This document shows positions 1 to 64,000 of a DNA stretch of 64,000 nucleotides, in pieces. The position numbers were made by a program, and so were the translations under genes. The notes beneath the pieces are model-generated. The model was not told the DNA's origin, did not search any database, and saw nothing but the letters and a program-made list of their open reading frames with translations. Position 1 is the first letter of the stretch. Each line of letters opens with the position of its first letter. This DNA is from a virus. The DNA lies in IMG/VR virus record IMGVR_UViG_3300001567_000262, positions 32,001 to 96,000 of that record. One strand, 5' to 3'.

Positions 1-147
1 AAAGACCGTTCCGGCGCGGAGTTGACCCGCTGGGTCATTCCGAAAGCATTCCCCGCAGCGTTTGAAACTGACGACTGGGATAACGAGTCCTCCGAGCACC
101 AGATCACCAAGCTGACGCTGGCGCACGAGGGATTCGAGAAAGAGTGA
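1..147 (+). CDS. Tail tube protein (T4 gp19-like), C-terminal fragment, 5' truncated
   Basis: Frame 1 translated by hand: KDRSGAELTRWVIPKAFPAAFETDDWDNESSEHQITKLTLAHEGFEKE*, stop TGA 145-147. Resembles the gp19-family C-terminal W..AWP...LELAHEG pattern. Confidence 0.75.
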   Translation, partial: KDRSGAELTRWVIPKAFPAAFETDDWDNESSEHQITKLTLAHEGFEKE

Positions 148-155
148 GGTGACGC

Positions 156-848
156 ATGGAACTTTATACCGAAAAAGTAACGCTGCCGTCCGGGCTTGAA
201 TGCACCATCCGGGAAATGACGGCGACCGAGGAAGGATTTCTCGCAAGTCCGAAGATGCTGAAATCCGGCGAGGCATTCGAGAAGATTCTCCGCAACTGTG
301 TGGTTGAGAAAGATGTCGACCTCGACAACCTGCTCGTGGGCGACCGCTATTACCTGATGCTTGCCATCCGCCGCATTACGTTCGGCGACTCCTACGACTT
401 CAAGGTCCGATGCGGCTCGTGCGGGCACACATTCAATGTCGACATCAATCTCGCGGAATTGCCGGTCAAGAAACTCGACGGCGACCCGGACGCGATGCAC
501 ACAATCACGCTGCCCCGCACCGGAAAGAAAGTCACGTTCCGGCTTCTGCGCGGCCGCGACGAGAAGAAAATCTCCACAACGCTCAGAAAAACACCGCAGG
601 AGATAATCCGGCTGTCGCTTCTCCTCCACACAATCGCCGTGGACGGGGATGAAAACTTCTCGGAGAGATTCTTTGAGACTCTGCCCGGCGCGGACTCGCA
701 GTTTTACCGGAAGGAGATCGACGCCGTAACGTGTGGCGTGGACACCGTCGTCGAGGCATCGTGCCCCGAGTGCGATGACGAATTCGACGTGCAGTTGCCC
801 ATCAATGAATATTTTTTCTTCCCCGGTACCCGGAAGAGCAAATCTTAG
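156..848 (+). CDS. Tail assembly chaperone / T4 gp26-like hub assembly protein
   Basis: 230 aa between tube and tape measure genes; two CxxC pairs (CGSC, CPEC); RBS GAGGTG. Confidence 0.75.
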   Translation: MELYTEKVTLPSGLECTIREMTATEEGFLASPKMLKSGEAFEKILRNCVVEKDVDLDNLLVGDRYYLMLAIRRITFGDSYDFKVRCGSCGHTFNVDINLAELPVKKLDGDPDAMHTITLPRTGKKVTFRLLRGRDEKKISTTLRKTPQEIIRLSLLLHTIAVDGDENFSERFFETLPGADSQFYRKEIDAVTCGVDTVVEASCPECDDEFDVQLPINEYFFFPGTRKSKS

Positions 849-1009
849 AGGAATCGTTCTTCCTCTGTTACGGACGCGGGCCGTTCAAGTCGCTTGAGGA
901 AGTCGAGCGGCTTCCGGCCCGGGTCCGGCAGTGGTTCGTGGAGCGGCTCTCCGACCAGTACCGTGAAGAGGAACGCCAGATGAAGAGCGCGGCGAGAAGG
1001 AAAAAATGA
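812..1009 (+). CDS. -1 frameshift extension of the tail assembly chaperone (gpGT-like)
   Basis: Slippery heptamer T TTT TTC at 812-818. The -1 frame is open to TGA 1007-1009 (FFLPRYPEEQILEESFFLCYGRGPFKSLEEVERLPARVRQWFVERLSDQYREEERQMKSAARRKK*) and overlaps the tape-measure ATG. Confidence 0.8.
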   Translation, partial: FFLPRYPEEQILEESFFLCYGRGPFKSLEEVERLPARVRQWFVERLSDQYREEERQMKSAARRKK

Positions 1010-4000
1010 ACAACTTCGGACTCGGCATACTCATACAGGCGAAGGATCAGGCGTCCGCCGTTTTTCAGAAAGTGGAACGTAATTTCGATTCACTTTCCAA
1101 GAAAAGCGACGAGATGGCTTCGCGTATGCAGGCGTCCTCTAAGGCGTTCTATGCCGGTATCGGCATGATGGGCGCTGGCGCGACAATGCTCGGTGGCGTC
1201 GCCGCGACGATAAAGGTGGCCGGTGACTTCCAGGAAGCGATGATCGGCGTGCAAAAGACATCCGGGATGACGGATGCGGAGATTAAAAAACTCGGCGACC
1301 GCTTTGTCGAGATGTCCTCGAAGATGCCGAACAGCGCGAAGGAACTCGCCAACATCGGTGAGATCGGTGGACAGCTCGGCATCAATGGCGTCGAGAACCT
1401 GTCCTCGTTCACGGACACGGTGGCGAAACTCGCGTCGGTGTCGGAATTCTCCGCAGAAGAAGGCGGCGCGGCGCTCGCGAAGATCGCCAATCAGTTCAAG
1501 ATTCCGATCAAGCAAGCCAAGAACATGGGCTCCGTTCTGAATGAGTTGTCGAACATCTCAACCGCCACCGCTCCGACGATTGCCGATCTGACAAGCCGCA
1601 TGGCCGGCGCGGGCGCGTCTCTCGGACTGACCATGCCTCAGATTTCCGCCATCGGCGCGGCGCTCACGGACATGGGTGTAAGTTCCGAAGTCGGCGGCAC
1701 CGCCATGTCGGACATGTTCATGGAGATGATGAAGCGCACGGACGAGTACGCGAAAGTTGCTGGCGTCTCCACTGCCGAGTTCAAACAGCTCATTGAAAAG
1801 GACGCCTACGGCGCGCTGACGAAGTTTGCGACGGGACTTCAGAAGTTCGACAAATTCCAGGTGGCGGACATGTTGACCGACCTCGGCATCGGCGGCGCCC
1901 GCGGAACAGATGTGCTGCTCAAACTGGTCGAGGCGAACAAGTCCGTCAACGGACAGCAGTCTCTTCTTGGCCGGTTCGTGGATACGTCCAACAAGGCTTT
2001 CAAAGAAGGCGTGTCGCTTCAGAAGGAATATGACAACTCACTCAAGGGAATGAACGCGCAGCTCAAAATCGCGTGGAACTCCGTCGTCGCGCTCGCCATC
2101 GACATCGGACAGCAGATGGTGCCTTATGTGACGAAAGCAGCAAAAGCGGTTTCATCGTTCGTTCAGGGCATGAAGAAATGGTCGAAGGAACACCCCGGCG
2201 CGTTGCGTGGGATTGTTTTGATCGTAGCGGCACTCGGCGGTCTGCTTTTAATCGGCGGCGCAATCCTCACGTTTCTCGGCGCGCTCGGAATGCTGTCGGT
2301 CGGTCTTGCCTCTCTTCCCATGGCTGCGGGCGCACTCGGCGGCGTGGTGGCTGCGATCTGGCCTATCGTAACCGGCGTCGCGGCGGTAATCGCCATCGGG
2401 TATCTGCTGTACAAAGCCTGGACGACCAACTTCATGGGAATTCGGGATATCGTTCTGCCGATTCTCCAAAGCCTGAAAGCGGGATTCTCTTCATTCATGA
2501 AAGCGCACGGAGACACAGTTATGGCGTTCGTAAGCGTCGCTGGAAAAGTTGTTTTTGCGATCATGGCGATATCCGGCGCGATACGCATTGTGCGCGGCGT
2601 GATCTCAACGGCTACAACCGTGTGGCGCACAGGCGCAATGGCCGTGCGTTTCCTTTATTTCAGCTTCCAGATGGCACGCGCTTATGCCTCCTATTACAGC
2701 CAGGCGATTCTCTCCGCGATGCGGAACACGCTGGCGTTTGCCCGGAGCGCCGTCACTTCCGCCGTTCAAGGCCTGAAGCGTTTTGCTATCTCTCTCGCGT
2801 CCGCAGTCCGGCAAGCGGCATTGTTTGCGATTTCTCTTGCACGCCAAGCCGTAGCAGCGGTTGCTTCGTTCGCTACATCTCTCATTACCGGCGCGGTTAC
2901 GGCCATCGGGACGTTCGCCGCCGCGCTCGTTCCCGCCATCGCCGGGGCATGGGCTTTCACTGCCGCGCTTCTCGCAAACCCGATTACATGGATTGTTCTC
3001 GCCATTGTCGCGCTGATCGTCATCATCATTCTGCTCGTGAAAAATTGGGACAAGGTGAAGGCGGTCGTCATCCGTGTGTGGAATGCCGTTGTGGAATGGA
3101 TCAGAGGCGCGGTGGCGAAGATAAAGACTTTCTTTGCCGGAATCTATCAGGCGGTCGTGGACGCCTTTTCCCGTGCATGGGTGTGGTTAAAAGGATTCAT
3201 TATAAAATGGTGGCCGTTCATCCTCGGCGTTTGCACGGGCGGCATCGGGCTTCTCATCGGACTCATCATTCAGAACTGGGGCAAGATCATGGCGTTCCTT
3301 CAGGGAATCGGCATGGCGGTCTCTAACTGGATAAACGGCGTGGTGAACTGGATCAGGATGCGATGGGATGCTCTCAAGATGGCCGTGATTTTTATATGGC
3401 AGTCCATCCAGAATGCCATCTCTTGGGTGATCAATACGGTGCGGAATATCGTGTCCGGCGTGATTACGACGATTCAGTTCCGGTGGCAGCAGTTCCGAGG
3501 CGTTGTCGCCGGAGTTTGGAATTCCATCTCCGCGACGGTGTCAGGAGTGGTCGCGGGCATTCAGTCCCGCGTGCAGGCAGTGATTACATTTATCACCGGT
3601 CTTTGGAACGGACTGAAAGCCGCCGTTGCCGGTGTGTGGGATTCCATCGTCGGACAAATCAGCGGAGCTGTCGCCCGGATCAGGGCGAAACTCATCGGGC
3701 TTATTCCTGACTGGCTTCGCACCGCGCTGAGTTATATCGGGATAAACATTCCTTCGGCTCCGAAAGAAAAAGGGGAAGGCTACGCGACCGGCGGATACGT
3801 TGCGAAAACAGGCGGCATATCGGCGACGCTCCATCAGGGCGAGGTCATTACCCCCGCTCCTGCGGTCCAGAAAATCGTCCGTTTCGCGGACATGATTCCC
3901 GCTTCAGGTATCGCCCGCACACAGCCGAACGCGCCAGCGGCGATGACCGTCAGCAACCATATCTCGATCAGTCTTCCGAATGTGAAAGAGATTGACAGGG

Positions 4001-4119
4001 CGAGCGTCGAGGAACTGGCAAATCTGATTATCAAGAAACTCGAATACATGCAGAAGCGAAAACGCGAAGCCGGTTTCTCGAACGATTTCAATCCCTCTCT
4101 GGCGGTGGCACGTACATGA
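1006..4119 (+). CDS. Tail tape measure protein (TP901-like core)
   Basis: 1037 aa, Ala/Gly-rich, hydrophobic middle, periodic Trp repeats, LLANPITWIVLAIVALI motif, C-terminal GYATGG. Confidence 0.92.
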   Translation: MNNFGLGILIQAKDQASAVFQKVERNFDSLSKKSDEMASRMQASSKAFYAGIGMMGAGATMLGGVAATIKVAGDFQEAMIGVQKTSGMTDAEIKKLGDRFVEMSSKMPNSAKELANIGEIGGQLGINGVENLSSFTDTVAKLASVSEFSAEEGGAALAKIANQFKIPIKQAKNMGSVLNELSNISTATAPTIADLTSRMAGAGASLGLTMPQISAIGAALTDMGVSSEVGGTAMSDMFMEMMKRTDEYAKVAGVSTAEFKQLIEKDAYGALTKFATGLQKFDKFQVADMLTDLGIGGARGTDVLLKLVEANKSVNGQQSLLGRFVDTSNKAFKEGVSLQKEYDNSLKGMNAQLKIAWNSVVALAIDIGQQMVPYVTKAAKAVSSFVQGMKKWSKEHPGALRGIVLIVAALGGLLLIGGAILTFLGALGMLSVGLASLPMAAGALGGVVAAIWPIVTGVAAVIAIGYLLYKAWTTNFMGIRDIVLPILQSLKAGFSSFMKAHGDTVMAFVSVAGKVVFAIMAISGAIRIVRGVISTATTVWRTGAMAVRFLYFSFQMARAYASYYSQAILSAMRNTLAFARSAVTSAVQGLKRFAISLASAVRQAALFAISLARQAVAAVASFATSLITGAVTAIGTFAAALVPAIAGAWAFTAALLANPITWIVLAIVALIVIIILLVKNWDKVKAVVIRVWNAVVEWIRGAVAKIKTFFAGIYQAVVDAFSRAWVWLKGFIIKWWPFILGVCTGGIGLLIGLIIQNWGKIMAFLQGIGMAVSNWINGVVNWIRMRWDALKMAVIFIWQSIQNAISWVINTVRNIVSGVITTIQFRWQQFRGVVAGVWNSISATVSGVVAGIQSRVQAVITFITGLWNGLKAAVAGVWDSIVGQISGAVARIRAKLIGLIPDWLRTALSYIGINIPSAPKEKGEGYATGGYVAKTGGISATLHQGEVITPAPAVQKIVRFADMIPASGIARTQPNAPAAMTVSNHISISLPNVKEIDRASVEELANLIIKKLEYMQKRKREAGFSNDFNPSLAVART

Positions 4120-4637
4120 GCAACACGATCAGCTCAATACCGACGCCGGACAAGGGTTTCCTCTATTCATCGGAGGGTGGCGTTGTCCTGGACTTCTCCG
4201 TGAATCCGGCGCAGCTCCAGCGGCAGGAACAGTCGACATTCAACACGAGTCTGTCTCCAGGAGCGCCGGGCGCGTTCGTGCAATATACCGGCGGCGGGGA
4301 ACGGAATGTGACGTTCGAACTCGTTCTCGACGCCATCGGAACCAAGGCCGGACAAGGTGGCGTCCAGCGGGAAATTTCGATCCTTGAAGCATTCACATAC
4401 CCGGACACGAACGATCTGGTCAACGCGCAGTTCGTGCCGCCGCCACGGGCACTGCTCGGCATCGGCACTCGTATCTGGGAAGGATACGTCTCGCAGATTC
4501 AGTTCACGGAAGAGCGGTTCAACGTCCGCATGGAACCGGTTTATGTGAAAGCGCAGGTCACGTTCACGCTGGACATGTGGAAAAACTCGACAAGCCAGCG
4601 GATGCACCAGACGCGACGCCAGAATCTCGGAAGGTAA
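4116..4637 (+). CDS. Tail tube initiator / CIS tube-like protein
   Basis: FSVNPAQL...VQYTGGGERNVTFELVLD...PPPRALLGIG...FTEERFNVRMEPVYVKAQVTF pattern, directly after the tape measure gene. Confidence 0.75.
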   Translation: MSNTISSIPTPDKGFLYSSEGGVVLDFSVNPAQLQRQEQSTFNTSLSPGAPGAFVQYTGGGERNVTFELVLDAIGTKAGQGGVQREISILEAFTYPDTNDLVNAQFVPPPRALLGIGTRIWEGYVSQIQFTEERFNVRMEPVYVKAQVTFTLDMWKNSTSQRMHQTRRQNLGR

Positions 4638-4927
4638 TGATGAGCGTTTTTGAAGGTTCCAGATACGAGAAAGTGTTCGTTTACACGAGACGGTTCCGGG
4701 ACTTCGTTCGGAACACGCTCACGTTCCGTGAAATCGACCGAGAGATACCGGATGGAAGCATTCTGCACACCGTGACCGAGACCGACCGGATAGACAACAT
4801 CAGTTATCAGTATTACGGAACGCCGGATTATTGGTGGTACATCGTCGATAAGAATCCGGGCGTGGACCCGCTCGATCTTCCGGTCGGAAAACAGTTGTGG
4901 ATTCCGCCGCTTCCGCAGGAGCAATGA
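4637..4927 (+). CDS. LysM / tail protein X-like baseplate component
   Basis: HTVTETDRIDNISYQYYGTPDYWWYIVDKNP..DPLDLPVGKQLWIP is LysM-like. Start moved to the TAATG overlap at 4637. Confidence 0.85.
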   Translation: MMSVFEGSRYEKVFVYTRRFRDFVRNTLTFREIDREIPDGSILHTVTETDRIDNISYQYYGTPDYWWYIVDKNPGVDPLDLPVGKQLWIPPLPQEQ

Positions 4928-4928
4928 A

Positions 4929-5762
4929 ATGACCGTCGTAAACGTCACATCCGCATCCTTCGCGTCGCCGCACTTCGAGATCACGTTCGGCTCGCACTCG
5001 CTTTCGCCTGAAGAGACGTCGCTTGTAACCGATGTCGAGATTAAGGATGAAGTCGAGGAGAAAGACACGGCAACCGTAACCGTTAACGACCCGTTCTTTC
5101 AGTTCCAGAAACTGGCGGCAAAAGGAATGTCGGTTCGTATCGTTGCGGGTTACTTCATGGGAAAGACAAAGGAATTCATCGGCGAGGTGTCCGGCCTCAC
5201 GCCGCAGTTCCCGGAATCGGGACTCCCGTCACTTTCCATCGAATGCTCGGCAAAGTCGAAAAAAGGCCACGAAGGACAGACGAACAAATCGTGGAAAAAG
5301 ATGAAACGCTCCGAGATCGCAAAAAAGATCGCCGGGAAACACGGATGGAAGCCCGACGTTGATGAAACGAAAGAAATCGTAGAGCAGGAATCACAGGCCG
5401 GAGAATCGGACGTGGACTTCCTTCGCAAGATGGCGAGGAAGGAAAACTTCACCTTCCGGGTCAAGGGAAACACGATGCAGTTTAAAAAAGCGCCCAACCT
5501 CGATGATCAGTCGCCAGTCGCGGTGTTCGATTACCGGATCGGGAACCATACGGTGAAAAGCTTCTCGCCCCGATACGCGAGTGACGAGACCGGCAAGGAT
5601 GTTGAGGGCGCGTCGATAAACAACAAATCAAAAAAGACCGTCAAAACAAAAAGCAAAACAAGCGTCGCCAAGCCGCAAGGAACAAAGGACAGCGGCACGG
5701 TGAACCGGGGCAAGTCAGAAACGCTCTTCCCGTCCGAAAAGGCAAACGCGAGGAAATCCTGA
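4929..5762 (+). CDS. Baseplate hub (late control D / gp44-like), N-terminal part
   Basis: GESDVDFLRKMARKENFTFRVKGNTMQF motif and position after LysM. Lacks the usual C-terminal beta domain. Confidence 0.75.
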   Translation: MTVVNVTSASFASPHFEITFGSHSLSPEETSLVTDVEIKDEVEEKDTATVTVNDPFFQFQKLAAKGMSVRIVAGYFMGKTKEFIGEVSGLTPQFPESGLPSLSIECSAKSKKGHEGQTNKSWKKMKRSEIAKKIAGKHGWKPDVDETKEIVEQESQAGESDVDFLRKMARKENFTFRVKGNTMQFKKAPNLDDQSPVAVFDYRIGNHTVKSFSPRYASDETGKDVEGASINNKSKKTVKTKSKTSVAKPQGTKDSGTVNRGKSETLFPSEKANARKS

Positions 5763-5763
5763 A

Positions 5764-6255
5764 ATGCTGCCAGTCGAACCACATGGCGTTTCAAATAAAG
5801 ACGCAATTCCGAAAGCTCCCAAGGGCGGCGCTATTTCCGGTGTGGGCACGGGCGGCGGCAAAAACAAAGTCGAGACCACTCATTATTTAAAGGACAACGA
5901 GATCGGCGGCGCGCTGCCGGACACACAGGAAGGACTCGACTCCGCATCAGGCGCGAAACATTACAAGAATGAAAAGGCAATGGAAGGCTCGCTCACACTC
6001 GTTCGGGGTTTCCCGCAGATTAATGCCGGGGACAAAATCACGATCCTCGGCGTCGGGCCGGTATTCTCCGGCGCTTGGATAGTGAAAACACATACGCTGA
6101 AAGTCTCGCAGGACGGATGCCAGAGCACGCTCGAACTCACACGCAACGCGGTCGGAAATTCCGGCGGCGGGTCTGAAACCGGTGGCGGGTTCGAGACGGA
6201 CAAGAAGAAGACGCAGAACACGCCGCTCAAAGGCGATAACTTTTCGGAGATGTGA
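5764..6255 (+). CDS. Baseplate hub, C-terminal part (separate ORF or frameshifted continuation)
   Basis: GSLTLVRGFPQINAGDKITILGVGPVFSGAWIVKTHTLKVSQDGCQSTLELTRNA is the typical hub C-terminus. It lies in the +1 frame relative to the upstream ORF, and that frame is open from 5704. Confidence 0.7.
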   Translation: MLPVEPHGVSNKDAIPKAPKGGAISGVGTGGGKNKVETTHYLKDNEIGGALPDTQEGLDSASGAKHYKNEKAMEGSLTLVRGFPQINAGDKITILGVGPVFSGAWIVKTHTLKVSQDGCQSTLELTRNAVGNSGGGSETGGGFETDKKKTQNTPLKGDNFSEM

Positions 6256-6256
6256 C

Positions 6257-7189
6257 ATGCCGTCGTTTGTTGGGAAATATCGCGGGATCGTCGAGGACAA
6301 CAAGGACCCGGAACATCGGGGACGCTTGAAGTGCAAGTGCCCGCAGGTGTTCGGTGATGAAGTCCTGGACTGGGCGCTCCCGTGCGTGCCTTACGGCGGG
6401 GATTCCGGCACCGGGTTCTTTTCCATCCCTAAGAAGGGATCGTCCGTATGGCTCGAGTTCGAGCAAGGTGACGCAAACAGGCCGGTCTGGGTCGGCGTGT
6501 GGTGGGCAGCGCCGGAGGATAAGACCGAGACGGCGGACGTCACGCACAAAAAGGAAAAGCAATCGTCTGGTCCGTGGGACGAAGCCGAGACCGGTGATGC
6601 GAAGCGGGATGTTCCAGACAACCATGCATGGCAAACGAAATCCGGCCACAGGATCGAACTCGATGACACCGATGGCCAGACGAAGATAAAGATTACCGAC
6701 CGCAAGGGACAGCACATCATGATCCGGTCGGAGGACGGTAAAGAAAAAATATATATGAAGGACGCCGCGGATAATCGATTTCTGCTCGATGCCACATCCG
6801 GCAAGCGCCGCATCCTCATGCAGGACGGCGCTGGAAGCGCGGTTCTCTTGGATTCGGAAAAAGGCGACGTCTACATCGCATCCGCAAAAGACTTGTCCCT
6901 TCTCGCCGGTGAAAACCTTTACATCGGATGCAAAAGCAACCGCGAGGAAACGGTCGGCGGCAATCACAATGTCTCGGTCATGGGAAGCGGCGACTGGGAT
7001 GTCGCCGGCGCGCTAAAGCTGGCGAAGTCTTCCGGCGATGTAAATATCGCAAGCGGAAGCAAAGCGGCAGCACGAACCGACGACCAGCTCGCGGCCGCGA
7101 CGGAAACTGCTGGCGGTTCCGCGCCACATTCACACGGTCTGTCTTCCGGCAAAGTCGGCCAGGGTTCATCGAAAGTGAAAATCGGGTGA
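6257..7189 (+). CDS. Central spike (gpV / gp5 / VgrG-like)
   Basis: GKYRGIVEDNKDPEHRGRLK...FFSIPKKGSSVWLEFEQGDANRPVWVG OB-fold signature, beta-helix repeats and a C-terminal HSH. Start at ATG 6257. Confidence 0.9.
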   Translation: MPSFVGKYRGIVEDNKDPEHRGRLKCKCPQVFGDEVLDWALPCVPYGGDSGTGFFSIPKKGSSVWLEFEQGDANRPVWVGVWWAAPEDKTETADVTHKKEKQSSGPWDEAETGDAKRDVPDNHAWQTKSGHRIELDDTDGQTKIKITDRKGQHIMIRSEDGKEKIYMKDAADNRFLLDATSGKRRILMQDGAGSAVLLDSEKGDVYIASAKDLSLLAGENLYIGCKSNREETVGGNHNVSVMGSGDWDVAGALKLAKSSGDVNIASGSKAAARTDDQLAAATETAGGSAPHSHGLSSGKVGQGSSKVKIG

Positions 7190-7193
7190 TCGC

Positions 7194-7715
7194 ATGAGTT
7201 CTTGCACTGACAACTTGAAAGATTTCCTCGGCGACGAGTTGAAATCCAAACTCGGCGATGTCCTCAAAGACGCGACCGACAGTTCGCCTCTGGGACTCGC
7301 CCAAAAAGCCCTCGGGCAGGCGCAGAAACTTCAGGACACAAAATCCGTCGTGTCTCAGGGAATACAGTCTTTCAAGCAACGGGTAGGATTACCCGCTGGC
7401 CGTATGGACGGACTCGGCGGTCTCAATCTCGGCGAAATAAAACAGAAAGCCGATGCTCTTAAAGCCAAGGCGCAGGAAGTGCAAAATAAAATCGCGGACT
7501 TTCAATCGCAGTTTCCCGGATGCGCACTCGATCTCGACATCATGCAGACGATCAACACGGTCGCATCCATCGACACAAATCTTGATCCCATGAGCATGAT
7601 CGACACGTCAAAACTCGACGGGGAAATAGCCGATGCGCAGTCGAAGATCGAGGAAGCCACGGACATGCAGGCCCAGTCGGCGCGGCTTCAGGATATGTTC
7701 GGAGTGTCATTATGA
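7194..7715 (+). CDS. Hypothetical helical protein in the baseplate operon
   Basis: 173 aa ORF that fills the gap and overlaps the gp25 gene; no motif recognised. Confidence 0.6.
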   Translation: MSSCTDNLKDFLGDELKSKLGDVLKDATDSSPLGLAQKALGQAQKLQDTKSVVSQGIQSFKQRVGLPAGRMDGLGGLNLGEIKQKADALKAKAQEVQNKIADFQSQFPGCALDLDIMQTINTVASIDTNLDPMSMIDTSKLDGEIADAQSKIEEATDMQAQSARLQDMFGVSL

Positions 7716-8101
7716 ATCTGGGATATCGAGGCATTTCATTTCCGTTTCGTTTCAACGGCCTTGGGTCGGTAGCTTCAAGCACTGTTGAGACGGGCAACCC
7801 GGCGCACATCCTTGAGAGTATCCGCCAGATCATCGGCACGCGCCGGGGCGACCGCGTCATGCGACCGGAGTTCGGAGCCGACGCGGACAATCTGGTTTTT
7901 TCGCCGCAGTCCAATTCAGGTATCCGTATCGCAACGCACAATATCGGCCAGCAGATACTCCGGTGGGAAAAGCGCGTCGATCTTCAGAAGGTTGAAATCA
8001 CCCGTATCGAAGACCTCGAAGCCGAGATAAATCTCGATGTCAAAATCAAAGTCACACGCGAGACAGAAGAAATGAAAATACCGATGAAGAAGGAAGACTG
8101 A
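7712..8101 (+). CDS. Baseplate wedge / sheath initiator (gp25/gpW family)
   Basis: ILESIRQIIGTRRGDRVMRPEFG...ILRWEKRV signature. Confidence 0.92.
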   Translation: MNLGYRGISFPFRFNGLGSVASSTVETGNPAHILESIRQIIGTRRGDRVMRPEFGADADNLVFSPQSNSGIRIATHNIGQQILRWEKRVDLQKVEITRIEDLEAEINLDVKIKVTRETEEMKIPMKKED

Positions 8102-8103
8102 TC

Positions 8104-9591
8104 ATGCCGGAACTCGATGTCAGCCGTCTCGTAAATTTCTCGAAGCAGATAGACTACACCAGCCTGGACTGGCTTTCATTCCTATCCGACATGGTGGATA
8201 AGATTCCACAGCTCACGCCGGAATGGACGGATTACACCCCGTCTGATCAGGGCATGGTGGTTCTCGAACTGGTGTCTTTCATCCTCGACGCTCTTTCCTA
8301 CCGGTGTGACGTGATCGCAAACGAGGCGTACATTCAGACCGCCGTTCTGCGGAAGTCCGTTCTGAACCTTGCCAAGATGATCGATTACACCCCGGCGCCC
8401 GCTGTTTCGGCTGTCACTGATTTAATGTTTACGATAACGCCACAGACGATTGATTTTGTGATCCCCGCGGGAATGCAGGTTTCCACCCAGCCGACCGGCG
8501 TTGAGGAAAGTTATGCGTTCGAGACGTTTGACGACCTCACGATTCCTCCCGGACAGACAACCGGAACTGTCGCCGCGATTGAGGGAGAAACAAAACGTGA
8601 AATCCTCGGCAGCAGCACGGGGCTCCCGGCGCAGTTCTTTGAACTGAGTTTTAAGCCGCTCTCCTACGCGCCGGACGGCACATGCTCGCTTGAGGTCTAT
8701 GTCACGGAGAACGGTATCGAAGAACGATGGCCTCTGGTGCAGTCGCTTCTCGACAGCAAGCCGTCTGAAAAACACTATGAAATCGAGACGGACGAGAACG
8801 ATGTTGTTACGGTGAACTTCGGCGACAACCAGAACGGAAAAATCCCCGCTCCGGGTACGAACAACGTCCGTGCCGTTTATCGTGTCGGCGGCGGCGCGCA
8901 TGGGAATGTCGGCGCGAACAAGATAAACCGGATGGTGTCGAACATCTCCGAAGTGTCGTCCGTAACGAATCCGCTTCCTGCGGTTGGCGGTGTGGACAGA
9001 GAGACAGTTGAAGGAATCAAGCGAATGGCACCGAGAATGCTCCGCACGCTCTGGCGCGCGGTGACCGCCGAGGATTACAAAACGCTGGCGGAAGTCCTGC
9101 CTGGAGTTGCGAAAGCCACGGTTCTGTGCGCACCGCCCGGACAGGCGGCATATTGGGGACAGGTGAATCTTTACATCGCGCCTGAAGGCGGCGGACTTCC
9201 GACGGCGGAACTCAAACACATGGTCGAGGAATACTTCGCCGATAGGGAGATGCTGACGGCGACGACGGTTGTGTTCGATCCGGTCTATGTGCCGGTGAAC
9301 GTCTCTCTTGAAGTCGCGGTGAAAGAGAACTACATGCGGCTCGATATTGAGAACCTCGTGCGGGAAGCCGTGCGGAACTTCTTTAATTTCCCCAACGTGG
9401 ACTTCGGGCAATGTGTGTTTATGAGTGATCTCGTTTCATCCGTGGACGCCATCGAGGGTGTGCGGTATGTGAATCTTACGCTTCTTACCCGCGATGCCGC
9501 CGGAGTTAGCAATGTCATAATTGCGGCGAATGAAGTGCCGCAACTCGGAGTGCTGGCAATTGATTCTTTTGGAGGCATTGAAGAGTTGTAA
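8104..9591 (+). CDS. Baseplate J/gp47-like wedge protein
   Basis: IDYTSLDW...WTDYTPSDQGMVVLEL, FGDNQNGKIP, AVGGVDRETVE and RAVTAEDY motifs. Confidence 0.92.
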   Translation: MPELDVSRLVNFSKQIDYTSLDWLSFLSDMVDKIPQLTPEWTDYTPSDQGMVVLELVSFILDALSYRCDVIANEAYIQTAVLRKSVLNLAKMIDYTPAPAVSAVTDLMFTITPQTIDFVIPAGMQVSTQPTGVEESYAFETFDDLTIPPGQTTGTVAAIEGETKREILGSSTGLPAQFFELSFKPLSYAPDGTCSLEVYVTENGIEERWPLVQSLLDSKPSEKHYEIETDENDVVTVNFGDNQNGKIPAPGTNNVRAVYRVGGGAHGNVGANKINRMVSNISEVSSVTNPLPAVGGVDRETVEGIKRMAPRMLRTLWRAVTAEDYKTLAEVLPGVAKATVLCAPPGQAAYWGQVNLYIAPEGGGLPTAELKHMVEEYFADREMLTATTVVFDPVYVPVNVSLEVAVKENYMRLDIENLVREAVRNFFNFPNVDFGQCVFMSDLVSSVDAIEGVRYVNLTLLTRDAAGVSNVIIAANEVPQLGVLAIDSFGGIEEL

Positions 9592-9603
9592 GCAGATAAT
9601 AAA

Positions 9604-9667
9604 AGTCCGGCAGTATTGACGCTTCGAGCCCGGTAACCAGCCCGGTAGCATCGAATCCAAGCCCGGT
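9604..9667 (+). repeat. Three AGCCCGGT direct repeats plus one degenerate copy
   Basis: AGCCCGGT at 9627-9634, 9639-9646 and 9660-9667; AGTCCGGC at 9604-9611. Confidence 0.7.
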
Positions 9668-9715
9668 GATTGAACGGAACATACACGGTTCCGTTGAATT
9701 GCCGGGCTTTTTATT
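9659..9715 (+). terminator. Long hairpin followed by a U-tract (intrinsic-terminator-like)
   Basis: AAGCCCGGTGATTGAACGGAAC-ATACACG-GTTCCGTTGAATTGCCGGGCTT forms about 22 bp with two G-U pairs and one mismatch; a T-rich tract continues to 9716. Confidence 0.7.
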
Positions 9716-9742
9716 TGCCCACAAACATCGGAGGTGAAAGCA

Positions 9743-9898
9743 ATGGACGACATCGGATGGGGACTTGCCCCGTGGGGGCTCGATCCCTGGGGTTCCAACG
9801 AAGATGAATCCGGCGGCGGGACGGACGAGGTCGGCTTCGAGCCGATGGACGGCGTGGTTCTAAGCCCCGGCGTATTCGTGTTCGAACAAACAAACTGA
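9743..9898 (+). CDS. 51-aa acidic peptide with WG/PWG repeats (not in ORF track)
   Basis: RBS GGAGGTG, then MDDIGWGLAPWGLDPWGSNEDESGGGTDEVGFEPMDGVVLSPGVFVFEQTN*. Fills the gap before the 9923 gene. Confidence 0.7.
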   Translation: MDDIGWGLAPWGLDPWGSNEDESGGGTDEVGFEPMDGVVLSPGVFVFEQTN

Positions 9899-9922
9899 GC
9901 AAAAAAAAGGAGGCATACATTC

Positions 9923-12643
9923 ATGGCATTCACATTCACAGATCTTCTGCATCTGGCAATGCCCGCAAGGGGCGACAAGAACTGGGACGCGGACGTGAAC
10001 CGCGCTCTGCGCACCATCGACAAGGCGCTCGAAGACCTCGGCGCGAGGCCGCGATTTTACGACAAGCGCACCGTGGCTTCCGGCACGGCAACTGTGAACG
10101 GCAGGCAGGTCACGCTTTCCGGCATCGAGGTTGTTGTCGGCCAGACAAACACCATTCTTGAAGGTGGAACGGTAACTGTTCCCGCAAACGCGACGATCAG
10201 GCCGCGCGTTGACACTCTTTCAGTCAATCCCGAACAGCCCGCCATTCTCATTCTCACGCAGGGCGATCCCGCGGGCGACGTTGAAGGCCCGCTCCGCGTC
10301 ACGAAGATGTACGACCGGAACACATCGGGGCTGGATGAACTGCTCAACCCGACCGGAAAGACTGGGACGCTTTTCGTCATCCCGACGATTCTTTCGCATT
10401 ACGACCCCGCCGTAGAAACTCTCATCGCACCTGCTTACGAACTGCCGCTTGAAATGTTCATGCAGGGACCGCCGGACAGCGTGATTCCGAAAATCCTGCA
10501 TTTCGACCCGGAGACCGGGTCGTTCGTAGACACCGGTGTCGATCTTCACTTCACGTCCACATTCCGTTCGAACGTCGGCGAACTCATCGCCGTGATTCCG
10601 CTCGGATGCGTTGCTCCGAATGCTGCGGGAACAGGTGACAGCTACTTCTTCGCGTGCATTGTTTCGAACGACAGTATTCCCGGCAACGTCATCATCGCGG
10701 AGTTCGACGCTGAGTCCGGGGCTGTCGTGGACGCTTTCTGGTTCTCGAACGAGGACAACAATGTATTTTTCTCCATCCCCGGCTTCTGGAAATTCACGGG
10801 AGTGGAATCCGGCGCTCGGACGTTCCTCGCGTCGATCCTGCCCCTCACGATGCAGCTCAAATTCGCAAAGCCGCTCATGGCGAGCGTCCGTATTCCCAAC
10901 CCGCCTTCTGCAGTAAAGATGTTCGGACAGCCGCTCACGTTCGGAACGACGACCATTCACGCGATGGAGGTTGTGACGGATTCGGTCCGTTCGCTCTGCC
11001 CCATGGGTGACCTCGTCGCGCTGCCGGGCAGCGGCATGGACGGCTCCGGCGTTCTCATTTGCGGCGCGAGCAGCTCGGAGGAAGGCGCGGTCGGCTCCAT
11101 CTTCAATCAGAACAACAACGACAACGTGACGCGTCCGTACAACTCGATTCAGGGCGAAATGAGCTGGAACGATGACGGCAACGGGTTTGACCCGCTACCG
11201 CTCATTCTTGAACTCGCGGGAAATGCGGCCGCATGGGATTTGAACACGGCACCTGTTTCTCCGGCATTCACATCCGCGGTCAATGTCATGAACGGCGATC
11301 AGATCGCGATGGCCAGCCGTATCAGCAACAATCGCACCGAATGGCGCAATCCGACCAACACGCAGATTGAGGTCGTTCTCAACGATGGACACACTACTCC
11401 GCCTGTCGGCAAAGAGATATTCCTCACAATCGAGGGAGAACAGAACAACGAGAAGTACGACACGATGTGGTCGGTCGCTGTGCAGGCACTCCCCGGCGAC
11501 GGAAAGATAGGCGTCGTCCTCAACAACGCACACATCTTCCGGGGCGGCTCGATCAGCGATTACTACCGCCTGAGCGGGTTTCAGTATAACGGCAACATGA
11601 AAATCCGCGCCGGTTACCGGATCATGAACGGCAACAACTACACCGAGCGCGTCCTGCATCTTGACGGTGTGGCCGATGCGGATATCGGCAAGCCTGTGAA
11701 GATTACTTACGACCACGACGGTCTCGAACTCTCCTGCATCTCATTCATCTGCGGCGACGGTGAAATCCGCGAGTGTTATGCGGGCTCGGACAATCTCCGT
11801 GATCACAATAACAACGAGTTCCCGGACTGGCTTGGAACCGTTTACCGCGAAACCTGCAAAGGCGACATCCACATTGGTTGGAACGTCCTCAATTCCAACA
11901 ACTCGAAGTCCATGCCGCTCGCTCAGGAATTCACGCCGGTAATCAAATCCCGTTCCGAGAACTATGTCGCGTTCCAGAAGAACAACATCACAGGCGCGCC
12001 AAGCTCTTCAAACACAGTGACTTATGACAAGAACGGTGTCACGGCGAGCTGGCATGATACGAACAGCGGAAACGACGTCTTTATCTGCGATGACACAACG
12101 CTCGTATCCAGCAGCGGGCTTCCGGTCCAGGGCGGCGGCGGGACGGATTATACACAGCTCGCCCCGGACGGATTCAAGTGTTCCGTTGGGACGGACATTC
12201 CGCTTCTCACATCCGACGTCATCGATCCAGATTACGTCACGGTCGAGTTGCTTCCCTATCAGGAACCAATCTTCACCGGGAAAAGATACAACTTCCCGTC
12301 CGCGATTGCGGTCGCGCTCGGTTCGGCATATCTCAAGGGCAAGTTCTATGCTCCCGGTATCGCGCTCTCCGGCATTCCCTATTCGGCCATCTTCGAGTTC
12401 TCGTCTTATGACGAGCCTGTGGCACAGGACGAGCCGACCGGCCACATCAAGGTCGGCGAGGTTCTCGTGCAGCCGGACGCGGACGGAGCGCCGCTCACAA
12501 TCCTTACGCAGCCGGACTATTCGAGTGCGACAGTTTCCCGCGCCGATCAGTTCCGCTCGATGCTTGCGGCGTTCAGCGTCATGAACGATCTACACAATCT
12601 CCTGCCCGCGTTTCTCACCATAGCGCCGTTTCTTAAAAAGTAA
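9923..12643 (+). CDS. Large tail-associated / fibre-like protein
   Basis: 906 aa. N-terminal LAMPARGDKNWDADVNRALRTID resembles fibre-anchoring N-termini; beta-rich remainder; RBS AGGAGG. Confidence 0.6.
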   Translation: MAFTFTDLLHLAMPARGDKNWDADVNRALRTIDKALEDLGARPRFYDKRTVASGTATVNGRQVTLSGIEVVVGQTNTILEGGTVTVPANATIRPRVDTLSVNPEQPAILILTQGDPAGDVEGPLRVTKMYDRNTSGLDELLNPTGKTGTLFVIPTILSHYDPAVETLIAPAYELPLEMFMQGPPDSVIPKILHFDPETGSFVDTGVDLHFTSTFRSNVGELIAVIPLGCVAPNAAGTGDSYFFACIVSNDSIPGNVIIAEFDAESGAVVDAFWFSNEDNNVFFSIPGFWKFTGVESGARTFLASILPLTMQLKFAKPLMASVRIPNPPSAVKMFGQPLTFGTTTIHAMEVVTDSVRSLCPMGDLVALPGSGMDGSGVLICGASSSEEGAVGSIFNQNNNDNVTRPYNSIQGEMSWNDDGNGFDPLPLILELAGNAAAWDLNTAPVSPAFTSAVNVMNGDQIAMASRISNNRTEWRNPTNTQIEVVLNDGHTTPPVGKEIFLTIEGEQNNEKYDTMWSVAVQALPGDGKIGVVLNNAHIFRGGSISDYYRLSGFQYNGNMKIRAGYRIMNGNNYTERVLHLDGVADADIGKPVKITYDHDGLELSCISFICGDGEIRECYAGSDNLRDHNNNEFPDWLGTVYRETCKGDIHIGWNVLNSNNSKSMPLAQEFTPVIKSRSENYVAFQKNNITGAPSSSNTVTYDKNGVTASWHDTNSGNDVFICDDTTLVSSSGLPVQGGGGTDYTQLAPDGFKCSVGTDIPLLTSDVIDPDYVTVELLPYQEPIFTGKRYNFPSAIAVALGSAYLKGKFYAPGIALSGIPYSAIFEFSSYDEPVAQDEPTGHIKVGEVLVQPDADGAPLTILTQPDYSSATVSRADQFRSMLAAFSVMNDLHNLLPAFLTIAPFLKK

Positions 12644-12652
12644 GGAGCATCC

Positions 12653-13708
12653 ATGCTGACGTCGCATGATCGTGATAACTCGATAATCGTGTCCTGGACA
12701 AATCCTCCGGGCGCGGCTCGGACTATTCTCGTCAGGAAAACGAGGGATTATCCCCGGAACATCCATGACGGAAACGTCGTGTCCGACGCCGCCCCGGCGG
12801 TGGAGTCCTTTGTCGACCCGTCTCCCGCGCACGGTTTCTACAACTACTACCGCGCGTTCTTTCAAGACGCAGTCGGCGCATGGATTGATGTGCCCGTGGA
12901 AGTTGACCGCTCGCGCATCCGATGCGAGATGTCATTCGATTATCACGGCAAGCTGTACGGCAATCTCCCGGAACTCTACGAACGAAATGACGAGAACGAC
13001 GAGTTACGCCGGTTCCTCGGAATCATCGCATGGGAGCTGGAGAAGTTCAGGTCAACGCAATCCGGCCTTAACGACACATCCAATGTGAACGAAGCGCGGG
13101 ACGATCTGCTCGAGCATCTCGCGTGGAATGTCGGCTGGCTTCTGAACCGCGAACTGCCCGTGCTGCGCCAGCGCGCCGAAATCAAACGTGCCGTTGCCAT
13201 CTACCGAAAGAAAGGCACGCGCCGGGGACTCATCGATCTCATTCAGGGGATCATGAACTGGGACATGGAGGTCATCAAATACAACCGCAACATTCTCATG
13301 ACCGGCCATCCCGACAGCACAACGCTCAAGGTGAGTGATCCGAACGTCACGATGAACATGGATACGTCCGCAGACACGGCGGACTATATCCTCGGCGGCG
13401 ACAAATCCCCGGACAGAATCCGCATCAAGATCAAAGCAACTTACGACTTCCACATGTTCGAGAAGGTGCGAAACAAGCTGTTCCGCATCCTTCGTTTCTG
13501 GGTGCCCGCGTGTATGTCCGTGATTCTTGAACTCGCCACCTACAACGAGGAGTCGAGCTGCATCGGCGACTGGCGACCGGTTCAGGCGGACCTTCTGTCA
13601 AACAACTGGCTTCTCACGAACGCATTCACATCAAGCGAATGGCAAATCCTATCTGAAAGGACAACCAACAACCTCTTATGGAGAACTCCGTTACTCACAT
13701 CCCTATGA
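12653..13708 (+). CDS. Tail protein I-like baseplate wedge protein with N-terminal FN3-like domain
   Basis: LLEHLAWNVGW...QRAEIKRAVAIYRKKGTRRGL is the P2 gpI-like signature. Confidence 0.8.
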   Translation: MLTSHDRDNSIIVSWTNPPGAARTILVRKTRDYPRNIHDGNVVSDAAPAVESFVDPSPAHGFYNYYRAFFQDAVGAWIDVPVEVDRSRIRCEMSFDYHGKLYGNLPELYERNDENDELRRFLGIIAWELEKFRSTQSGLNDTSNVNEARDDLLEHLAWNVGWLLNRELPVLRQRAEIKRAVAIYRKKGTRRGLIDLIQGIMNWDMEVIKYNRNILMTGHPDSTTLKVSDPNVTMNMDTSADTADYILGGDKSPDRIRIKIKATYDFHMFEKVRNKLFRILRFWVPACMSVILELATYNEESSCIGDWRPVQADLLSNNWLLTNAFTSSEWQILSERTTNNLLWRTPLLTSL

Positions 13709-14202
13709 AAACGGCATTCACGATTGAAGGCCGTTTCATGGACATCGCGCACTATCTCGATGGCCGCTCCGAAATTATCCGCGAGGGACACAACATAGTG
13801 ACCGACTCCGGTCTCGGCCTCGTTGTAGGTGCGCTCGGTAATCTGATGAACGGCATCGCACAATGGCAAGTCGGAAGCGGCGATCCCGCATGGGACACGG
13901 CCCCCGAGGAAGCGACGGCAGACAGGACTTGCCTCGTTGCCCCCGTTTTTATGAAGCCGGTCACGGTTTCGTACTGGGATGCCGTGAACAATCGTTTCTC
14001 GCCGACGCCGACCGACACGATTGATGTTCGCGTCGTCTTCATGGCCGAAGAGGCAAACGCGCTGCTCCGCGAGTTCGGGCTTGTCGGGCCCGACCCGGAT
14101 CATGTTCTTTTCAACTACGTCATCCACGAGCGCATATCAAAGTCCAACAACTTCAATCTCGAACGCATCATGCGGATCACGGTGCGGCGCGAACAGAACT
14201 GA
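13705..14202 (+). CDS. Fibre-attachment (gpH N-terminal-like) baseplate protein
   Basis: NIVTDSG...VGSG...FMAEEANALLREFGL pattern; ATGA overlap with the upstream gene at 13705. Confidence 0.65.
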   Translation: MKTAFTIEGRFMDIAHYLDGRSEIIREGHNIVTDSGLGLVVGALGNLMNGIAQWQVGSGDPAWDTAPEEATADRTCLVAPVFMKPVTVSYWDAVNNRFSPTPTDTIDVRVVFMAEEANALLREFGLVGPDPDHVLFNYVIHERISKSNNFNLERIMRITVRREQN

Positions 14203-14220
14203 CGAAAGGAAGAACAACTC

Positions 14221-14748
14221 ATGGCAAATAGAAAAATCCGTAATCTCATCGTCCACCATTCCGTGAGCGCCTGGGGTGACGGCGCTGTCGTCACCCAGTG
14301 GCACACCAATCCCAAGCCGAAAGGAAACGGCTGGAGCGCTCCCGGCTATCACGTTGTCATCTGCAACGGCTATCCCAATTACAACGCTTGGAGCAAGAGA
14401 AAACCCGTCGCGCCCGCGGACGGTCGCGTCGACCGCATCTGGCCGGAAGACAAATTCTCAAACGGCTGCAAATACGCGAATGCTGATGCCCTCCATGTGT
14501 GTCTCATCGGCGATTTCGATAAGGACGCGCCGACTGAGCGTCAGATGGAAAAGCTCACGGACCTTCTCGCGTTCTGGTGCCGGAAGTACGGACTCGATCC
14601 TCGCACGTCTATTTTCGGACACGGCGAGATGCAACGGAAGATCGGCAAGGAAGGCTATAGCAAAACGTGTCCCGGTAAAAACGTAAGCATGAACGCCGTG
14701 CGGAAAGCTGTCGCAGAGAAGATGTCTCTCGCGGAGGTGAAGAAATGA
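14221..14748 (+). CDS. N-acetylmuramoyl-L-alanine amidase (Amidase_2, T7-lysozyme-like endolysin)
   Basis: LIVHHS, GYHVVI, HVCLIGDF, GHGE and KTCPG zinc-amidase motifs. Confidence 0.9.
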   Translation: MANRKIRNLIVHHSVSAWGDGAVVTQWHTNPKPKGNGWSAPGYHVVICNGYPNYNAWSKRKPVAPADGRVDRIWPEDKFSNGCKYANADALHVCLIGDFDKDAPTERQMEKLTDLLAFWCRKYGLDPRTSIFGHGEMQRKIGKEGYSKTCPGKNVSMNAVRKAVAEKMSLAEVKK

Positions 14749-17700
14749 CCGTATCCCGTAATCAGTTTGATGAAACGAAAAACTGGACGGAGCCGGAATG
14801 GCAGGAAGGCGTCCCCGTCATGGACGCTGATCTGAACCTCGCAATGAAGATCGGCAAGACCGGACTGCGGCGGGCGGTGTGTGATTTCCTCGGAAACGGC
14901 TCGCCGAACGATGGGTTCAAGTTATCCGGCCTCGCAACCGACCCCTTAATCCATGCCGGGGACATCTGGATCGCCGGTCTGAAACTCGAACTGTCTGAAG
15001 ACGTCCATGCCTCCGAGCAGCCGAATGCGCCGGTGGCGTTCCCAAATGGAAACGGTATCTGGTTCATTGACACCGTCGAGCAACTCCTGACGAATGCGGA
15101 AGACCCGGCGATAAGAGACTACCGGCTCCCCGCAAACGTGGAAACACCGGTAAAGGTGTGGAAGACCGACTGGACGCTCCGAAAAGTCCTCGGCGCATCG
15201 CTTCCGATGCCCGAACCCGATCATTACTACCTTGGCATCGCAATCGAGGCTGGCGGCGTTCTCACGGACATACGAAATACCGGAATGATTCTCGCTGGGG
15301 CGGACACTGGGTATCAGAACCGCGTCGGTGGTCGTCCCGGAAGCGGACACCGGCACCAGGATGAGGATATCGACGTCCAGAATCCCAACTACACCGGTGA
15401 CACGCTCGAGGAAGTCCTGAATGAAATTGATTCACGTATCGACGTTGTTCAGGGCGGCATCGGTGTCGTCACGCCCCATGCGGCCACACATGGCGCTGGC
15501 GGTTCGGATCAGGTCAATATCGCAAACCTGTCCGGGCAATGCACACAGGCGCAGTTGTCTCCGGCGCATTCCGGTCTACACACAGTCTCTTTCAATGGCG
15601 GACTGCCGGTTTCTCCCGATGTGAACGGGAACGCATCTATCGGCGCGCATCTCGCGGACACGGCCATTCACAGAAAGAATCACAACGATCTTCTTTCCAT
15701 GCAGGGCGGCACGCCGACAGAGCGTTATCACCTCGCCTTGGACCTCTACAACGCCGCGTCAGGAGCCGCCGGCGCGAATGCCGCCAACCCGTTTGCAACA
15801 GTCGGCGATATCTCAGGTGTCGCGTCCAAGTTCGCGTCGCCGGTTCAGACCGCGCAGAATCTCCGCGACGTCGCGGCAGCGAACCGTTCCGACAAACAGG
15901 TGCGGCTTGTAGAGGACAAAGGCTCGCTTTATCGCTTCGATGATACGGGCACCGGCACCGACGACGGCGACGGCATAATCGCTCCGACATCCGGCACGGG
16001 ACGCTGGTTCAAGATGTCGTCCGCCGTTCCCGATCTTTCGACGGTTCTTACCAAAGGAAACAGCGCGGGCAACCGCAAAATCGTCAACCTTCTCAACCCG
16101 GACAATCCGCAGGACGCCGCGACCATGGGCTGGGTCAAAAACCTCGTGGGCGCTGGCGGCACAAACGCCTCGTGGGTTGTCATGGACACTTCCGGTGCGC
16201 CGGGCACGTATTCAGATCTGCAGCAGGCAATCAACGCGCTCGGAAATGACGGTGGGGTCGTCTGGATAAAGCCCGGCACCTACACTCTCAGTTCTCACGT
16301 CACGATGAAACACAATACCATCCTTCACGGCCTCGGCTCGATGGAGGAAGGATTGCCGGACGTCATGCCGACGCTGGTTCCGGCAGCGGGATTCACAGAC
16401 TATTGCATGATTCAGGCGTCCCCCGGAAACAAGTTCCTGAATCTCTGGATCAAGGTGCAAAAAAACAGCATCGGCATCAGCCCGTACAGATATTACGGTT
16501 CCCGTCTCGACGTGGATGGTTGTTTTATCGAAGCCGCGACCACGGACTTCGGGAGCGATTTCTATGCGTCCACAATCGGGATCGGCGGCGATTGGGGTGT
16601 TTACGGGCAAGAAATCATGAATGGAAAAATCCGTAACTGCGTATTTCGGCGGCTGCGGCACGGCATCTACTGCGAGCTGAACAATAACACGGTCATCGAA
16701 TACAACCGTTTTCAGGGCAGCGGCGGATTCCGGTATGAACTCGATGATGTCATATACTCGGCTGTCAATCAGGGGAGCAACCAGTTCCGCGCAACCTCCG
16801 CAGTCGTAAATGCCGGGCTGATTGCAGTTGGCATGACGGTCGGATTCAGCGACGGCACAAACAGCGACAGCAAAATGATTCAGGACATGGTGTACGACAG
16901 CACGTATGGATTCTATATCTGCACCGTGAACGGAGGATTCCAACACGGCTATGACGGATCGCCCGGCCAGAGTTTCTACAGCCAGCCCCCCTCATCCGGG
17001 ATCACGGCAGGTGACAACACCTACGAGACGTTCATCTGTTTCAACTACTTTGACGGCGGCGGAAATGGATATCTCGATATCAATGCCGCGAGAGACCCCG
17101 GCACGAACATAGGTCTTCTCAACGCATACATCATCGGCAACACGTCCGCCACGCTTTTTACGGGCGTTGATAAACCGACCGTGAAGTTGCAGACCAGCCC
17201 GTACTCCTTCTCCGGCGGTGACATCCTGTTTCTTGGCAACACTTTCGCCGGACAGATTTTCGTTGACGGATCGAACACTGTCGCCTTCATCTGTTGCAAC
17301 AACAATATCGGCTCGATTGACGCGACGGCTTATGAAGGCCGGGTCATCTTCAATAACAACCTGTGTCACGGCAACGTGAAGCTGAAAAACGCGGCCACGG
17401 CCAATGGCAACTACGTCGCGGGAAATCTTCAGGTCATCAGCGGCACCACGGAAAAGACGCTGGCGGTCGGTAATTTTGTAGGTTACGGAATGACTCTTGC
17501 CGGTGACTACAGTGTCGCGGCGAACAATGTCATCGAGGACGGTGGGCTCAGTGTCGGAGGCAAAGGCTCACGCGCGTCAGGGAATTCGGTGCGAGGGACG
17601 CTCACGCTCGGCTTCTGGGGATCTGCTACAGGCAATGTCATCCGCACACAAAAGTCGGTCGCCATCAGCGCCATCGTGCCCCGTGCGCAGATCGCTGGAA

Positions 17701-18263
17701 ACGCCTGCATCGACGAGTTCAACATTTACTCTGACACTGGAAGCCAGAAGTTTTACGCAACAGGCACGTCCTGCACATTCTACACGGCGGGGCACGTGGA
17801 CAACTTCCAGCCCGGCTACTGCGTAACGTTCCAGAGCAGCAAGGACATCGAGACCCGAATGATTACGGGCGTATCCGGCAACACCATCTCATGGGCCGAC
17901 GCTCTCAACTCCTCTTACGGCGGCACTTCGAATAACGCCTGGGCATATACGAATCTTGCTCATATCGACGGCGTGTCGTCGCTCTCGGTGGTCACCGGCA
18001 ACTTCGTATGCGGGGACATCAATGTCACAGGCGGGGTGAATCTGTCCTGCACGTTCGTGGGCTCGTCCTGCGTAGTCAACGGCAATCGCGTCCTCGGCAT
18101 GATGGTCACAACTGCGGCCGCAAAGAAGAACGCGGTGATTGGAAATATCTTCACGAATTCAAAAGCGGTACAACCCGGATGGCCGAAAGCGTACCCGTTC
18201 TCTGGCACACCGGATAATACGAACGAGATCGCGCACAACATCATCAACGGCTCGGTAATCTGA
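14745..18263 (+). CDS. Tail fibre/tailspike with DUF6519-like N-terminus and right-handed beta-helix
   Basis: N-terminal SRNQFDETKNW...QEGVPVMDADLN, His-rich fibre motifs (HNDLLSMQGG..ERYHL), DLQQAINAL...VWIKPGTY start of a pectin-lyase-like helix, many Gly-Asn repeats. Confidence 0.8.
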   Translation: MTVSRNQFDETKNWTEPEWQEGVPVMDADLNLAMKIGKTGLRRAVCDFLGNGSPNDGFKLSGLATDPLIHAGDIWIAGLKLELSEDVHASEQPNAPVAFPNGNGIWFIDTVEQLLTNAEDPAIRDYRLPANVETPVKVWKTDWTLRKVLGASLPMPEPDHYYLGIAIEAGGVLTDIRNTGMILAGADTGYQNRVGGRPGSGHRHQDEDIDVQNPNYTGDTLEEVLNEIDSRIDVVQGGIGVVTPHAATHGAGGSDQVNIANLSGQCTQAQLSPAHSGLHTVSFNGGLPVSPDVNGNASIGAHLADTAIHRKNHNDLLSMQGGTPTERYHLALDLYNAASGAAGANAANPFATVGDISGVASKFASPVQTAQNLRDVAAANRSDKQVRLVEDKGSLYRFDDTGTGTDDGDGIIAPTSGTGRWFKMSSAVPDLSTVLTKGNSAGNRKIVNLLNPDNPQDAATMGWVKNLVGAGGTNASWVVMDTSGAPGTYSDLQQAINALGNDGGVVWIKPGTYTLSSHVTMKHNTILHGLGSMEEGLPDVMPTLVPAAGFTDYCMIQASPGNKFLNLWIKVQKNSIGISPYRYYGSRLDVDGCFIEAATTDFGSDFYASTIGIGGDWGVYGQEIMNGKIRNCVFRRLRHGIYCELNNNTVIEYNRFQGSGGFRYELDDVIYSAVNQGSNQFRATSAVVNAGLIAVGMTVGFSDGTNSDSKMIQDMVYDSTYGFYICTVNGGFQHGYDGSPGQSFYSQPPSSGITAGDNTYETFICFNYFDGGGNGYLDINAARDPGTNIGLLNAYIIGNTSATLFTGVDKPTVKLQTSPYSFSGGDILFLGNTFAGQIFVDGSNTVAFICCNNNIGSIDATAYEGRVIFNNNLCHGNVKLKNAATANGNYVAGNLQVISGTTEKTLAVGNFVGYGMTLAGDYSVAANNVIEDGGLSVGGKGSRASGNSVRGTLTLGFWGSATGNVIRTQKSVAISAIVPRAQIAGNACIDEFNIYSDTGSQKFYATGTSCTFYTAGHVDNFQPGYCVTFQSSKDIETRMITGVSGNTISWADALNSSYGGTSNNAWAYTNLAHIDGVSSLSVVTGNFVCGDINVTGGVNLSCTFVGSSCVVNGNRVLGMMVTTAAAKKNAVIGNIFTNSKAVQPGWPKAYPFSGTPDNTNEIAHNIINGSVI

Positions 18264-18283
18264 GCCGGAAAGGAGTTTCATAA

Positions 18284-18767
18284 ATGAGAACGATTGAAGG
18301 AGATTTTAGCGCGGTGTATAGCGCCGCGACGGACGACTACGAGGTAGGTGTTCCGAAAGTCGCCGTGACTGACCCTGATGACGGACAGGAAAAGACTTTC
18401 GGCGAGACCGGCGGACTCTTCTGTCCTTACCGAGAGCCGGGATTCCAGTATCCGCTGCTTGCGCCGAATGCGCAGCGCAAAGTCGTCAAGCCGGAAACGC
18501 TCCAGCGCCGGATGATCTCTGGCGAAAAAGTCGATCTACGCGCACGCGATGATCCTCGACCGCGGCGGTCCCGTATGGAACGACACCATCGTGTGTCATG
18601 ACCTGATCGTTACGGAACTGACAGCAGAGGAAGTTCTCGGGTTCCTCAACAGAGTCCCGACGCGGCTCTTGCAGAGCTACCGCATCGTGGAATCGGCAAT
18701 TATCCTGGAGCCGCCCGCTTCGTGGGGGGAAGACTACACGGTTCCGGCATCCGAAGGAGGTGATTGA
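18284..18767 (+). CDS. Hypothetical protein, probably one gene broken by a +1 slip in an A5 run (18525-18529)
   Basis: Removing one A joins ORF 18284 to ORF 18549 (..ISGEKSIYAHAMILDRGG..). The present tail of the first ORF is Arg-rich and looks off-frame. Confidence 0.5.
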
Positions 18768-18771
18768 ACCA

Positions 18772-19173
18772 ATGGAAGCCCACAACAACCTACTGGTGCA
18801 ACTTGGCGGCATCCTGCTCACGCTCGTGGTGACGCTGATCGGCATTTTCAAAGGACTGATCCCGCAGCTTCTTAGCTCATTCGAGAAACGGCTCTCGGAC
18901 AAAGATACCGTCCTGGCGAAACAGAGCACCGCGCTCGACGAGGTGTGCAGAGAGCGAAAGGAACTGACCGACCGTTTCCTCTGCTCGCTCAAGGAACTCG
19001 TCGTGCAGAATTCCACGTCCATGACTGAACTGACGTCCACACTATCGGAGTTCCAGAAAAAGATGGCTGACGACCATGCCGTCCAGCACGAAAACCACAG
19101 GGATATTCTCGACCTGCTTCACGATCAGAAAAAACCGAAAGCCCGCGCCACCGTGGGTTCGCGGAAACAATAA
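18772..19173 (+). CDS. Holin-like membrane protein (N-terminal TM helix + coiled coil)
   Basis: LLVQLGGILLTLVVTLIGIF hydrophobic helix; RBS AGGAGGTG; end of late operon. Confidence 0.55.
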   Translation: MEAHNNLLVQLGGILLTLVVTLIGIFKGLIPQLLSSFEKRLSDKDTVLAKQSTALDEVCRERKELTDRFLCSLKELVVQNSTSMTELTSTLSEFQKKMADDHAVQHENHRDILDLLHDQKKPKARATVGSRKQ

Positions 19174-19208
19174 ATCCGGGCGCCGCCCGAAAAAACAGGA
19201 GGTATATC

Positions 19209-19610
19209 ATGCATTTCACAACAGACCAGATCATCCAGATCGTCATCGCTCTGATGCCGGTCATCATCGCCGTCCTCGGCATTGTTTTCAAACTCAACCA
19301 GAAGGACCGCGAGGAGCTGGCCCACGCCGCTGACAGCGCGCTCAAACGGCTCGCCGCCGGCGAGATAGATTCCACGCACGCGAAAGAACTCATTCTCGCC
19401 ACCGGTGTGGTGTCGGAGAAGAAAGTGGACAAGGTACTCGACGCCGTCACTATTTCATTGAAGGACAAGAAGGCACAGATTTACACCGACAAACTCATTC
19501 CCGGAGTCGGCGTGACTGTGGACACCGGCGGTGCGGTAAAAATCGAGCCGTCCGGACTGATGAATAAGCTGTCGCACAAGGCCACAAAATGGATTAAGAA
19601 AACATTGTGA
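19209..19610 (+). CDS. Holin-like membrane protein
   Basis: IIQIVIALMPVIIAVLGIVF TM helix; RBS AGGAGG; last gene before the terminator. Confidence 0.55.
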   Translation: MHFTTDQIIQIVIALMPVIIAVLGIVFKLNQKDREELAHAADSALKRLAAGEIDSTHAKELILATGVVSEKKVDKVLDAVTISLKDKKAQIYTDKLIPGVGVTVDTGGAVKIEPSGLMNKLSHKATKWIKKTL

Positions 19611-19667
19611 GCAATGTGGACACAATGCACGAGAAATTAGGCAACGTAAGGAGCGACATATAACCGA

Positions 19668-19698
19668 AGAACGCCGCTTCAATACCGGGCGGCGTTCT
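19668..19698. terminator. Hairpin ending the phage late operon
   Basis: AGAACGCCGC-N11-GCGGCGTTCT perfect 10-bp arms between convergent transcription units, at the GC boundary. Confidence 0.75.
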
Positions 19699-28313: not shown

Positions 28314-28422
28314 CATAAAAATATTTTCATTCAAAGCGGTTTCCAGCTCCAGTATTTTGTTGTTTTCGACCGTTTCAGGCTCCAGAACGCAAGAACGCCA
28401 CAATGTTCATTGCGATCATATA

Positions 28423-28431
28423 TGGTATAAT
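28423..28431 (+). promoter_or_regulatory. Extended -10 promoter
   Basis: TGGTATAAT about 25 nt upstream of the 28457 start. Confidence 0.55.
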
Positions 28432-28456
28432 TCACACAGTGGATCTGTGATAGGAG

Positions 28457-29563
28457 ATGGCGGCGCTGAAAAACAAAAATTATTCTCATAATCGAACTCG
28501 ACTTCTTCTTATTAGAATCTCCTTACTGCTATTTTTGTTTGCGCCCGCCTTTGCGCTGATAACGTTCAAGGGGGACGCAAATACTCCACAGCTCGTAATG
28601 AGCGTTATTGATGTGGGGCAAGGCGATTCCATTCTCGTTGAATTTCCCAACGGGCAGGATATGTTGGTCGACGCTGGTCCACGAAGCGCCGGGCCGACTG
28701 TAGTGGATTATCTTCAAAAAAGAAACATCTCAAGAATCAACATTCTGGTGGCGACGCACCCGCACGAGGATCACATCGGCGGGATGATGAATGTTCTGGA
28801 CACGTTCCCGGTGGATAAGGCTTGGGACTCTGGGTACTCTCATGGATCGAAAACACAGGAGAACTTTCTTCAGGCGATAAAAGATAAAGGCATCAGATTT
28901 GGAATGCCCAAGGCCGGGTTCTCCCAGCAGGTCGGAGATGCGAAAATAGAAGTGCTGGCCCCGGTACGCGCTCTTTCCGGCACGAACAGCGACGCGAACA
29001 ATAACAGTGTCGTGATTCGCATATCCTATCAGCAAACCAGTTTTCTATTGACCGGCGACATGGAAAGCGAGGAGCGTTCGACCATCTCGTCATGGCCGAA
29101 AACAACAGTCTTAAAGGTTGCGCATCACGGGTCCAGAAACGGCACGGACAGATATTTTCTTTCCTCGTTATCGTCTAAGATGGCTGTCATATCGTGCGCC
29201 CAGGGAAACAGCTATGGACACCCCCACTCATCAACGATATCCGCGCTCATGAACGCCGGTATCAAAATCTATGACACAGAAGATGTCGGCACCGTTGTTC
29301 TTTCATCGGACGGGAAAACCGTTAACGTGAAAACACTCGGAGCGTCCTCTCACTCGTCATCATACGGGCCGTCGGGAAACAACAAGAGCAAGGAACAGCC
29401 GTCTCCAGGCGGCGCGGGAAACTACATCGGAAACAAGAACAGCAAAATATTTCATCGCCAGAGTTGCAGTTCGCTTCCAGCGGAAAAGAACCGTGTGTAT
29501 TTCAACACACGGGATGAGGCGATTTCACAGGGGTATCGGCCATGCAAAAGATGCAATCCATAA
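28457..29563 (+). CDS. Exported ComEC/Rec2-like metallo-beta-lactamase-fold hydrolase with C-terminal Ada-type metal-binding domain
   Basis: Signal/TM segment, IDVGQGDS, THPHEDH, LLTGD, LKVAHHGSRNG, NSYGHP; C-terminal YIGNKNSKIFHRQSC...GYRPCKRC. Confidence 0.88.
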   Translation: MAALKNKNYSHNRTRLLLIRISLLLFLFAPAFALITFKGDANTPQLVMSVIDVGQGDSILVEFPNGQDMLVDAGPRSAGPTVVDYLQKRNISRINILVATHPHEDHIGGMMNVLDTFPVDKAWDSGYSHGSKTQENFLQAIKDKGIRFGMPKAGFSQQVGDAKIEVLAPVRALSGTNSDANNNSVVIRISYQQTSFLLTGDMESEERSTISSWPKTTVLKVAHHGSRNGTDRYFLSSLSSKMAVISCAQGNSYGHPHSSTISALMNAGIKIYDTEDVGTVVLSSDGKTVNVKTLGASSHSSSYGPSGNNKSKEQPSPGGAGNYIGNKNSKIFHRQSCSSLPAEKNRVYFNTRDEAISQGYRPCKRCNP

Positions 29564-29775
29564 AAGGATTCGTAGACAGAATTGAAGAAACCACGGCGGT
29601 CGTCCTCCTCGGCGACGACGAGTCTGTGAAAGTTAATATCCCCGTTTCCTGGCTCCCAAAGGGTATCAAGGAAGGCACGGTCATCAATTTTGGTGTGTCG
29701 GTGGATGAAGACGCCATCAACGCCGGAAAAGGCCGAGTGCAATCTCTGCTCGATTCCATGTCCAACGAGCCCTGA
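29551..29775 (+). CDS. DUF3006-family protein
   Basis: VDRIEETTAVVLL...IPVSWLPKGIKEGTVI pattern; usual partner of ComEC-like MBL genes. Confidence 0.8.
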   Translation: MQSIKGFVDRIEETTAVVLLGDDESVKVNIPVSWLPKGIKEGTVINFGVSVDEDAINAGKGRVQSLLDSMSNEP

Positions 29776-30067
29776 ATCCTGCGGTCTTTACCCGCTTTCC
29801 CACCCATATTTTATCCTAACATTGAACAGACGGATTTCGGCGTATACGGCGTACTTTAACGCCCGTATTTGTACTGTTTTTAGTCCTCCAGATATGCTAA
29901 TATGGGCTATAATAGCGTTTAAGATTGCAATGCTTTAATATTCTCATTATTTTAACATTATTCTTAATATATTGGCTTGACTTAACCCGCCCCCTGCTCC
30001 AATATGTGTGTAGATTTAAAAAGCCCTGCAATCAAAGGCTTTTTCACGGAAACGGAGGCGGAAGACG

Positions 30068-30967
30068 ATGGATTTGAAAGACATCAGATTCGGGATCGAG
30101 ATCGAGACGGTAAGACAGACGCGGGAAAAGGTTGCGCGGGCCATCCAATCGGTGGTCGGCGGCACGGTGCTGCACACCGGAATGCCGCAATGCCACGACC
30201 CATGGGAGGTCACCGACGACCGCGGCCGCAAATGGAAAGTGGTGGCCGACGGGTCGCTCACCAACGTGGATGCAAAGTATCGGGCTGAAATCGTAAGCCC
30301 GATACTTGTTTACGGGGACATCGACCAGCTCCAGGAAGTGGTTCGGGCGGTCCGCGCGGCCGGAGCGCACACGAGCAGCCAGTGTGGCATCCACGTCCAC
30401 CTCGACGCGGATTCCTTCACCGCGAAATCCCTCGTCAACCTCGCAAAAATCGTCAACAAACAGGAAGACCTCATCGTAAAGGCCCTCGACGTAAACGAGC
30501 GGCGGTTGACCTCTTACGCGAAAAAGGTGAGCGGCGAGTTCATCGAGAAGATTGAAAAACGCAAACCGAAATCAAAAGACGAACTCAACAAGCTCTGGTA
30601 CGGCTACCAGAATCAAAGCCCGACGCACTACGATTCGACCCGCTACCGGGGATTAAACCTTCACAACGTGTGGTATCGCGGGACGGTCGAGTTCCGCTAT
30701 TTCAACGGAACGCTCCACGCCGGAAAAATCAAATCATACATTCAGTTCTGTCTCGCGCTCGGCGCAAAAGCCATCAACAGCAACGCGGCGAGCAGCCGCA
30801 AACGCGACCTGAATCCAATAAACAGCAAATACGATTTCCGGGTGTTCCTGCTCGGGCTCGGACTCATCGGCGACGAGTTCAAGACGGCACGGCAGCACCT
30901 GCTCGCAAACCTCGAGGGCGACAGCGCATTCAAGAACGGACGTCCACAAACAGAACAGGTGGCATGA
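30068..30967 (+). CDS. Amidoligase family protein (COOH-NH2 ligase type 2)
   Basis: [47 protein letters not shown] motifs. Confidence 0.9.
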
Positions 30968-30980
30968 CGGAGGGCACGAA

Positions 30981-31205
30981 ATGAAAATCAGAGTGAAGTT
31001 CGGAAAGAACCCGTACAGCAACAGATTTGTCTGTGGACACTGCCAGGAGCCGTTCGAGCGCGGCGGATTCTTTATTCGGCTCGAGCATGGCGGACAGGTC
31101 GTCGACATACCGGTCTGTCCGCGATGCTGGGAATCGGGCGATCTCCTCGAAGGAATGATCGACCTGAGCGTCCATAATGCGTCACATCCGATTGGGTTGG
31201 CGTAA
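30981..31205 (+). CDS. Small protein with two CxxC motifs
   Basis: CGHC and CPRC; RBS GGAGGG. Confidence 0.6.
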   Translation: MKIRVKFGKNPYSNRFVCGHCQEPFERGGFFIRLEHGGQVVDIPVCPRCWESGDLLEGMIDLSVHNASHPIGLA

Positions 31206-31227
31206 ATTGCGAAAGGAGGCGGTTGCA

Positions 31228-31470
31228 ATGCGTATCGAACTGCGGGGCGGCGAGAAATTCAGCGGGTCGCCGATGAAAATCGTTACCCAGATGAAAGGCT
31301 CGACGATGTTTTCGGACGTGAAGACCATCCGTGAATACGTGGACATGGTGCTTCGCAACGCGAAGATGGTGGAGAACGTCGAACTGACGGTGAAGGGAAA
31401 CACGGACGAGGAACTCGCGCGGTCGCTCGTTTCCGAGTTGATCGAGCGCGGTCTTGCGAAGGAGGTATAG
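31228..31470 (+). CDS. Hypothetical protein
   Basis: RBS AGGAGG before ATG 31228; packed in the operon. Confidence 0.6.
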   Translation: MRIELRGGEKFSGSPMKIVTQMKGSTMFSDVKTIREYVDMVLRNAKMVENVELTVKGNTDEELARSLVSELIERGLAKEV

Positions 31471-31472
31471 GC

Positions 31473-31688
31473 ATGGACGACGATCCCATCGGAAAAATCG
31501 ACCGTTTCATCACCGAGGAAAATTGCTACATGGTGATGGGACAGTTCCGGCGACTTGGTGTCCTGACGAAAGCGGACGTTCACAAAGCCATGGGCATGAA
31601 CCGGGTTGCGTGGATTAATTTCATGAAGGAGAAAGTCGGAATCCCCGGGCCGGAAATCAAAGCGAAAGGAGAACGGAATGTCGAATAA
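31473..31688 (+). CDS. Hypothetical protein
   Basis: 71 aa, GGAGGT RBS, tightly packed. Confidence 0.55.
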   Translation: MDDDPIGKIDRFITEENCYMVMGQFRRLGVLTKADVHKAMGMNRVAWINFMKEKVGIPGPEIKAKGERNVE

Positions 31689-32118
31689 GAAAAAGCGGAA
31701 CGCGCCGCATGATGACGCACCGCGATATGCGGGACTGAATCCGATAATTGTCATCAATGAGCCCGAAGAATCGCTTTACGTGATTGCGGATTTCTCACTT
31801 CCGAGCACTCTACGCATGCGCCGCATCATGTCTAAGAAATTAGCAAACGGAAATATCGATGCCGTTATATATGAAGGGATTGTCGGTCCGGACAGAACAT
31901 GCAAAAAGAAATTCAACCTTCTGTACATGAATGATGTGCCGAAAGAGAAGTTCTGGAATGCGGTAAAGGCTCTCCAATTTCTATATCAGGCCGCAGGCGG
32001 CATCAGTGAAATCAGAAACTACGAAGGGAAAAACATGCGCCAGGCGGCTAATTTGATGCGCCAGCTTGATAACGCTCAGGTTTGGATGGAGCCGAAAGAA
32101 AAAGAACATAACCTTTGA
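31678..32118 (+). CDS. Hypothetical protein
   Basis: 146 aa, overlaps the upstream ORF; no motif recognised. Confidence 0.55.
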   Translation: MSNKKKRNAPHDDAPRYAGLNPIIVINEPEESLYVIADFSLPSTLRMRRIMSKKLANGNIDAVIYEGIVGPDRTCKKKFNLLYMNDVPKEKFWNAVKALQFLYQAAGGISEIRNYEGKNMRQAANLMRQLDNAQVWMEPKEKEHNL

Positions 32119-32131
32119 TGGAGTGGCAAAA

Positions 32132-32929
32132 ATGTGTGGATTGACAGGTGTCTTGATTGGCAACAAACGCCGCCGTAAAACGGAACTCGAAGAAATCGGT
32201 TGCATCTTTACCGAGCTTCTTTTGCTGAATCAGTCTCGCGGAAAAGACGCCGCCGGTCTCGCGATGATTCGGCGCGACGGCACGTACTCGCTTTGCAAGC
32301 GACCGGGACCTGCGGCGAAACTGGTGAACGAAGACAAATATGCTGAAGTCCTCGGGCGGCTCGACAACGGGACGACCTGCATCCTCGGGCACACCCGCTG
32401 GAAGACGCGCGGCACGGAAGCGAACAGCTTGAACAACCAGCCGATCCGCGCCGGCGCGGTCATCGGGACACACAACGGGACGATTCTCAACGCGGACCGG
32501 CTTTTCAAAAGATACCGGCTGCGCCGTACCGCCGAGACCGACAGCGAGTTCATCTTCCGGCTTGCGGACAAAAAGGAAAGCATCGAGGACTTCACGGTTT
32601 GCGTCAGGGACGTCCGTGGCGGTATGTCCGCCGTTTTCTCGCGCACATCGGCACCTGATACGGTTCTGGCAATCAAGGGCAACAAGCCGCTGACGCTGTG
32701 GTATCACAAAGGTTTCCGGGCCATGTTCTACTCGTCCGAGGAATGGCCACTCATGCGGGTCATCGGGGAAAGCCGGGACGCCATCCCGCTGGAAGTCGCG
32801 CCGTACACGTTATCGGCATTCAACGTCGGTGACCTGATGGACTTCCGCCAGTGCGACCTCTATTTCAAAGGAAGGATGAGGAATTATTCATCATGGGGAT
32901 ACGACATATTTTCGTCTACGGAACTTTGA
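32132..32929 (+). CDS. Class II glutamine amidotransferase (Ntn) domain protein
   Basis: N-terminal MCG nucleophile, RGKDAAG, GHTRWKTRG, NNQP, HNGTILN, ETDSE. Confidence 0.9.
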   Translation: MCGLTGVLIGNKRRRKTELEEIGCIFTELLLLNQSRGKDAAGLAMIRRDGTYSLCKRPGPAAKLVNEDKYAEVLGRLDNGTTCILGHTRWKTRGTEANSLNNQPIRAGAVIGTHNGTILNADRLFKRYRLRRTAETDSEFIFRLADKKESIEDFTVCVRDVRGGMSAVFSRTSAPDTVLAIKGNKPLTLWYHKGFRAMFYSSEEWPLMRVIGESRDAIPLEVAPYTLSAFNVGDLMDFRQCDLYFKGRMRNYSSWGYDIFSSTEL

Positions 32930-33297
32930 TGCGAGGCATGTCGAATCACGACCGATTCTGCAAGGACGTTCTAACCATCGAGCCCGCTGTCACAACCGGT
33001 CGGCTTTACCATCTTCCTTATGGATTCCCTGCGATGTTCGACGCGCCGGTCGGACAGGTTTTCGGAGAGGTCATGACCTTCCCTGATATCCGAAAAACGC
33101 TCGAACACCTCGACCATCTGGAGGGATATCGTCCGGGCGGCGGTCGAAGTCACTATATCAGAATTGAGAAAACCGCGACAATTCTGAACGGCGGGGGTAT
33201 GGTGTCCGCTTGGGTTTATGTGTATCCAAAAGACAGGCTGCGACTCGATTTCAAACGAGTCACAGATGGGTGCTGGGGTGACTTTGTTTTCACATAG
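32893..33297 (+). CDS. Gamma-glutamylcyclotransferase (AIG2-like)
   Basis: FVYGTLMRG, VFGEV, LDHLEGY, AWVYVY motifs. Confidence 0.9.
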   Translation: MGIRHIFVYGTLMRGMSNHDRFCKDVLTIEPAVTTGRLYHLPYGFPAMFDAPVGQVFGEVMTFPDIRKTLEHLDHLEGYRPGGGRSHYIRIEKTATILNGGGMVSAWVYVYPKDRLRLDFKRVTDGCWGDFVFT

Positions 33298-33321
33298 AAG
33301 GTCTAAGCTTCTTAAAAGGGA

Positions 33322-35643
33322 TCAATCGATGATGTCGCTAATTAACGTGTCAAAACGAACAAAGAATTCCTTTGGACCGCTGGTAATCTTAAAAGAATTT
33401 GTGAGAACTTCTGGTACCGGTACGAAGATACGCCTCTTTGTGATCAATGTAGTCGTAGCAAACATATCGCCCCCAATCATTCCATCTTCAATTGGAGAGC
33501 GAAGCTCAATATCGTAATATAAGCTGATCCGACCAGTACTCTCGGTAAAAATATACACAACTCTGTGTCCACCCCAAATAATGCGCGTCGTGTGTGGTAT
33601 GCGAAAAAAATCGGCTTCAGTTCTCATTAGTTTGTCAGACAATCCAAGAAGCATCTTGAAGTTGTTCAGTTGTGGATATGATTCTTCTGTTGTAAGAATC
33701 TTCATGTCCGAATCTATCTCGTCCCTAACAATCGGCGGACTTGGGGCATATTCCACCCCTTCTGCGGGAGGTTGCACTGCTGGCGACTGGACTACGTCTA
33801 ATACAACACTTTCGATTGTTCCTACTTGGTCACGCGACACGGTTTGATTTTGTGGTGTTGTTGTTGCACGCGCAGTTCTTAATACTTCCGTTAGTGTAAC
33901 CGAGCCTAATAAGTATTCGCCGAGAACACTCTTGAATTCACCCTGATCGGCTTCTTCGTAGCGATATAACTCCCGATTTCGTTCTAACAATTTTTTTAGG
34001 GCGTCGACACCGTCACGTGTAGAAGATGGAACATACTGTTGGACACGCTGGTAGATATTTGTGCGCACGAAATCTTTCATGAAAGAACCAAATATATTCC
34101 ATTCTTTTTTATAGCATTCAATTAATGGTGGCAATAGTGGACTTGACCTGTCGATGTATAAGATCAAATGACCATCTGTATTTTTTGGCAGTACTGTCAC
34201 ACCATGCGAGATATCGGAAAATATCGCCTCTACATTAGGAATCAGGTAGTCGTCACGCAAAATTGAAGCGACGCGCACAATTACAGCAGCCTCACCATAG
34301 TCAAGTTCAGTCCCCTTGTACTCTCGAGTTACTTGCGCCGAATCCGGCACCTGTGGCATCATGAGTATATTTGTCAAATAGTGCAATTGAACAGTGCGAC
34401 GTGGTTGTGCTTGAGCCACATGAAACAGATAAGCTGTCTCACTAGCAAACGTTTCTAATATATGCCTATCCTGCCCCATGTAATAATGAGTTATTACGTC
34501 GCCAATACGGGATGCAATTTGACCTAGAGGCACACCAATATCATCAGGGAGCATTCTGGCTGTTACATTATATGCGAGATCATATTTATTGTGGGCTCGC
34601 ATCCAATCCAAGAAGCTATTGTTCTTATCTGCGTGCTCAGTAGGTGCTAACAATTCGCTAACAGCACGTTCGGCAAGCTGAATAAGACGAGTTACCTGGT
34701 CAATGCTGTCCCTGTTTACTGCTTCTCGGCCTGCTGTTGGCTGCAAGAATGACAGGTTGGCAATGCCACCAAACTGAAAGTGGCCTGCTGCCGGGATTGG
34801 GGCTAATCCGAATAACGACCTGTATCCCATCAACTGTCCTCCGGCCTGTACCAAAATCATGCTGCCTTCGATTGCGACATCCCCCAATTTCACATTTGAA
34901 ACACTGATAAGCACTTGTCCATTTTGATCCGCTTCTGCTTTGAATGATGCGGCAAACAGATTGTCAGCTAATTCCATATTACCAAGTTCAGTGAATGATC
35001 TGCCAGAAAGAGGCAATCTACTTTCAAGGGTTGCTCCACTTATGCATATGTCATTTAGAAAAACTGGCACAGGAAGTATGCTTACATATGGATCAAGATA
35101 ACTTTTTGCCTGTTCTATTGATATGCGATGTTGTGGGTCAAGACATGCTGTTACACATGTGCCTATCGGCTGACTATCAGAAATGCGTTCGAGCGAAATG
35201 CATTCTTCTGCTATCTTCAACGTATCTCGATCTGCAATACTTACGAGTGTATCAGAACTATCCTCTGTACGGGTCTGGACAGTAAGTCTACTACACACTC
35301 CAAAGTTTGCCATTGCACCAATACCAAATGTTCCGACAACGCCTGCATGTCTTGCTTCTTCAGACTGCTTGCCACTGGAGCCTGCCTTCCAGAAATTCCC
35401 CCTTAATACTTCCTCATTCATTCCTATTCCATTGTCTCGGATTGAAATGATATCGCCGTTAATTGTGACGTCGATTCGCCCTTCACTTAAAGAACAATTA
35501 GCAGGAATCAGTCGCATTCGAATTGCGTCATATGCATTTTGCAGGTTCTCGCGTAAGAGTGCCATTGGAGAATCATATATTTCGCGAGCAAGGATTTGCA
35601 GTATCCTTGTGGTTTCGACTTGGAAGACAATACCACTGTTCAT
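33322..35643 (-). CDS. HSP90-like (GHKL) ATPase, multi-domain
   Basis: LRENLQNAYDA (N box), IRDNGIGM (G1), GTFGIG (G2); about 550 aa of unrecognised C-terminal sequence. Confidence 0.85.
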   Translation of the reverse strand: MNSGIVFQVETTRILQILAREIYDSPMALLRENLQNAYDAIRMRLIPANCSLSEGRIDVTINGDIISIRDNGIGMNEEVLRGNFWKAGSSGKQSEEARHAGVVGTFGIGAMANFGVCSRLTVQTRTEDSSDTLVSIADRDTLKIAEECISLERISDSQPIGTCVTACLDPQHRISIEQAKSYLDPYVSILPVPVFLNDICISGATLESRLPLSGRSFTELGNMELADNLFAASFKAEADQNGQVLISVSNVKLGDVAIEGSMILVQAGGQLMGYRSLFGLAPIPAAGHFQFGGIANLSFLQPTAGREAVNRDSIDQVTRLIQLAERAVSELLAPTEHADKNNSFLDWMRAHNKYDLAYNVTARMLPDDIGVPLGQIASRIGDVITHYYMGQDRHILETFASETAYLFHVAQAQPRRTVQLHYLTNILMMPQVPDSAQVTREYKGTELDYGEAAVIVRVASILRDDYLIPNVEAIFSDISHGVTVLPKNTDGHLILYIDRSSPLLPPLIECYKKEWNIFGSFMKDFVRTNIYQRVQQYVPSSTRDGVDALKKLLERNRELYRYEEADQGEFKSVLGEYLLGSVTLTEVLRTARATTTPQNQTVSRDQVGTIESVVLDVVQSPAVQPPAEGVEYAPSPPIVRDEIDSDMKILTTEESYPQLNNFKMLLGLSDKLMRTEADFFRIPHTTRIIWGGHRVVYIFTESTGRISLYYDIELRSPIEDGMIGGDMFATTTLITKRRIFVPVPEVLTNSFKITSGPKEFFVRFDTLISDIID

Positions 35644-37100
35644 CGTATCCGCCTTTCTTGCATTCTCCGCACAATATCGCGGATGCTCGCATCACTACTG
35701 CTCTTAATAAAATCAAGGCTCATAAATGATGATACTTGTTCCGGGGTTCCGACCTCAATCATTGCTCCCCCAATCATTACTGCCTCGGCAGGTGTGGTTG
35801 GTGGCCATAACATGTCAATTGTCTCGTTATAATCTCCAAGTTCGAATAGGGCTTTAGTTATCATGGGCCGTGCAAGTGGCACGTAAGCAATGGTTTGCAG
35901 GATATGAAGAGCCATGTCCCATTGGTGTAAACCTATATGTTTTTCCGCTTGTTCGAGTGCGAGTGAAATATCCAAAGCTTGTGATCGGGTTGTGTTTGGC
36001 GGACAAATCTTGAAATCCATATAAGACATGTTCGTTTCGTTAAACTGGCCTGGCCCCCAAATAGGTAGATCAAAATCATTATTAACCATCTTGCGTTGAT
36101 GAACTCTTCCCTCCCAACTTTCAGTGTCGATCTCGATAATGTTATAGCATCTTGGATTCCCCGGAGCGAGACCATGTGGACCCGAGCACAAAGTTCCAGT
36201 TCCAATTACCGTTATTTTTCTTCCGCTCGTTCCAATGCGATTGCGCTCATCAATACAATAAGACTTATGTTGATGACCATGAAGTCCAATAGACACGTCA
36301 GCATCAACCAAAACCTGTAAAATATCCATTCCCAAATAATCGTCCTCATATGGCATACCAGACAAGCTGTGGTGCCATGTAGATACTATCAAGTGACCAG
36401 TATGATGCGGCTCTCTAAACAAAGGAAGCGCTTCTGCAATACAAGATGGATGAAAAGCTGCAACACGACGAAGGGGATCGTTATTAAAGCAACTATTCAA
36501 CATAAGCACGCTCAGTTGCAATTCTGGGAAGGTGAAGACATCAAACTGTTTTTTCGGGTCAATCGAAAATGTCCGATGATTCTGATAGAATCGCCTGTAA
36601 GTTTCAGCAAAGCCAGAAAGTCGTTGATTATAGGCATCTTCGTTCTCAATACGAAAGAAACACAGTTCATCCCAAGACCATCGCAATTTTGATTTGGGCT
36701 TAAACAATTCTTTAACAAGTTCTTGTTTCTCGCGAACATCGTTGGGAATATCAATTTTAGAGGTGCTTCTCATTACGGCGTCATAACATACATCGTGGTT
36801 GCCTGGAACAAGAATAACTTTCGCTCTGTTTCCTCCAAAGCACTGATCAGTTAATCTTTCTAAAAAATCCTCAGCTTGATTGTACTGACGTATTAGCTCA
36901 TCTGAGGGATTAGAGGAATCTGGGCGTACACCGTAGATGAGGTCTCCACTCACTATGCAGACAACAGGTATTTCGATACATGGTTTTTGACCATCATATC
37001 TTCTTATATCCTTTGCGATAGACTCAACGAGAACGGTATTACAGATCTCGTTCTCAATATCTCGGTGAAGATCAGATATATGAAGTATTGCGTACCGCAA
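35640..37100 (-). CDS. Calcineurin-like metallophosphoesterase with helical C-terminal extension
   Basis: HISDLH, SGDL, PGNHD, WHH and HGHQH motifs; TTG start with AGGAG RBS; ATGA overlap with the ATPase gene. Confidence 0.88.
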   Translation of the reverse strand: MRYAILHISDLHRDIENEICNTVLVESIAKDIRRYDGQKPCIEIPVVCIVSGDLIYGVRPDSSNPSDELIRQYNQAEDFLERLTDQCFGGNRAKVILVPGNHDVCYDAVMRSTSKIDIPNDVREKQELVKELFKPKSKLRWSWDELCFFRIENEDAYNQRLSGFAETYRRFYQNHRTFSIDPKKQFDVFTFPELQLSVLMLNSCFNNDPLRRVAAFHPSCIAEALPLFREPHHTGHLIVSTWHHSLSGMPYEDDYLGMDILQVLVDADVSIGLHGHQHKSYCIDERNRIGTSGRKITVIGTGTLCSGPHGLAPGNPRCYNIIEIDTESWEGRVHQRKMVNNDFDLPIWGPGQFNETNMSYMDFKICPPNTTRSQALDISLALEQAEKHIGLHQWDMALHILQTIAYVPLARPMITKALFELGDYNETIDMLWPPTTPAEAVMIGGAMIEVGTPEQVSSFMSLDFIKSSSDASIRDIVRRMQERRIR

Positions 37101-37357
37101 TTAGATCTCCTGTTTTTTCTCGGTTGTCAGCACATTGAATTTCTCTCTATCGATACATGTCATTTAATACGATAATAATGGCAACCGTTTACATTTAATT
37201 CTATAGGATCACAAATTGACGAGCAATAGACTGTCGCATCTAAGTCGGAAAATTCAAAAAGACAAATCAATCGACTGGGGTTGCTCATTGCCATCCCATT
37301 CACCCATCAAAGAAAGGAAATGCGACATATGCGAAAGGGAGCCATATCGGACAGGGA

Positions 37358-38092
37358 TCAAGTTGGTTTCTTCTTTTCCTTCTCCCGTATGTCCCACCTA
37401 TGAAGGGTATTGAAATACCCGGAGACGTTTTCAATCATTTGCCGGGCATCCTCCCTTGTGAATTTCTTGCCCGTTTTTTTCTCCCAGAAATCAATGGTCT
37501 CCTGGATAAAATCATTGTCCACATTCACATTAGATGCCGTCGGCACTTTTTTTGTTTTTGACACAGGCTTCGCCTGATTGGTAACAGGCGCCTTCTTCTT
37601 TTCATCCCCATTTTGAGGAACCACCACGGCATTTTCGGCCGCTTCCTGCTCTTTGAGCTTTTTCATCGCCTCGCGATCCAAGTCCCTAAGGATGCATTCA
37701 GCCATGATGTCGATAACCCGCTTCTTGCGCTCTTCGTAATCTTCCGTGGGCACGTAGACGATTTCCACTTTCAAATCACCCGGCCTGTATTTGTTCCTGT
37801 GGCGGTGGGGTTTGGTCGTGGCGGTTTCTGGCGAAGCTTCTGATCCAGTGTCCGAGGGCCGGACATCTTGCGTCACATCGGAAACCGTGGAATCAGATGT
37901 TGAATCATCTTTTTTTTTATTTTTCGGGGCTGCGACGGTTGAGTCTGATGGCAATTTTTCAGGGATTTTTGCTTTACAGTCCGAGAGGACATCGCGAGAG
38001 TTGTTAACTGCTGATTTTTCACTAATGAAATCGGTTTGGTTCGAGTCCGGCCCGGGGAGTTCTTCGAACGAGTCAAACTCTAAAACAGACAA
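37358..38092 (-). CDS. Hypothetical protein, divergent from the recombinase
   Basis: 244 aa ORF with low-complexity linkers and two compact charged segments; true start uncertain. Confidence 0.45.
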   Translation of the reverse strand: MSVLEFDSFEELPGPDSNQTDFISEKSAVNNSRDVLSDCKAKIPEKLPSDSTVAAPKNKKKDDSTSDSTVSDVTQDVRPSDTGSEASPETATTKPHRHRNKYRPGDLKVEIVYVPTEDYEERKKRVIDIMAECILRDLDREAMKKLKEQEAAENAVVVPQNGDEKKKAPVTNQAKPVSKTKKVPTASNVNVDNDFIQETIDFWEKKTGKKFTREDARQMIENVSGYFNTLHRWDIREKEKKKPT

Positions 38093-38545
38093 TTAGGGTG
38101 GCTCGGTTGAAAACGAAAGTTTAACGCGTGCACGATTGCAAAATGCTAAAAAACCTTTTGTTAATCGGCTTCATTGCAAACTGCGTTATTGTTATTGCGC
38201 AACCGCCTTCTTTTCAAAACTCCTATTTAGCTCGCTCTTGTCAGTTCGTGAATTTCTGTTTTTCAACGACCAAGCACTCTCAAACTCTAAAAATCTGAAA
38301 GAGAAAAATACCCGCTGGTTAACAGCCCGTGTTAACAGAAACGAGACTTTCTCATCTTTCACATTAAATCAAAACAGTCCATCCTCTGAGCCAACGGGCG
38401 AAAATTATTGTTTTTCCGATTTCTTACAGAATGTGACGAAAACATTTTACTCAAGGTTTTCTCCTGTCGCACCCAGAGGCTTATCATAATAAACGACAAC
38501 GATAAAAAGCCAGAAGAGAAATCTTCCTCACAAAAACAATATTAC

Positions 38546-40111
38546 ATGAGAACACAAGAGGAAACTGTTTCACCGTCTCTTTCTATGCCGCCCATTCGCG
38601 CGGCGATTTACGCACGCATGTCCACTGAACATCAGCAATACTCCATAGATAATCAAGTGGATGAAATCCGCAAGTATGCCTCCAATCAAAACATGGAGAT
38701 AGTGCGTATCTTTAAGGATGAAGGAAAGAGCGGTCTTACTCTCAATGGTCGTCCGGCAATGAAACAGCTTATAGATATAGCGAGAAGCGGCACTGCGGAT
38801 TTTAGTATAATTCTGGTTTACGATGTCAGCCGATGGGGCAGATTCCAGAATCCAGAAGAAGGGGGATACTACGAATTCATTTGTTTCAAGGCCGGAATCG
38901 GAGTAATTTATTGCGCAGAGGACTTCAAAAATGACGGCACAATGGCTTCCGGGTTGCAAAAATTTCTTAAAAGATACATAGCAGGCAATCAAAGCGACAT
39001 ACTTTCAATGAAGGTTTTTATAGGTCAATGCAGGCTGATTAACCTTGGTTACCGCCAAGGCGGCCATGCGGGTTTTGGATTGCGCCGGATGCTAATCGAT
39101 CATAATGGTGCCCCGAAAGGGGTTCTCAAGTATGGTGAGATGAAAAGCATCCAGACTGACCGTGTGATTCTTATTCCTGGCCCGGACGAGGAAGTGAAAC
39201 TCGTTCGCTGGATATACGAGCAATTCGTTGATCATGGAAAACACGAACGCGATATTGCCGAGATGCTAAATGTAAAGGGAGTAATAACTGATCTTGGCCG
39301 TCCCTGGAACAACAGTACTGTTCGTCAAGTTCTCATAAATGAGAAATACATTGGCAACAACGTATTCAACAGGGTAAGTTTCAAACTCAAAAAGATGCGT
39401 GTGAAAAATCCCAGCGACCTGTGGGTTCGCGCTGATGGCGTTTTCGAGGCGATTGTCGATCCGGATAAATTTATCAGGGCACAGGAAATTTTCAATGAAC
39501 GCACAAAAAAGTATTCCAACGATGAGATGATTGATATGCTCAAAGCCCTTTATAAAAAGAAGGGCTGGCTTTCCGCTATTATTATTGACGAATGCGAAGA
39601 CATGCCTTCCAGTGCTGTGTACAGAAATCGTTTCGGTGGTTTAATCAGGGCATATCGACTGGTGGGATATGTTCCCGACGCTGATTACTCCTATCTTGAG
39701 ATCAACGCTCGTATAAGAGAGATGTATCCACAGATCGTAGAAGAAGTGATCGCTAAACTTCAGGAGCAAGGTGGAACCATTGAGTACGCTGAGGAAACCG
39801 GTCTGATCAAAGTGAACGGCGAATTCACCGCACTTGTAATAATTTCCCGTTGCCATTTCACAGGCGCCGGGGCTTTGCGATGGAACATACGATTGAATCC
39901 GACCCTGACCCCGGACGTCACTATTGCGGTACGGCTTGATTACTTGAACAAGGCGCCCCTCGATTATTATCTCCTTCCCTCACTTGATATCACGGTGGAT
40001 AAACTCAGACTGGCCGAACAGAACGGCATATATCTTGATGTGTACAGGTTTGAAAATCTGGATTTCTTTTACAGCCTGGCTCGCCGTGTGAAGATCGGAG
40101 TTGCGATATGA
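38546..40111 (+). CDS. Large serine recombinase (resolvase + recombinase domains)
   Basis: AAIYARMSTEHQ catalytic motif, DEGKSG, VYDVSRWGR, NEKYIG; start uncertain (38546 or 38585). Confidence 0.88.
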   Translation: MRTQEETVSPSLSMPPIRAAIYARMSTEHQQYSIDNQVDEIRKYASNQNMEIVRIFKDEGKSGLTLNGRPAMKQLIDIARSGTADFSIILVYDVSRWGRFQNPEEGGYYEFICFKAGIGVIYCAEDFKNDGTMASGLQKFLKRYIAGNQSDILSMKVFIGQCRLINLGYRQGGHAGFGLRRMLIDHNGAPKGVLKYGEMKSIQTDRVILIPGPDEEVKLVRWIYEQFVDHGKHERDIAEMLNVKGVITDLGRPWNNSTVRQVLINEKYIGNNVFNRVSFKLKKMRVKNPSDLWVRADGVFEAIVDPDKFIRAQEIFNERTKKYSNDEMIDMLKALYKKKGWLSAIIIDECEDMPSSAVYRNRFGGLIRAYRLVGYVPDADYSYLEINARIREMYPQIVEEVIAKLQEQGGTIEYAEETGLIKVNGEFTALVIISRCHFTGAGALRWNIRLNPTLTPDVTIAVRLDYLNKAPLDYYLLPSLDITVDKLRLAEQNGIYLDVYRFENLDFFYSLARRVKIGVAI

Positions 40112-40992
40112 GCAAACAGTTGAAAGTACAGATGATCCCCATCAATAAGATCAACATCCTGAGTCCGCGAGTTCGTAACAGGAAGAAGTTCCTTGAGATT
40201 ATCAACAATATCTCAATCATCGGGTTGAAACGCCCGATCACCATCAGTCGCCGGATCGAAAACAAAGATGACGACATGTATGATCTCTGTTTTGGCCAGG
40301 GCCGGATTGAGGCCTATATTGCCCTGGAACAAGATCTAATTCCCGCGATTGTCATCGAGGTTCCCCGAAAACAGCGGCTTACCATGAGCCTCGTTGAAAA
40401 CCTCGCGCGGCGCAACCCGCAGATGATTGAATTGTACAAACACATTGGTTTCTTGAGAGACGAGAGAAAACACTCAAACGCTGAGATCGCGCGGAAGATT
40501 GATATGGACCCCTCGCTGGTCGGCGGGATATTACGATTGCTGGATCATGGCGAGGAACGGCTTCTCATGGCAGTGGACAAAGGTATCATCCCAATCAGTA
40601 TCGCCATGGACATCGCTGGACTTTCCGATGCGGATGCGCAGAAAGCCCTGACGGAAGCATATGAGAAGGGTTTGCTGAAAGGCCAGTCAATTATCAAAGC
40701 GCGAAACATAATCAAACAACGGGAGACCATCGGGAGAGACCAGAGAGGCCCGCGGAGAAAACCGAAAAAAGGCCCAACGGCTGATTCCGTCGTTCGCGCA
40801 TACAAAAAGGAAGTGAAGCGACAGAAACAGATGGTGAAAAAAGCAAAGCTGTGTGAAATGAAATTGTATTTTGTTGTCAACGCGATGAAACAACTCCAGC
40901 AGGATGAGAAATTCGTCAGCCTTCTTCGGGCGGAACATATTGACACTTTTCCGCAAAACCTGGATGACCTTGCCAGAGGATCGGCTGTATGA
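40108..40992 (+). CDS. ParB/RepB/Spo0J-family protein
   Basis: IIGLKRPITI, FGQGRIEA, SLVENLARRN, then HTH; ATGA overlap. Confidence 0.85.
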   Translation: MSKQLKVQMIPINKINILSPRVRNRKKFLEIINNISIIGLKRPITISRRIENKDDDMYDLCFGQGRIEAYIALEQDLIPAIVIEVPRKQRLTMSLVENLARRNPQMIELYKHIGFLRDERKHSNAEIARKIDMDPSLVGGILRLLDHGEERLLMAVDKGIIPISIAMDIAGLSDADAQKALTEAYEKGLLKGQSIIKARNIIKQRETIGRDQRGPRRKPKKGPTADSVVRAYKKEVKRQKQMVKKAKLCEMKLYFVVNAMKQLQQDEKFVSLLRAEHIDTFPQNLDDLARGSAV

Positions 40993-41885
40993 GCAATGAC
41001 AAGGTTAAAATCGGTTTCGAGCTCAATGGGATTGAAATTCCCATTGAAAATATTCTGCCTATCAAGATCATCAGCGATTCTGTAAGGAAAAGCCTGAAAT
41101 ACGCCCGCATAGAAACATCCATAAAGGAAATGGGAATAATCGATCCGCCGGTTGTCTTCCCGGAGAAAAGAGAAAAAAAGAAACCGCAACAATACCTGCT
41201 GCTCGACGGACATATCAGGGTTGAGATTCTGAAAAAGCTTGGACACAAAACAGTCTACTGCCTTGTATCAACTGAGGATGAACCTTACACGTATAATCAT
41301 AAGGTCAATCGGCTCACGTCAATTCAGGAACATACCATGCTTTTGAAGTCCATAGAGGGTGGCGTCACCGAGGAAGACCTCGCAAAAGCTCTTGATGTGA
41401 ATATCGGGGTGATAAGGAAAAAGCGCGACATGCTCGACGGGATATGCCAGGAGGCCGTCGAGTTACTGAAAGACAAAGAGATTTATCCGGAATCACTGAG
41501 GCTCATGAAGAAAGTGAAGCCCATCCGCCAGATCGAGATGGCGGAATTGATGAACTCCATCCAGAATTATTCGAAGACCTACGTAAAGGCGCTGATCGTC
41601 GCCACGCGGAAAGCCTTTTTCATAGACGAAGGAAAAACGAAACAAATGATGGGAATCACTCCTGAAGCCCTGGCGCAGATGGAAAAAGAGATGGAGTCTG
41701 TCGAAAAGGATTTCAAGTTGATCGAAGAATCATTCGGGAGAAACATGATGCACTTGATGCTCGCCAACGGATATCTCGACAAGTTGCTTGAAAACGGTCG
41801 GGTCGTCCGGTTCCTCGCATCCAATTACAACGGCATGCTTGTGGAATTACAGAAAATTATCGATACGACGTCACTTGAGACATAG
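40989..41885 (+). CDS. ParB N-terminal / RepB C-terminal domain protein
   Basis: SIKEMGIIDPPVV, LLDGHIRV, YTYNHKVNRL motifs; ATGA overlap. Confidence 0.85.
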   Translation: MSNDKVKIGFELNGIEIPIENILPIKIISDSVRKSLKYARIETSIKEMGIIDPPVVFPEKREKKKPQQYLLLDGHIRVEILKKLGHKTVYCLVSTEDEPYTYNHKVNRLTSIQEHTMLLKSIEGGVTEEDLAKALDVNIGVIRKKRDMLDGICQEAVELLKDKEIYPESLRLMKKVKPIRQIEMAELMNSIQNYSKTYVKALIVATRKAFFIDEGKTKQMMGITPEALAQMEKEMESVEKDFKLIEESFGRNMMHLMLANGYLDKLLENGRVVRFLASNYNGMLVELQKIIDTTSLET

Positions 41886-41892
41886 GAACCAT

Positions 41893-42273
41893 TTATTCGT
41901 AGGAACTGTTTTCAAGAGGTTCATCACTCGCATCTATCACCGATGAACTGAAGTGAATTTTGAAATAGCGGCGGAATGCTTCGTAAGACCTGTCCTCGGG
42001 CCAGAACTTTTCATCTTTTACCCATGCATACAGTTCGTGTTCAAAAAGATCGGGATAGTGCAGTTTGAGCCATTCATCCAGATCGGCGTCCATCTCCGGG
42101 ATCAGGTATGCTGACACCTCATCTCGGAGCACAGACAATACTATGTCATCGCTTTCATCCGGGTTGTGTTTTGCCCATTCGAGAAAAGCATCAGTAGGTT
42201 CAAGAAATATTGAACTGCGATTGACGAACGAGAAATAGGCGCCGCCTTGCGGTTTTTTCTTTCTGAAAAACAT
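41893..42273 (-). CDS. Hypothetical acidic protein
   Basis: 126 aa, VNRSSIFLEP..FLEW...WVKDEKFWP..RSYEAFRRYF; looks like a conserved small family but not named. Confidence 0.6.
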   Translation of the reverse strand: MFFRKKKPQGGAYFSFVNRSSIFLEPTDAFLEWAKHNPDESDDIVLSVLRDEVSAYLIPEMDADLDEWLKLHYPDLFEHELYAWVKDEKFWPEDRSYEAFRRYFKIHFSSSVIDASDEPLENSSYE

Positions 42274-42316
42274 TTCTCAGTCTCCGATATCAAATTTGTC
42301 ATTTACCAATCTGCAT

Positions 42317-43363
42317 TCAGATCAGTTCATACCAAGTGCCGCGTCCTGTGCCGCGCCGGCGCAGGTGTCCTGATTCCACCAGCTTTCGAAGATGCACTTT
42401 GATGGTATTCCGGTTTGCACCGATGATTTTCTCGGCGGCAGCGATTGTGACTCGACCGTGCTCGCGGGCTATCTCGACAAGCTGCTCAGACAGCGGCGGC
42501 AGCGCGGCGATAAGTTTTTCCCGTTCCACCTTTTTCCGAAGCATGTTTTTCTGCGCAATCATGCACTCCAGAAAAAACTCCAGCCATTCGTGAAGTTGCG
42601 ATTCATCCACATCGAGTGTGGACTGCGCCCGCCGCAGCGCTCTGTAATATCCGTCTTTGTTGTCTTCAATAACTCGTTCGAAAGAACTGTACGGCACATA
42701 AGAATAACCGGCCCGGAGCAGCAGTAACGTTGTGAGCGCGCGGGAAAGCCGCCCGTTGCCGTCCTGGAACGGATGTATCGCGAGAAAACGGACCACGAAG
42801 ACAGCTATCACAAGCAGCGGGTGCTGTGCGCTGTCGTCGAGAGCTTCCCCCGCCCATTTCACAAGGGTTTCCATCAGTCGCGGCGTGTCGAAAGGCGATG
42901 CGGTCTGAAAAATCACACCCAGGCTTTTTCCATTTTCATCGAAAGCTTCCACATGGTTCGGCAGCTTTTTGTAGTTGCCCCGGTGACGTTCGTCTTTCTG
43001 GGAATGTTTCAGCAGGATGCCGTGGAACTGCTTGATCTGGTTTTGCGTCAGCGGAATCGCCCGCCAGGAATCGAAAATCATTTCCATCAATTCCGCATAC
43101 CCGGCGACCTCCTGCTCGTCGCGCGAACGGAATGAAAAAACCTGAATCCCAGCCAGAAGCCGTTCGATTTCCGCATCCGTGAGCCTGACGCCCTCTATTC
43201 TCGTTGATGATCCGATGGATTCGATAGTGGCGATCTTTTTAAGCGCCGTCAGCCGGTCGGGCGCAATATTACCCAACGCCTGCCAGCGTCCCTTGAACTC
43301 GTCGATCTCGGCAATAAGGCGCAGAATTTTCTGTGTAATTTTCAGTTTTGCCATGAAATCCAT
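42317..43363 (-). CDS. Class II Fic protein with N-terminal inhibitory helix and C-terminal HTH
   Basis: Canonical HPFQDGNGRLSR, inhibitory STRIEG [(S/T)xxxE(G/N)], C-terminal winged HTH (GTGRGTWY). Confidence 0.92.
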   Translation of the reverse strand: MDFMAKLKITQKILRLIAEIDEFKGRWQALGNIAPDRLTALKKIATIESIGSSTRIEGVRLTDAEIERLLAGIQVFSFRSRDEQEVAGYAELMEMIFDSWRAIPLTQNQIKQFHGILLKHSQKDERHRGNYKKLPNHVEAFDENGKSLGVIFQTASPFDTPRLMETLVKWAGEALDDSAQHPLLVIAVFVVRFLAIHPFQDGNGRLSRALTTLLLLRAGYSYVPYSSFERVIEDNKDGYYRALRRAQSTLDVDESQLHEWLEFFLECMIAQKNMLRKKVEREKLIAALPPLSEQLVEIAREHGRVTIAAAEKIIGANRNTIKVHLRKLVESGHLRRRGTGRGTWYELI

Positions 43364-43449
43364 TTTTGCAGCACCCGCTTTATGGCCTGAATATACCCTA
43401 TATATGGTAATACGTCAATGATATTGGATAATTGTGGGTGTCGGAGCGG

Positions 43450-44133
43450 TTAATCCGTCAATGGTCCGCTGTAACCGCAGACGCCGGTGCGGGGTGAATT
43501 CACGATGGGAAGGAACATATCTTCATCGCATTCATGCTTTTCGGCGCAGGTGGCGCACAGACAGCCTTTTCCCTCATAAACACACTCGCTGCAAATCCGC
43601 ACTGCCGGTTTGCCGCAGACATCGCATGGAATTACAGGCGGTTCGTTACGGGCGAGCAGGTGGACACCTTTTCCGGGTGAGGCGCCTGCATAAGCGGAGA
43701 TGACTTTCAAGACAAGCTGGGTTGTTGTACCAAAGTCGTAATCGTGAGAAAATTTCATTCCGGGTTCCAGAACTTTGCCGATGGCAACGGCCATGCTGTG
43801 GTCGCCCATGGACTTGTCAGGCTGGGAATAATACTCCATTCCATCGATCTTAAAAACACTCAAATGCCCGCAACACTCGAGCCAGATATCCCGGAGAAAT
43901 CCGTCGAACGCTTTGAGCGTCGTGGAGGCTGGCACGTCAACATGGAGCCAGTACATTGGGCCGCCGTGGGCTTCTACGAGAATGTGGTATATCTCAGACC
44001 GTGGCGCCCCCGCGCCGCCGGATTCCGCTGCGCACTTTTCACGGACGCATTTTTCAATATGCCTGGTCATCGCGTTTTTCTCGACAACCTCGCCGCACTT
44101 TTCACATTTCCCCTGAGACGTTTTTCTTGCCAT
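43450..44133 (-). CDS. pRiA4b ORF-3-like protein with Zn-finger ends
   Basis: LRDIWLECCGHLSVF, YDFGTT; terminal CxxC clusters; C-terminal NSPRTGVCGY. Confidence 0.75.
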   Translation of the reverse strand: MARKTSQGKCEKCGEVVEKNAMTRHIEKCVREKCAAESGGAGAPRSEIYHILVEAHGGPMYWLHVDVPASTTLKAFDGFLRDIWLECCGHLSVFKIDGMEYYSQPDKSMGDHSMAVAIGKVLEPGMKFSHDYDFGTTTQLVLKVISAYAGASPGKGVHLLARNEPPVIPCDVCGKPAVRICSECVYEGKGCLCATCAEKHECDEDMFLPIVNSPRTGVCGYSGPLTD

Positions 44134-44174
44134 GAGCGCCTCCTGATGAGAATTCTTCTTTCTCAGTTACTGAT

Positions 44175-44951
44175 TTAAAAACCCGATATTTCCCACTGTA
44201 CGGTATCCAGCAATGCCAGTGAATTTTCGTATTCAATCCTATTCAGAAATACAAATCTGGTCATGCTTTCATCTATATTGGCCGAGAACATCAGAAAACT
44301 GTGAATATGACCTGCAAAAACAAATCGCGGCTTCATTCTGCGCACGAGCTGATACAACGGCTCACATCCGAGATTTCTCTTGATTTGGCGATCCAAAACG
44401 GAGGGATCGGGCAAAACACTATCCCTTTCAATAAAGGGAGCCAGGTTTTCGACCGAAGGCCATTCATGGAAAAAGAGCATGTCTATCTCTTTCTCCGATT
44501 CAAACGCTTTCAAATCGTTCGAGGTTAAGTGGTTGTACTTTGCCTTGCCGATCCTGTCGTAATCTTTGGGCGAGTAGTTTCCTGACACCCATCCCATTCG
44601 CATGCCGTTCTCTTCGCAAACCCCTGATCTGCCGAGGTAGTAGAGGTTTCTTATGATCTCACTTTTTCCTTCGTACTCCGACAGCCAACTGTTGTTCTCG
44701 TGATTTCCACCAATGAAGTATGTCTTTCTGGGCACTTTCTGGTCTGTATAATACTTACAGAAGTCACCCGTCTTCCGATGCCTTGCGGGCACATGTATAT
44801 TTTTCAAATCTCGTTCGTCTCTTACTGCTTGAAAATCGCCAAGTTGAACGACCAGATCGACATTGATGCCTTTTTCCTTCTCAATAAACGACACCCGGTC
44901 AAACATACAGTCAAGGCTTCCGTGAATGTCTCCCGCGATTGCTATGATCAT
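44175..44951 (-). CDS. Metallophosphoesterase resembling RNA lariat debranching enzyme Dbr1
   Basis: GDIHG, GDFQAVRDERDL...VP.RHR...F.KYY, FIGGNHE, NLYYLGRSGV, HEWP, LGCEP...MKPRFVFAGHIH. Start moved to ATG 44951. Confidence 0.75.
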   Translation of the reverse strand: MIIAIAGDIHGSLDCMFDRVSFIEKEKGINVDLVVQLGDFQAVRDERDLKNIHVPARHRKTGDFCKYYTDQKVPRKTYFIGGNHENNSWLSEYEGKSEIIRNLYYLGRSGVCEENGMRMGWVSGNYSPKDYDRIGKAKYNHLTSNDLKAFESEKEIDMLFFHEWPSVENLAPFIERDSVLPDPSVLDRQIKRNLGCEPLYQLVRRMKPRFVFAGHIHSFLMFSANIDESMTRFVFLNRIEYENSLALLDTVQWEISGF

Positions 44952-45127
44952 GTGATTTATTCCACGGCAATTATCGCATCGAGGTTGCAGTATCTGGTCT
45001 TGTAGCTTTTGCCGGCGGCAGTTGTTTCCAAAATGGAAATAACTGAATCCTTTAAATGAAAGGTTGAACCCCTGTGGCCAATAAAACAGCTTTTCCAACA
45101 CCACGCATTAGTTCCCCTACACGTTCC

Positions 45128-47182
45128 TTACCCCATGCCCATCGCCATGATGGCAGCCTTGGTGGGGCTGTCGTAGAACTGCCATTGGATGGCGGTGAGG
45201 ACTGAATCGGGGACTTCCGCGAGGTCCCGCTTATTCTCGCTCGGAATGAGAATGCGTTTCGCTCCGGATTCCACGGCCAACTGCATGCGCTCAGGCATGG
45301 CATTCACCTTTAGTAGCATGCCCTGAACACTCATCTCACCGAGCACTACGGTTCTATCCTGAACCGGTTTCGCAAGAATCGCGGAAACTATCGAAACGAA
45401 AAAAGCCACCGCCGTTTCAGCGCCTTCCTTGGCTTGGTTCAGGTTGATGGCCTGGATGGAAAAATCATATCCTTTCAAATCACGGTCAATCCCCAGATTC
45501 TTTATATTCGCCTTCAGGTATGCGTCAGCGGTTTTGATGGCCTCTTTCATTTTACTGGAGAGATTTCCGAGCGGAATTATTCGCCCCGAACCAGGATTCA
45601 TCTGTGCCTGTAATAAAAACAAAGCGAGCCGATTATCACTCATGTCTGTACCTATCGTATAAACGCTGCCCGGCGCGAGATTCCCTTCAGTGATCAGAGT
45701 GCCGCCGCCCATTTCCGGGAGCGTCACAAATGTCTCCTGTCCGGTCTCCTTGTGAGTGTATGAGAAGTTTGTATCCCAATACTCGATCCCGCCCATTTTC
45801 TTAAGCTGCTCTTTTACCCGCCTGCGCATCTCCATCGCAATTGCGATGTATTCTTCCATTTCTTCGTCCGTAACTTCACCATCCGGATGGAGCAACTTTA
45901 TCAGTCCGGATACGATCTTTCTTACGGCTTTCTGGTCGCGGCCACCGAGATGATTCCCGAATCTGAAATGCCGCTCCGCATAATCTGCATAGCTGTTTTT
46001 TCTTATTTCTCGGAACACTTCGGCAATGTAGTCTGTGACGACGCCGAAATGATTAGTGTACATTTCATCGCGGGTTTTCTGGAACTCCCAGCCGGGAACA
46101 TAAGAATGAATGCGGTCGTAGAAAGCCGTGTCCATTTCTTTCGGCATGGGATAGAAAAGGTTCGATGTGCGCACAATGGTCTCAATATCCCCATCAATGT
46201 TACCCACAAAGACAATCGAACCTTCCGCGGTTATGATGTCCTTGCCGCGGCTGAATGTGCCGTCCTCCATGTATCCTTTCATGATGTTGATGCCGCTTTT
46301 ATCAGAAAAACCGATGCCCGCCGCTTCGTCGAAAGCGACAACATCCCAAAGACAAACCAAGCCCCTTTGCCCGGAAGACAAATTCACGAACATCTGGGCA
46401 GTTGTTGTCTGCCCTCCGGAAACCAAATGGCAGTATGGACTCATCTGCTGGTACACAAAGCTTTTCCCCGTCCCGCGCGGGCCTAGTTCCACCATGTTGA
46501 AGTTTTTCTCGACAAAAGGAATCAGTCTTAACATGCAGTGCAGTTTGCGGCGTTTTGTGTAATAGGGATGGTTCGGTTCGTATCCCATCGAGCGCATCAT
46601 AAGGTCCAGCCACTGGTCTCGGGTGAACTTTTTTCTTCCTTCAATGAACTTCTCAATATTCCGGCTCGAAAGTTGAATCGGCCTGATGCTTTCGACAAAA
46701 AACGGACGGTTCTGTCCTTTGAAAATAAATGTCTCGTCATATTTCAGAACGACTTCCGCCCAAATCCCACCCATCAGCAGGCGGTCATGATTCTTTATTT
46801 CGCTTTCGTCTATGTTAATATAATCGAGATTCAGATTGGACAGATTCGCCCAGTATTTATCATGCGTTTCGACGAGCTTCACGGATATTTTATCTATGAT
46901 TTCATAAGTAGTATGCTGCTTGATTGCCGACTTGATTGCCTCTCGCTCATCGGGTTTCACATATTTGCTCGCCAGCGTCTCCCTAACGAACTCCAGCCCC
47001 TCGTTGATCGTGTCGTCATCGGTCGAGGCGCAATATTTCCCCAACAGAAATTCAATCACGAACGCCGGGACTCCGAAAGAGCTCCGCATCCTTCGCAGAA
47101 GGTCTTTCCGAACGACGAGGCCGGGAAAAACCTCAGTCGCAAGATGGTCCAAGTCGTCCAGAACTATTGGTTGATCTGTCAT
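45128..47182 (-). CDS. brxL: BREX Lon-like AAA+ protein
   Basis: FVEKNFNMVELGPRGTGKS, VVAFDE, MEDGTFSRG; C-terminal Lon-like domain without the usual PSAG serine; follows pglZ. Confidence 0.92.
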   Translation of the reverse strand: MTDQPIVLDDLDHLATEVFPGLVVRKDLLRRMRSSFGVPAFVIEFLLGKYCASTDDDTINEGLEFVRETLASKYVKPDEREAIKSAIKQHTTYEIIDKISVKLVETHDKYWANLSNLNLDYINIDESEIKNHDRLLMGGIWAEVVLKYDETFIFKGQNRPFFVESIRPIQLSSRNIEKFIEGRKKFTRDQWLDLMMRSMGYEPNHPYYTKRRKLHCMLRLIPFVEKNFNMVELGPRGTGKSFVYQQMSPYCHLVSGGQTTTAQMFVNLSSGQRGLVCLWDVVAFDEAAGIGFSDKSGINIMKGYMEDGTFSRGKDIITAEGSIVFVGNIDGDIETIVRTSNLFYPMPKEMDTAFYDRIHSYVPGWEFQKTRDEMYTNHFGVVTDYIAEVFREIRKNSYADYAERHFRFGNHLGGRDQKAVRKIVSGLIKLLHPDGEVTDEEMEEYIAIAMEMRRRVKEQLKKMGGIEYWDTNFSYTHKETGQETFVTLPEMGGGTLITEGNLAPGSVYTIGTDMSDNRLALFLLQAQMNPGSGRIIPLGNLSSKMKEAIKTADAYLKANIKNLGIDRDLKGYDFSIQAINLNQAKEGAETAVAFFVSIVSAILAKPVQDRTVVLGEMSVQGMLLKVNAMPERMQLAVESGAKRILIPSENKRDLAEVPDSVLTAIQWQFYDSPTKAAIMAMGMG

Positions 47183-47197
47183 ATAATCGCCTCCCGG

Positions 47198-49771
47198 TTA
47201 CATTTCTCTTCCAACCGTTAATTTAATACCACCGGGTGGAAACTGCTCCGATGTTTCAATATCACGTATCTCCAATTCCAGCAGTTCGCCCTTTTTGAAT
47301 GATAAAGCTGTATGAAAGAAAAGAGTCACGTTTATTTCATTATCCTGAGCTTCGAGGCGCGCCTCTTTCGGCCCGCTGGCAAGTACAGATGATTTTTCTC
47401 CCGATTCGCCGGTGCGCAATATGTCAATTGCCAGCATCCGTCCGGTCTCCACAAAAAGTGCCATCTGCCCCGCGCCGACTGACGATTTCGGCCTGAGCGT
47501 AACCTTTGCGGATGTCCGCATCAGTTCGAATGCCGGCAGCACCACTTCCACTCCGATGCGTTTTTCAAAAGTCTGTATTTTTGAAATCAGATGCGGGATG
47601 ATAATCTCCTGAAGCGCGGCGCCACCGTGAGAGAACGACTTTTCCGTTTTGAAAAACGACAGGCCCGGGGGAACCGCAATCCACACTTTCTCGTCCCACC
47701 GGCACGGGAAGGAAACAAGCGGCACATCCGCCCCGGCGGGAATCAGCGCGAACCTTTCCTTCAGAACATGACACCATTCCTTTTTACACTCGACTTCGGG
47801 AGGCAGCTTTTCCTCGTCCAGAAGAATGAACCCATGGTCCGTTATCAAATGAACTTCCGGGTAACCCCACTGGTGCAATTTGTGAATCAGTAGAACCAGT
47901 CGTTTCACCTCAAGGCCGACATGGCGAACCAGATTGTCCGCGCTGCCGTGCCCGATATTGTCCAGTTCCTCATGCCCGAACACTACGAGAAGGTCTTTTA
48001 TACCAGATGGTTTCGCAGCCGTGTTCTCTAGGTCTTCAATATCCCGGCAGTCCGCTCCAAATTCAGTCAATAATGATTTTCTGTTTTCAACTGCTGATGT
48101 GTCTTTTCCCTTCAACTTCGGATGAATGCTGTTGTTTTTTATTTCCAAGGACACGGCTGCTCCCTTCTGCGGGAGTAGCGCCGTCATCCCAACGGGCGTA
48201 ACCGTAGGCAACGCGGCTTGCAATGCTTCGATCTCGACATCCTGTCCGAGCAGCATTTCCTTTATTGCATGAGCGCAGTCGTAACGGAGAGCGTCTACGA
48301 TAACGACGGCCCGCTTCCCTCCAGCCGTCCAGATTTTCTCCTCAAGCCGGTCGGTGACATAAGGAATGCCCTCGATATCAGGAGTAGCCTGTCCAGAAAA
48401 TCTTTCAAAGAATCGCTGGTTCAGCAGATTCACATAAGACGCATAAGCGCGGTCGGCGACCTTGCTTATCGTCGGCATCGAACGCTCCATGGCTTCGAAT
48501 CGCAATTTAAGATGCTGCTTGTCCACGAGGGGAGCCTGTTGTATATACAATAAGGCAAACTCAGCGGCGGTATTTCTTTTTTCGATTTCACTCTCTGCTT
48601 TTCCGCAAACCTCAATAAAGCAATCCAGCGCGCCAAGGAGCGACCAAGCGCCAATGGGCGCATTGCTCGCTTTGCTGAATTCCGCTTCCCGGGCTATCCG
48701 TTCCCGATTACGCGCAAAAAATTCCTTCAGAGCGGATATCTTGTCGGCGGCTTCATTGAACGCATCCAGCGTTTTTTGCCAGCGGAGCGATACCAGATGC
48801 GGCAGCCCGAAAGAAACGCCATGTTTATCCGCCGCCCATGCCGAAAGATTGATGTTCGGCTCAACCTCTCTTATCCATCTGTCCCAAGCGGGCCTGCTGT
48901 TTGAATCCCTTAGCCACCGCTGGAGCAGTTGGATGTGATGATCGCGCAGTGCCTGCGCTGGGAGCCGGTTGAGAAATGGGTAATCGGCGGGTTCTCCATA
49001 TCCGATGTAAGTTTCTGTAAGCGCCATAATTTCCACGATGCCGCGAATCCATGCCGCTGGGTCGCCGCCCGCCGCGCCATATCCGTATCGTTCCCGTACC
49101 ATATCGAGGAATTCACCAGACAGGGCTTTTTCATCAAGTGATTGCCACGTCATCTCCGGTGAAACTGCCATGTCCAGAATCGTCTGATCCATGTCACCGA
49201 CGAGACGCGACTGCGCCAGTTCTGGCGTCAGTACGGCGCTCCAGAAATCTTGCGGTCTTTCAATAAACTTTGCCGTATATTTTGCCAGAATGGCATCCGC
49301 GCCGCCGTCGGCGAGTTTTCGTTGGTCCGATTGATTTTCCGGCAGGTTCACACCGGCGAGGCGCAGGAATTTGAAAAGCGTCGGCTTCTTGCCGTCTATG
49401 CGCCACGTCGTGCCGCAGTATTTGTATTCCTCGAGCAGTTCCAGATGATGTGCGCCGTTCTCATCAGGCGAGTCGAGACGTTCTTCGGAGAGCGGCATAT
49501 AAAAAACATAGCGGCGTTTTTTTCGTTGTTTTTCAGAAAGCTGTGCAAGATCGGCAAACACAGAGTGCTTGAGCCAAATCTGGCCCCGCTGTTGTTCCGG
49601 GTCGTATTCAAGGAGAATGAAAGGAGGCGACTTCATCTCGAAAAGGCATTTTCTCAATGCAGGCAAAAGCCGCGCGAATTCTTTTTTCTCATCAAACCAC
49701 AGGCACACTTGCGCTCGTTTCTCATATTGGAATCGCTGGGTGAATTGGCCGATGAGCGCTTCGAGAATCAT
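47198..49771 (-). CDS. pglZ: BREX PglZ alkaline-phosphatase-superfamily protein
   Basis: VVIVDALRYD, LPTVTPVGM, ITDHGF, FSHGG motifs; operon position. Confidence 0.92.
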   Translation of the reverse strand: MILEALIGQFTQRFQYEKRAQVCLWFDEKKEFARLLPALRKCLFEMKSPPFILLEYDPEQQRGQIWLKHSVFADLAQLSEKQRKKRRYVFYMPLSEERLDSPDENGAHHLELLEEYKYCGTTWRIDGKKPTLFKFLRLAGVNLPENQSDQRKLADGGADAILAKYTAKFIERPQDFWSAVLTPELAQSRLVGDMDQTILDMAVSPEMTWQSLDEKALSGEFLDMVRERYGYGAAGGDPAAWIRGIVEIMALTETYIGYGEPADYPFLNRLPAQALRDHHIQLLQRWLRDSNSRPAWDRWIREVEPNINLSAWAADKHGVSFGLPHLVSLRWQKTLDAFNEAADKISALKEFFARNRERIAREAEFSKASNAPIGAWSLLGALDCFIEVCGKAESEIEKRNTAAEFALLYIQQAPLVDKQHLKLRFEAMERSMPTISKVADRAYASYVNLLNQRFFERFSGQATPDIEGIPYVTDRLEEKIWTAGGKRAVVIVDALRYDCAHAIKEMLLGQDVEIEALQAALPTVTPVGMTALLPQKGAAVSLEIKNNSIHPKLKGKDTSAVENRKSLLTEFGADCRDIEDLENTAAKPSGIKDLLVVFGHEELDNIGHGSADNLVRHVGLEVKRLVLLIHKLHQWGYPEVHLITDHGFILLDEEKLPPEVECKKEWCHVLKERFALIPAGADVPLVSFPCRWDEKVWIAVPPGLSFFKTEKSFSHGGAALQEIIIPHLISKIQTFEKRIGVEVVLPAFELMRTSAKVTLRPKSSVGAGQMALFVETGRMLAIDILRTGESGEKSSVLASGPKEARLEAQDNEINVTLFFHTALSFKKGELLELEIRDIETSEQFPPGGIKLTVGREM

Positions 49772-51664
49772 TCATACCACCTTTGCGATGCGAAGCACTC
49801 CGGCCTTCTGGAGAGGTTCGATGTTCACTTTGACGCCGTCGTTGATGTCGGGGTCCCAGCCTTTGGGTCGTTCCTTCGGCGATTTCCAAGGCGTCAGGAT
49901 GCGGAAATCTTTGTCCCCGCCTTCCTTGCCCTCGCGGCGGCCTTCCTGTACCGCTTCGAGCAATCGGTCGAGTTCTTGTGTCTCTTCGAGCCTTGCCTGC
50001 CAATCAATGCGGTCCGCCTCCCTGTTTTCTTTTGCCGCCATCGCGGCCTCGCGCCGCATCAAATCAATCGCGTCCCGCAGATAGCTGCCCCGCAACTTCG
50101 CGAGTCGGTTTGCATCGAACTTGTGATAGTGAACCAGCGCCCCGAACGCCGCTTCGCCTTTGTTCTGCCTGCTCGCGATGTGCCATATTATCGGGCGATT
50201 CTTGTATAAAGAAGCGTGATATTCGAAATACACTTCTTCCAGCCATTGCCGGATGCTCTCCACGGATTTGTATCCCTTTACCCTGTTCTTGAGTTCATTG
50301 ACGATCTCGATTTCAACCTGATTTATGTCGCGTCCGAGAAACAGTAACGCAAGTTCTTTATGAACTCGGTCTATCAGTGCGGTTTCGCCGGATACTGCCA
50401 TGAACGGCACGATGCCGTCTTCGTCTTCATCTACCACGCGCTTGACGATATACGATAACAGCCGCCACACGTGTTCCATGCGTTTCTGTTCCGCACTCTT
50501 TCCTTCCATCTGCGGCCAGATCAGTTCCGGCGGCTGCGTTCCCATGATCTCTTCGATCTCTGCTCGCTTTTTGTCCGGGATGCCATACAGATGATACGCA
50601 TCATCGTTCAGTTCAGCATAAAGTTTCTGAATTCTTAAATCCTCGGCGCTCTCTAACTCTAAGAGCTTATCGAGTCTTTCCGGTATACACATTCCACTTT
50701 CAATAATGCTCTCTCTCAGTATCCAAGTCTTATCAAAATGTGTCGAGATTTCGTTTCCGTTATCCCAAGCGGATTTTGCGTCGAAGATAAGTTTTGCTCT
50801 ATTCTCAATACTCTCTCGTTTGTTTGCTGAGGGTTTCGGAATAGGAACTTTTTTTATCATTCCAACTTCGTATTTACCAAATGTTGAAAAGAAGCCCAGC
50901 ATGAAAAGAAAAATATGGCTCGAAAAAATCCCGAGCAAAAAGAATTGATCTGATTCGTTCAATGGGAAAAATGAGTGCCCTACATGTCCATGAATCCCGG
51001 TTCCGGGCAGTATTCTTGGGCTAAAACCTCGTTGTGAGCGGTATGACCAAGTCAGTCCAGGTTTGAAATAATGTTCAAGACTTGGCAAAGCATTTCCTGA
51101 AGCTTTTAGAGCATCTCTATTCTCTGGTCGCCAATCAATTACCAAATCAATATCTGAGTAAAACCTACAAAACTCTCCACCTTTTGCGAATGAAACCCAA
51201 CCTGTATTTTGCACAACTTCCCAATACTGTCTTACCCATTTCGGATCGTCTCCTGTCGCTTTTCCCTGTCTCGCAAAACCCCAAGTTGGATCAGAAGCGG
51301 GATGTTCTCTAAAAATGTGTGATACAAGTGCAATACGACGATAAGAGAGTGGCGATCCTTCTATTGATAAGAAGTCGCGGCGTGCTACATCGAAACGTAC
51401 TTTTTCTGCGTCATTTCTTATAGCTTGTACAAACATATTATTACGACGATCAGATTGTTTTTTTGCTGGTTTATAGCGTTCCACATCGAAGAAAGCAGCC
51501 TTCTCGCCCTCCGTAACAACATAATATGCCCGCTCGGCCTGTTCCGGTGTTGTTTCGATGCCCTCTCGTGCCTGTGTAGCCTGAATGGTGGAAACCATAA
51601 GTTTCCGTCGCAGGTCAGGATCGGCAAGGATAGCTTTTATGTTGACTCTTTTATTCTTCGCCAA
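49772..51664 (-). CDS. pglX: PglX C-terminal half (target-recognition region) with a fused N-terminal VbhA-like antitoxin segment
   Basis: FAKGGEFCRFY, YFKPGLTWS, RPIIWH, DINDGVKVNI are PglX C-terminal motifs. The first ~54 aa contain TQAREG. Same reading frame as the N-terminal half. Confidence 0.8.
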   Translation of the reverse strand: MAKNKRVNIKAILADPDLRRKLMVSTIQATQAREGIETTPEQAERAYYVVTEGEKAAFFDVERYKPAKKQSDRRNNMFVQAIRNDAEKVRFDVARRDFLSIEGSPLSYRRIALVSHIFREHPASDPTWGFARQGKATGDDPKWVRQYWEVVQNTGWVSFAKGGEFCRFYSDIDLVIDWRPENRDALKASGNALPSLEHYFKPGLTWSYRSQRGFSPRILPGTGIHGHVGHSFFPLNESDQFFLLGIFSSHIFLFMLGFFSTFGKYEVGMIKKVPIPKPSANKRESIENRAKLIFDAKSAWDNGNEISTHFDKTWILRESIIESGMCIPERLDKLLELESAEDLRIQKLYAELNDDAYHLYGIPDKKRAEIEEIMGTQPPELIWPQMEGKSAEQKRMEHVWRLLSYIVKRVVDEDEDGIVPFMAVSGETALIDRVHKELALLFLGRDINQVEIEIVNELKNRVKGYKSVESIRQWLEEVYFEYHASLYKNRPIIWHIASRQNKGEAAFGALVHYHKFDANRLAKLRGSYLRDAIDLMRREAAMAAKENREADRIDWQARLEETQELDRLLEAVQEGRREGKEGGDKDFRILTPWKSPKERPKGWDPDINDGVKVNIEPLQKAGVLRIAKVV

Positions 51665-51665
51665 G

Positions 51666-52520
51666 TTAAGATGTCTCCCAGCTTTCGATAGCTTCTTCTT
51701 CCCATGTTCTGATGAACGCGGCGAGCGGCGCGTAGTCTTTGTGGATGCGTCCTCTTTCGCAAGCTTCGTAATACGCCTCTTCGTCTCGTCGGCGATTGTA
51801 CTGATTCAGCGGCAACAGATCATTCTGCATGAGCAGCAGATTGCAGATAATGAACGCCGCCCGGCCATTGCCCTCGCGGAACGGATGGATGGCTATGAAT
51901 TCGTTCATTGCCTCGCTCACATAGTCATACAGTGCGCCATCATCATCTGAAATAAAAGGTGAGCGCGAAAGAACATTCGCTTCGTATTCCTCCATCAACG
52001 GTTGGATGCCACAGGAAGGAAGCGGCCATTTTGTCGGACCGTCGCCTTTATGCAGGTCCACCGTGCGCCATCCTCCGGCAAATGGATAAATGAACCCCAT
52101 TAGTTCGTGGTGTATCTGTCGGATGAGTTCTAATGTCAGTGGAGCCGGATCGGGTTTGTCGAGCAGATTTTCAACAAACTCCATCGCACGACGGACGCCC
52201 TCATCCTCTCGGCGATTTATCTCCTCGCGGTCGAGACACCCGGCATAATTGAGGCACAAGCCATCTCCGGTCTGAATCCATTCCCAGCTTCTTGCGTAGT
52301 TGTTCCACGGATTAACGACGATGGCGGGCGATTTCTGCTCGGGGAACAGACCACACAGTTCATCGAGACGCTTTTTTTCAAGTTTGCGCTGGGCAGGCGG
52401 GACCACATAGAACGATCCGGGTGCGGCGGCCTGATAGAACTCCTGCGCGTTGCGTCCCTTTCCGCTCTGGAAGCGGAAACCGTAGTCCTTTTCCTCCCAC
52501 CGCCAGCGAATGCCGCTCAT
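51666..52520 (-). CDS. Fic/Doc-family protein inserted within pglX
   Basis: HPFREGNGRAAF (last Arg replaced by Phe), LNYAGCLDREEINRRE class I-like N-terminal motif, IRQIHHELM..IYPFAGGWR; GGAGG RBS, ATGA overlap. Confidence 0.88.
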   Translation of the reverse strand: MSGIRWRWEEKDYGFRFQSGKGRNAQEFYQAAAPGSFYVVPPAQRKLEKKRLDELCGLFPEQKSPAIVVNPWNNYARSWEWIQTGDGLCLNYAGCLDREEINRREDEGVRRAMEFVENLLDKPDPAPLTLELIRQIHHELMGFIYPFAGGWRTVDLHKGDGPTKWPLPSCGIQPLMEEYEANVLSRSPFISDDDGALYDYVSEAMNEFIAIHPFREGNGRAAFIICNLLLMQNDLLPLNQYNRRRDEEAYYEACERGRIHKDYAPLAAFIRTWEEEAIESWETS

Positions 52521-54604
52521 ATCGTGCCTCCCTTGAGGACGATTGCGGCTGTTTCAACGGTTGCGCCGTCCAATATGCCGAAACCGAGATCGAGCATGAC
52601 CAGAAGCGGGTTGCGCTTGAGCAGTATTTCAGTTCGAAGCTTCTCGAACGTGGTTAGCGTGACGAAAGTTGATGACACCAGAGCTCCGACATAACCGTAT
52701 GGTTCTATAAGTTGTGTGGCGCGATCTATGAAGGCGGCATAAATGTCGTTATATGAAAGCGGATATAATTTCCTGATCAGTTCTCTTATCTTCGGCACGA
52801 AGCTGCCGTAAGGAGGATTCATGACGATTGCGTCGAAGCGATGAGAGAGGATGTCGAGGAGTTTGAGACCACGAGCGGTGTCTTCGTAAAAAAGGCGACT
52901 CGCCGGGTCTTTGCCGTTCGTGGTCGCGGCATTTTCCACGGCTGCTAACAATTCATTCTTCAATTCCTCTGCTTCCTGTTGCATCAGCCTGCGCTCGAGG
53001 ACAAGCTGCTCGGCGACGGCGCGGTCGCCCTCTGCGACGATGGATTCAAGGTCAAGCTGTTTCAGTTTTCTTTCATCGAACAGCTTTGTCATTCCCTTTG
53101 CGCGGCCTCGCTCCTCGATCCAGTCGTCGAGTACACGGGACACGCTCTCCGAGACTTGGACGAGTGCGCCGAGTTCTCCAGTGTACTGAAGGTTTTCCCA
53201 GAGCGTTTTAATGAGTCGTTCCTGAAGCTTCGAATCGCCGAATTTTTTATTGAGATTTTCGATTAGGTGCGTGAGTTGTTCCTGCCCGAGGTCAACTGTA
53301 TTCGCAACAACGAGGTTAGTGCGACGAACATGGACATCTTCAGGTGAAAAGCCGTGCTGGCGGGCCGATTCCTTTGCCGTCAGCAGCAGAGACAGAGTGG
53401 CGATTTGGATAGCACGGGGGTCTATGTCTATTCCAAATATATTGTTTTCGATAATTGCGGCCGGGATATCCTTTTTATTTTTCACGGACGGCTCGCTGGG
53501 CCAGCCTTCTTTTCCGGCGTTCTCGATTTCATCGAGGTACATTTGGTAAAACAATCCGAACGCGTATTGCCCGAAGTGCATAGTTCCGCATGCGGGATCA
53601 AGGAGAGCTATATCTCGCGCGAGTTTGAATGTTTCGATCCGGCCTTCCTCGGTGACACGCTGGTATCGGATTTTCTCGCCGGTACGCGGAACAAGATAGT
53701 CGGCAACGGGCTCGTCCGATACGCGTTCATCCGGTAGCGGTGGTGGACCTTGCGGCTTCAGAGATGAATCAGGATGCATCTGGAGCCAGAGACGGCCGAG
53801 AGTATTGTCCACCAGCGTTTTCACGACCCAAGACGGAGTATAGAACTGGTTGATAACGGAAAGCTCATAGGAACTCCGAGGGGTACCCTTGTTTTCATCG
53901 CGCACTTTCTTTTTCTCGTCGCGATTGAAAAACTGATAGACCCAGCCAAGAAAATCAACAGCCTTGAAAGCGTCTTCCGGCAACTCGCTGTTGAGCAAGC
54001 CGATGACTTTCACAAGGCAGGCATGGGTCGGCCAGACGCAGGCATATTCATGTTCGGGGTCGAAAAGGATGCGAATTTCCGTTGTGATATGGCGGAATGC
54101 GGCGGTGAGCGCATCTCGCAGGAGCGATTCTTCGGCGTCCTGTTCGTACTTGTATCGTTCGCCACCGGCTTCCCTGAAATCGCGCAGATATCGGGAACGC
54201 GCCTGATCTGATATCGGAGTGATTATTTCCGTCAGTTCACTTTCCGCGCCCGATTTCCCCGGCGTTGGGAGAAAAAGCAATTTGCGCGCTTCCATGCTTT
54301 TGAGTCCTACGAGGCGATTCAGCAGAGTGTATGTGAGTTCGCGGATAACATTGTCCCACCCGCGCTGTGGGGTGCCTTCCGCGAGAGTGTCGCGGTTAAG
54401 CAGAGCTTCCACGCGCTCCCGCACGGCTTTGTCTGCATCGGACAGAGGCATTTTATCGAGCGGCTGATGTTTCCCGTCCGGTCGCAGACCAAGGCGCCTT
54501 AGCTGCGCGGTGAAATCCGTCTCAAGTTCCTTGCGGAGCTTGGGAACCCAGGACTTGACCGCTTCCTTGTGAGTATCTGAAAGTGATTTACGTTCGATAT
54601 TCAC
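52517..54604 (-). CDS. pglX: PglX N-terminal half (adenine methyltransferase motifs I and IV)
   Basis: GWVYQFF, QFYTPSWVV, LLDPACGTMHF, FGIDID, VMNPPY; stops just after the ..VETAAIVLKG segment; GTGA overlap with brxC. Confidence 0.88.
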   Translation of the reverse strand: MNIERKSLSDTHKEAVKSWVPKLRKELETDFTAQLRRLGLRPDGKHQPLDKMPLSDADKAVRERVEALLNRDTLAEGTPQRGWDNVIRELTYTLLNRLVGLKSMEARKLLFLPTPGKSGAESELTEIITPISDQARSRYLRDFREAGGERYKYEQDAEESLLRDALTAAFRHITTEIRILFDPEHEYACVWPTHACLVKVIGLLNSELPEDAFKAVDFLGWVYQFFNRDEKKKVRDENKGTPRSSYELSVINQFYTPSWVVKTLVDNTLGRLWLQMHPDSSLKPQGPPPLPDERVSDEPVADYLVPRTGEKIRYQRVTEEGRIETFKLARDIALLDPACGTMHFGQYAFGLFYQMYLDEIENAGKEGWPSEPSVKNKKDIPAAIIENNIFGIDIDPRAIQIATLSLLLTAKESARQHGFSPEDVHVRRTNLVVANTVDLGQEQLTHLIENLNKKFGDSKLQERLIKTLWENLQYTGELGALVQVSESVSRVLDDWIEERGRAKGMTKLFDERKLKQLDLESIVAEGDRAVAEQLVLERRLMQQEAEELKNELLAAVENAATTNGKDPASRLFYEDTARGLKLLDILSHRFDAIVMNPPYGSFVPKIRELIRKLYPLSYNDIYAAFIDRATQLIEPYGYVGALVSSTFVTLTTFEKLRTEILLKRNPLLVMLDLGFGILDGATVETAAIVLKGGTI

Positions 54605-57600
54605 TTAATTACCACCGTGAATCCTTTTCGAATTCTCGTTTTGAGCTGCTCGCCGATGACGGAGAGTGTCTGATCCACATCGGCTTCGGTTTTCAGCCGT
54701 TTTCCCGCAAGTTCCTGAGACGGCTGCCAGTCGCAAACTTTTTCTGCTTCACCTGTCTTCGTGGGAGCGGCAAGGCCGATCAGTTCGGTTTCGACCTGGC
54801 CGCGATAACCGGGCAAAGCCATCAGAGTCTGGGCAAGAGAAGTCAGGCTACTCTTTGCGGCGGCAGCGAGAAGCGTTTCCGCTGAACTTAGAGGAATTTC
54901 CGGATAGTTGCACGGCCCGCCGGGACCGAAGACCTTTTCAAGGACGGCATCGCGGCTTTCAGCGGGGGCATTTTTGTAGGCACTCCCACCTTTTATCGTA
55001 TTTATAAGATTTTCAATCTCGGTCTGCACCTTTTTGTATGCATCTTTGTAAGCGCCCCGGTAAGCGCCAAGCGCAGTTTCGTACGCGGCCCTGTAATCCG
55101 GCCAGCGATCAACAACCGATTTGTCACCGATGATCGCATCCATATCCTTCAGCGCCTGTCCGAGTCTCGTGCTTTCGGGATTGTCGGCGGGAATCGGATG
55201 ATTTGCGGCAAGATTTGCGAGTTTGCGGGATGCGAAATAAGCCTGATGCCGGTTGTCGTCAAGGAAGGCGCGAATCGCGGACATGGCCTTCTGGAAGCTC
55301 TTCCATTCCGCGGCTCTCGACAGGAAGGCCGTCACCGCTTTTGTCGGGTCTTTGATCGTTACAGGTTCATCGAGCGCGGCGCCTGCATCCAATACGATGT
55401 CAGAAATGGGAATTCCCATTTCCGCTCTGCTTTTTGCATCCTGTAGGTCAGATTTTAGTTTTTCACCGAGTTTTCTTACGGCGGATGCGATTGCATTGCC
55501 GGACTCCGGGATGCCGTTCATTCCCAAGGCGATGAGTTCCTTGCTTGCCAGCTTAATCTGCTCCACGGAGAGACTGATTTCGGCCAGTCGGAACGTGACT
55601 TTCTTGAAAGTGTTTATTTTCTGGAAGTTGTCGTTCGTGCCTTTGTAATCGTAAACAGGGGTCGGCCCACCCGGAGATTGCTGCTCCATATAAACCGCAC
55701 CGGCCCTGAAACAGGCAGCGAGCACAATACGAAGAATTTCATCCGGCCAGCCGAACGGCGCGCGGGAAAAACCTTTGAATCCCTTACGGTCATTTGCATC
55801 CATGAGCGCGACGCCGGTGGGATCAATGTCTTCGTCTTCGAGGTCTTTCAGAACTTCGAGCACCTGAGCTACCAAATCTGACTGCTGCTGTAGATTTCCC
55901 TGAGAATCAAACAATCCCAGATCTGGCGCGACCTTATCGAGCGCGGTTGTCGCAGGGTTGAGAATGGCTTTGATGCTTTTATCAAAGTCATAAGATTTAT
56001 CGGCAATGCTGAACCGAGGATAAACATTTGGAATAACCGAAGTTAGCGCGGTTTGAACAGGCTCCTTGAAATCGGTGGCTCTTTCTAATTCATTTTCCAA
56101 GCCGCCGTAGTAAACCGTTCCTTTAAGAAATGCCTGTTCCAAATCCTTAACAAGCGATGTTTTCAGATCATCCCGTTCCTTGCGTTTTTCAGCAAGCGCA
56201 TCCTGCGTGGATTTCGAAGTATCCTCTGTGAATCGCTTATCTCCACACACTTTCACGAGGGCTTCATATCGTTTGAATCTCAGTTCGAGATTATCGGGGA
56301 CATCGGCAACCCACCATACCTTGCGCCCCTTAGCGCTGTCGGCCTGATTGCGCCGTTTGATTTCTTCGATCTCCTGTTTTCTGCCGGACATGAGCGGGCT
56401 GACGAAACAAACTTCGATTTCAGACCCGGTTTCAATTGCCTCGCCATCGAGATAAACACCATAGGAAAATGGAACTTTCGTTATGCCGTATGGAACCGTG
56501 AAATTCAGAAGTTTTTTCTTCGTTGTCAGTTCCATCTTGGTGATTTCCTGAGATGTTCTGCGGACGGCAGCGATACTGATGCTCTTCGAACCACCGGAAC
56601 GAACCATTTCCTGAATATACTGCTCGATAGTGCGCTCCTGTTCGTCCAGGTATTTCCATTCTCCGGTTGCTTCGTCGCGAGCTACATAACCCGCTTCCTG
56701 AAGCTTGCCCAATGTCTTTTCCACATTCTCTCGTAATTGCGGGATATCCGTTTTGAAATCGGTCACAAGCAACTTTGCAATCGTTTCGGAGATTCTTGGG
56801 ACCCATGGAACCCGCTGTAACAACCATAGCACTTTCAGCACTTTCGCCGGGTCAATCGGAGTTCCGGTCACGCGCTCATCAGATTCCCGAATAGACCGTA
56901 CACCCGCGGCGCCGAGATATTCTTGGGACAAAAGATCATTTTCAACAGCGTCGAATATCATGTCGAAGCTCACAACGGCGCCCACTTCGGAGTCTGCGAT
57001 TTCCTGCAAGGATGTCATGACGACGGAAATCATGGAGCGCACACCGCCGGACAGCCGGAAGCCGGACAATGCTTCGAAGATATCCTGAGAAAGCCGTATC
57101 TGGTGCGGCAGAAGCGGATAGCAATCGATGAACGCCCGTTCATCCACAGTGCCGAGAAATCTGCTTGCTTTCAGATCAGCAAGCTGTGAAATATATCCTT
57201 CATTGTCCAGATACAACTTTTTTAATTGCGGCTCTTGCGCCGGATATTTTTTTAGAATCCTCTCCGATACAACTTTATTGATTTCATCCGAAATGAGATG
57301 AGGCTTTAGTTCGAATCTCGCATTAAGGCGTCCGATAAGAGCCGGTTGGAAGTTTGTCCTGTCGACGACTTTTTCCAAGTCCTGCTGGCTGGTTACAAAT
57401 AGCCAGACTTTACCTTTCCCTTTGTTTCCTATCATTTCCGCGATACTGTTTAGCTCGCTGATTTTCTCGTTCGAGTCGCCGATAAATGTTCCCATTTCGT
57501 CGATTACGAAAATCAAGTGCTGAACTTTTCCGCCGGTTGTTTTTTGTGCATCAACCCATGAAACGAGTTCATCCGCGAGGCTCTCGGCTGTGAGCTTTGC

Positions 57601-58335
57601 GTGCCGGAACATGTCGTCTATCGCTTTTTTGGCGTCATTTCGGTCTTTATATTCAACCGGGTCCACATCAGGCATGATCTCGGCAAGACGACGGCGGACA
57701 GACATCAAATCATCGCGCCCCTCGGCGCTTTTCCATGGCACTCCATGCTTTGACTCATAGACTTTTTCGAGGGTTTCCAATAATCCCTTCTGGGCCATCT
57801 TTCTTTCAATACGAGCGACCACAAAATTTTCTGACAGTCCGATGCTTCTATAAAACTCGCCCAGTATTATTTCTCCGACAGAGTTCGGATTTGTCAGTGA
57901 TTGTCTGCTTCTTATTTCGAACGCAATGGTCTTTATCTGTGTGTTCTGTTTTATTTCGCCCAAACGCGCACGAATATTTTTACCTCGAGCTGTATCGGAT
58001 ATGTGTTTTGAAAAAAGATCAATGCACTTTTCGCCAGATGTGTCACCGATCTCGTCGTTTTGAAGCAAATATCCCAATACTTTTGAAAAATGGGATTTCC
58101 CTGAACCGAAAAAACCTGAAATCCAGATACCCATGACATCTCTGGACGTTCCTCCCAAACGAAGGGTTTCGCTGACCTGGGTAAATGTATCGACTATTCG
58201 TTTAAGCTCATCCTCAATTTTGTCGGTGACGACAAACTCCCGCATTTCAGTGGCCAAGGCCGCATCGTCATAGACCTTTACGACACCTTCCACCTTGACC
58301 CCGATATCCCTTTTGATTATTTCACGAATGGTCAT
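54601..58335 (-). CDS. brxC: BREX ATPase BrxC/PglY
   Basis: IWISGFFGSGKSHF Walker A, FVIDEMG Walker B, VTSQQ, YPLLPHQ; 1244 aa. Confidence 0.92.
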   Translation of the reverse strand: MTIREIIKRDIGVKVEGVVKVYDDAALATEMREFVVTDKIEDELKRIVDTFTQVSETLRLGGTSRDVMGIWISGFFGSGKSHFSKVLGYLLQNDEIGDTSGEKCIDLFSKHISDTARGKNIRARLGEIKQNTQIKTIAFEIRSRQSLTNPNSVGEIILGEFYRSIGLSENFVVARIERKMAQKGLLETLEKVYESKHGVPWKSAEGRDDLMSVRRRLAEIMPDVDPVEYKDRNDAKKAIDDMFRHAKLTAESLADELVSWVDAQKTTGGKVQHLIFVIDEMGTFIGDSNEKISELNSIAEMIGNKGKGKVWLFVTSQQDLEKVVDRTNFQPALIGRLNARFELKPHLISDEINKVVSERILKKYPAQEPQLKKLYLDNEGYISQLADLKASRFLGTVDERAFIDCYPLLPHQIRLSQDIFEALSGFRLSGGVRSMISVVMTSLQEIADSEVGAVVSFDMIFDAVENDLLSQEYLGAAGVRSIRESDERVTGTPIDPAKVLKVLWLLQRVPWVPRISETIAKLLVTDFKTDIPQLRENVEKTLGKLQEAGYVARDEATGEWKYLDEQERTIEQYIQEMVRSGGSKSISIAAVRRTSQEITKMELTTKKKLLNFTVPYGITKVPFSYGVYLDGEAIETGSEIEVCFVSPLMSGRKQEIEEIKRRNQADSAKGRKVWWVADVPDNLELRFKRYEALVKVCGDKRFTEDTSKSTQDALAEKRKERDDLKTSLVKDLEQAFLKGTVYYGGLENELERATDFKEPVQTALTSVIPNVYPRFSIADKSYDFDKSIKAILNPATTALDKVAPDLGLFDSQGNLQQQSDLVAQVLEVLKDLEDEDIDPTGVALMDANDRKGFKGFSRAPFGWPDEILRIVLAACFRAGAVYMEQQSPGGPTPVYDYKGTNDNFQKINTFKKVTFRLAEISLSVEQIKLASKELIALGMNGIPESGNAIASAVRKLGEKLKSDLQDAKSRAEMGIPISDIVLDAGAALDEPVTIKDPTKAVTAFLSRAAEWKSFQKAMSAIRAFLDDNRHQAYFASRKLANLAANHPIPADNPESTRLGQALKDMDAIIGDKSVVDRWPDYRAAYETALGAYRGAYKDAYKKVQTEIENLINTIKGGSAYKNAPAESRDAVLEKVFGPGGPCNYPEIPLSSAETLLAAAAKSSLTSLAQTLMALPGYRGQVETELIGLAAPTKTGEAEKVCDWQPSQELAGKRLKTEADVDQTLSVIGEQLKTRIRKGFTVVIK

Positions 58336-58370
58336 TTATAGACCCTCCTGACAGCTTGTAATACGAGAGT

Positions 58371-58910
58371 TTATCTCCAGAACAATTTCACGGAAAGGTA
58401 GTTCCCTCCATCGGCCTGCTTCATGAAATGGAGTTTCCCACCACGTTCTTCTCCAGGAAAAGATAAAGCGATTCTGCAATTCAGGTCTCGAAGTCCGCGC
58501 AAAACCTCACCAAATCGGACGAGTGGATACAACGATGAAGTTGAATACAGAATGATTGCGCATCGCGGTTTCTCCGATGCGATTTCTTCGATTCTTGATA
58601 TAAGAGCAGCTTCTATTCGCTTGGAAAGACCTTGTTTCATCCATACGTAGTCGTCGAATTCATAATCCTTTACATCTTCGAGTCCGTCTTCACCCACTGT
58701 CTCAAACAGGAAAGATGAAAGATCGAGAACGAAAAATGGAATGTCGCGCGTTTTGAGAGTAGGCAGGAAGGTATCATTTAAATATTCTCGGTAATCCAGT
58801 TCCTTGTCGGGCGGATATATCAGAATAATGGAATTATCAGTCTTAACGCCGCCGTTCTGCTTCAGAGGCTCGCTCAGAATTTGAAGAAGTTCGTCGAACA
58901 TTATCGGCAT
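58371..58910 (-). CDS. brxB: BREX BrxB (DUF1788)
   Basis: 179 aa, LIYPP...SLYPLVRFGEVL..L...LSFPGE; position between brxA and brxC. Confidence 0.8.
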   Translation of the reverse strand: MPIMFDELLQILSEPLKQNGGVKTDNSIILIYPPDKELDYREYLNDTFLPTLKTRDIPFFVLDLSSFLFETVGEDGLEDVKDYEFDDYVWMKQGLSKRIEAALISRIEEIASEKPRCAIILYSTSSLYPLVRFGEVLRGLRDLNCRIALSFPGEERGGKLHFMKQADGGNYLSVKLFWR

Positions 58911-58912
58911 GA

Positions 58913-59695
58913 TTATCTCTTGTCCCAGTCCATTTCTACGATGTCGCCTTGTATTCGGAATCTGAGTTCGCCCATACGGTTGAGTTCGCCCAGCGCGTCT
59001 ATTACTTCAATACCATCCAATGCCAGAAGTCGGAATGCTGTGGAGCGCAACATATCAAGCGGCGATGTCTGTAGGAGATTTAAAGCGCGCAAAATAAGTC
59101 TGATGGGAGCGCCATATAATGCCGGTCGAACGCTGACCTTCTTAAGTTTCCCGGTTGCGAGACCAAAATCTCTGATACTTGCCATATAATGCTGGACAAC
59201 TCTCAAAAAAGTCTCATGCGACCATTTTTCAATCTCAGGATGCTTCTTCAAAGACGCTTTAAGAAATGTTTTAACATCCTCAGTTCTTAGTTCGGAAGGA
59301 GATTGTTTCAGACGTGGGTAAAGCCATTCAGTGCCTAAATCGAATACCATACGGTCATTCAATGAAAAAAGGATGTATGCAGTCAGCCCTCGTTCTGGTT
59401 CTGATTTACAGAGTTGCCATTCATTCCAGAACATGGAAAATAATGGTTGATTGCAATCAAGAACGTATCGTGGCCTTAGTTCCTTCCATTGTTTTTCTCT
59501 GGCCGACGATGACGACCGCGAAAGCACATTTTTTTCGACTACCAATGCTCTGAAACCATCTGTTGAGAGGGGCGTCTCGGTTGATTCCAGAAGAATTCTC
59601 AAATCCGTGTACATGGCTGAACGCGCCGATAATCGTGATTGGTAAGGCCTTCTGCCGTCCAACGCCGGTATCGTTATTTGTACTGCGTTATTCAT
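58913..59695 (-). CDS. brxA: BREX BrxA (DUF1819)
   Basis: YQSRLS...KNVLSRSS...W.ELRPRY...DFGLATG pattern; first gene of the operon; start uncertain (ORF open from 59821). Confidence 0.75.
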   Translation of the reverse strand: MNNAVQITIPALDGRRPYQSRLSARSAMYTDLRILLESTETPLSTDGFRALVVEKNVLSRSSSSAREKQWKELRPRYVLDCNQPLFSMFWNEWQLCKSEPERGLTAYILFSLNDRMVFDLGTEWLYPRLKQSPSELRTEDVKTFLKASLKKHPEIEKWSHETFLRVVQHYMASIRDFGLATGKLKKVSVRPALYGAPIRLILRALNLLQTSPLDMLRSTAFRLLALDGIEVIDALGELNRMGELRFRIQGDIVEMDWDKR

Positions 59696-59891
59696 TTCTT
59701 TTTCTATTCCCATTGGCCCCAATGGGGATGTCGTTGAAAGGATTTTATTACAGTCAAAGGCGGTTAACCCCATATCGTTTTTGACATCCCCGTCATGTTT
59801 TCCTTTTCGAACTCTTTTCACTGCTCAAACAACAGTTGTCGAATTATACCATTCTTTGCCTATAATGTTGATCTTGATGGGCAATCTTGGC

Positions 59892-59916
59892 AGTTGTTGC
59901 AGATTTTGCAACAACT
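59892..59916. repeat. Perfect inverted repeat upstream of the brx promoter (operator or terminator)
   Basis: AGTTGTTGCA-GATTT-TGCAACAACT. Confidence 0.6.
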
Positions 59917-59954
59917 TGAACGATGATAATCCCTCATTTCAACAATGGTTTCCA

Positions 59955-60179
59955 TCATTTCGCAAGCTTCCGAAGTGTTTTCTTATGGGTTTCCATTGCC
60001 TTTTCCGTCGCTTCTACAACCCGCTCTTTGTGCCCCTTACGTACTGGCTTGATGATGAGGCAGTCACCATCTGTCTTGATCTCAAGTTCGGTGTCCCGAT
60101 TGATTCCCAGCAGATCGAGAATCGGGCGGTCGATTATGAGCGCCAGGCTGTTTCCGAGCAGTGAAAGCTTCTTTTTCAT
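59955..60179 (-). CDS. AbrB/MazE/SpoVT-family DNA-binding protein
   Basis: KLSLLGNSLALIIDRPILDLLGI...LEIKTDGDCLIIKPV swapped-hairpin signature. Confidence 0.85.
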   Translation of the reverse strand: MKKKLSLLGNSLALIIDRPILDLLGINRDTELEIKTDGDCLIIKPVRKGHKERVVEATEKAMETHKKTLRKLAK

Positions 60180-60245
60180 GAGTAGCTCACTTCCGTTATA
60201 CCGTTGTTAGTACCACAGCATATCACAAAAGGGATTTCATGAGAA

Positions 60246-60665
60246 TCATTTCACTGAATATTCCGCCCATTTTTCTCTCTGCTGCGACCAGTCAGGCTCC
60301 CCAGCGATTTTGCGAACGTTTCTTTCAGTGATTCTGTCGTGACCGCTTTCGATTCGGGGCATGAACAGTATTTCTTCCTGGATTTCGGGCGCAAGAAGCG
60401 TCAGGTTCATGATTTGTGTGATACGGGCGCGGGTGAGTCCTGTCAGGTTAGCAATGTCGGCGTAATCTTTCATGATCCTCAGGGCTATGAGCTTTTTCAG
60501 GTAGATTGCAAGCGCCATAAGTCGGGTAATTCGAGGCAGGCGCCCCGGTTTCCAGGGCGGTGGCGTGGGTGCCTTGCCGGGGATTATCTTTTTACAACCG
60601 TCCTGAAATGCTACATGGATCGGAAAGGTAACTGTCAGCGCTCCGTTTTCTTCTTTAATTTCCAT
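60246..60665 (-). CDS. Conserved protein found after DUF2924-associated recombinases (HTH-like)
   Basis: LMALAIYL...DYADIANLTGLTRARITQIMNLTLLAPEIQEEIL motif. Confidence 0.75.
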   Translation of the reverse strand: MEIKEENGALTVTFPIHVAFQDGCKKIIPGKAPTPPPWKPGRLPRITRLMALAIYLKKLIALRIMKDYADIANLTGLTRARITQIMNLTLLAPEIQEEILFMPRIESGHDRITERNVRKIAGEPDWSQQREKWAEYSVK

Positions 60666-60677
60666 GTCGGCGCCCCT

Positions 60678-62255
60678 TCATAATTCCGCCTTCAATTCCT
60701 GCGACAGGTCTTTGATCCCCATCGGATGGAAGGAAATGGAAACCTGGCCATTGGGAACATCGTATTCCACCTTTTCGATGAGCATGGATGCAACACGCGC
60801 CTGTTCCTGCGGGTACAAAACATCCCAGACCGGGTCAAAAGCCTCCAGAACCCTCTTTGCGTCATCTTCATCAAAAGCCGATTTCTTTGTCATTACGAGT
60901 TCCGCGATCTTTTCTTCGAGCCGTTTCCTCTTTTCCGCCACCACACCCCCTATCTCGGCAACACGCTTTTTCATTTCGTTCTTTTTCTCATCTTCGGCAT
61001 CCGGCAGCTTCTCCCGCAAGCGCTTTGCCTCAGATTCCATTACGTCGATTTCCTTTTGAAGCCGCCGCGACTCGACTTCCAGCATCTTCTGCTGTTTCTG
61101 GTTCACTTCCCTCATTTTCGATATCGTCTGCTCGATTACCTCCGGTTTTCTGCTCACTTCCTTTATGCGCTCGAAAACAAACTGCTCGATTTCTTCGGCG
61201 GCAATGTTTTTTGTCGGACACGCATGCCTGCCGTTTTTGTGGGCCGTCTGGCAGATGTAATATCGGTAGCTCTTGTTCTTCCTTTTTGTGAATGAATGAA
61301 TCATCGGTGCGCCGCATACCCCGCATACGAGAATATCGCTGAGCAAGGCGCCGTGTTTTTTTCTTGCGCTCCTTCCGCCGGTACTCCTGTTATCGGCAAG
61401 CGTTTCCTTAACCCTGTTCCATGTGTCTTCGGAAATAATCGCCTGGTGTTCACCCTCGTAGATTTCATCGTGGTGCTTGACCTTCCCTGTGTAAGCGATA
61501 TTGGTCAGAAGCCTGTGCAAGCTCGGCTTGTCGAAAATCTTTCCTTCAACGACATCATCGTTTTTCGTGATCCAGCTTTTTGTCATCCATCTTCGTTCCT
61601 GGAGTTCCTTTGCGGTTTTGCCCATGGATTTATGCTGAAGATAGAGATCGTAAATCTCGCGCACCTGCGTCGCCTCGTGTTCATTCACTTCAATGGTGTG
61701 CGTTTCACGGTTGATGTCGTAGCCGAGAATGGGATAGCCACCGGCCCATTTACCCTTTTTACGTGCCGCCGCAATTTTGTCGCGGGTGCGTTCGGAAACC
61801 AGCTCTCGCTCAAACTGCGCAAATGAGAAAAGAATGTTCAAAATCAGGCGGCCAAGCGACGTGCCGGTGTCGAATGCCTGGGTGACGGAAACGAAGCTGA
61901 CATCATACTGTTCAAACAACTGGATGATTTTTACGAAATCAGGTATCGACCGGCTCAGGCGATCTACCTTGTAGACCAAGACGCAGTCGATTTTCCCATC
62001 CGCGATGTCCGCCATTAACTGCTGGAATGCGGGGCGCTGCATGTTACCGCCGGAAAACCCGCCGTCATCATAATGGTCCGGCACAAGAGTCCAACCCTCG
62101 TGTTTCTGGCTTTCTATGTAGGATTCGCACGATTCGCGCTGGGCATCCAGCGAACTGAAATTGGAATCGAGGTTTTCCGTGGTGGATTTTCTGGTGTAAA
62201 CGGCACACCGTCTTTTTGTCACCTGGGTTTCGTTTTTCTTTTCATTTTTCATCAT
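60678..62255 (-). CDS. Large serine recombinase / integrase
   Basis: CAVYTRKST, SLDAQRESC, YDDGGFSGG, VYKVDRLSRS, FAQFERE, Zn ribbon CGVCG...YRYYIC...C; start placed at 62255. Confidence 0.92.
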   Translation of the reverse strand: MMKNEKKNETQVTKRRCAVYTRKSTTENLDSNFSSLDAQRESCESYIESQKHEGWTLVPDHYDDGGFSGGNMQRPAFQQLMADIADGKIDCVLVYKVDRLSRSIPDFVKIIQLFEQYDVSFVSVTQAFDTGTSLGRLILNILFSFAQFERELVSERTRDKIAAARKKGKWAGGYPILGYDINRETHTIEVNEHEATQVREIYDLYLQHKSMGKTAKELQERRWMTKSWITKNDDVVEGKIFDKPSLHRLLTNIAYTGKVKHHDEIYEGEHQAIISEDTWNRVKETLADNRSTGGRSARKKHGALLSDILVCGVCGAPMIHSFTKRKNKSYRYYICQTAHKNGRHACPTKNIAAEEIEQFVFERIKEVSRKPEVIEQTISKMREVNQKQQKMLEVESRRLQKEIDVMESEAKRLREKLPDAEDEKKNEMKKRVAEIGGVVAEKRKRLEEKIAELVMTKKSAFDEDDAKRVLEAFDPVWDVLYPQEQARVASMLIEKVEYDVPNGQVSISFHPMGIKDLSQELKAEL

Positions 62256-62272
62256 GTTCACCATTCCCTTTC

Positions 62273-62764
62273 TTATAGATTGAAAAACAAGTTGCCGTTC
62301 CAGTGGGAACCGGTTATTTCCCACGCCACACCCGAAAGCGATCTAAAAATGCGGCCATCGTATTCAAAACCTTTGTTCAGGACTTTCACGGTATGGTTTT
62401 CACCCTTATAATCTCGGCTCAGAAGCGTACCTGGCGCTGGCCCCTTTTTCTTTTTTGCCTTTGCTGTTTTGCTGTTTTTACCATTACCGTTTTTGATGTC
62501 ATCCATCAGGTTATCAAATGCGTTTTTCGGGACAACCTTTCTGATATCGGCAACATCCGCTATCTCCGCTGCCCGTTGCTTCGCTCTCTCCGGGAGCCCT
62601 CCATATTCGATTTCTTGGATTCGCCATGCAATCCGCCGCCACAGCCAATCCCGGTTACCGGAACGTGTTTCCTCCCCGAAAACTTCGCGGTACATCTTTC
62701 GCAATTCTCCAACAGTCATTCCCCGCAGTATGTTGATGCGGGCTATCATGCTTTTCTCCGCCAT
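62273..62764 (-). CDS. DUF2924-domain protein
   Basis: LWRRIAWRIQEIEYGGL, PGTLLSRDYKG, GFEYDGRIFRSLSGVAWEITGSHWNG.LFF. Confidence 0.88.
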   Translation of the reverse strand: MAEKSMIARINILRGMTVGELRKMYREVFGEETRSGNRDWLWRRIAWRIQEIEYGGLPERAKQRAAEIADVADIRKVVPKNAFDNLMDDIKNGNGKNSKTAKAKKKKGPAPGTLLSRDYKGENHTVKVLNKGFEYDGRIFRSLSGVAWEITGSHWNGNLFFNL

Positions 62765-62931
62765 GTCTTTTTCCTCCTGCTTTTTTTCACTGCATTATCG
62801 CAGCAGGGTGACAGTTTGCATGACATGCCGCACATATCAAGCTCTCTTTATTTGAGAGTTGATACCGCTATGAAACATCATAACATCGGGGTGTGACACT
62901 TTCGGGCATTTTGAGCCGGGTGTGAGAAATT

Positions 62932-63330
62932 TCATTGTTCGTTGCCGGCCAGCCCGAAAAAAGCGTATCCATTCGAGTGCGAACCCGTGATTTCATTCGC
63001 AACAGCGGAAAGAGTTCTGTAGCAGGCGCCCTCATATTCAAATCCAGTCTCCAAGACTTTCACAGAGTATTCATTCCCCTTATATTTCTTCGAAATCACA
63101 GTTCCGGGCGGCGGTATTCTCGCATCCCTGATCCTTTCCTTCTTTTTCCTTGTTCGGACTCTCAACCCGAGCTGTCCGGTAAAGGCTCTCAACGGGAGAC
63201 TTATTTCCCCCTCAGCATCGCCAGCAATTTCCGCCATCCATCGTTTCGCCTTCGGCGCGAGCCCCGCGAAGTCCACCTCCTGCATTCTCGCATTCAGAAT
63301 TTGCCATAATTGCCGGTTCTCATATCCCAT
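62932..63330 (-). CDS. Second DUF2924-domain protein
   Basis: PPGTVISKKYKG...GFEYEGACYRTLSAVANEITGSHSNGYAFFGL. Confidence 0.8.
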   Translation of the reverse strand: MGYENRQLWQILNARMQEVDFAGLAPKAKRWMAEIAGDAEGEISLPLRAFTGQLGLRVRTRKKKERIRDARIPPPGTVISKKYKGNEYSVKVLETGFEYEGACYRTLSAVANEITGSHSNGYAFFGLAGNEQ

Positions 63331-63777
63331 AGCAGTGTAAAGGTTCCATCGGCATCTTTATTTCATCAAGTCATTTGCTCATGCTCCTTCCTGTGATATT
63401 TCCATTTCTCGGCCTCCAATAGGTTACTTACTGGAAAAGTTCGATTTTGGTCGGGATTTTTGAAAATATTTATCCGGGACTGTTTTCATGCCTGAGTTCA
63501 TTGCCCAATCCGAATGTCTCCGTCGTAAAAACACCTTCTACTTGGTAAAAGGGATATTTCGGGGCGTCGGGGGGACAAATAATATCAGATAATCAGAAAA
63601 GAAGACTTTCACAGCCATCCATCTCCCTACCTCTTATTTACGAGCATCAAGGCCACAGTGTCGGGATTTCTGAAAAAAAAGAATGGAGATATTCACGGCT
63701 GGTTATGTGGGGATTACAGATCGAGCATTGATTCGGAGGAATTGGACGCTCAGTGCGTGGTGAAGCGCGAGGAATAG

Positions 63778-64000
63778 TTATATTTCCAGATTCAACTCGT
63801 TTTCACTGTCATTTTTATTGCTTTCACAAATGCTGTATCCGATTGCGCCGTATCCATGCAACCGCTTCTCATGCATTCTGGCAAGAGTCGGCACCTTCAG
63901 GTCGGCATAATCATATATTTGCACTTCTCCCTTATTGTGATGCTGCCTGTGCAGGCGCCCCGCGTATTGCGCCAGCGTTCCACGCCATGAAATCGGCATG
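63778..64000 (-). CDS. SF2 (DEAD/DEAH) helicase, C-terminal fragment, 5' truncated
   Basis: PISWRGTLAQYAGRLHR (motif VI)...IYDYAD...RMHEKRLHGY. Confidence 0.75.
   Translation of the reverse strand, partial: MPISWRGTLAQYAGRLHRQHHNKGEVQIYDYADLKVPTLARMHEKRLHGYGAIGYSICESNKNDSENELNLEI

What the first reader, a model, noticed from the sequence alone, without database searches (positions are those of the whole stretch)
44175..44951. Bacterial homologue of the lariat debranching enzyme Dbr1 directly behind brxL
Seen: beyond generic phosphoesterase motifs, long stretches match my recollection of eukaryotic Dbr1 (GDFQAVRNEADL..VPPKYR..FYRYY, FIGGNHE, NIYYLG.AGV, SHDWP, LGSP...LKP.YWFSAHLH). Here they read GDFQAVRDERDLKNIHVPARHRKTGDFCKYY, FIGGNHE, NLYYLGRSGV, FHEWP, LGCEP...MKPRFVFAGHIH. 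It has Asp where Dbr1 has its first-site Cys, and the lariat-recognition loop looks shorter. It is co-oriented about 180 nt downstream of brxL. Established: Dbr1 hydrolyses 2'-5' phosphodiesters. Inference: possible bacterial substrates are retron msDNA, group II intron lariats or 2'-5'-linked signalling nucleotides, so this may be a BREX accessory or a counter-defence enzyme.
Basis: partly seen in the sequence, partly recalled or inferred. Interest (0 to 1): 0.72.

Follow-up and report, generated by a model that had tools for sequence, protein, structure and literature searches.

The report
Bacterial Dbr1-like phosphodiesterase beside BREX
A 258-residue enzyme encoded just after the BREX phage-defence genes is a real but stripped-down relative of the eukaryotic RNA lariat debranching enzyme Dbr1; it belongs to a rare prokaryotic family, and it is a free-moving single gene rather than a regular part of BREX.

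Summary
The minus-strand ORF 44175-44951 (258 aa) is a metallophosphoesterase whose nearest known relative is eukaryotic Dbr1, by sequence and by fold. A profile of 18 family members hits Dbr1 at E 9e-42, CWF19L1 at 1e-10 and every other solved phosphoesterase above 0.3. The AlphaFold model (pLDDT 92) gives Z 27.7 to Dbr1, 21.6 to CWF19L1 and 18.9 or less to all others.

It is not a Dbr1 proper:
- Asp replaces the invariant Dbr1 Cys.
- The lariat-recognition loop is about 9 residues shorter.
- The Dbr1 C-terminal domain is absent.

The protein sits in a small clade of about nine 50%-identity clusters, shared with DPANN archaea and uncultured bacteria, next to the eukaryotic Dbr1 clade.

The BREX link is not conserved. 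None of 51 related brxL loci has such a gene downstream. The 76-78% identical homologues lie in other variable regions, and DNA similarity stops at the gene's edges.

Best reading: a catalytically intact, mobile, single-gene Dbr1-lineage phosphodiesterase carried as island cargo. Action on 2'-5' bonds is plausible but untested. I found no paper on prokaryotic Dbr1 relatives. The scan noted this same stretch once before, and no other DNA.

The parts
44175..44951 (-). Dbr1-like Asp-type metallophosphoesterase, 258 aa (P0001). Metal ligands are D8, H10, D39, N83, H84, H162, H215 and H217.
44952..45127 (-). 176-nt spacer between the brxL stop and the phosphoesterase start. No promoter-like or terminator-like site was found on the minus strand, and there is no unusual RNA structure.
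   Evidence: (z-score 0.58); GC 0.443.
45128..47182 (-). brxL, the last gene of the type 1 BREX system.
   Evidence: BrxL E 1e-280; BrxL_N, BrxL_ATPase, Lon_C.
47198..59821 (-). Rest of BREX type 1: pglZ, pglX C-half, an inserted Fic gene, pglX N-half, brxC, brxB and brxA.
43450..44133 (-). Downstream 227-aa PRiA4_ORF3-like, Cys-rich protein. It starts 41 nt after the phosphoesterase stop and has an AGGAGG ribosome-binding site.
   Evidence: sequence; PF07929, E 1.3e-5, just under the gathering score.
42317..43363 (-). SoFic-type Fic protein, a member of a listed defence family, co-oriented.
   Evidence: SoFic 3e-49.
38408..40111 (+). Large serine recombinase at one edge of the island, followed by two ParB/RepB-like genes.
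60678..62324 (-). Large serine recombinase at the other edge of the island.

Best explanation
Shown:
- The gene encodes a complete binuclear metallophosphoesterase of the Dbr1 lineage, with all eight metal-binding or catalytic positions intact.
- It is a stripped-down form: Asp instead of the Dbr1 Cys, a lariat-recognition loop about 9 residues shorter, and no Dbr1 C-terminal domain.
- It belongs to a small clade shared with DPANN archaea and uncultured bacteria, which lies beside the eukaryotic Dbr1 clade.
- It moves as a single-gene cassette. Here it has landed between BREX and a PRiA4-like/SoFic pair, in an island bounded by two serine recombinases next to prophage tail genes. It is not a conserved BREX component.

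Inferred:
- It is a metal-dependent phosphodiesterase that binds an RNA or nucleotide substrate in the Dbr1 manner. A purine would stack between His10 and His58 (the His16/Tyr64 positions of Dbr1), with loop His141 (the His156 position) touching the adjoining strand.
- It would cleave a phosphodiester with a 2'-O leaving group: short 2'-5' branched or 2'-5' linked nucleic acids or nucleotides rather than long lariats.
- It serves the island in a conflict role on its own, not through BREX.
For: Dbr1 is the nearest family in four separate tests:
- phmmer E 1e-26.
- Family profile 9e-42, against 1e-10 for CWF19L1 and above 0.3 for all other solved phosphoesterases.
- Foldseek TM 0.81.
- An all-against-representatives structural search: Z 27.7, against 21.6 and 18.9 or less.

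The model is confident, with pLDDT 92 and pTM 0.90.

Across 21 family members the metal ligands are invariant. So are Arg44, Phe64 (20 of 21), Trp164-Pro165 and His141, which aligns with the RNA-contacting His156 of Dbr1. Position 58 is His or Tyr where Dbr1 has the adenine-stacking Tyr64 (residue roles from PMC4176325). The His156-His180 and His180-His230 spacings equal those of eukaryotic Dbr1, at 21 and 51 residues, unlike other bacterial Asp-type relatives at 41.

In the tree the window protein plus three 70-78% relatives form a clade (100*). That clade lies inside a 21-row clade (97*). The Cys-type eukaryotic sequences form one clade (96*).

The cassette behaviour rests on DNA comparison. 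Similarity between the window, L009 and L010 is confined to the coding sequence, plus 43 nt upstream between L009 and L010. The gene's GC is 0.447, against 0.492 for brxL and 0.538 for the next gene.

The three bacterial contexts are all variable or conflict-type regions:
- The window has BREX and SoFic.
- L009 has an AAA_14/DUF4143 ATPase, an EAD11-TPR-zinc-finger protein and Ro60.
- L010 has DUF4062-HATPase_c_4, AAA_14/DUF4143 and HicA.

There is a weak match to the PADLOC defence candidate PDC-S10.
Against: Three features reported as essential for debranching by Dbr1 are absent or altered.
- Cys: yeast C11D keeps 7% of bis-pNPP activity and almost no debranching in vivo (PMC5113202).
- The full loop with its invariant Arg158: here Thr in 19 of 21 members.
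- The C-terminal domain: its deletion inactivates Entamoeba Dbr1 in vivo (PMC4176325).

The loop contacts Ile132 and Lys134 are Asn and Ser here. No retron, group II intron or reverse transcriptase is present in the 133-kb record, and no Rfam family is present in the window. Relatives in DPANN archaea sit among housekeeping or unremarkable genes, not defence genes. A defence role therefore rests on three bacterial contexts, two of which come from one study. Nothing shows that the gene is expressed.
Confidence: 0.55

Rival explanations
1. A true BREX accessory. The gene is co-transcribed with brxL, and the enzyme takes part in or regulates BREX defence.
For: It is co-oriented and 176 nt after brxL. 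No terminator-like or promoter-like site was found on the minus strand in the spacer. The same arrangement occurs in three contig records, but these all appear to be the same genome.
Against: None of 51 related brxL loci with at least 900 nt of downstream DNA has a match to the family profile. Of these, 24 have BrxL at least 69% identical (control). The 76-78% identical homologues are not near BREX. DNA similarity stops at the gene's edges. GC is lower than in brxL.
Confidence: 0.1
2. A counter-defence enzyme of the prophage or mobile element. It would destroy host immune molecules that carry 2'-5' bonds, such as 2'-5' linked cyclic or linear oligonucleotides or retron msDNA.
For: The record is classed as a provirus, and phage tail genes lie at 1-19 kb. 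A phage phosphoesterase family matches weakly (phrog_1649, E 1.6e-15), and a viral cluster appears among the language-model neighbours. It follows from the known chemistry of Dbr1.
Against: The closest relatives in 2.9 million viral contigs are only 23-28% identical. The gene lies in a cargo island among defence genes, not in a phage early region. The archaeal relatives are chromosomal.
Confidence: 0.15
3. A phosphoesterase that shares ancestry with Dbr1 but not its specificity. It might be an RNA end-healing 2',3'-cyclic phosphodiesterase/phosphatase, or a nucleotide phosphodiesterase.
For: It has Asp at the first metal site, as non-Dbr1 members of the superfamily do (PMC5113202). The loop is short and there is no C-terminal domain. 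Ro60, an RNA quality-control protein, lies 2.4 kb from the homologue in L009. It is established that other superfamily members such as CthPnkp heal RNA 2',3' ends (cited in PMC5113202).
Against: The Dbr1-specific stretch around the adenine pocket is strongly conserved, as is the loop histidine. This stretch is G-D-F-Q-A-x-R ... D-L ... P-x-K-[HY]-R-x-x-G-D-F. That is hard to explain without a Dbr1-like way of binding the substrate. No RNA ligase or kinase partner is adjacent in any context.
Confidence: 0.3

Closest known systems
Dbr1, RNA lariat debranching enzyme (Entamoeba histolytica structures 4PEF, 4PEI, 5K78; yeast Dbr1)
   Same: The metallophosphoesterase core matches: Z 27.7, rmsd 2.5 A over 243 residues, 27-30% identity. 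Seven of the eight active-site residues are the same. The Dbr1-typical segment between the second and third motifs is shared. Loop His156 is kept, and so are the spacings between the last three histidine motifs.
   Different: Asp replaces the invariant Cys. The lariat-recognition loop is about 9 residues shorter and lacks Arg158, Ile132 and Lys134. There is no C-terminal domain PF05011 (0 of 75 Asp-type or untyped sequences, against about 45 of 45 Cys-type). The host is prokaryotic, and the gene is a mobile single-gene cassette.
CWF19L1 / Drn1 N-terminal phosphoesterase-like domain
   Same: It is the second-best match by sequence profile (1e-10) and by fold (Z 21.6).
   Different: It scores much lower than Dbr1. 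The CwfJ C-terminal domains are absent here.
PADLOC candidate defence family PDC-S10 (single-gene, unvalidated)
   Same: It is a phosphoesterase of similar size, listed as a defence-island candidate. It matches weakly (E 1.6e-11, 41.9 bits), and also matches other Asp-type relatives.
   Different: The match is partial, in two stretches, and low-scoring, so it points to a related family and not membership. The two PubMed Central/bioRxiv records that hold the name are one preprint on freshwater jumbophages; I did not read it.
Other bacterial Asp-type Dbr1-like phosphoesterases (Myxococcota and Actinomycetota clusters; P0022, P0024, P0033)
   Same: They are short, Asp-type and lack a C-terminal domain. 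They are found by the same profile at E around 1e-40 and by the ESM Atlas (TM 0.82-0.89).
   Different: They form a separate clade (98*). They are 24-32% identical, with a different spacing between the last histidine motifs (41 against 51 residues).

Membership tests
Binuclear metallophosphoesterase superfamily (PF00149) | The motifs D-x-H, G-D, G-N-H-[ED], H and G-H-x-H, with the alpha/beta sandwich fold. | tested here: met
   Pfam Metallophos E 2.3e-11, above the cut-off. D8, H10, D39, N83, H84, H162, H215 and H217 are invariant in 21 members. The fold matches many superfamily members.
Dbr1 (RNA lariat debranching enzyme) | A catalytic core closer to Dbr1 than to any other phosphoesterase family. 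| tested here: met
Dbr1 (RNA lariat debranching enzyme) | An invariant cysteine in the alpha metal pocket (Cys14 in Entamoeba, Cys11 in yeast). | tested here: not met
   Asp8 here. Asp in 21 of 21 family members, Cys in 45 of 45 eukaryotic sequences. Requirement: PMC4176325, PMC5113202.
Dbr1 (RNA lariat debranching enzyme) | A 28-residue lariat-recognition loop (residues 130-158) with invariant Arg158 and RNA contacts Ile132, Lys134, Phe136, Phe155 and His156. | tested here: not met
   The loop segment is 16-20 residues, against 24-52 in eukaryotes. Arg158 becomes Thr, Ile132 becomes Asn and Lys134 becomes Ser. Only the His156 equivalent (H141) is kept and invariant.
Dbr1 (RNA lariat debranching enzyme) | The C-terminal domain PF05011, which braces the loop. 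| tested here: not met
   The protein ends 41 residues after the last histidine motif, and PF05011 does not hit. Some archaeal relatives have a different helical extension whose equivalence to the Dbr1 domain could not be shown.
Dbr1 (RNA lariat debranching enzyme) | Hydrolysis of 2'-5' phosphodiester bonds at RNA branch points. | not testable with these tools
   This needs an enzyme assay.
BREX type 1 system (as an accessory gene) | Recurrent linkage to BREX genes in related systems. | tested here: not met
   0 of 51 related brxL loci. The close homologues are in non-BREX contexts.
PADLOC PDC-S10 candidate defence family | A full-length, high-scoring match to the family model. | tested here: inconclusive
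   41.9 bits in two stretches, the best covering residues 184-218 only.

The most novel reading that the evidence does not exclude
This family is the prokaryotic counterpart of Dbr1 and a working 2'-5' phosphodiesterase. It would be the first debranching-type enzyme outside eukaryotes, able to open group II intron lariats, retron msDNA branches or 2'-5' linked immune nucleotides. Its DPANN/bacterial clade would mark the lineage from which the eukaryotic enzyme arose by gaining the Cys, the longer loop and the C-terminal domain.
Probability: 0.25. Interest if true: 0.8.

Novelty: new variant of a known kind. Interest (0 to 1): 0.5.

Why it matters
Dbr1 is treated in the literature as a eukaryotic enzyme. 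A 2025 review lists it for eukaryotes only (PMC12238851), and I found no paper on prokaryotic relatives.

A compact, Asp-type, 258-residue relative in bacteria and DPANN archaea would give a minimal model for how the Dbr1 active site reads a branched or 2'-5' linked substrate. It bears on the origin of the eukaryotic intron-turnover machinery.

If it does cleave 2'-5' bonds, it supplies a missing activity in prokaryotes that have group II introns, retrons and 2'-5' linked immune signals. Such an enzyme could also serve as a small debranching tool. The link to BREX, which made the finding attractive, is incidental.

Tried and rejected
- BREX accessory: rejected on conservation and on the contexts of close homologues.
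- Local substrate source: no reverse transcriptase (PF00078) in the 133-kb record and no Rfam family in the window. The record may be a fragment, so this says nothing about the host genome.
- Reverse transcriptases in genomes of archaeal relatives: 2 of 3 have one. The sample is too small and the kind of RT is unknown, so I did not use it.
- Expression or co-transcription: no RNA holder is listed among the sequencing runs. The DNA holders are hydrocarbon-metagenome runs, probably the source sample.
- Regulatory signals in the brxL spacer: no promoter-like or terminator-like site on the minus strand, no unusual RNA fold and no meaningful repeats.
- RtcR-type control: the sigma-54 activator next to a cluster of distant relatives (L013) shares only the AAA+ domain with the window's RtcR-like protein. 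The lead was dropped.
- Downstream partner: the zinc-finger protein convergent to the homologue in L009 matches the window's PRiA4-like protein only in a short Cys-rich stretch. The 132-aa ORF after the homologue in L010 is unrelated to the archaeal C-terminal extension.
- Equivalence of the archaeal helical extension to the Dbr1 C-terminal domain: the model's domain arrangement is uncertain (pTM 0.63), and the extension did not superpose on the Dbr1 C-terminal domain (rmsd 14-25 A wherever the alignment ran past the core). Left open.

Full report
**What is at the coordinates**

The finding's coordinates hold a minus-strand ORF, from ATG at 44951 to the stop at 44175, encoding 258 aa. A longer frame from a GTG at 45104 exists, but all homologues begin at the M-x-I-x-I-x-G-D position, so the 258-aa form is the likely product.

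Upstream on the same strand lies a complete type 1 BREX system:
- brxA 58913-59821
- brxB 58371-58910
- brxC 54601-58335
- pglX, split into an N-half at 52517-54604 and a C-half at 49772-51664, with a Fic gene between them
- pglZ 47198-49771
- brxL 45128-47182

The spacer between brxL and the phosphoesterase is 176 nt. It has no promoter-like or terminator-like site on the minus strand and no unusual RNA fold.

Downstream lie a PRiA4_ORF3-like Cys-rich protein (41 nt spacer, AGGAGG ribosome-binding site), a SoFic-type Fic protein and a 126-aa ORF. Large serine recombinases at 38408-40111 and 60678-62324 bracket the whole block, and two ParB/RepB-like genes lie inside it. Positions 1-19 kb of the window carry phage tail and baseplate genes. 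The record is an IMG/VR 'provirus' of 133 kb.

**Is it really Dbr1-like?**

Yes. Pfam sees only the generic Metallophos domain. Against all solved structures, however, the single sequence hits Entamoeba Dbr1 at E 1e-26 over residues 3-250. CWF19L1 follows at 5e-7 and nothing else scores.

A profile of 18 family members sharpens this. Dbr1 scores 9e-42, CWF19L1 1e-10, and the next phosphoesterase 0.3.

The AlphaFold model is confident, with pLDDT 92 and pTM 0.90.
- Foldseek ranks nine Dbr1 chains first (E about 1e-18, TM 0.81), then CWF19L1 (0.67), then generic phosphoesterases (0.60 or less).
- A search that does not depend on Foldseek gives Dbr1 Z 27.7 (rmsd 2.5 A, 243 residues, 30% identity), CWF19L1 21.6, aq_1956 18.9 and all others 17 or less.

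**How it differs from Dbr1**

I used the Entamoeba numbering and residue roles from PMC4176325 and column counts over 21 family members and 45 eukaryotic sequences.

Kept:
- All metal and catalytic residues except the first.
- Arg50, Asp54, Pro61, Lys63 and Phe70.
- The Trp-Pro after His180.
- Loop His156, here H141, invariant in the family and present in 43 of 45 eukaryotic sequences.
- A ring side chain at the adenine-stacking Tyr64 position (His in 14 members, Tyr in 7).

Changed:
- Cys14 is Asp in all 21 members.
- Ile132 is Asn, Lys134 is Ser, and the invariant Arg158 is Thr.
- The loop segment is 16-20 residues, against a eukaryotic median of 26.
- The C-terminal domain PF05011 is absent. 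It is found in 45 of the 120 scanned sequences, matching the 45 Cys-type sequences in that set by count.

Published mutagenesis bears on these differences. Entamoeba Dbr1 lacking the loop or the C-terminal domain does not debranch in vivo (PMC4176325). Yeast C11D keeps 7% of generic diesterase activity and almost no debranching (PMC5113202). The protein is thus a member of the Dbr1 lineage but fails three defining features of Dbr1 itself.

**The family**

The family is rare. In 5.8 billion proteins only 33 relatives were found within the length window.

An exhaustive profile search of 1.84 billion representatives gives about nine clusters at E below 1e-83. Below these comes a continuum of about 400 hits under 1e-30. 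The continuum mixes eukaryotic Dbr1 (Cys-type, with the C-terminal domain) and roughly 60 short Asp-type proteins.

In a quick maximum-likelihood tree of 96 catalytic domains:
- The Cys-type sequences form one clade (96*).
- The window protein and three 70-78% identical sequences form a tight clade (100*).
- That clade sits inside a 21-row clade (97*).

Named members of this clade are Woesearchaeota and Nanoarchaeota MAGs. Which prokaryotic group is closest to the eukaryotic clade is unresolved. The tree used the fast setting, so stars deserve caution.

Within the 21-row clade, many members carry a helical extension of about 160 residues. It is either fused or encoded as a separate 167-aa ORF just downstream (E 5e-30). 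The window's subfamily lacks it. Its relation to the Dbr1 C-terminal domain could not be settled.

**Is it part of BREX?**

No evidence supports this, and a direct test argues against it.
- I fetched 80 metagenomic loci encoding BrxL relatives (42-86% identity).
- 51 of them have a complete brxL 3' end and at least 900 nt downstream. None has a match to the family profile in any frame.
- The same pipeline finds the window's gene at E 5e-124.

The two informative close homologues (76-78% identity, L009 and L010) lie elsewhere:
- L009 has an AAA_14/DUF4143 ATPase, an EAD11-TPR-zinc-finger protein and Ro60.
- L010 has a DUF4062-HATPase_c_4 protein, the same ATPase and HicA.

DNA similarity among the three loci is confined to the coding sequence. 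The gene's GC (0.447) is lower than that of its neighbours. The other records with the BREX adjacency are the same genome. The gene therefore behaves as a single-gene cassette that has landed behind brxL once.

**What it probably does**

The active site is complete and conserved, so an active metal-dependent phosphodiesterase is the default expectation. The Dbr1-specific substrate-pocket residues are retained, which suggests a Dbr1-like way of holding a nucleotide next to the scissile phosphate. The elements that clamp the long 3' arm of a lariat are lost, which argues for a smaller or different substrate.

I rank the possibilities as follows:
- Short 2'-5' branched or 2'-5' linked nucleic acids or nucleotides (about 0.3).
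- RNA 2',3'-end healing or another diester (about 0.3).
- No basis for choosing (the remainder).

The three bacterial contexts and the weak PDC-S10 match suggest a conflict-related role. Archaeal relatives, however, sit among housekeeping or unremarkable genes, so the ancestral role may be ordinary RNA or nucleotide metabolism. No local retron, group II intron or reverse transcriptase was found. No close viral homologue exists.

**Novelty**

The PubMed Central/bioRxiv library returned no paper on prokaryotic Dbr1 relatives or on a link between Dbr1 and BREX or phage defence. A 2025 review treats DBR1 as eukaryotic (PMC12238851). One automatic annotation (JGI) already calls a family member 'lariat debranching enzyme', so pipelines have seen the similarity.

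I rate it a new variant of a known kind. Interest is moderate. The homology is solid and evolutionarily suggestive, but the BREX connection is incidental and the chemistry is untested.

The scan's earlier notes contain this same stretch once and no look-alike elsewhere.

Noticed in passing
window 49772-54604: The BREX methyltransferase pglX is split into two ORFs (N-half 52517-54604, C-half 49772-51664). A Fic-domain gene (51666-52520, PADLOC PDC-S04 4e-33) sits exactly between them on the same strand.
   Followed up: partly
window 33322-37100: A two-gene pair with overlapping stop and start codons. One is a 486-aa second metallophosphoesterase (35640-37100, weak PDC-S60 match). The other is a 773-aa MORC-like HATPase_c_3 protein (33322-35643). 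The pair is AT-richer than its surroundings.
   Followed up: partly
window 20107-28313: An RtcR-like sigma-54 activator (26547-28313) lies divergent from a low-GC operon. The operon holds radical SAM/SPASM, amidohydrolase-GNAT and class II aminoacyl-tRNA-synthetase-like genes. No rtcA or rtcB is nearby.
   Followed up: no
L011 5238-6540 (and P0008, P0034): In DPANN-type relatives the Dbr1-like enzyme carries a helical, TPR-like C-terminal module of about 160 residues. The module is fused in some and encoded as a separate overlapping 167-aa ORF in others (E 5e-30 between the two forms).
   Followed up: partly
L013 1-14789: An integrase/AlpA/Toprim-type integrative element carries a sigma-54 activator followed by four Metallophos paralogues and a fifth weak one. 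One of them is a distant Asp-type Dbr1-like protein (P0022). An ankyrin-repeat protein is also present.
   Followed up: partly
L009 6725-10698: Next to a 78% identical homologue lies a convergent EAD11-TPR protein ending in a ClpX-type zinc finger. A Ro60 (TROVE plus vWA) gene lies 2.4 kb away.
   Followed up: no
window 43450-44133: The gene after the phosphoesterase is a PRiA4_ORF3-like protein, just under the Pfam cut-off. It has Cys-rich clusters at both ends that look like zinc fingers. It has no PHROG or PADLOC match.
   Followed up: partly

What the first reader, a model, noticed from the sequence alone, without database searches (positions are those of the whole stretch)
49772..54604. 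BREX pglX split by a Fic toxin, with the matching antitoxin motif fused to the PglX C-terminal half
Seen: PglX-N (MTase motifs) stops at ..AIVLKGGTI*. A Fic gene overlaps its stop (ATGA), and PglX-C begins 2 nt after the Fic stop, in the same frame as PglX-N. PglX-like sequence resumes at ..GEKAAFF.., so about 54 extra residues precede it (MAKNKRVNIKAILADPDLRRKLMVSTIQATQAREGIETTPEQAERAYYV). These contain TQAREG, an exact (S/T)xxxE(G/N) match. Established: that motif is the inhibitory helix of VbhA/FicA antitoxins of class I Fic toxins, and the Fic has a class I-like N..G..D..E N-terminal motif. PglX is the BREX subunit hit by phage inhibitors such as Ocr, and PrrC guards EcoprrI by a similar logic. 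Inference: a tripwire in which disturbing the PglX complex frees the Fic toxin and causes abortive infection. A split methyltransferase that reassembles from two chains is also implied.
Basis: partly seen in the sequence, partly recalled or inferred. Interest (0 to 1): 0.88.

Follow-up and report, generated by a model that had tools for sequence, protein, structure and literature searches.

The report
BREX methylase split around latched Fic
In this phage-defence (BREX) operon the DNA methyltransferase is made as two proteins with a Fic enzyme gene between them, and the second half begins with a copy of the small protein that normally switches such Fic toxins off. This conserved, undescribed layout looks like a toxin latched to the defence system, and a few phages carry free copies of the latch.

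Summary
On the minus strand there is a complete type 1 BREX operon. Its pglX is two genes, the MTase half at 54604-52517 and the TRD/CTD half at 51664-49772, with a 284-aa Fic gene (52520-51666) between them and coupled to both.

The layout is not damage. All 8 relatives checked that carry the PglX-C extension have the same order, and 537 PglX-C clusters share the extension.

The first ~50 residues of PglX-C are extra. They are homologous (hhalign 95%, E 2e-8, gapless from residue 1) to the AntY family. These are small proteins encoded tail-to-tail with FicY-type Fic genes, and AntY has been shown to inhibit FicY. Glu34 is invariant and aligns with the inhibitory Glu33 of BiaA.

Split pglX loci without a Fic in the slot (5 of 5) lack the extension.

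- The embedded Fic has Phe where the ATP gamma-phosphate arginine should be, so its chemistry and toxicity are uncertain.
- Four phage records without any Fic carry orphan copies of this inhibitor module. They are candidate counter-defence genes.

Binding, toxicity and the tripwire remain untested, because the complex predictor was closed. This scan had already seen split PglX plus Fic on other DNA (e1-5025478). I found no paper describing it.

The parts
58913..59821 (-). brxA (302 aa)
   Evidence: PADLOC BrxA, E 2e-18
58371..58910 (-). brxB (179 aa)
   Evidence: PADLOC BrxB, E 6e-9
54601..58335 (-). brxC (1244 aa). Its stop overlaps the pglX-N start.
   Evidence: PADLOC BrxC, E 5e-129, full length; junction sequence
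52517..54604 (-). pglX-N: N-terminal helical domain plus methyltransferase domain (695 aa; DPACG and NPPY motifs present). It ends at about residue 610 of E. coli BrxX.
   Evidence: NCBIfam BREX_1_MTaseX positions 1-614, E 1e-108; Pfam Eco57I; PADLOC half-length PglX model PDLC02526 matched 6-637/640; aligned to 8c45/9ewz up to residue 609-610
51666..52520 (-). fic: 284-aa Fic enzyme, translationally coupled to both pglX halves
   Evidence: Pfam Fic, E 1.5e-13; PADLOC PDC-S04, E 4e-33; AF2 pLDDT 87; Foldseek hits FICD, EfFic, VbhT, EcFicT, Bep1 and NmFic
52251..52520 (-). Fic N-terminal ~90-aa beta-rich domain (WRWEEKDFGFRF...). It is specific to the BREX-embedded clade. Function unknown.
   Evidence: Invariant W6, D12, G14, F15, R16 in 121 sequences; strands 15-19, 26-30 and 36-40 in the model; no Pfam, Atlas or PDB relative; FicY-like relatives align only from residue ~84
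51852..51887 (-). Fic active-site motif HPFREGNGRAAF (residues 212-223). His, Glu, Asn, Gly and the first Arg are invariant. The second Arg is replaced by Phe223.
   Evidence: Alignments A1 and A7; tabulation gives Phe in 118 of 120 family members and Arg in 153 of 154 FicY-like relatives
49772..51664 (-). pglX-C: last ~35 residues of the MTase domain, the hinge, the TRD and the C-terminal domain (630 aa), preceded by the inhibitor module
   Evidence: NCBIfam positions 608-982 and beyond; aligned to 8c45 at 645-875 and 1014-1156; TRD region least conserved
51500..51664 (-). AntY-like Fic-inhibitor module fused to the N-terminus of PglX-C (residues 1 to ~55; the autonomous module is ~6-48)
   Evidence: hhalign versus AntY-like small proteins 95.3%, E 2e-8; 8 of 8 first-round HMM hits lie next to Fic genes; PDB profile hits to BiaA chains; module boundaries defined by phage copies
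51560..51577 (-). TQAREG (residues 30-35), matching the (S/T)xxxE(G/N) inhibitory signature. Glu34 is the predicted inhibitory glutamate. Arg33 is peculiar to the BREX and phage lineage.
   Evidence: 97-100% conserved; E aligns with BiaA E33
47198..49771 (-). pglZ (857 aa)
   Evidence: PADLOC PglZ, E 2e-51
45128..47182 (-). brxL (684 aa)
   Evidence: PADLOC BrxL, E 1e-280

Best explanation
This is a conserved subtype of type 1 BREX. A FicY/AntY-type toxin-antitoxin pair has been built into a naturally split methyltransferase.

PglX is made as two chains that reassemble. PglX-C supplies the last piece of the MTase domain plus the DNA-reading half.

The Fic gene lies between the halves and is translated with them. 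Its inhibitor is no longer a free protein. It is the N-terminal ~50 residues of PglX-C.

Most likely this module docks on the Fic active-site cleft and inserts Glu34. That would tether Fic to the PglX complex and hold it in check. Anything that removes, unfolds or moves the PglX-C N-terminus would then free Fic as a second-line, host-damaging or replication-blocking effector. Candidate triggers are phage anti-BREX proteins, loss of PglX-C, or DNA-driven jaw movement.

Shown: gene order, homology, conservation, co-occurrence, the altered active site, and the phage copies.

Inferred: binding, inhibition, the trigger, and the target. The target is topoisomerase IV or gyrase only by analogy with FicY.
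For: 1. A complete BREX-1 operon with intact, coupled genes.
2. The same PglX-N | Fic | PglX-C order in L001, L081-L085, L161 and L165. 537 PglX-C clusters carry the extension and 721 proteins match the Fic.
3. The extension is homologous to AntY-like proteins: hhalign 95.3%, E 2e-8, gapless over columns 1-45 (local run 92%). All 8 first-round HMM hits outside the family are small ORFs lying tail-to-tail with a Fic gene. After iteration about 135 of 160 Fic loci have such a partner.
4. AntY has been shown to inhibit FicY, which AMPylates ParE (PMC7479194).
5. The bridge sequence in L161 reads NPYLRDPEKKKK..AQRQEGI and sits beside a Fic that keeps the canonical motif.
6. A PDB profile search returns BiaA chains, with the invariant Glu on BiaA E33.
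7. Residues 1-60 of PglX-C are among its best-conserved stretches, 87% against 50-66% for residues 61-360 (the set was selected on residues 1-60).
8. Split PglX-C genes without the extension start exactly where it ends (MxxFFRL), and none has a Fic in the slot: L162, L163, L166, L167, L168.
9. The Fic catalytic residues are invariant, and a clade-specific N-terminal domain points to specialisation inside BREX.
10. Four viral records without any Fic carry orphan copies of the BREX-type module, at E 1e-19 to 1e-23. One sits in the early region of a complete T7-like genome.
Against: [quoted passage not shown] That arginine holds the ATP gamma-phosphate in the competent binding mode (PMC3667792). 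Canonical AMPylation, and so 'toxin', cannot be assumed, and the Glu may do something other than inhibit.
- The reverse HMM search, from AntY-like proteins to the window, did not retrieve PglX-C (E 8.9). Pfam and NCBIfam have no model for either.
- The matches to BiaA are not significant on their own (E 0.3-0.6).
- The co-occurrence samples are small (8 and 5 loci).
- In FicY/AntY the antitoxin gene is convergent. Here the module is co-directional and fused, so the route of origin is unclear.
- No experiment or methylome is available.
Confidence: 0.55

Rival explanations
1. Composite or regulatory enzyme, not a latched toxin. The Fic has lost the gamma-phosphate arginine. It would work only together with the PglX-C module, which supplies Glu34 and perhaps Arg33 in trans. 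It could be a de-AMPylase-type hydrolase, or a transferase using another donor, that modifies BREX components or DNA-bound proteins as part of normal BREX function.
For: Phe replaces the second Arg in 118 of 120 members while every other catalytic residue stays invariant. The basal clade L161 still has Arg, so the change arose inside BREX. Arg33, directly before the Glu, is invariant in the BREX and phage lineage but is Ile or Val in AntY-like proteins. From established knowledge: the equivalent Glu is catalytic for deAMPylation in FICD and EfFic (titles and abstracts). The genes are tightly co-translated, which implies fixed stoichiometry.
Against: The Arg-to-Phe change and the appearance of Arg33 are one evolutionary event, so there is no real covariation. 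Orphan phage copies of the module fit neutralisation of a harmful enzyme better than an attack on a housekeeping step of BREX, although they could also poison a composite enzyme. No substrate is known.
Confidence: 0.2
2. Selfish addiction cassette. A FicY/AntY-type toxin-antitoxin pair landed in the cargo slot between the two pglX halves, and its antitoxin became fused to PglX-C. It only stabilises the BREX island and has no role in sensing or stopping phage.
For: FicY/AntY-like pairs are mobile and sit beside integrases and in varied contexts. The slot between the halves, and the slot after PglX-C, hold other cargo in relatives: a second PglX-C-like gene, a Y1-transposase-like gene, GmrSD plus a class II Fic, TIR genes and RelA_SpoT. 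The island here is flanked by two large serine recombinases.
Against: The fusion is kept across three clusters that share under 50% identity and across hundreds of loci. No free antitoxin gene was seen in the slot. The Fic gained a clade-specific domain and an altered active site. Phages carry orphan copies of the BREX-type module, which is hard to explain if the Fic never acts on phage. A stable fusion to a large protein is a poor design for post-segregational killing.
Confidence: 0.15
3. The locus is simply broken: a pglX interrupted by an insertion, with no working methyltransferase.
For: pglX is in two ORFs, and no methylome is available.
Against: Both halves are full length, under purifying selection and coupled. 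Split PglX with directly adjacent halves is common (L162, L166). PADLOC holds separate models for the halves. All other BREX genes are intact. The same layout recurs in hundreds of clusters.
Confidence: 0.03

Closest known systems
FicY-AntY of Yersinia pseudotuberculosis (Lu et al. 2020, PMC7479194)
   Same: A Fic enzyme is followed immediately downstream by its inhibitor module. The module carries the (S/T)xxxE signature at the same distance from its N-terminus (S22TAIET27 against T30QAREG35). The PglX-C module is homologous to the AntY-like family. The Fic core is about 30% identical to FicY-like proteins.
   Different: AntY is a free ~50-aa protein encoded on the opposite strand. Here the module is co-directional and fused to a 580-aa BREX protein. 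FicY has the full HPFxEGNGRxxR motif, whereas this Fic has Phe at the last Arg and an extra ~90-aa N-terminal domain. Whether the target is ParE or GyrB is unknown here.
Class I Fic toxin-antitoxin pairs VbhT/VbhA, Bep1/BiaA and EcFicT/EcFicA (PMC3667792; bioRxiv 10.1101/2020.06.29.167221; PMC5033356)
   Same: The inhibitory helix is supplied by another polypeptide. The invariant Glu aligns with BiaA E33. The Fic fold superposes on VbhT, EcFicT and Bep1.
   Different: In those pairs the antitoxin gene lies upstream and is free-standing. Sequence similarity to them is not significant on its own (E 0.3-0.6). The second Arg of the motif is absent here.
PrrC anticodon nuclease latched to the EcoprrI type I restriction-modification enzyme (my own knowledge, not checked here)
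   Same: A latent toxic enzyme encoded inside a restriction-modification-type operon and thought to be masked by the DNA-recognising complex.
   Different: PrrC has no dedicated inhibitor domain fused to the RM subunit, and its trigger (T4 Stp) is known. Here the latch is a recognisable antitoxin domain, and no trigger is known.
Canonical type 1 BREX PglX/BrxX (Salmonella 8C45, E. coli 9EWZ/8ZEK; PMC11341690, PMC11842806)
   Same: All domains are present in the same order, with the same operon and the same MTase motifs. Ocr binds the TRD/CTD 'lower jaw', which here is the PglX-C chain.
   Different: Here PglX is two chains, cut at about BrxX residue 610. That is roughly 30 residues before the MTD-TRD hinge loops (638-675). 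A Fic gene lies between them and an extra module sits on the second chain.
Split PglX without Fic (L162, L166; PADLOC half-length models)
   Same: The same cut point. The C-halves start MxxFFRL, exactly where the extension ends here, and the halves are translationally coupled.
   Different: They have no Fic and no inhibitor module.
Phage-encoded antitoxin mimics such as T4 Dmd (my own knowledge, not checked here)
   Same: Phages carrying an orphan inhibitor of a host toxin. The four viral records with orphan BREX-type modules fit this pattern.
   Different: No activity has been tested. The copies are rare: 4 in IMG/VR and none in GenBank phages.

Membership tests
Type 1 BREX | Six core genes brxA-brxB-brxC-pglX-pglZ-brxL in one operon | tested here: met
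   PADLOC and NCBIfam hits for all six, in order, on one strand
Type 1 BREX | PglX as one ~1200-aa polypeptide | tested here: not met
   Two ORFs covering model positions 1-614 and 608-982 and beyond, with a Fic gene between them
Type 1 BREX | Gamma-class m6A methyltransferase motifs (SAM-binding motif, NPPY) | tested here: met
   LDPACGT and VMNPPYG in PglX-N; Pfam Eco57I; aligned with the same motifs of 8c45
Type 1 BREX | Site-specific adenine methylation and phage exclusion | not testable with these tools
   The source is a metagenome. There are no methylome or RNA data.
Class I Fic toxin-antitoxin (FicY/AntY type) | Fic fold | tested here: met
   Pfam Fic, E 1.5e-13; Foldseek probability 1.0 to FICD, VbhT, EcFicT and NmFic
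Class I Fic toxin-antitoxin (FicY/AntY type) | Complete HxFx(D/E)GNGRxxR motif | tested here: not met
   HPFREGNGRAAF. The last Arg is Phe in 118 of 120 family members.
Class I Fic toxin-antitoxin (FicY/AntY type) | Partner carrying the (S/T)xxxE(G/N) inhibitory helix and homologous to a known antitoxin | tested here: met
   TQAREG is conserved; hhalign 95.3% to AntY-like proteins; AntY function from PMC7479194
Class I Fic toxin-antitoxin (FicY/AntY type) | Antitoxin is a free-standing small protein | tested here: not met
   The module is the N-terminus of the 630-aa PglX-C in every locus seen.
Class I Fic toxin-antitoxin (FicY/AntY type) | Toxin harmful when alone and neutralised by its partner | not testable with these tools
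The single-chain AF2 fold of a natural fusion gave pLDDT below 50 for the module.
Guard-type latent toxin on a restriction-modification complex (PrrC/EcoprrI-like) | Toxin masked by the DNA-recognition complex and released by a phage anti-restriction factor | not testable with these tools
   Only circumstantial: the fused latch and orphan phage copies of the latch
Naturally split PglX | Two coupled ORFs cut at the same point near the end of the MTase domain | tested here: met
   PADLOC half model PDLC02526 matched 6-637/640. The cut is at BrxX ~610. The same cut occurs in L162, L163 and L166.

The most novel reading that the evidence does not exclude
This BREX subtype uses the specificity half of its methyltransferase as the physical latch of a rebuilt Fic enzyme, and phages answer with free copies of the latch. 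The result would be a three-way arms race. Attack on or displacement of PglX-C, for example by Ocr-like DNA mimics that bind that chain, fires the Fic and aborts infection. Phage-encoded orphan inhibitor modules re-cap it.
Probability: 0.22. Interest if true: 0.9.

Novelty: new variant of a known kind. Interest (0 to 1): 0.78.

Why it matters
How BREX stops phage is still unknown, and few defence systems show how a back-up toxin is wired to the primary sensor. Here the wiring can be read from the sequence: a known type of Fic inhibitor is fused to the DNA-reading chain of PglX, which is the chain that Ocr binds.

That gives a simple, testable model of a guard built into a defence complex. It also offers a natural system for studying how two PglX chains reassemble, and a Fic with an unusual nucleotide pocket.

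The orphan phage copies of the module are candidate anti-defence genes of a new kind. If they work, they would show that the Fic really acts against phage.

Tried and rejected
- As a substitute I folded a natural Fic-PglX-C fusion, P0242, with a 57-row alignment. The module and the Fic N-terminal domain came out at pLDDT below 50, so nothing can be said about docking.
- Two deeper alignments for that fusion were visibly misaligned and were not used.
- Pfam and NCBIfam give nothing for the extension or for AntY-like ORFs.
- The reverse HMM search, from AntY-like proteins to the window, did not find PglX-C (E 8.9). Its best hit was the inhibitory motif of the class II Fic at 42317-43363.
- ESM Atlas look-ups of the extension and of the Fic N-terminal domain gave only generic helical or sub-0.5 TM hits.
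- GenBank phages hold no match to the extension. Plasmids hold only distant Fic genes.
- No RNA holder is listed for this DNA, which comes from a hydrocarbon metagenome.
- Relatives of the genome cannot be drawn because the record is an IMG/VR provirus.
- I tested whether FicY/AntY pairs usually sit inside restriction-modification operons. Of ten neighbours sampled, a few were defence-type genes (HsdM, a DNA methylase, HerA and a ResIII helicase), and the others were an integrase, housekeeping genes and a second Fic. I dropped the idea.
- I also looked for covariation between the lost Arg of the Fic motif and an Arg next to the Glu in the partner. It amounts to a single event, and Arg at position -2 occurs with canonical Fics too, so it is not evidence.

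Full report
**Observation.**
The region lies on the minus strand of a complete type 1 BREX operon. The genes are brxA 59821-58913, brxB 58910-58371, brxC 58335-54601, pglX-N 54604-52517, fic 52520-51666, pglX-C 51664-49772, pglZ 49771-47198 and brxL 47182-45128.

PglX-N (695 aa, GTG start) ends ..AIVLKGGTI. The Fic ATG overlaps its stop (ATGA). PglX-C starts with TTG one base after the Fic TAA and is in the frame of PglX-N. GGAGG-like sequences precede the Fic and PglX-C starts here and in relatives, so the three genes are translationally coupled.

The NCBIfam BREX-1 PglX model is covered at 1-614 by PglX-N and at 608-982 by PglX-C from its residue 45.

**The split itself is ordinary.**
PglX-N aligns with the solved Salmonella and E. 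coli proteins up to residue 609-610, and PglX-C aligns from about there onward. In E. coli BrxX the MTase domain runs to 650 and the hinge loops to the TRD are 638-675 (PMC11842806). The cut is therefore about 30 residues before the hinge. PglX-C carries the last piece of the MTase domain, which is a plausible way for the two chains to lock together.

A search of 1.84 billion representatives found many other C-halves of about 600-720 aa. They begin MxxFFRL, exactly where the extension ends here. In L162, L163 and L166 the two halves are directly adjacent and overlap. PADLOC even holds half-length PglX models.

The slot between the halves, and the slot after PglX-C, also hold other cargo in relatives.

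**The Fic-bearing form is conserved.**
The Fic belongs to a tight family of about 287 aa. There are 721 hits, and the top 120 are all 59-67% identical. They come from Acidobacteriota, Schekmanbacteria, Chromatiales and other Gammaproteobacteria.

Every close relative with enough flanking DNA has PglX-N | Fic | PglX-C inside a BREX-1 operon: L001, L082, L083 and L161, plus the partial loci L081, L084, L085 and L165.

537 PglX-C clusters share residues 1-60. That set was selected on residues 1-60, but within it they are among the best-conserved stretches of the protein. T30, Q31, R33, E34, G35 and I36 are 97-100% conserved.

None of five split loci without the extension has a Fic in the slot.

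**What the extension is.**
An HMM built only from the extension was searched against all ORFs of 160 loci that had been fetched for distant Fic genes. All eight hits outside the family (E 0.002-0.84) were small ORFs lying tail-to-tail with the Fic gene. After iteration about 135 of the 160 loci had such a partner, with the signature NPYLRDP..R..L...SV.SSTAIE(G/T).

The tool's profile-profile comparison gives 95.3% probability, E 2e-8, and a gapless alignment of columns 1-45 starting at both N-termini.

One PglX-C clade (L161) reads NPYLRDPEKKKKVMSRAIATAQRQEGI, a clear bridge between the two families.

antY is a downstream, convergent ORF of ficY in Yersinia pseudotuberculosis, with the motif S22TAIET27. 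AntY inhibits FicY in a dose-dependent way, and FicY AMPylates ParE Tyr106 and blocks topoisomerase IV (PMC7479194).

RefSeq annotates such partners only as 'hypothetical protein', and Pfam and NCBIfam have no model for them.

A profile search of the PDB returned only three chains. Two of them are the Fic regulator BiaA or a close relative (E 0.3-0.6), with the invariant Glu aligned on BiaA E33. That is the residue whose E33G mutation relieves inhibition.

**The Fic.**
It has the Fic fold, and His212, Glu216, Asn218, Gly219 and Arg220 are invariant. The last arginine of HxFx(D/E)GNGRxxR is Phe in 118 of 120 members, while 153 of 154 FicY-like relatives keep Arg. The basal BREX clade L161 still has Arg.

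That arginine makes the salt bridge to the ATP gamma-phosphate in the competent binding mode (Goepfert et al. 2013, PMC3667792). The enzyme is clearly under selection, but its donor, its reaction and therefore its toxicity cannot be taken from FicY.

It also has a clade-specific, confidently modelled ~90-aa beta-rich N-terminal domain with no detectable relatives.

**Phage copies.**
Scanning IMG/VR with the extension found four viral records that carry the module alone:
- L170: a 67-aa ORF. The same protein occurs on more than 20 contigs, in an array of small co-directional genes beside a ddrB-ParB polyvalent protein (L174).
- L172: a 137-aa protein in a CheckV-complete 41.5-kb T7-like genome. 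It lies between the terminase end and the single-subunit RNA polymerase, which is the early region.
- L173: a 109-aa protein.
- L171: a segment of an ORF of more than 2422 aa in a 93-kb genome with terminal repeats.

None of these records has a Fic domain.

The copies keep QAREGIETTREQAE.AY and diverge exactly where the PglX part begins. They match the BREX-type HMM at E 1e-19 to 1e-23 but not the AntY HMM. I read them as candidate antitoxin mimics. This is an inference, and they are rare.

**Mechanism.**
The best-supported reading (0.55) is a Fic tethered to and gated by the N-terminus of PglX-C, which makes a three-protein PglX-Fic unit. Release of the module would free the Fic.

The Ocr tripwire is one possible trigger. 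Ocr binds the TRD/CTD, which is the PglX-C chain (PMC11842806 and PMC11341690). Nothing tested here speaks to it.

The rivals are:
- a composite or regulatory enzyme whose pocket is completed by Glu34 and Arg33 in trans (0.2);
- a selfish addiction cassette (0.15);
- a broken locus (0.03).

**Limits.**
The complex predictor was closed. A single-chain fold of a natural Fic-PglX-C fusion left the module at low confidence. No RNA or methylome data exist.

**Literature.**
No paper in the library links BREX PglX with a Fic. The 2026 survey of BREX diversity contains neither 'Fic' nor 'split' in its main text.

This scan had already recorded split PglX plus Fic on other DNA (e1-5025478). The fused AntY-like module and the phage copies are new here.

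Noticed in passing
L170:3998-4201, L172:3743-4156, L173:3854-4183, L171:~3980-4180 (inside ORF 869->8135): Orphan copies of the BREX-type Fic-inhibitor module in four IMG/VR viral records that have no Fic. One lies in the early region of a complete T7-like genome and one inside a giant ORF of a 93-kb phage with terminal repeats. They are candidate anti-defence genes.
   Followed up: partly
L169:3959-5923: A PglX-C gene with the inhibitor module stands alone in a viral record, with no PglX-N, Fic or PglZ within 4 kb upstream or ~2.3 kb downstream (locus end). It lies next to a tyrosine integrase (6666-7772, minus strand). It could be a decoy, a spare specificity subunit or a remnant.
   Followed up: partly
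window 42317-43363 (-): A second Fic gene (348 aa) with a canonical motif, its own internal SSTRIEG inhibitory motif (class II) and a C-terminal DUF977-like region. A third Fic domain lies outside the window in the same 133-kb record.
   Followed up: partly
window 43450-45104 (-): Directly downstream of brxL on the same strand are a metallophosphoesterase (309 aa; PADLOC candidate PDC-S10) and a PRiA4_ORF3-like protein (227 aa). They are probably accessory genes of the island.
   Followed up: no
window 33322-37100 (-): An overlapping pair: a 773-aa HATPase_c_3 protein and a 486-aa calcineurin-like phosphoesterase. It looks like another two-gene defence-type module.
   Followed up: no
window 38408-41885 and 60678-62324: Two large serine recombinases flank the BREX island, one on the plus and one on the minus strand. 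Two ParB/RepB-like genes follow the first. The island is probably an integrative mobile element.
   Followed up: no
window 1-18263: A phage tail module (tape-measure-like, baseplate J, P2 gpI-like). The window is bases 32001-96000 of an IMG/VR 'provirus' record. The genes between the tail module and the island look cellular, so the provirus boundary may be too wide.
   Followed up: no
L167:1794-6178: In this split-pglX locus the 736-aa gene between the halves is itself PglX-C-like. PglX-N is therefore followed by two tandem specificity halves, and then by a RelA_SpoT gene before pglZ.
   Followed up: no
L163:7839-10819; L165:2072-3144: Other cargo sits between pglX-C and pglZ in relatives: GmrSD plus a class II Fic (Fic_N + Fic) in L163, and two TIR-domain genes in L165.
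   Followed up: no
L032:4844-6742: A FicY-like/AntY-like pair sits directly downstream of a GyrB/ParE-family gene. This is curious because FicY targets ParE.
   Followed up: no
P0242, P0243 (915 and 914 aa); P0244 (1440 aa): Rare database proteins in which Fic is fused in frame to PglX-C, or PglX-N to Fic. They may be true fusions or frameshift errors.
   Followed up: partly
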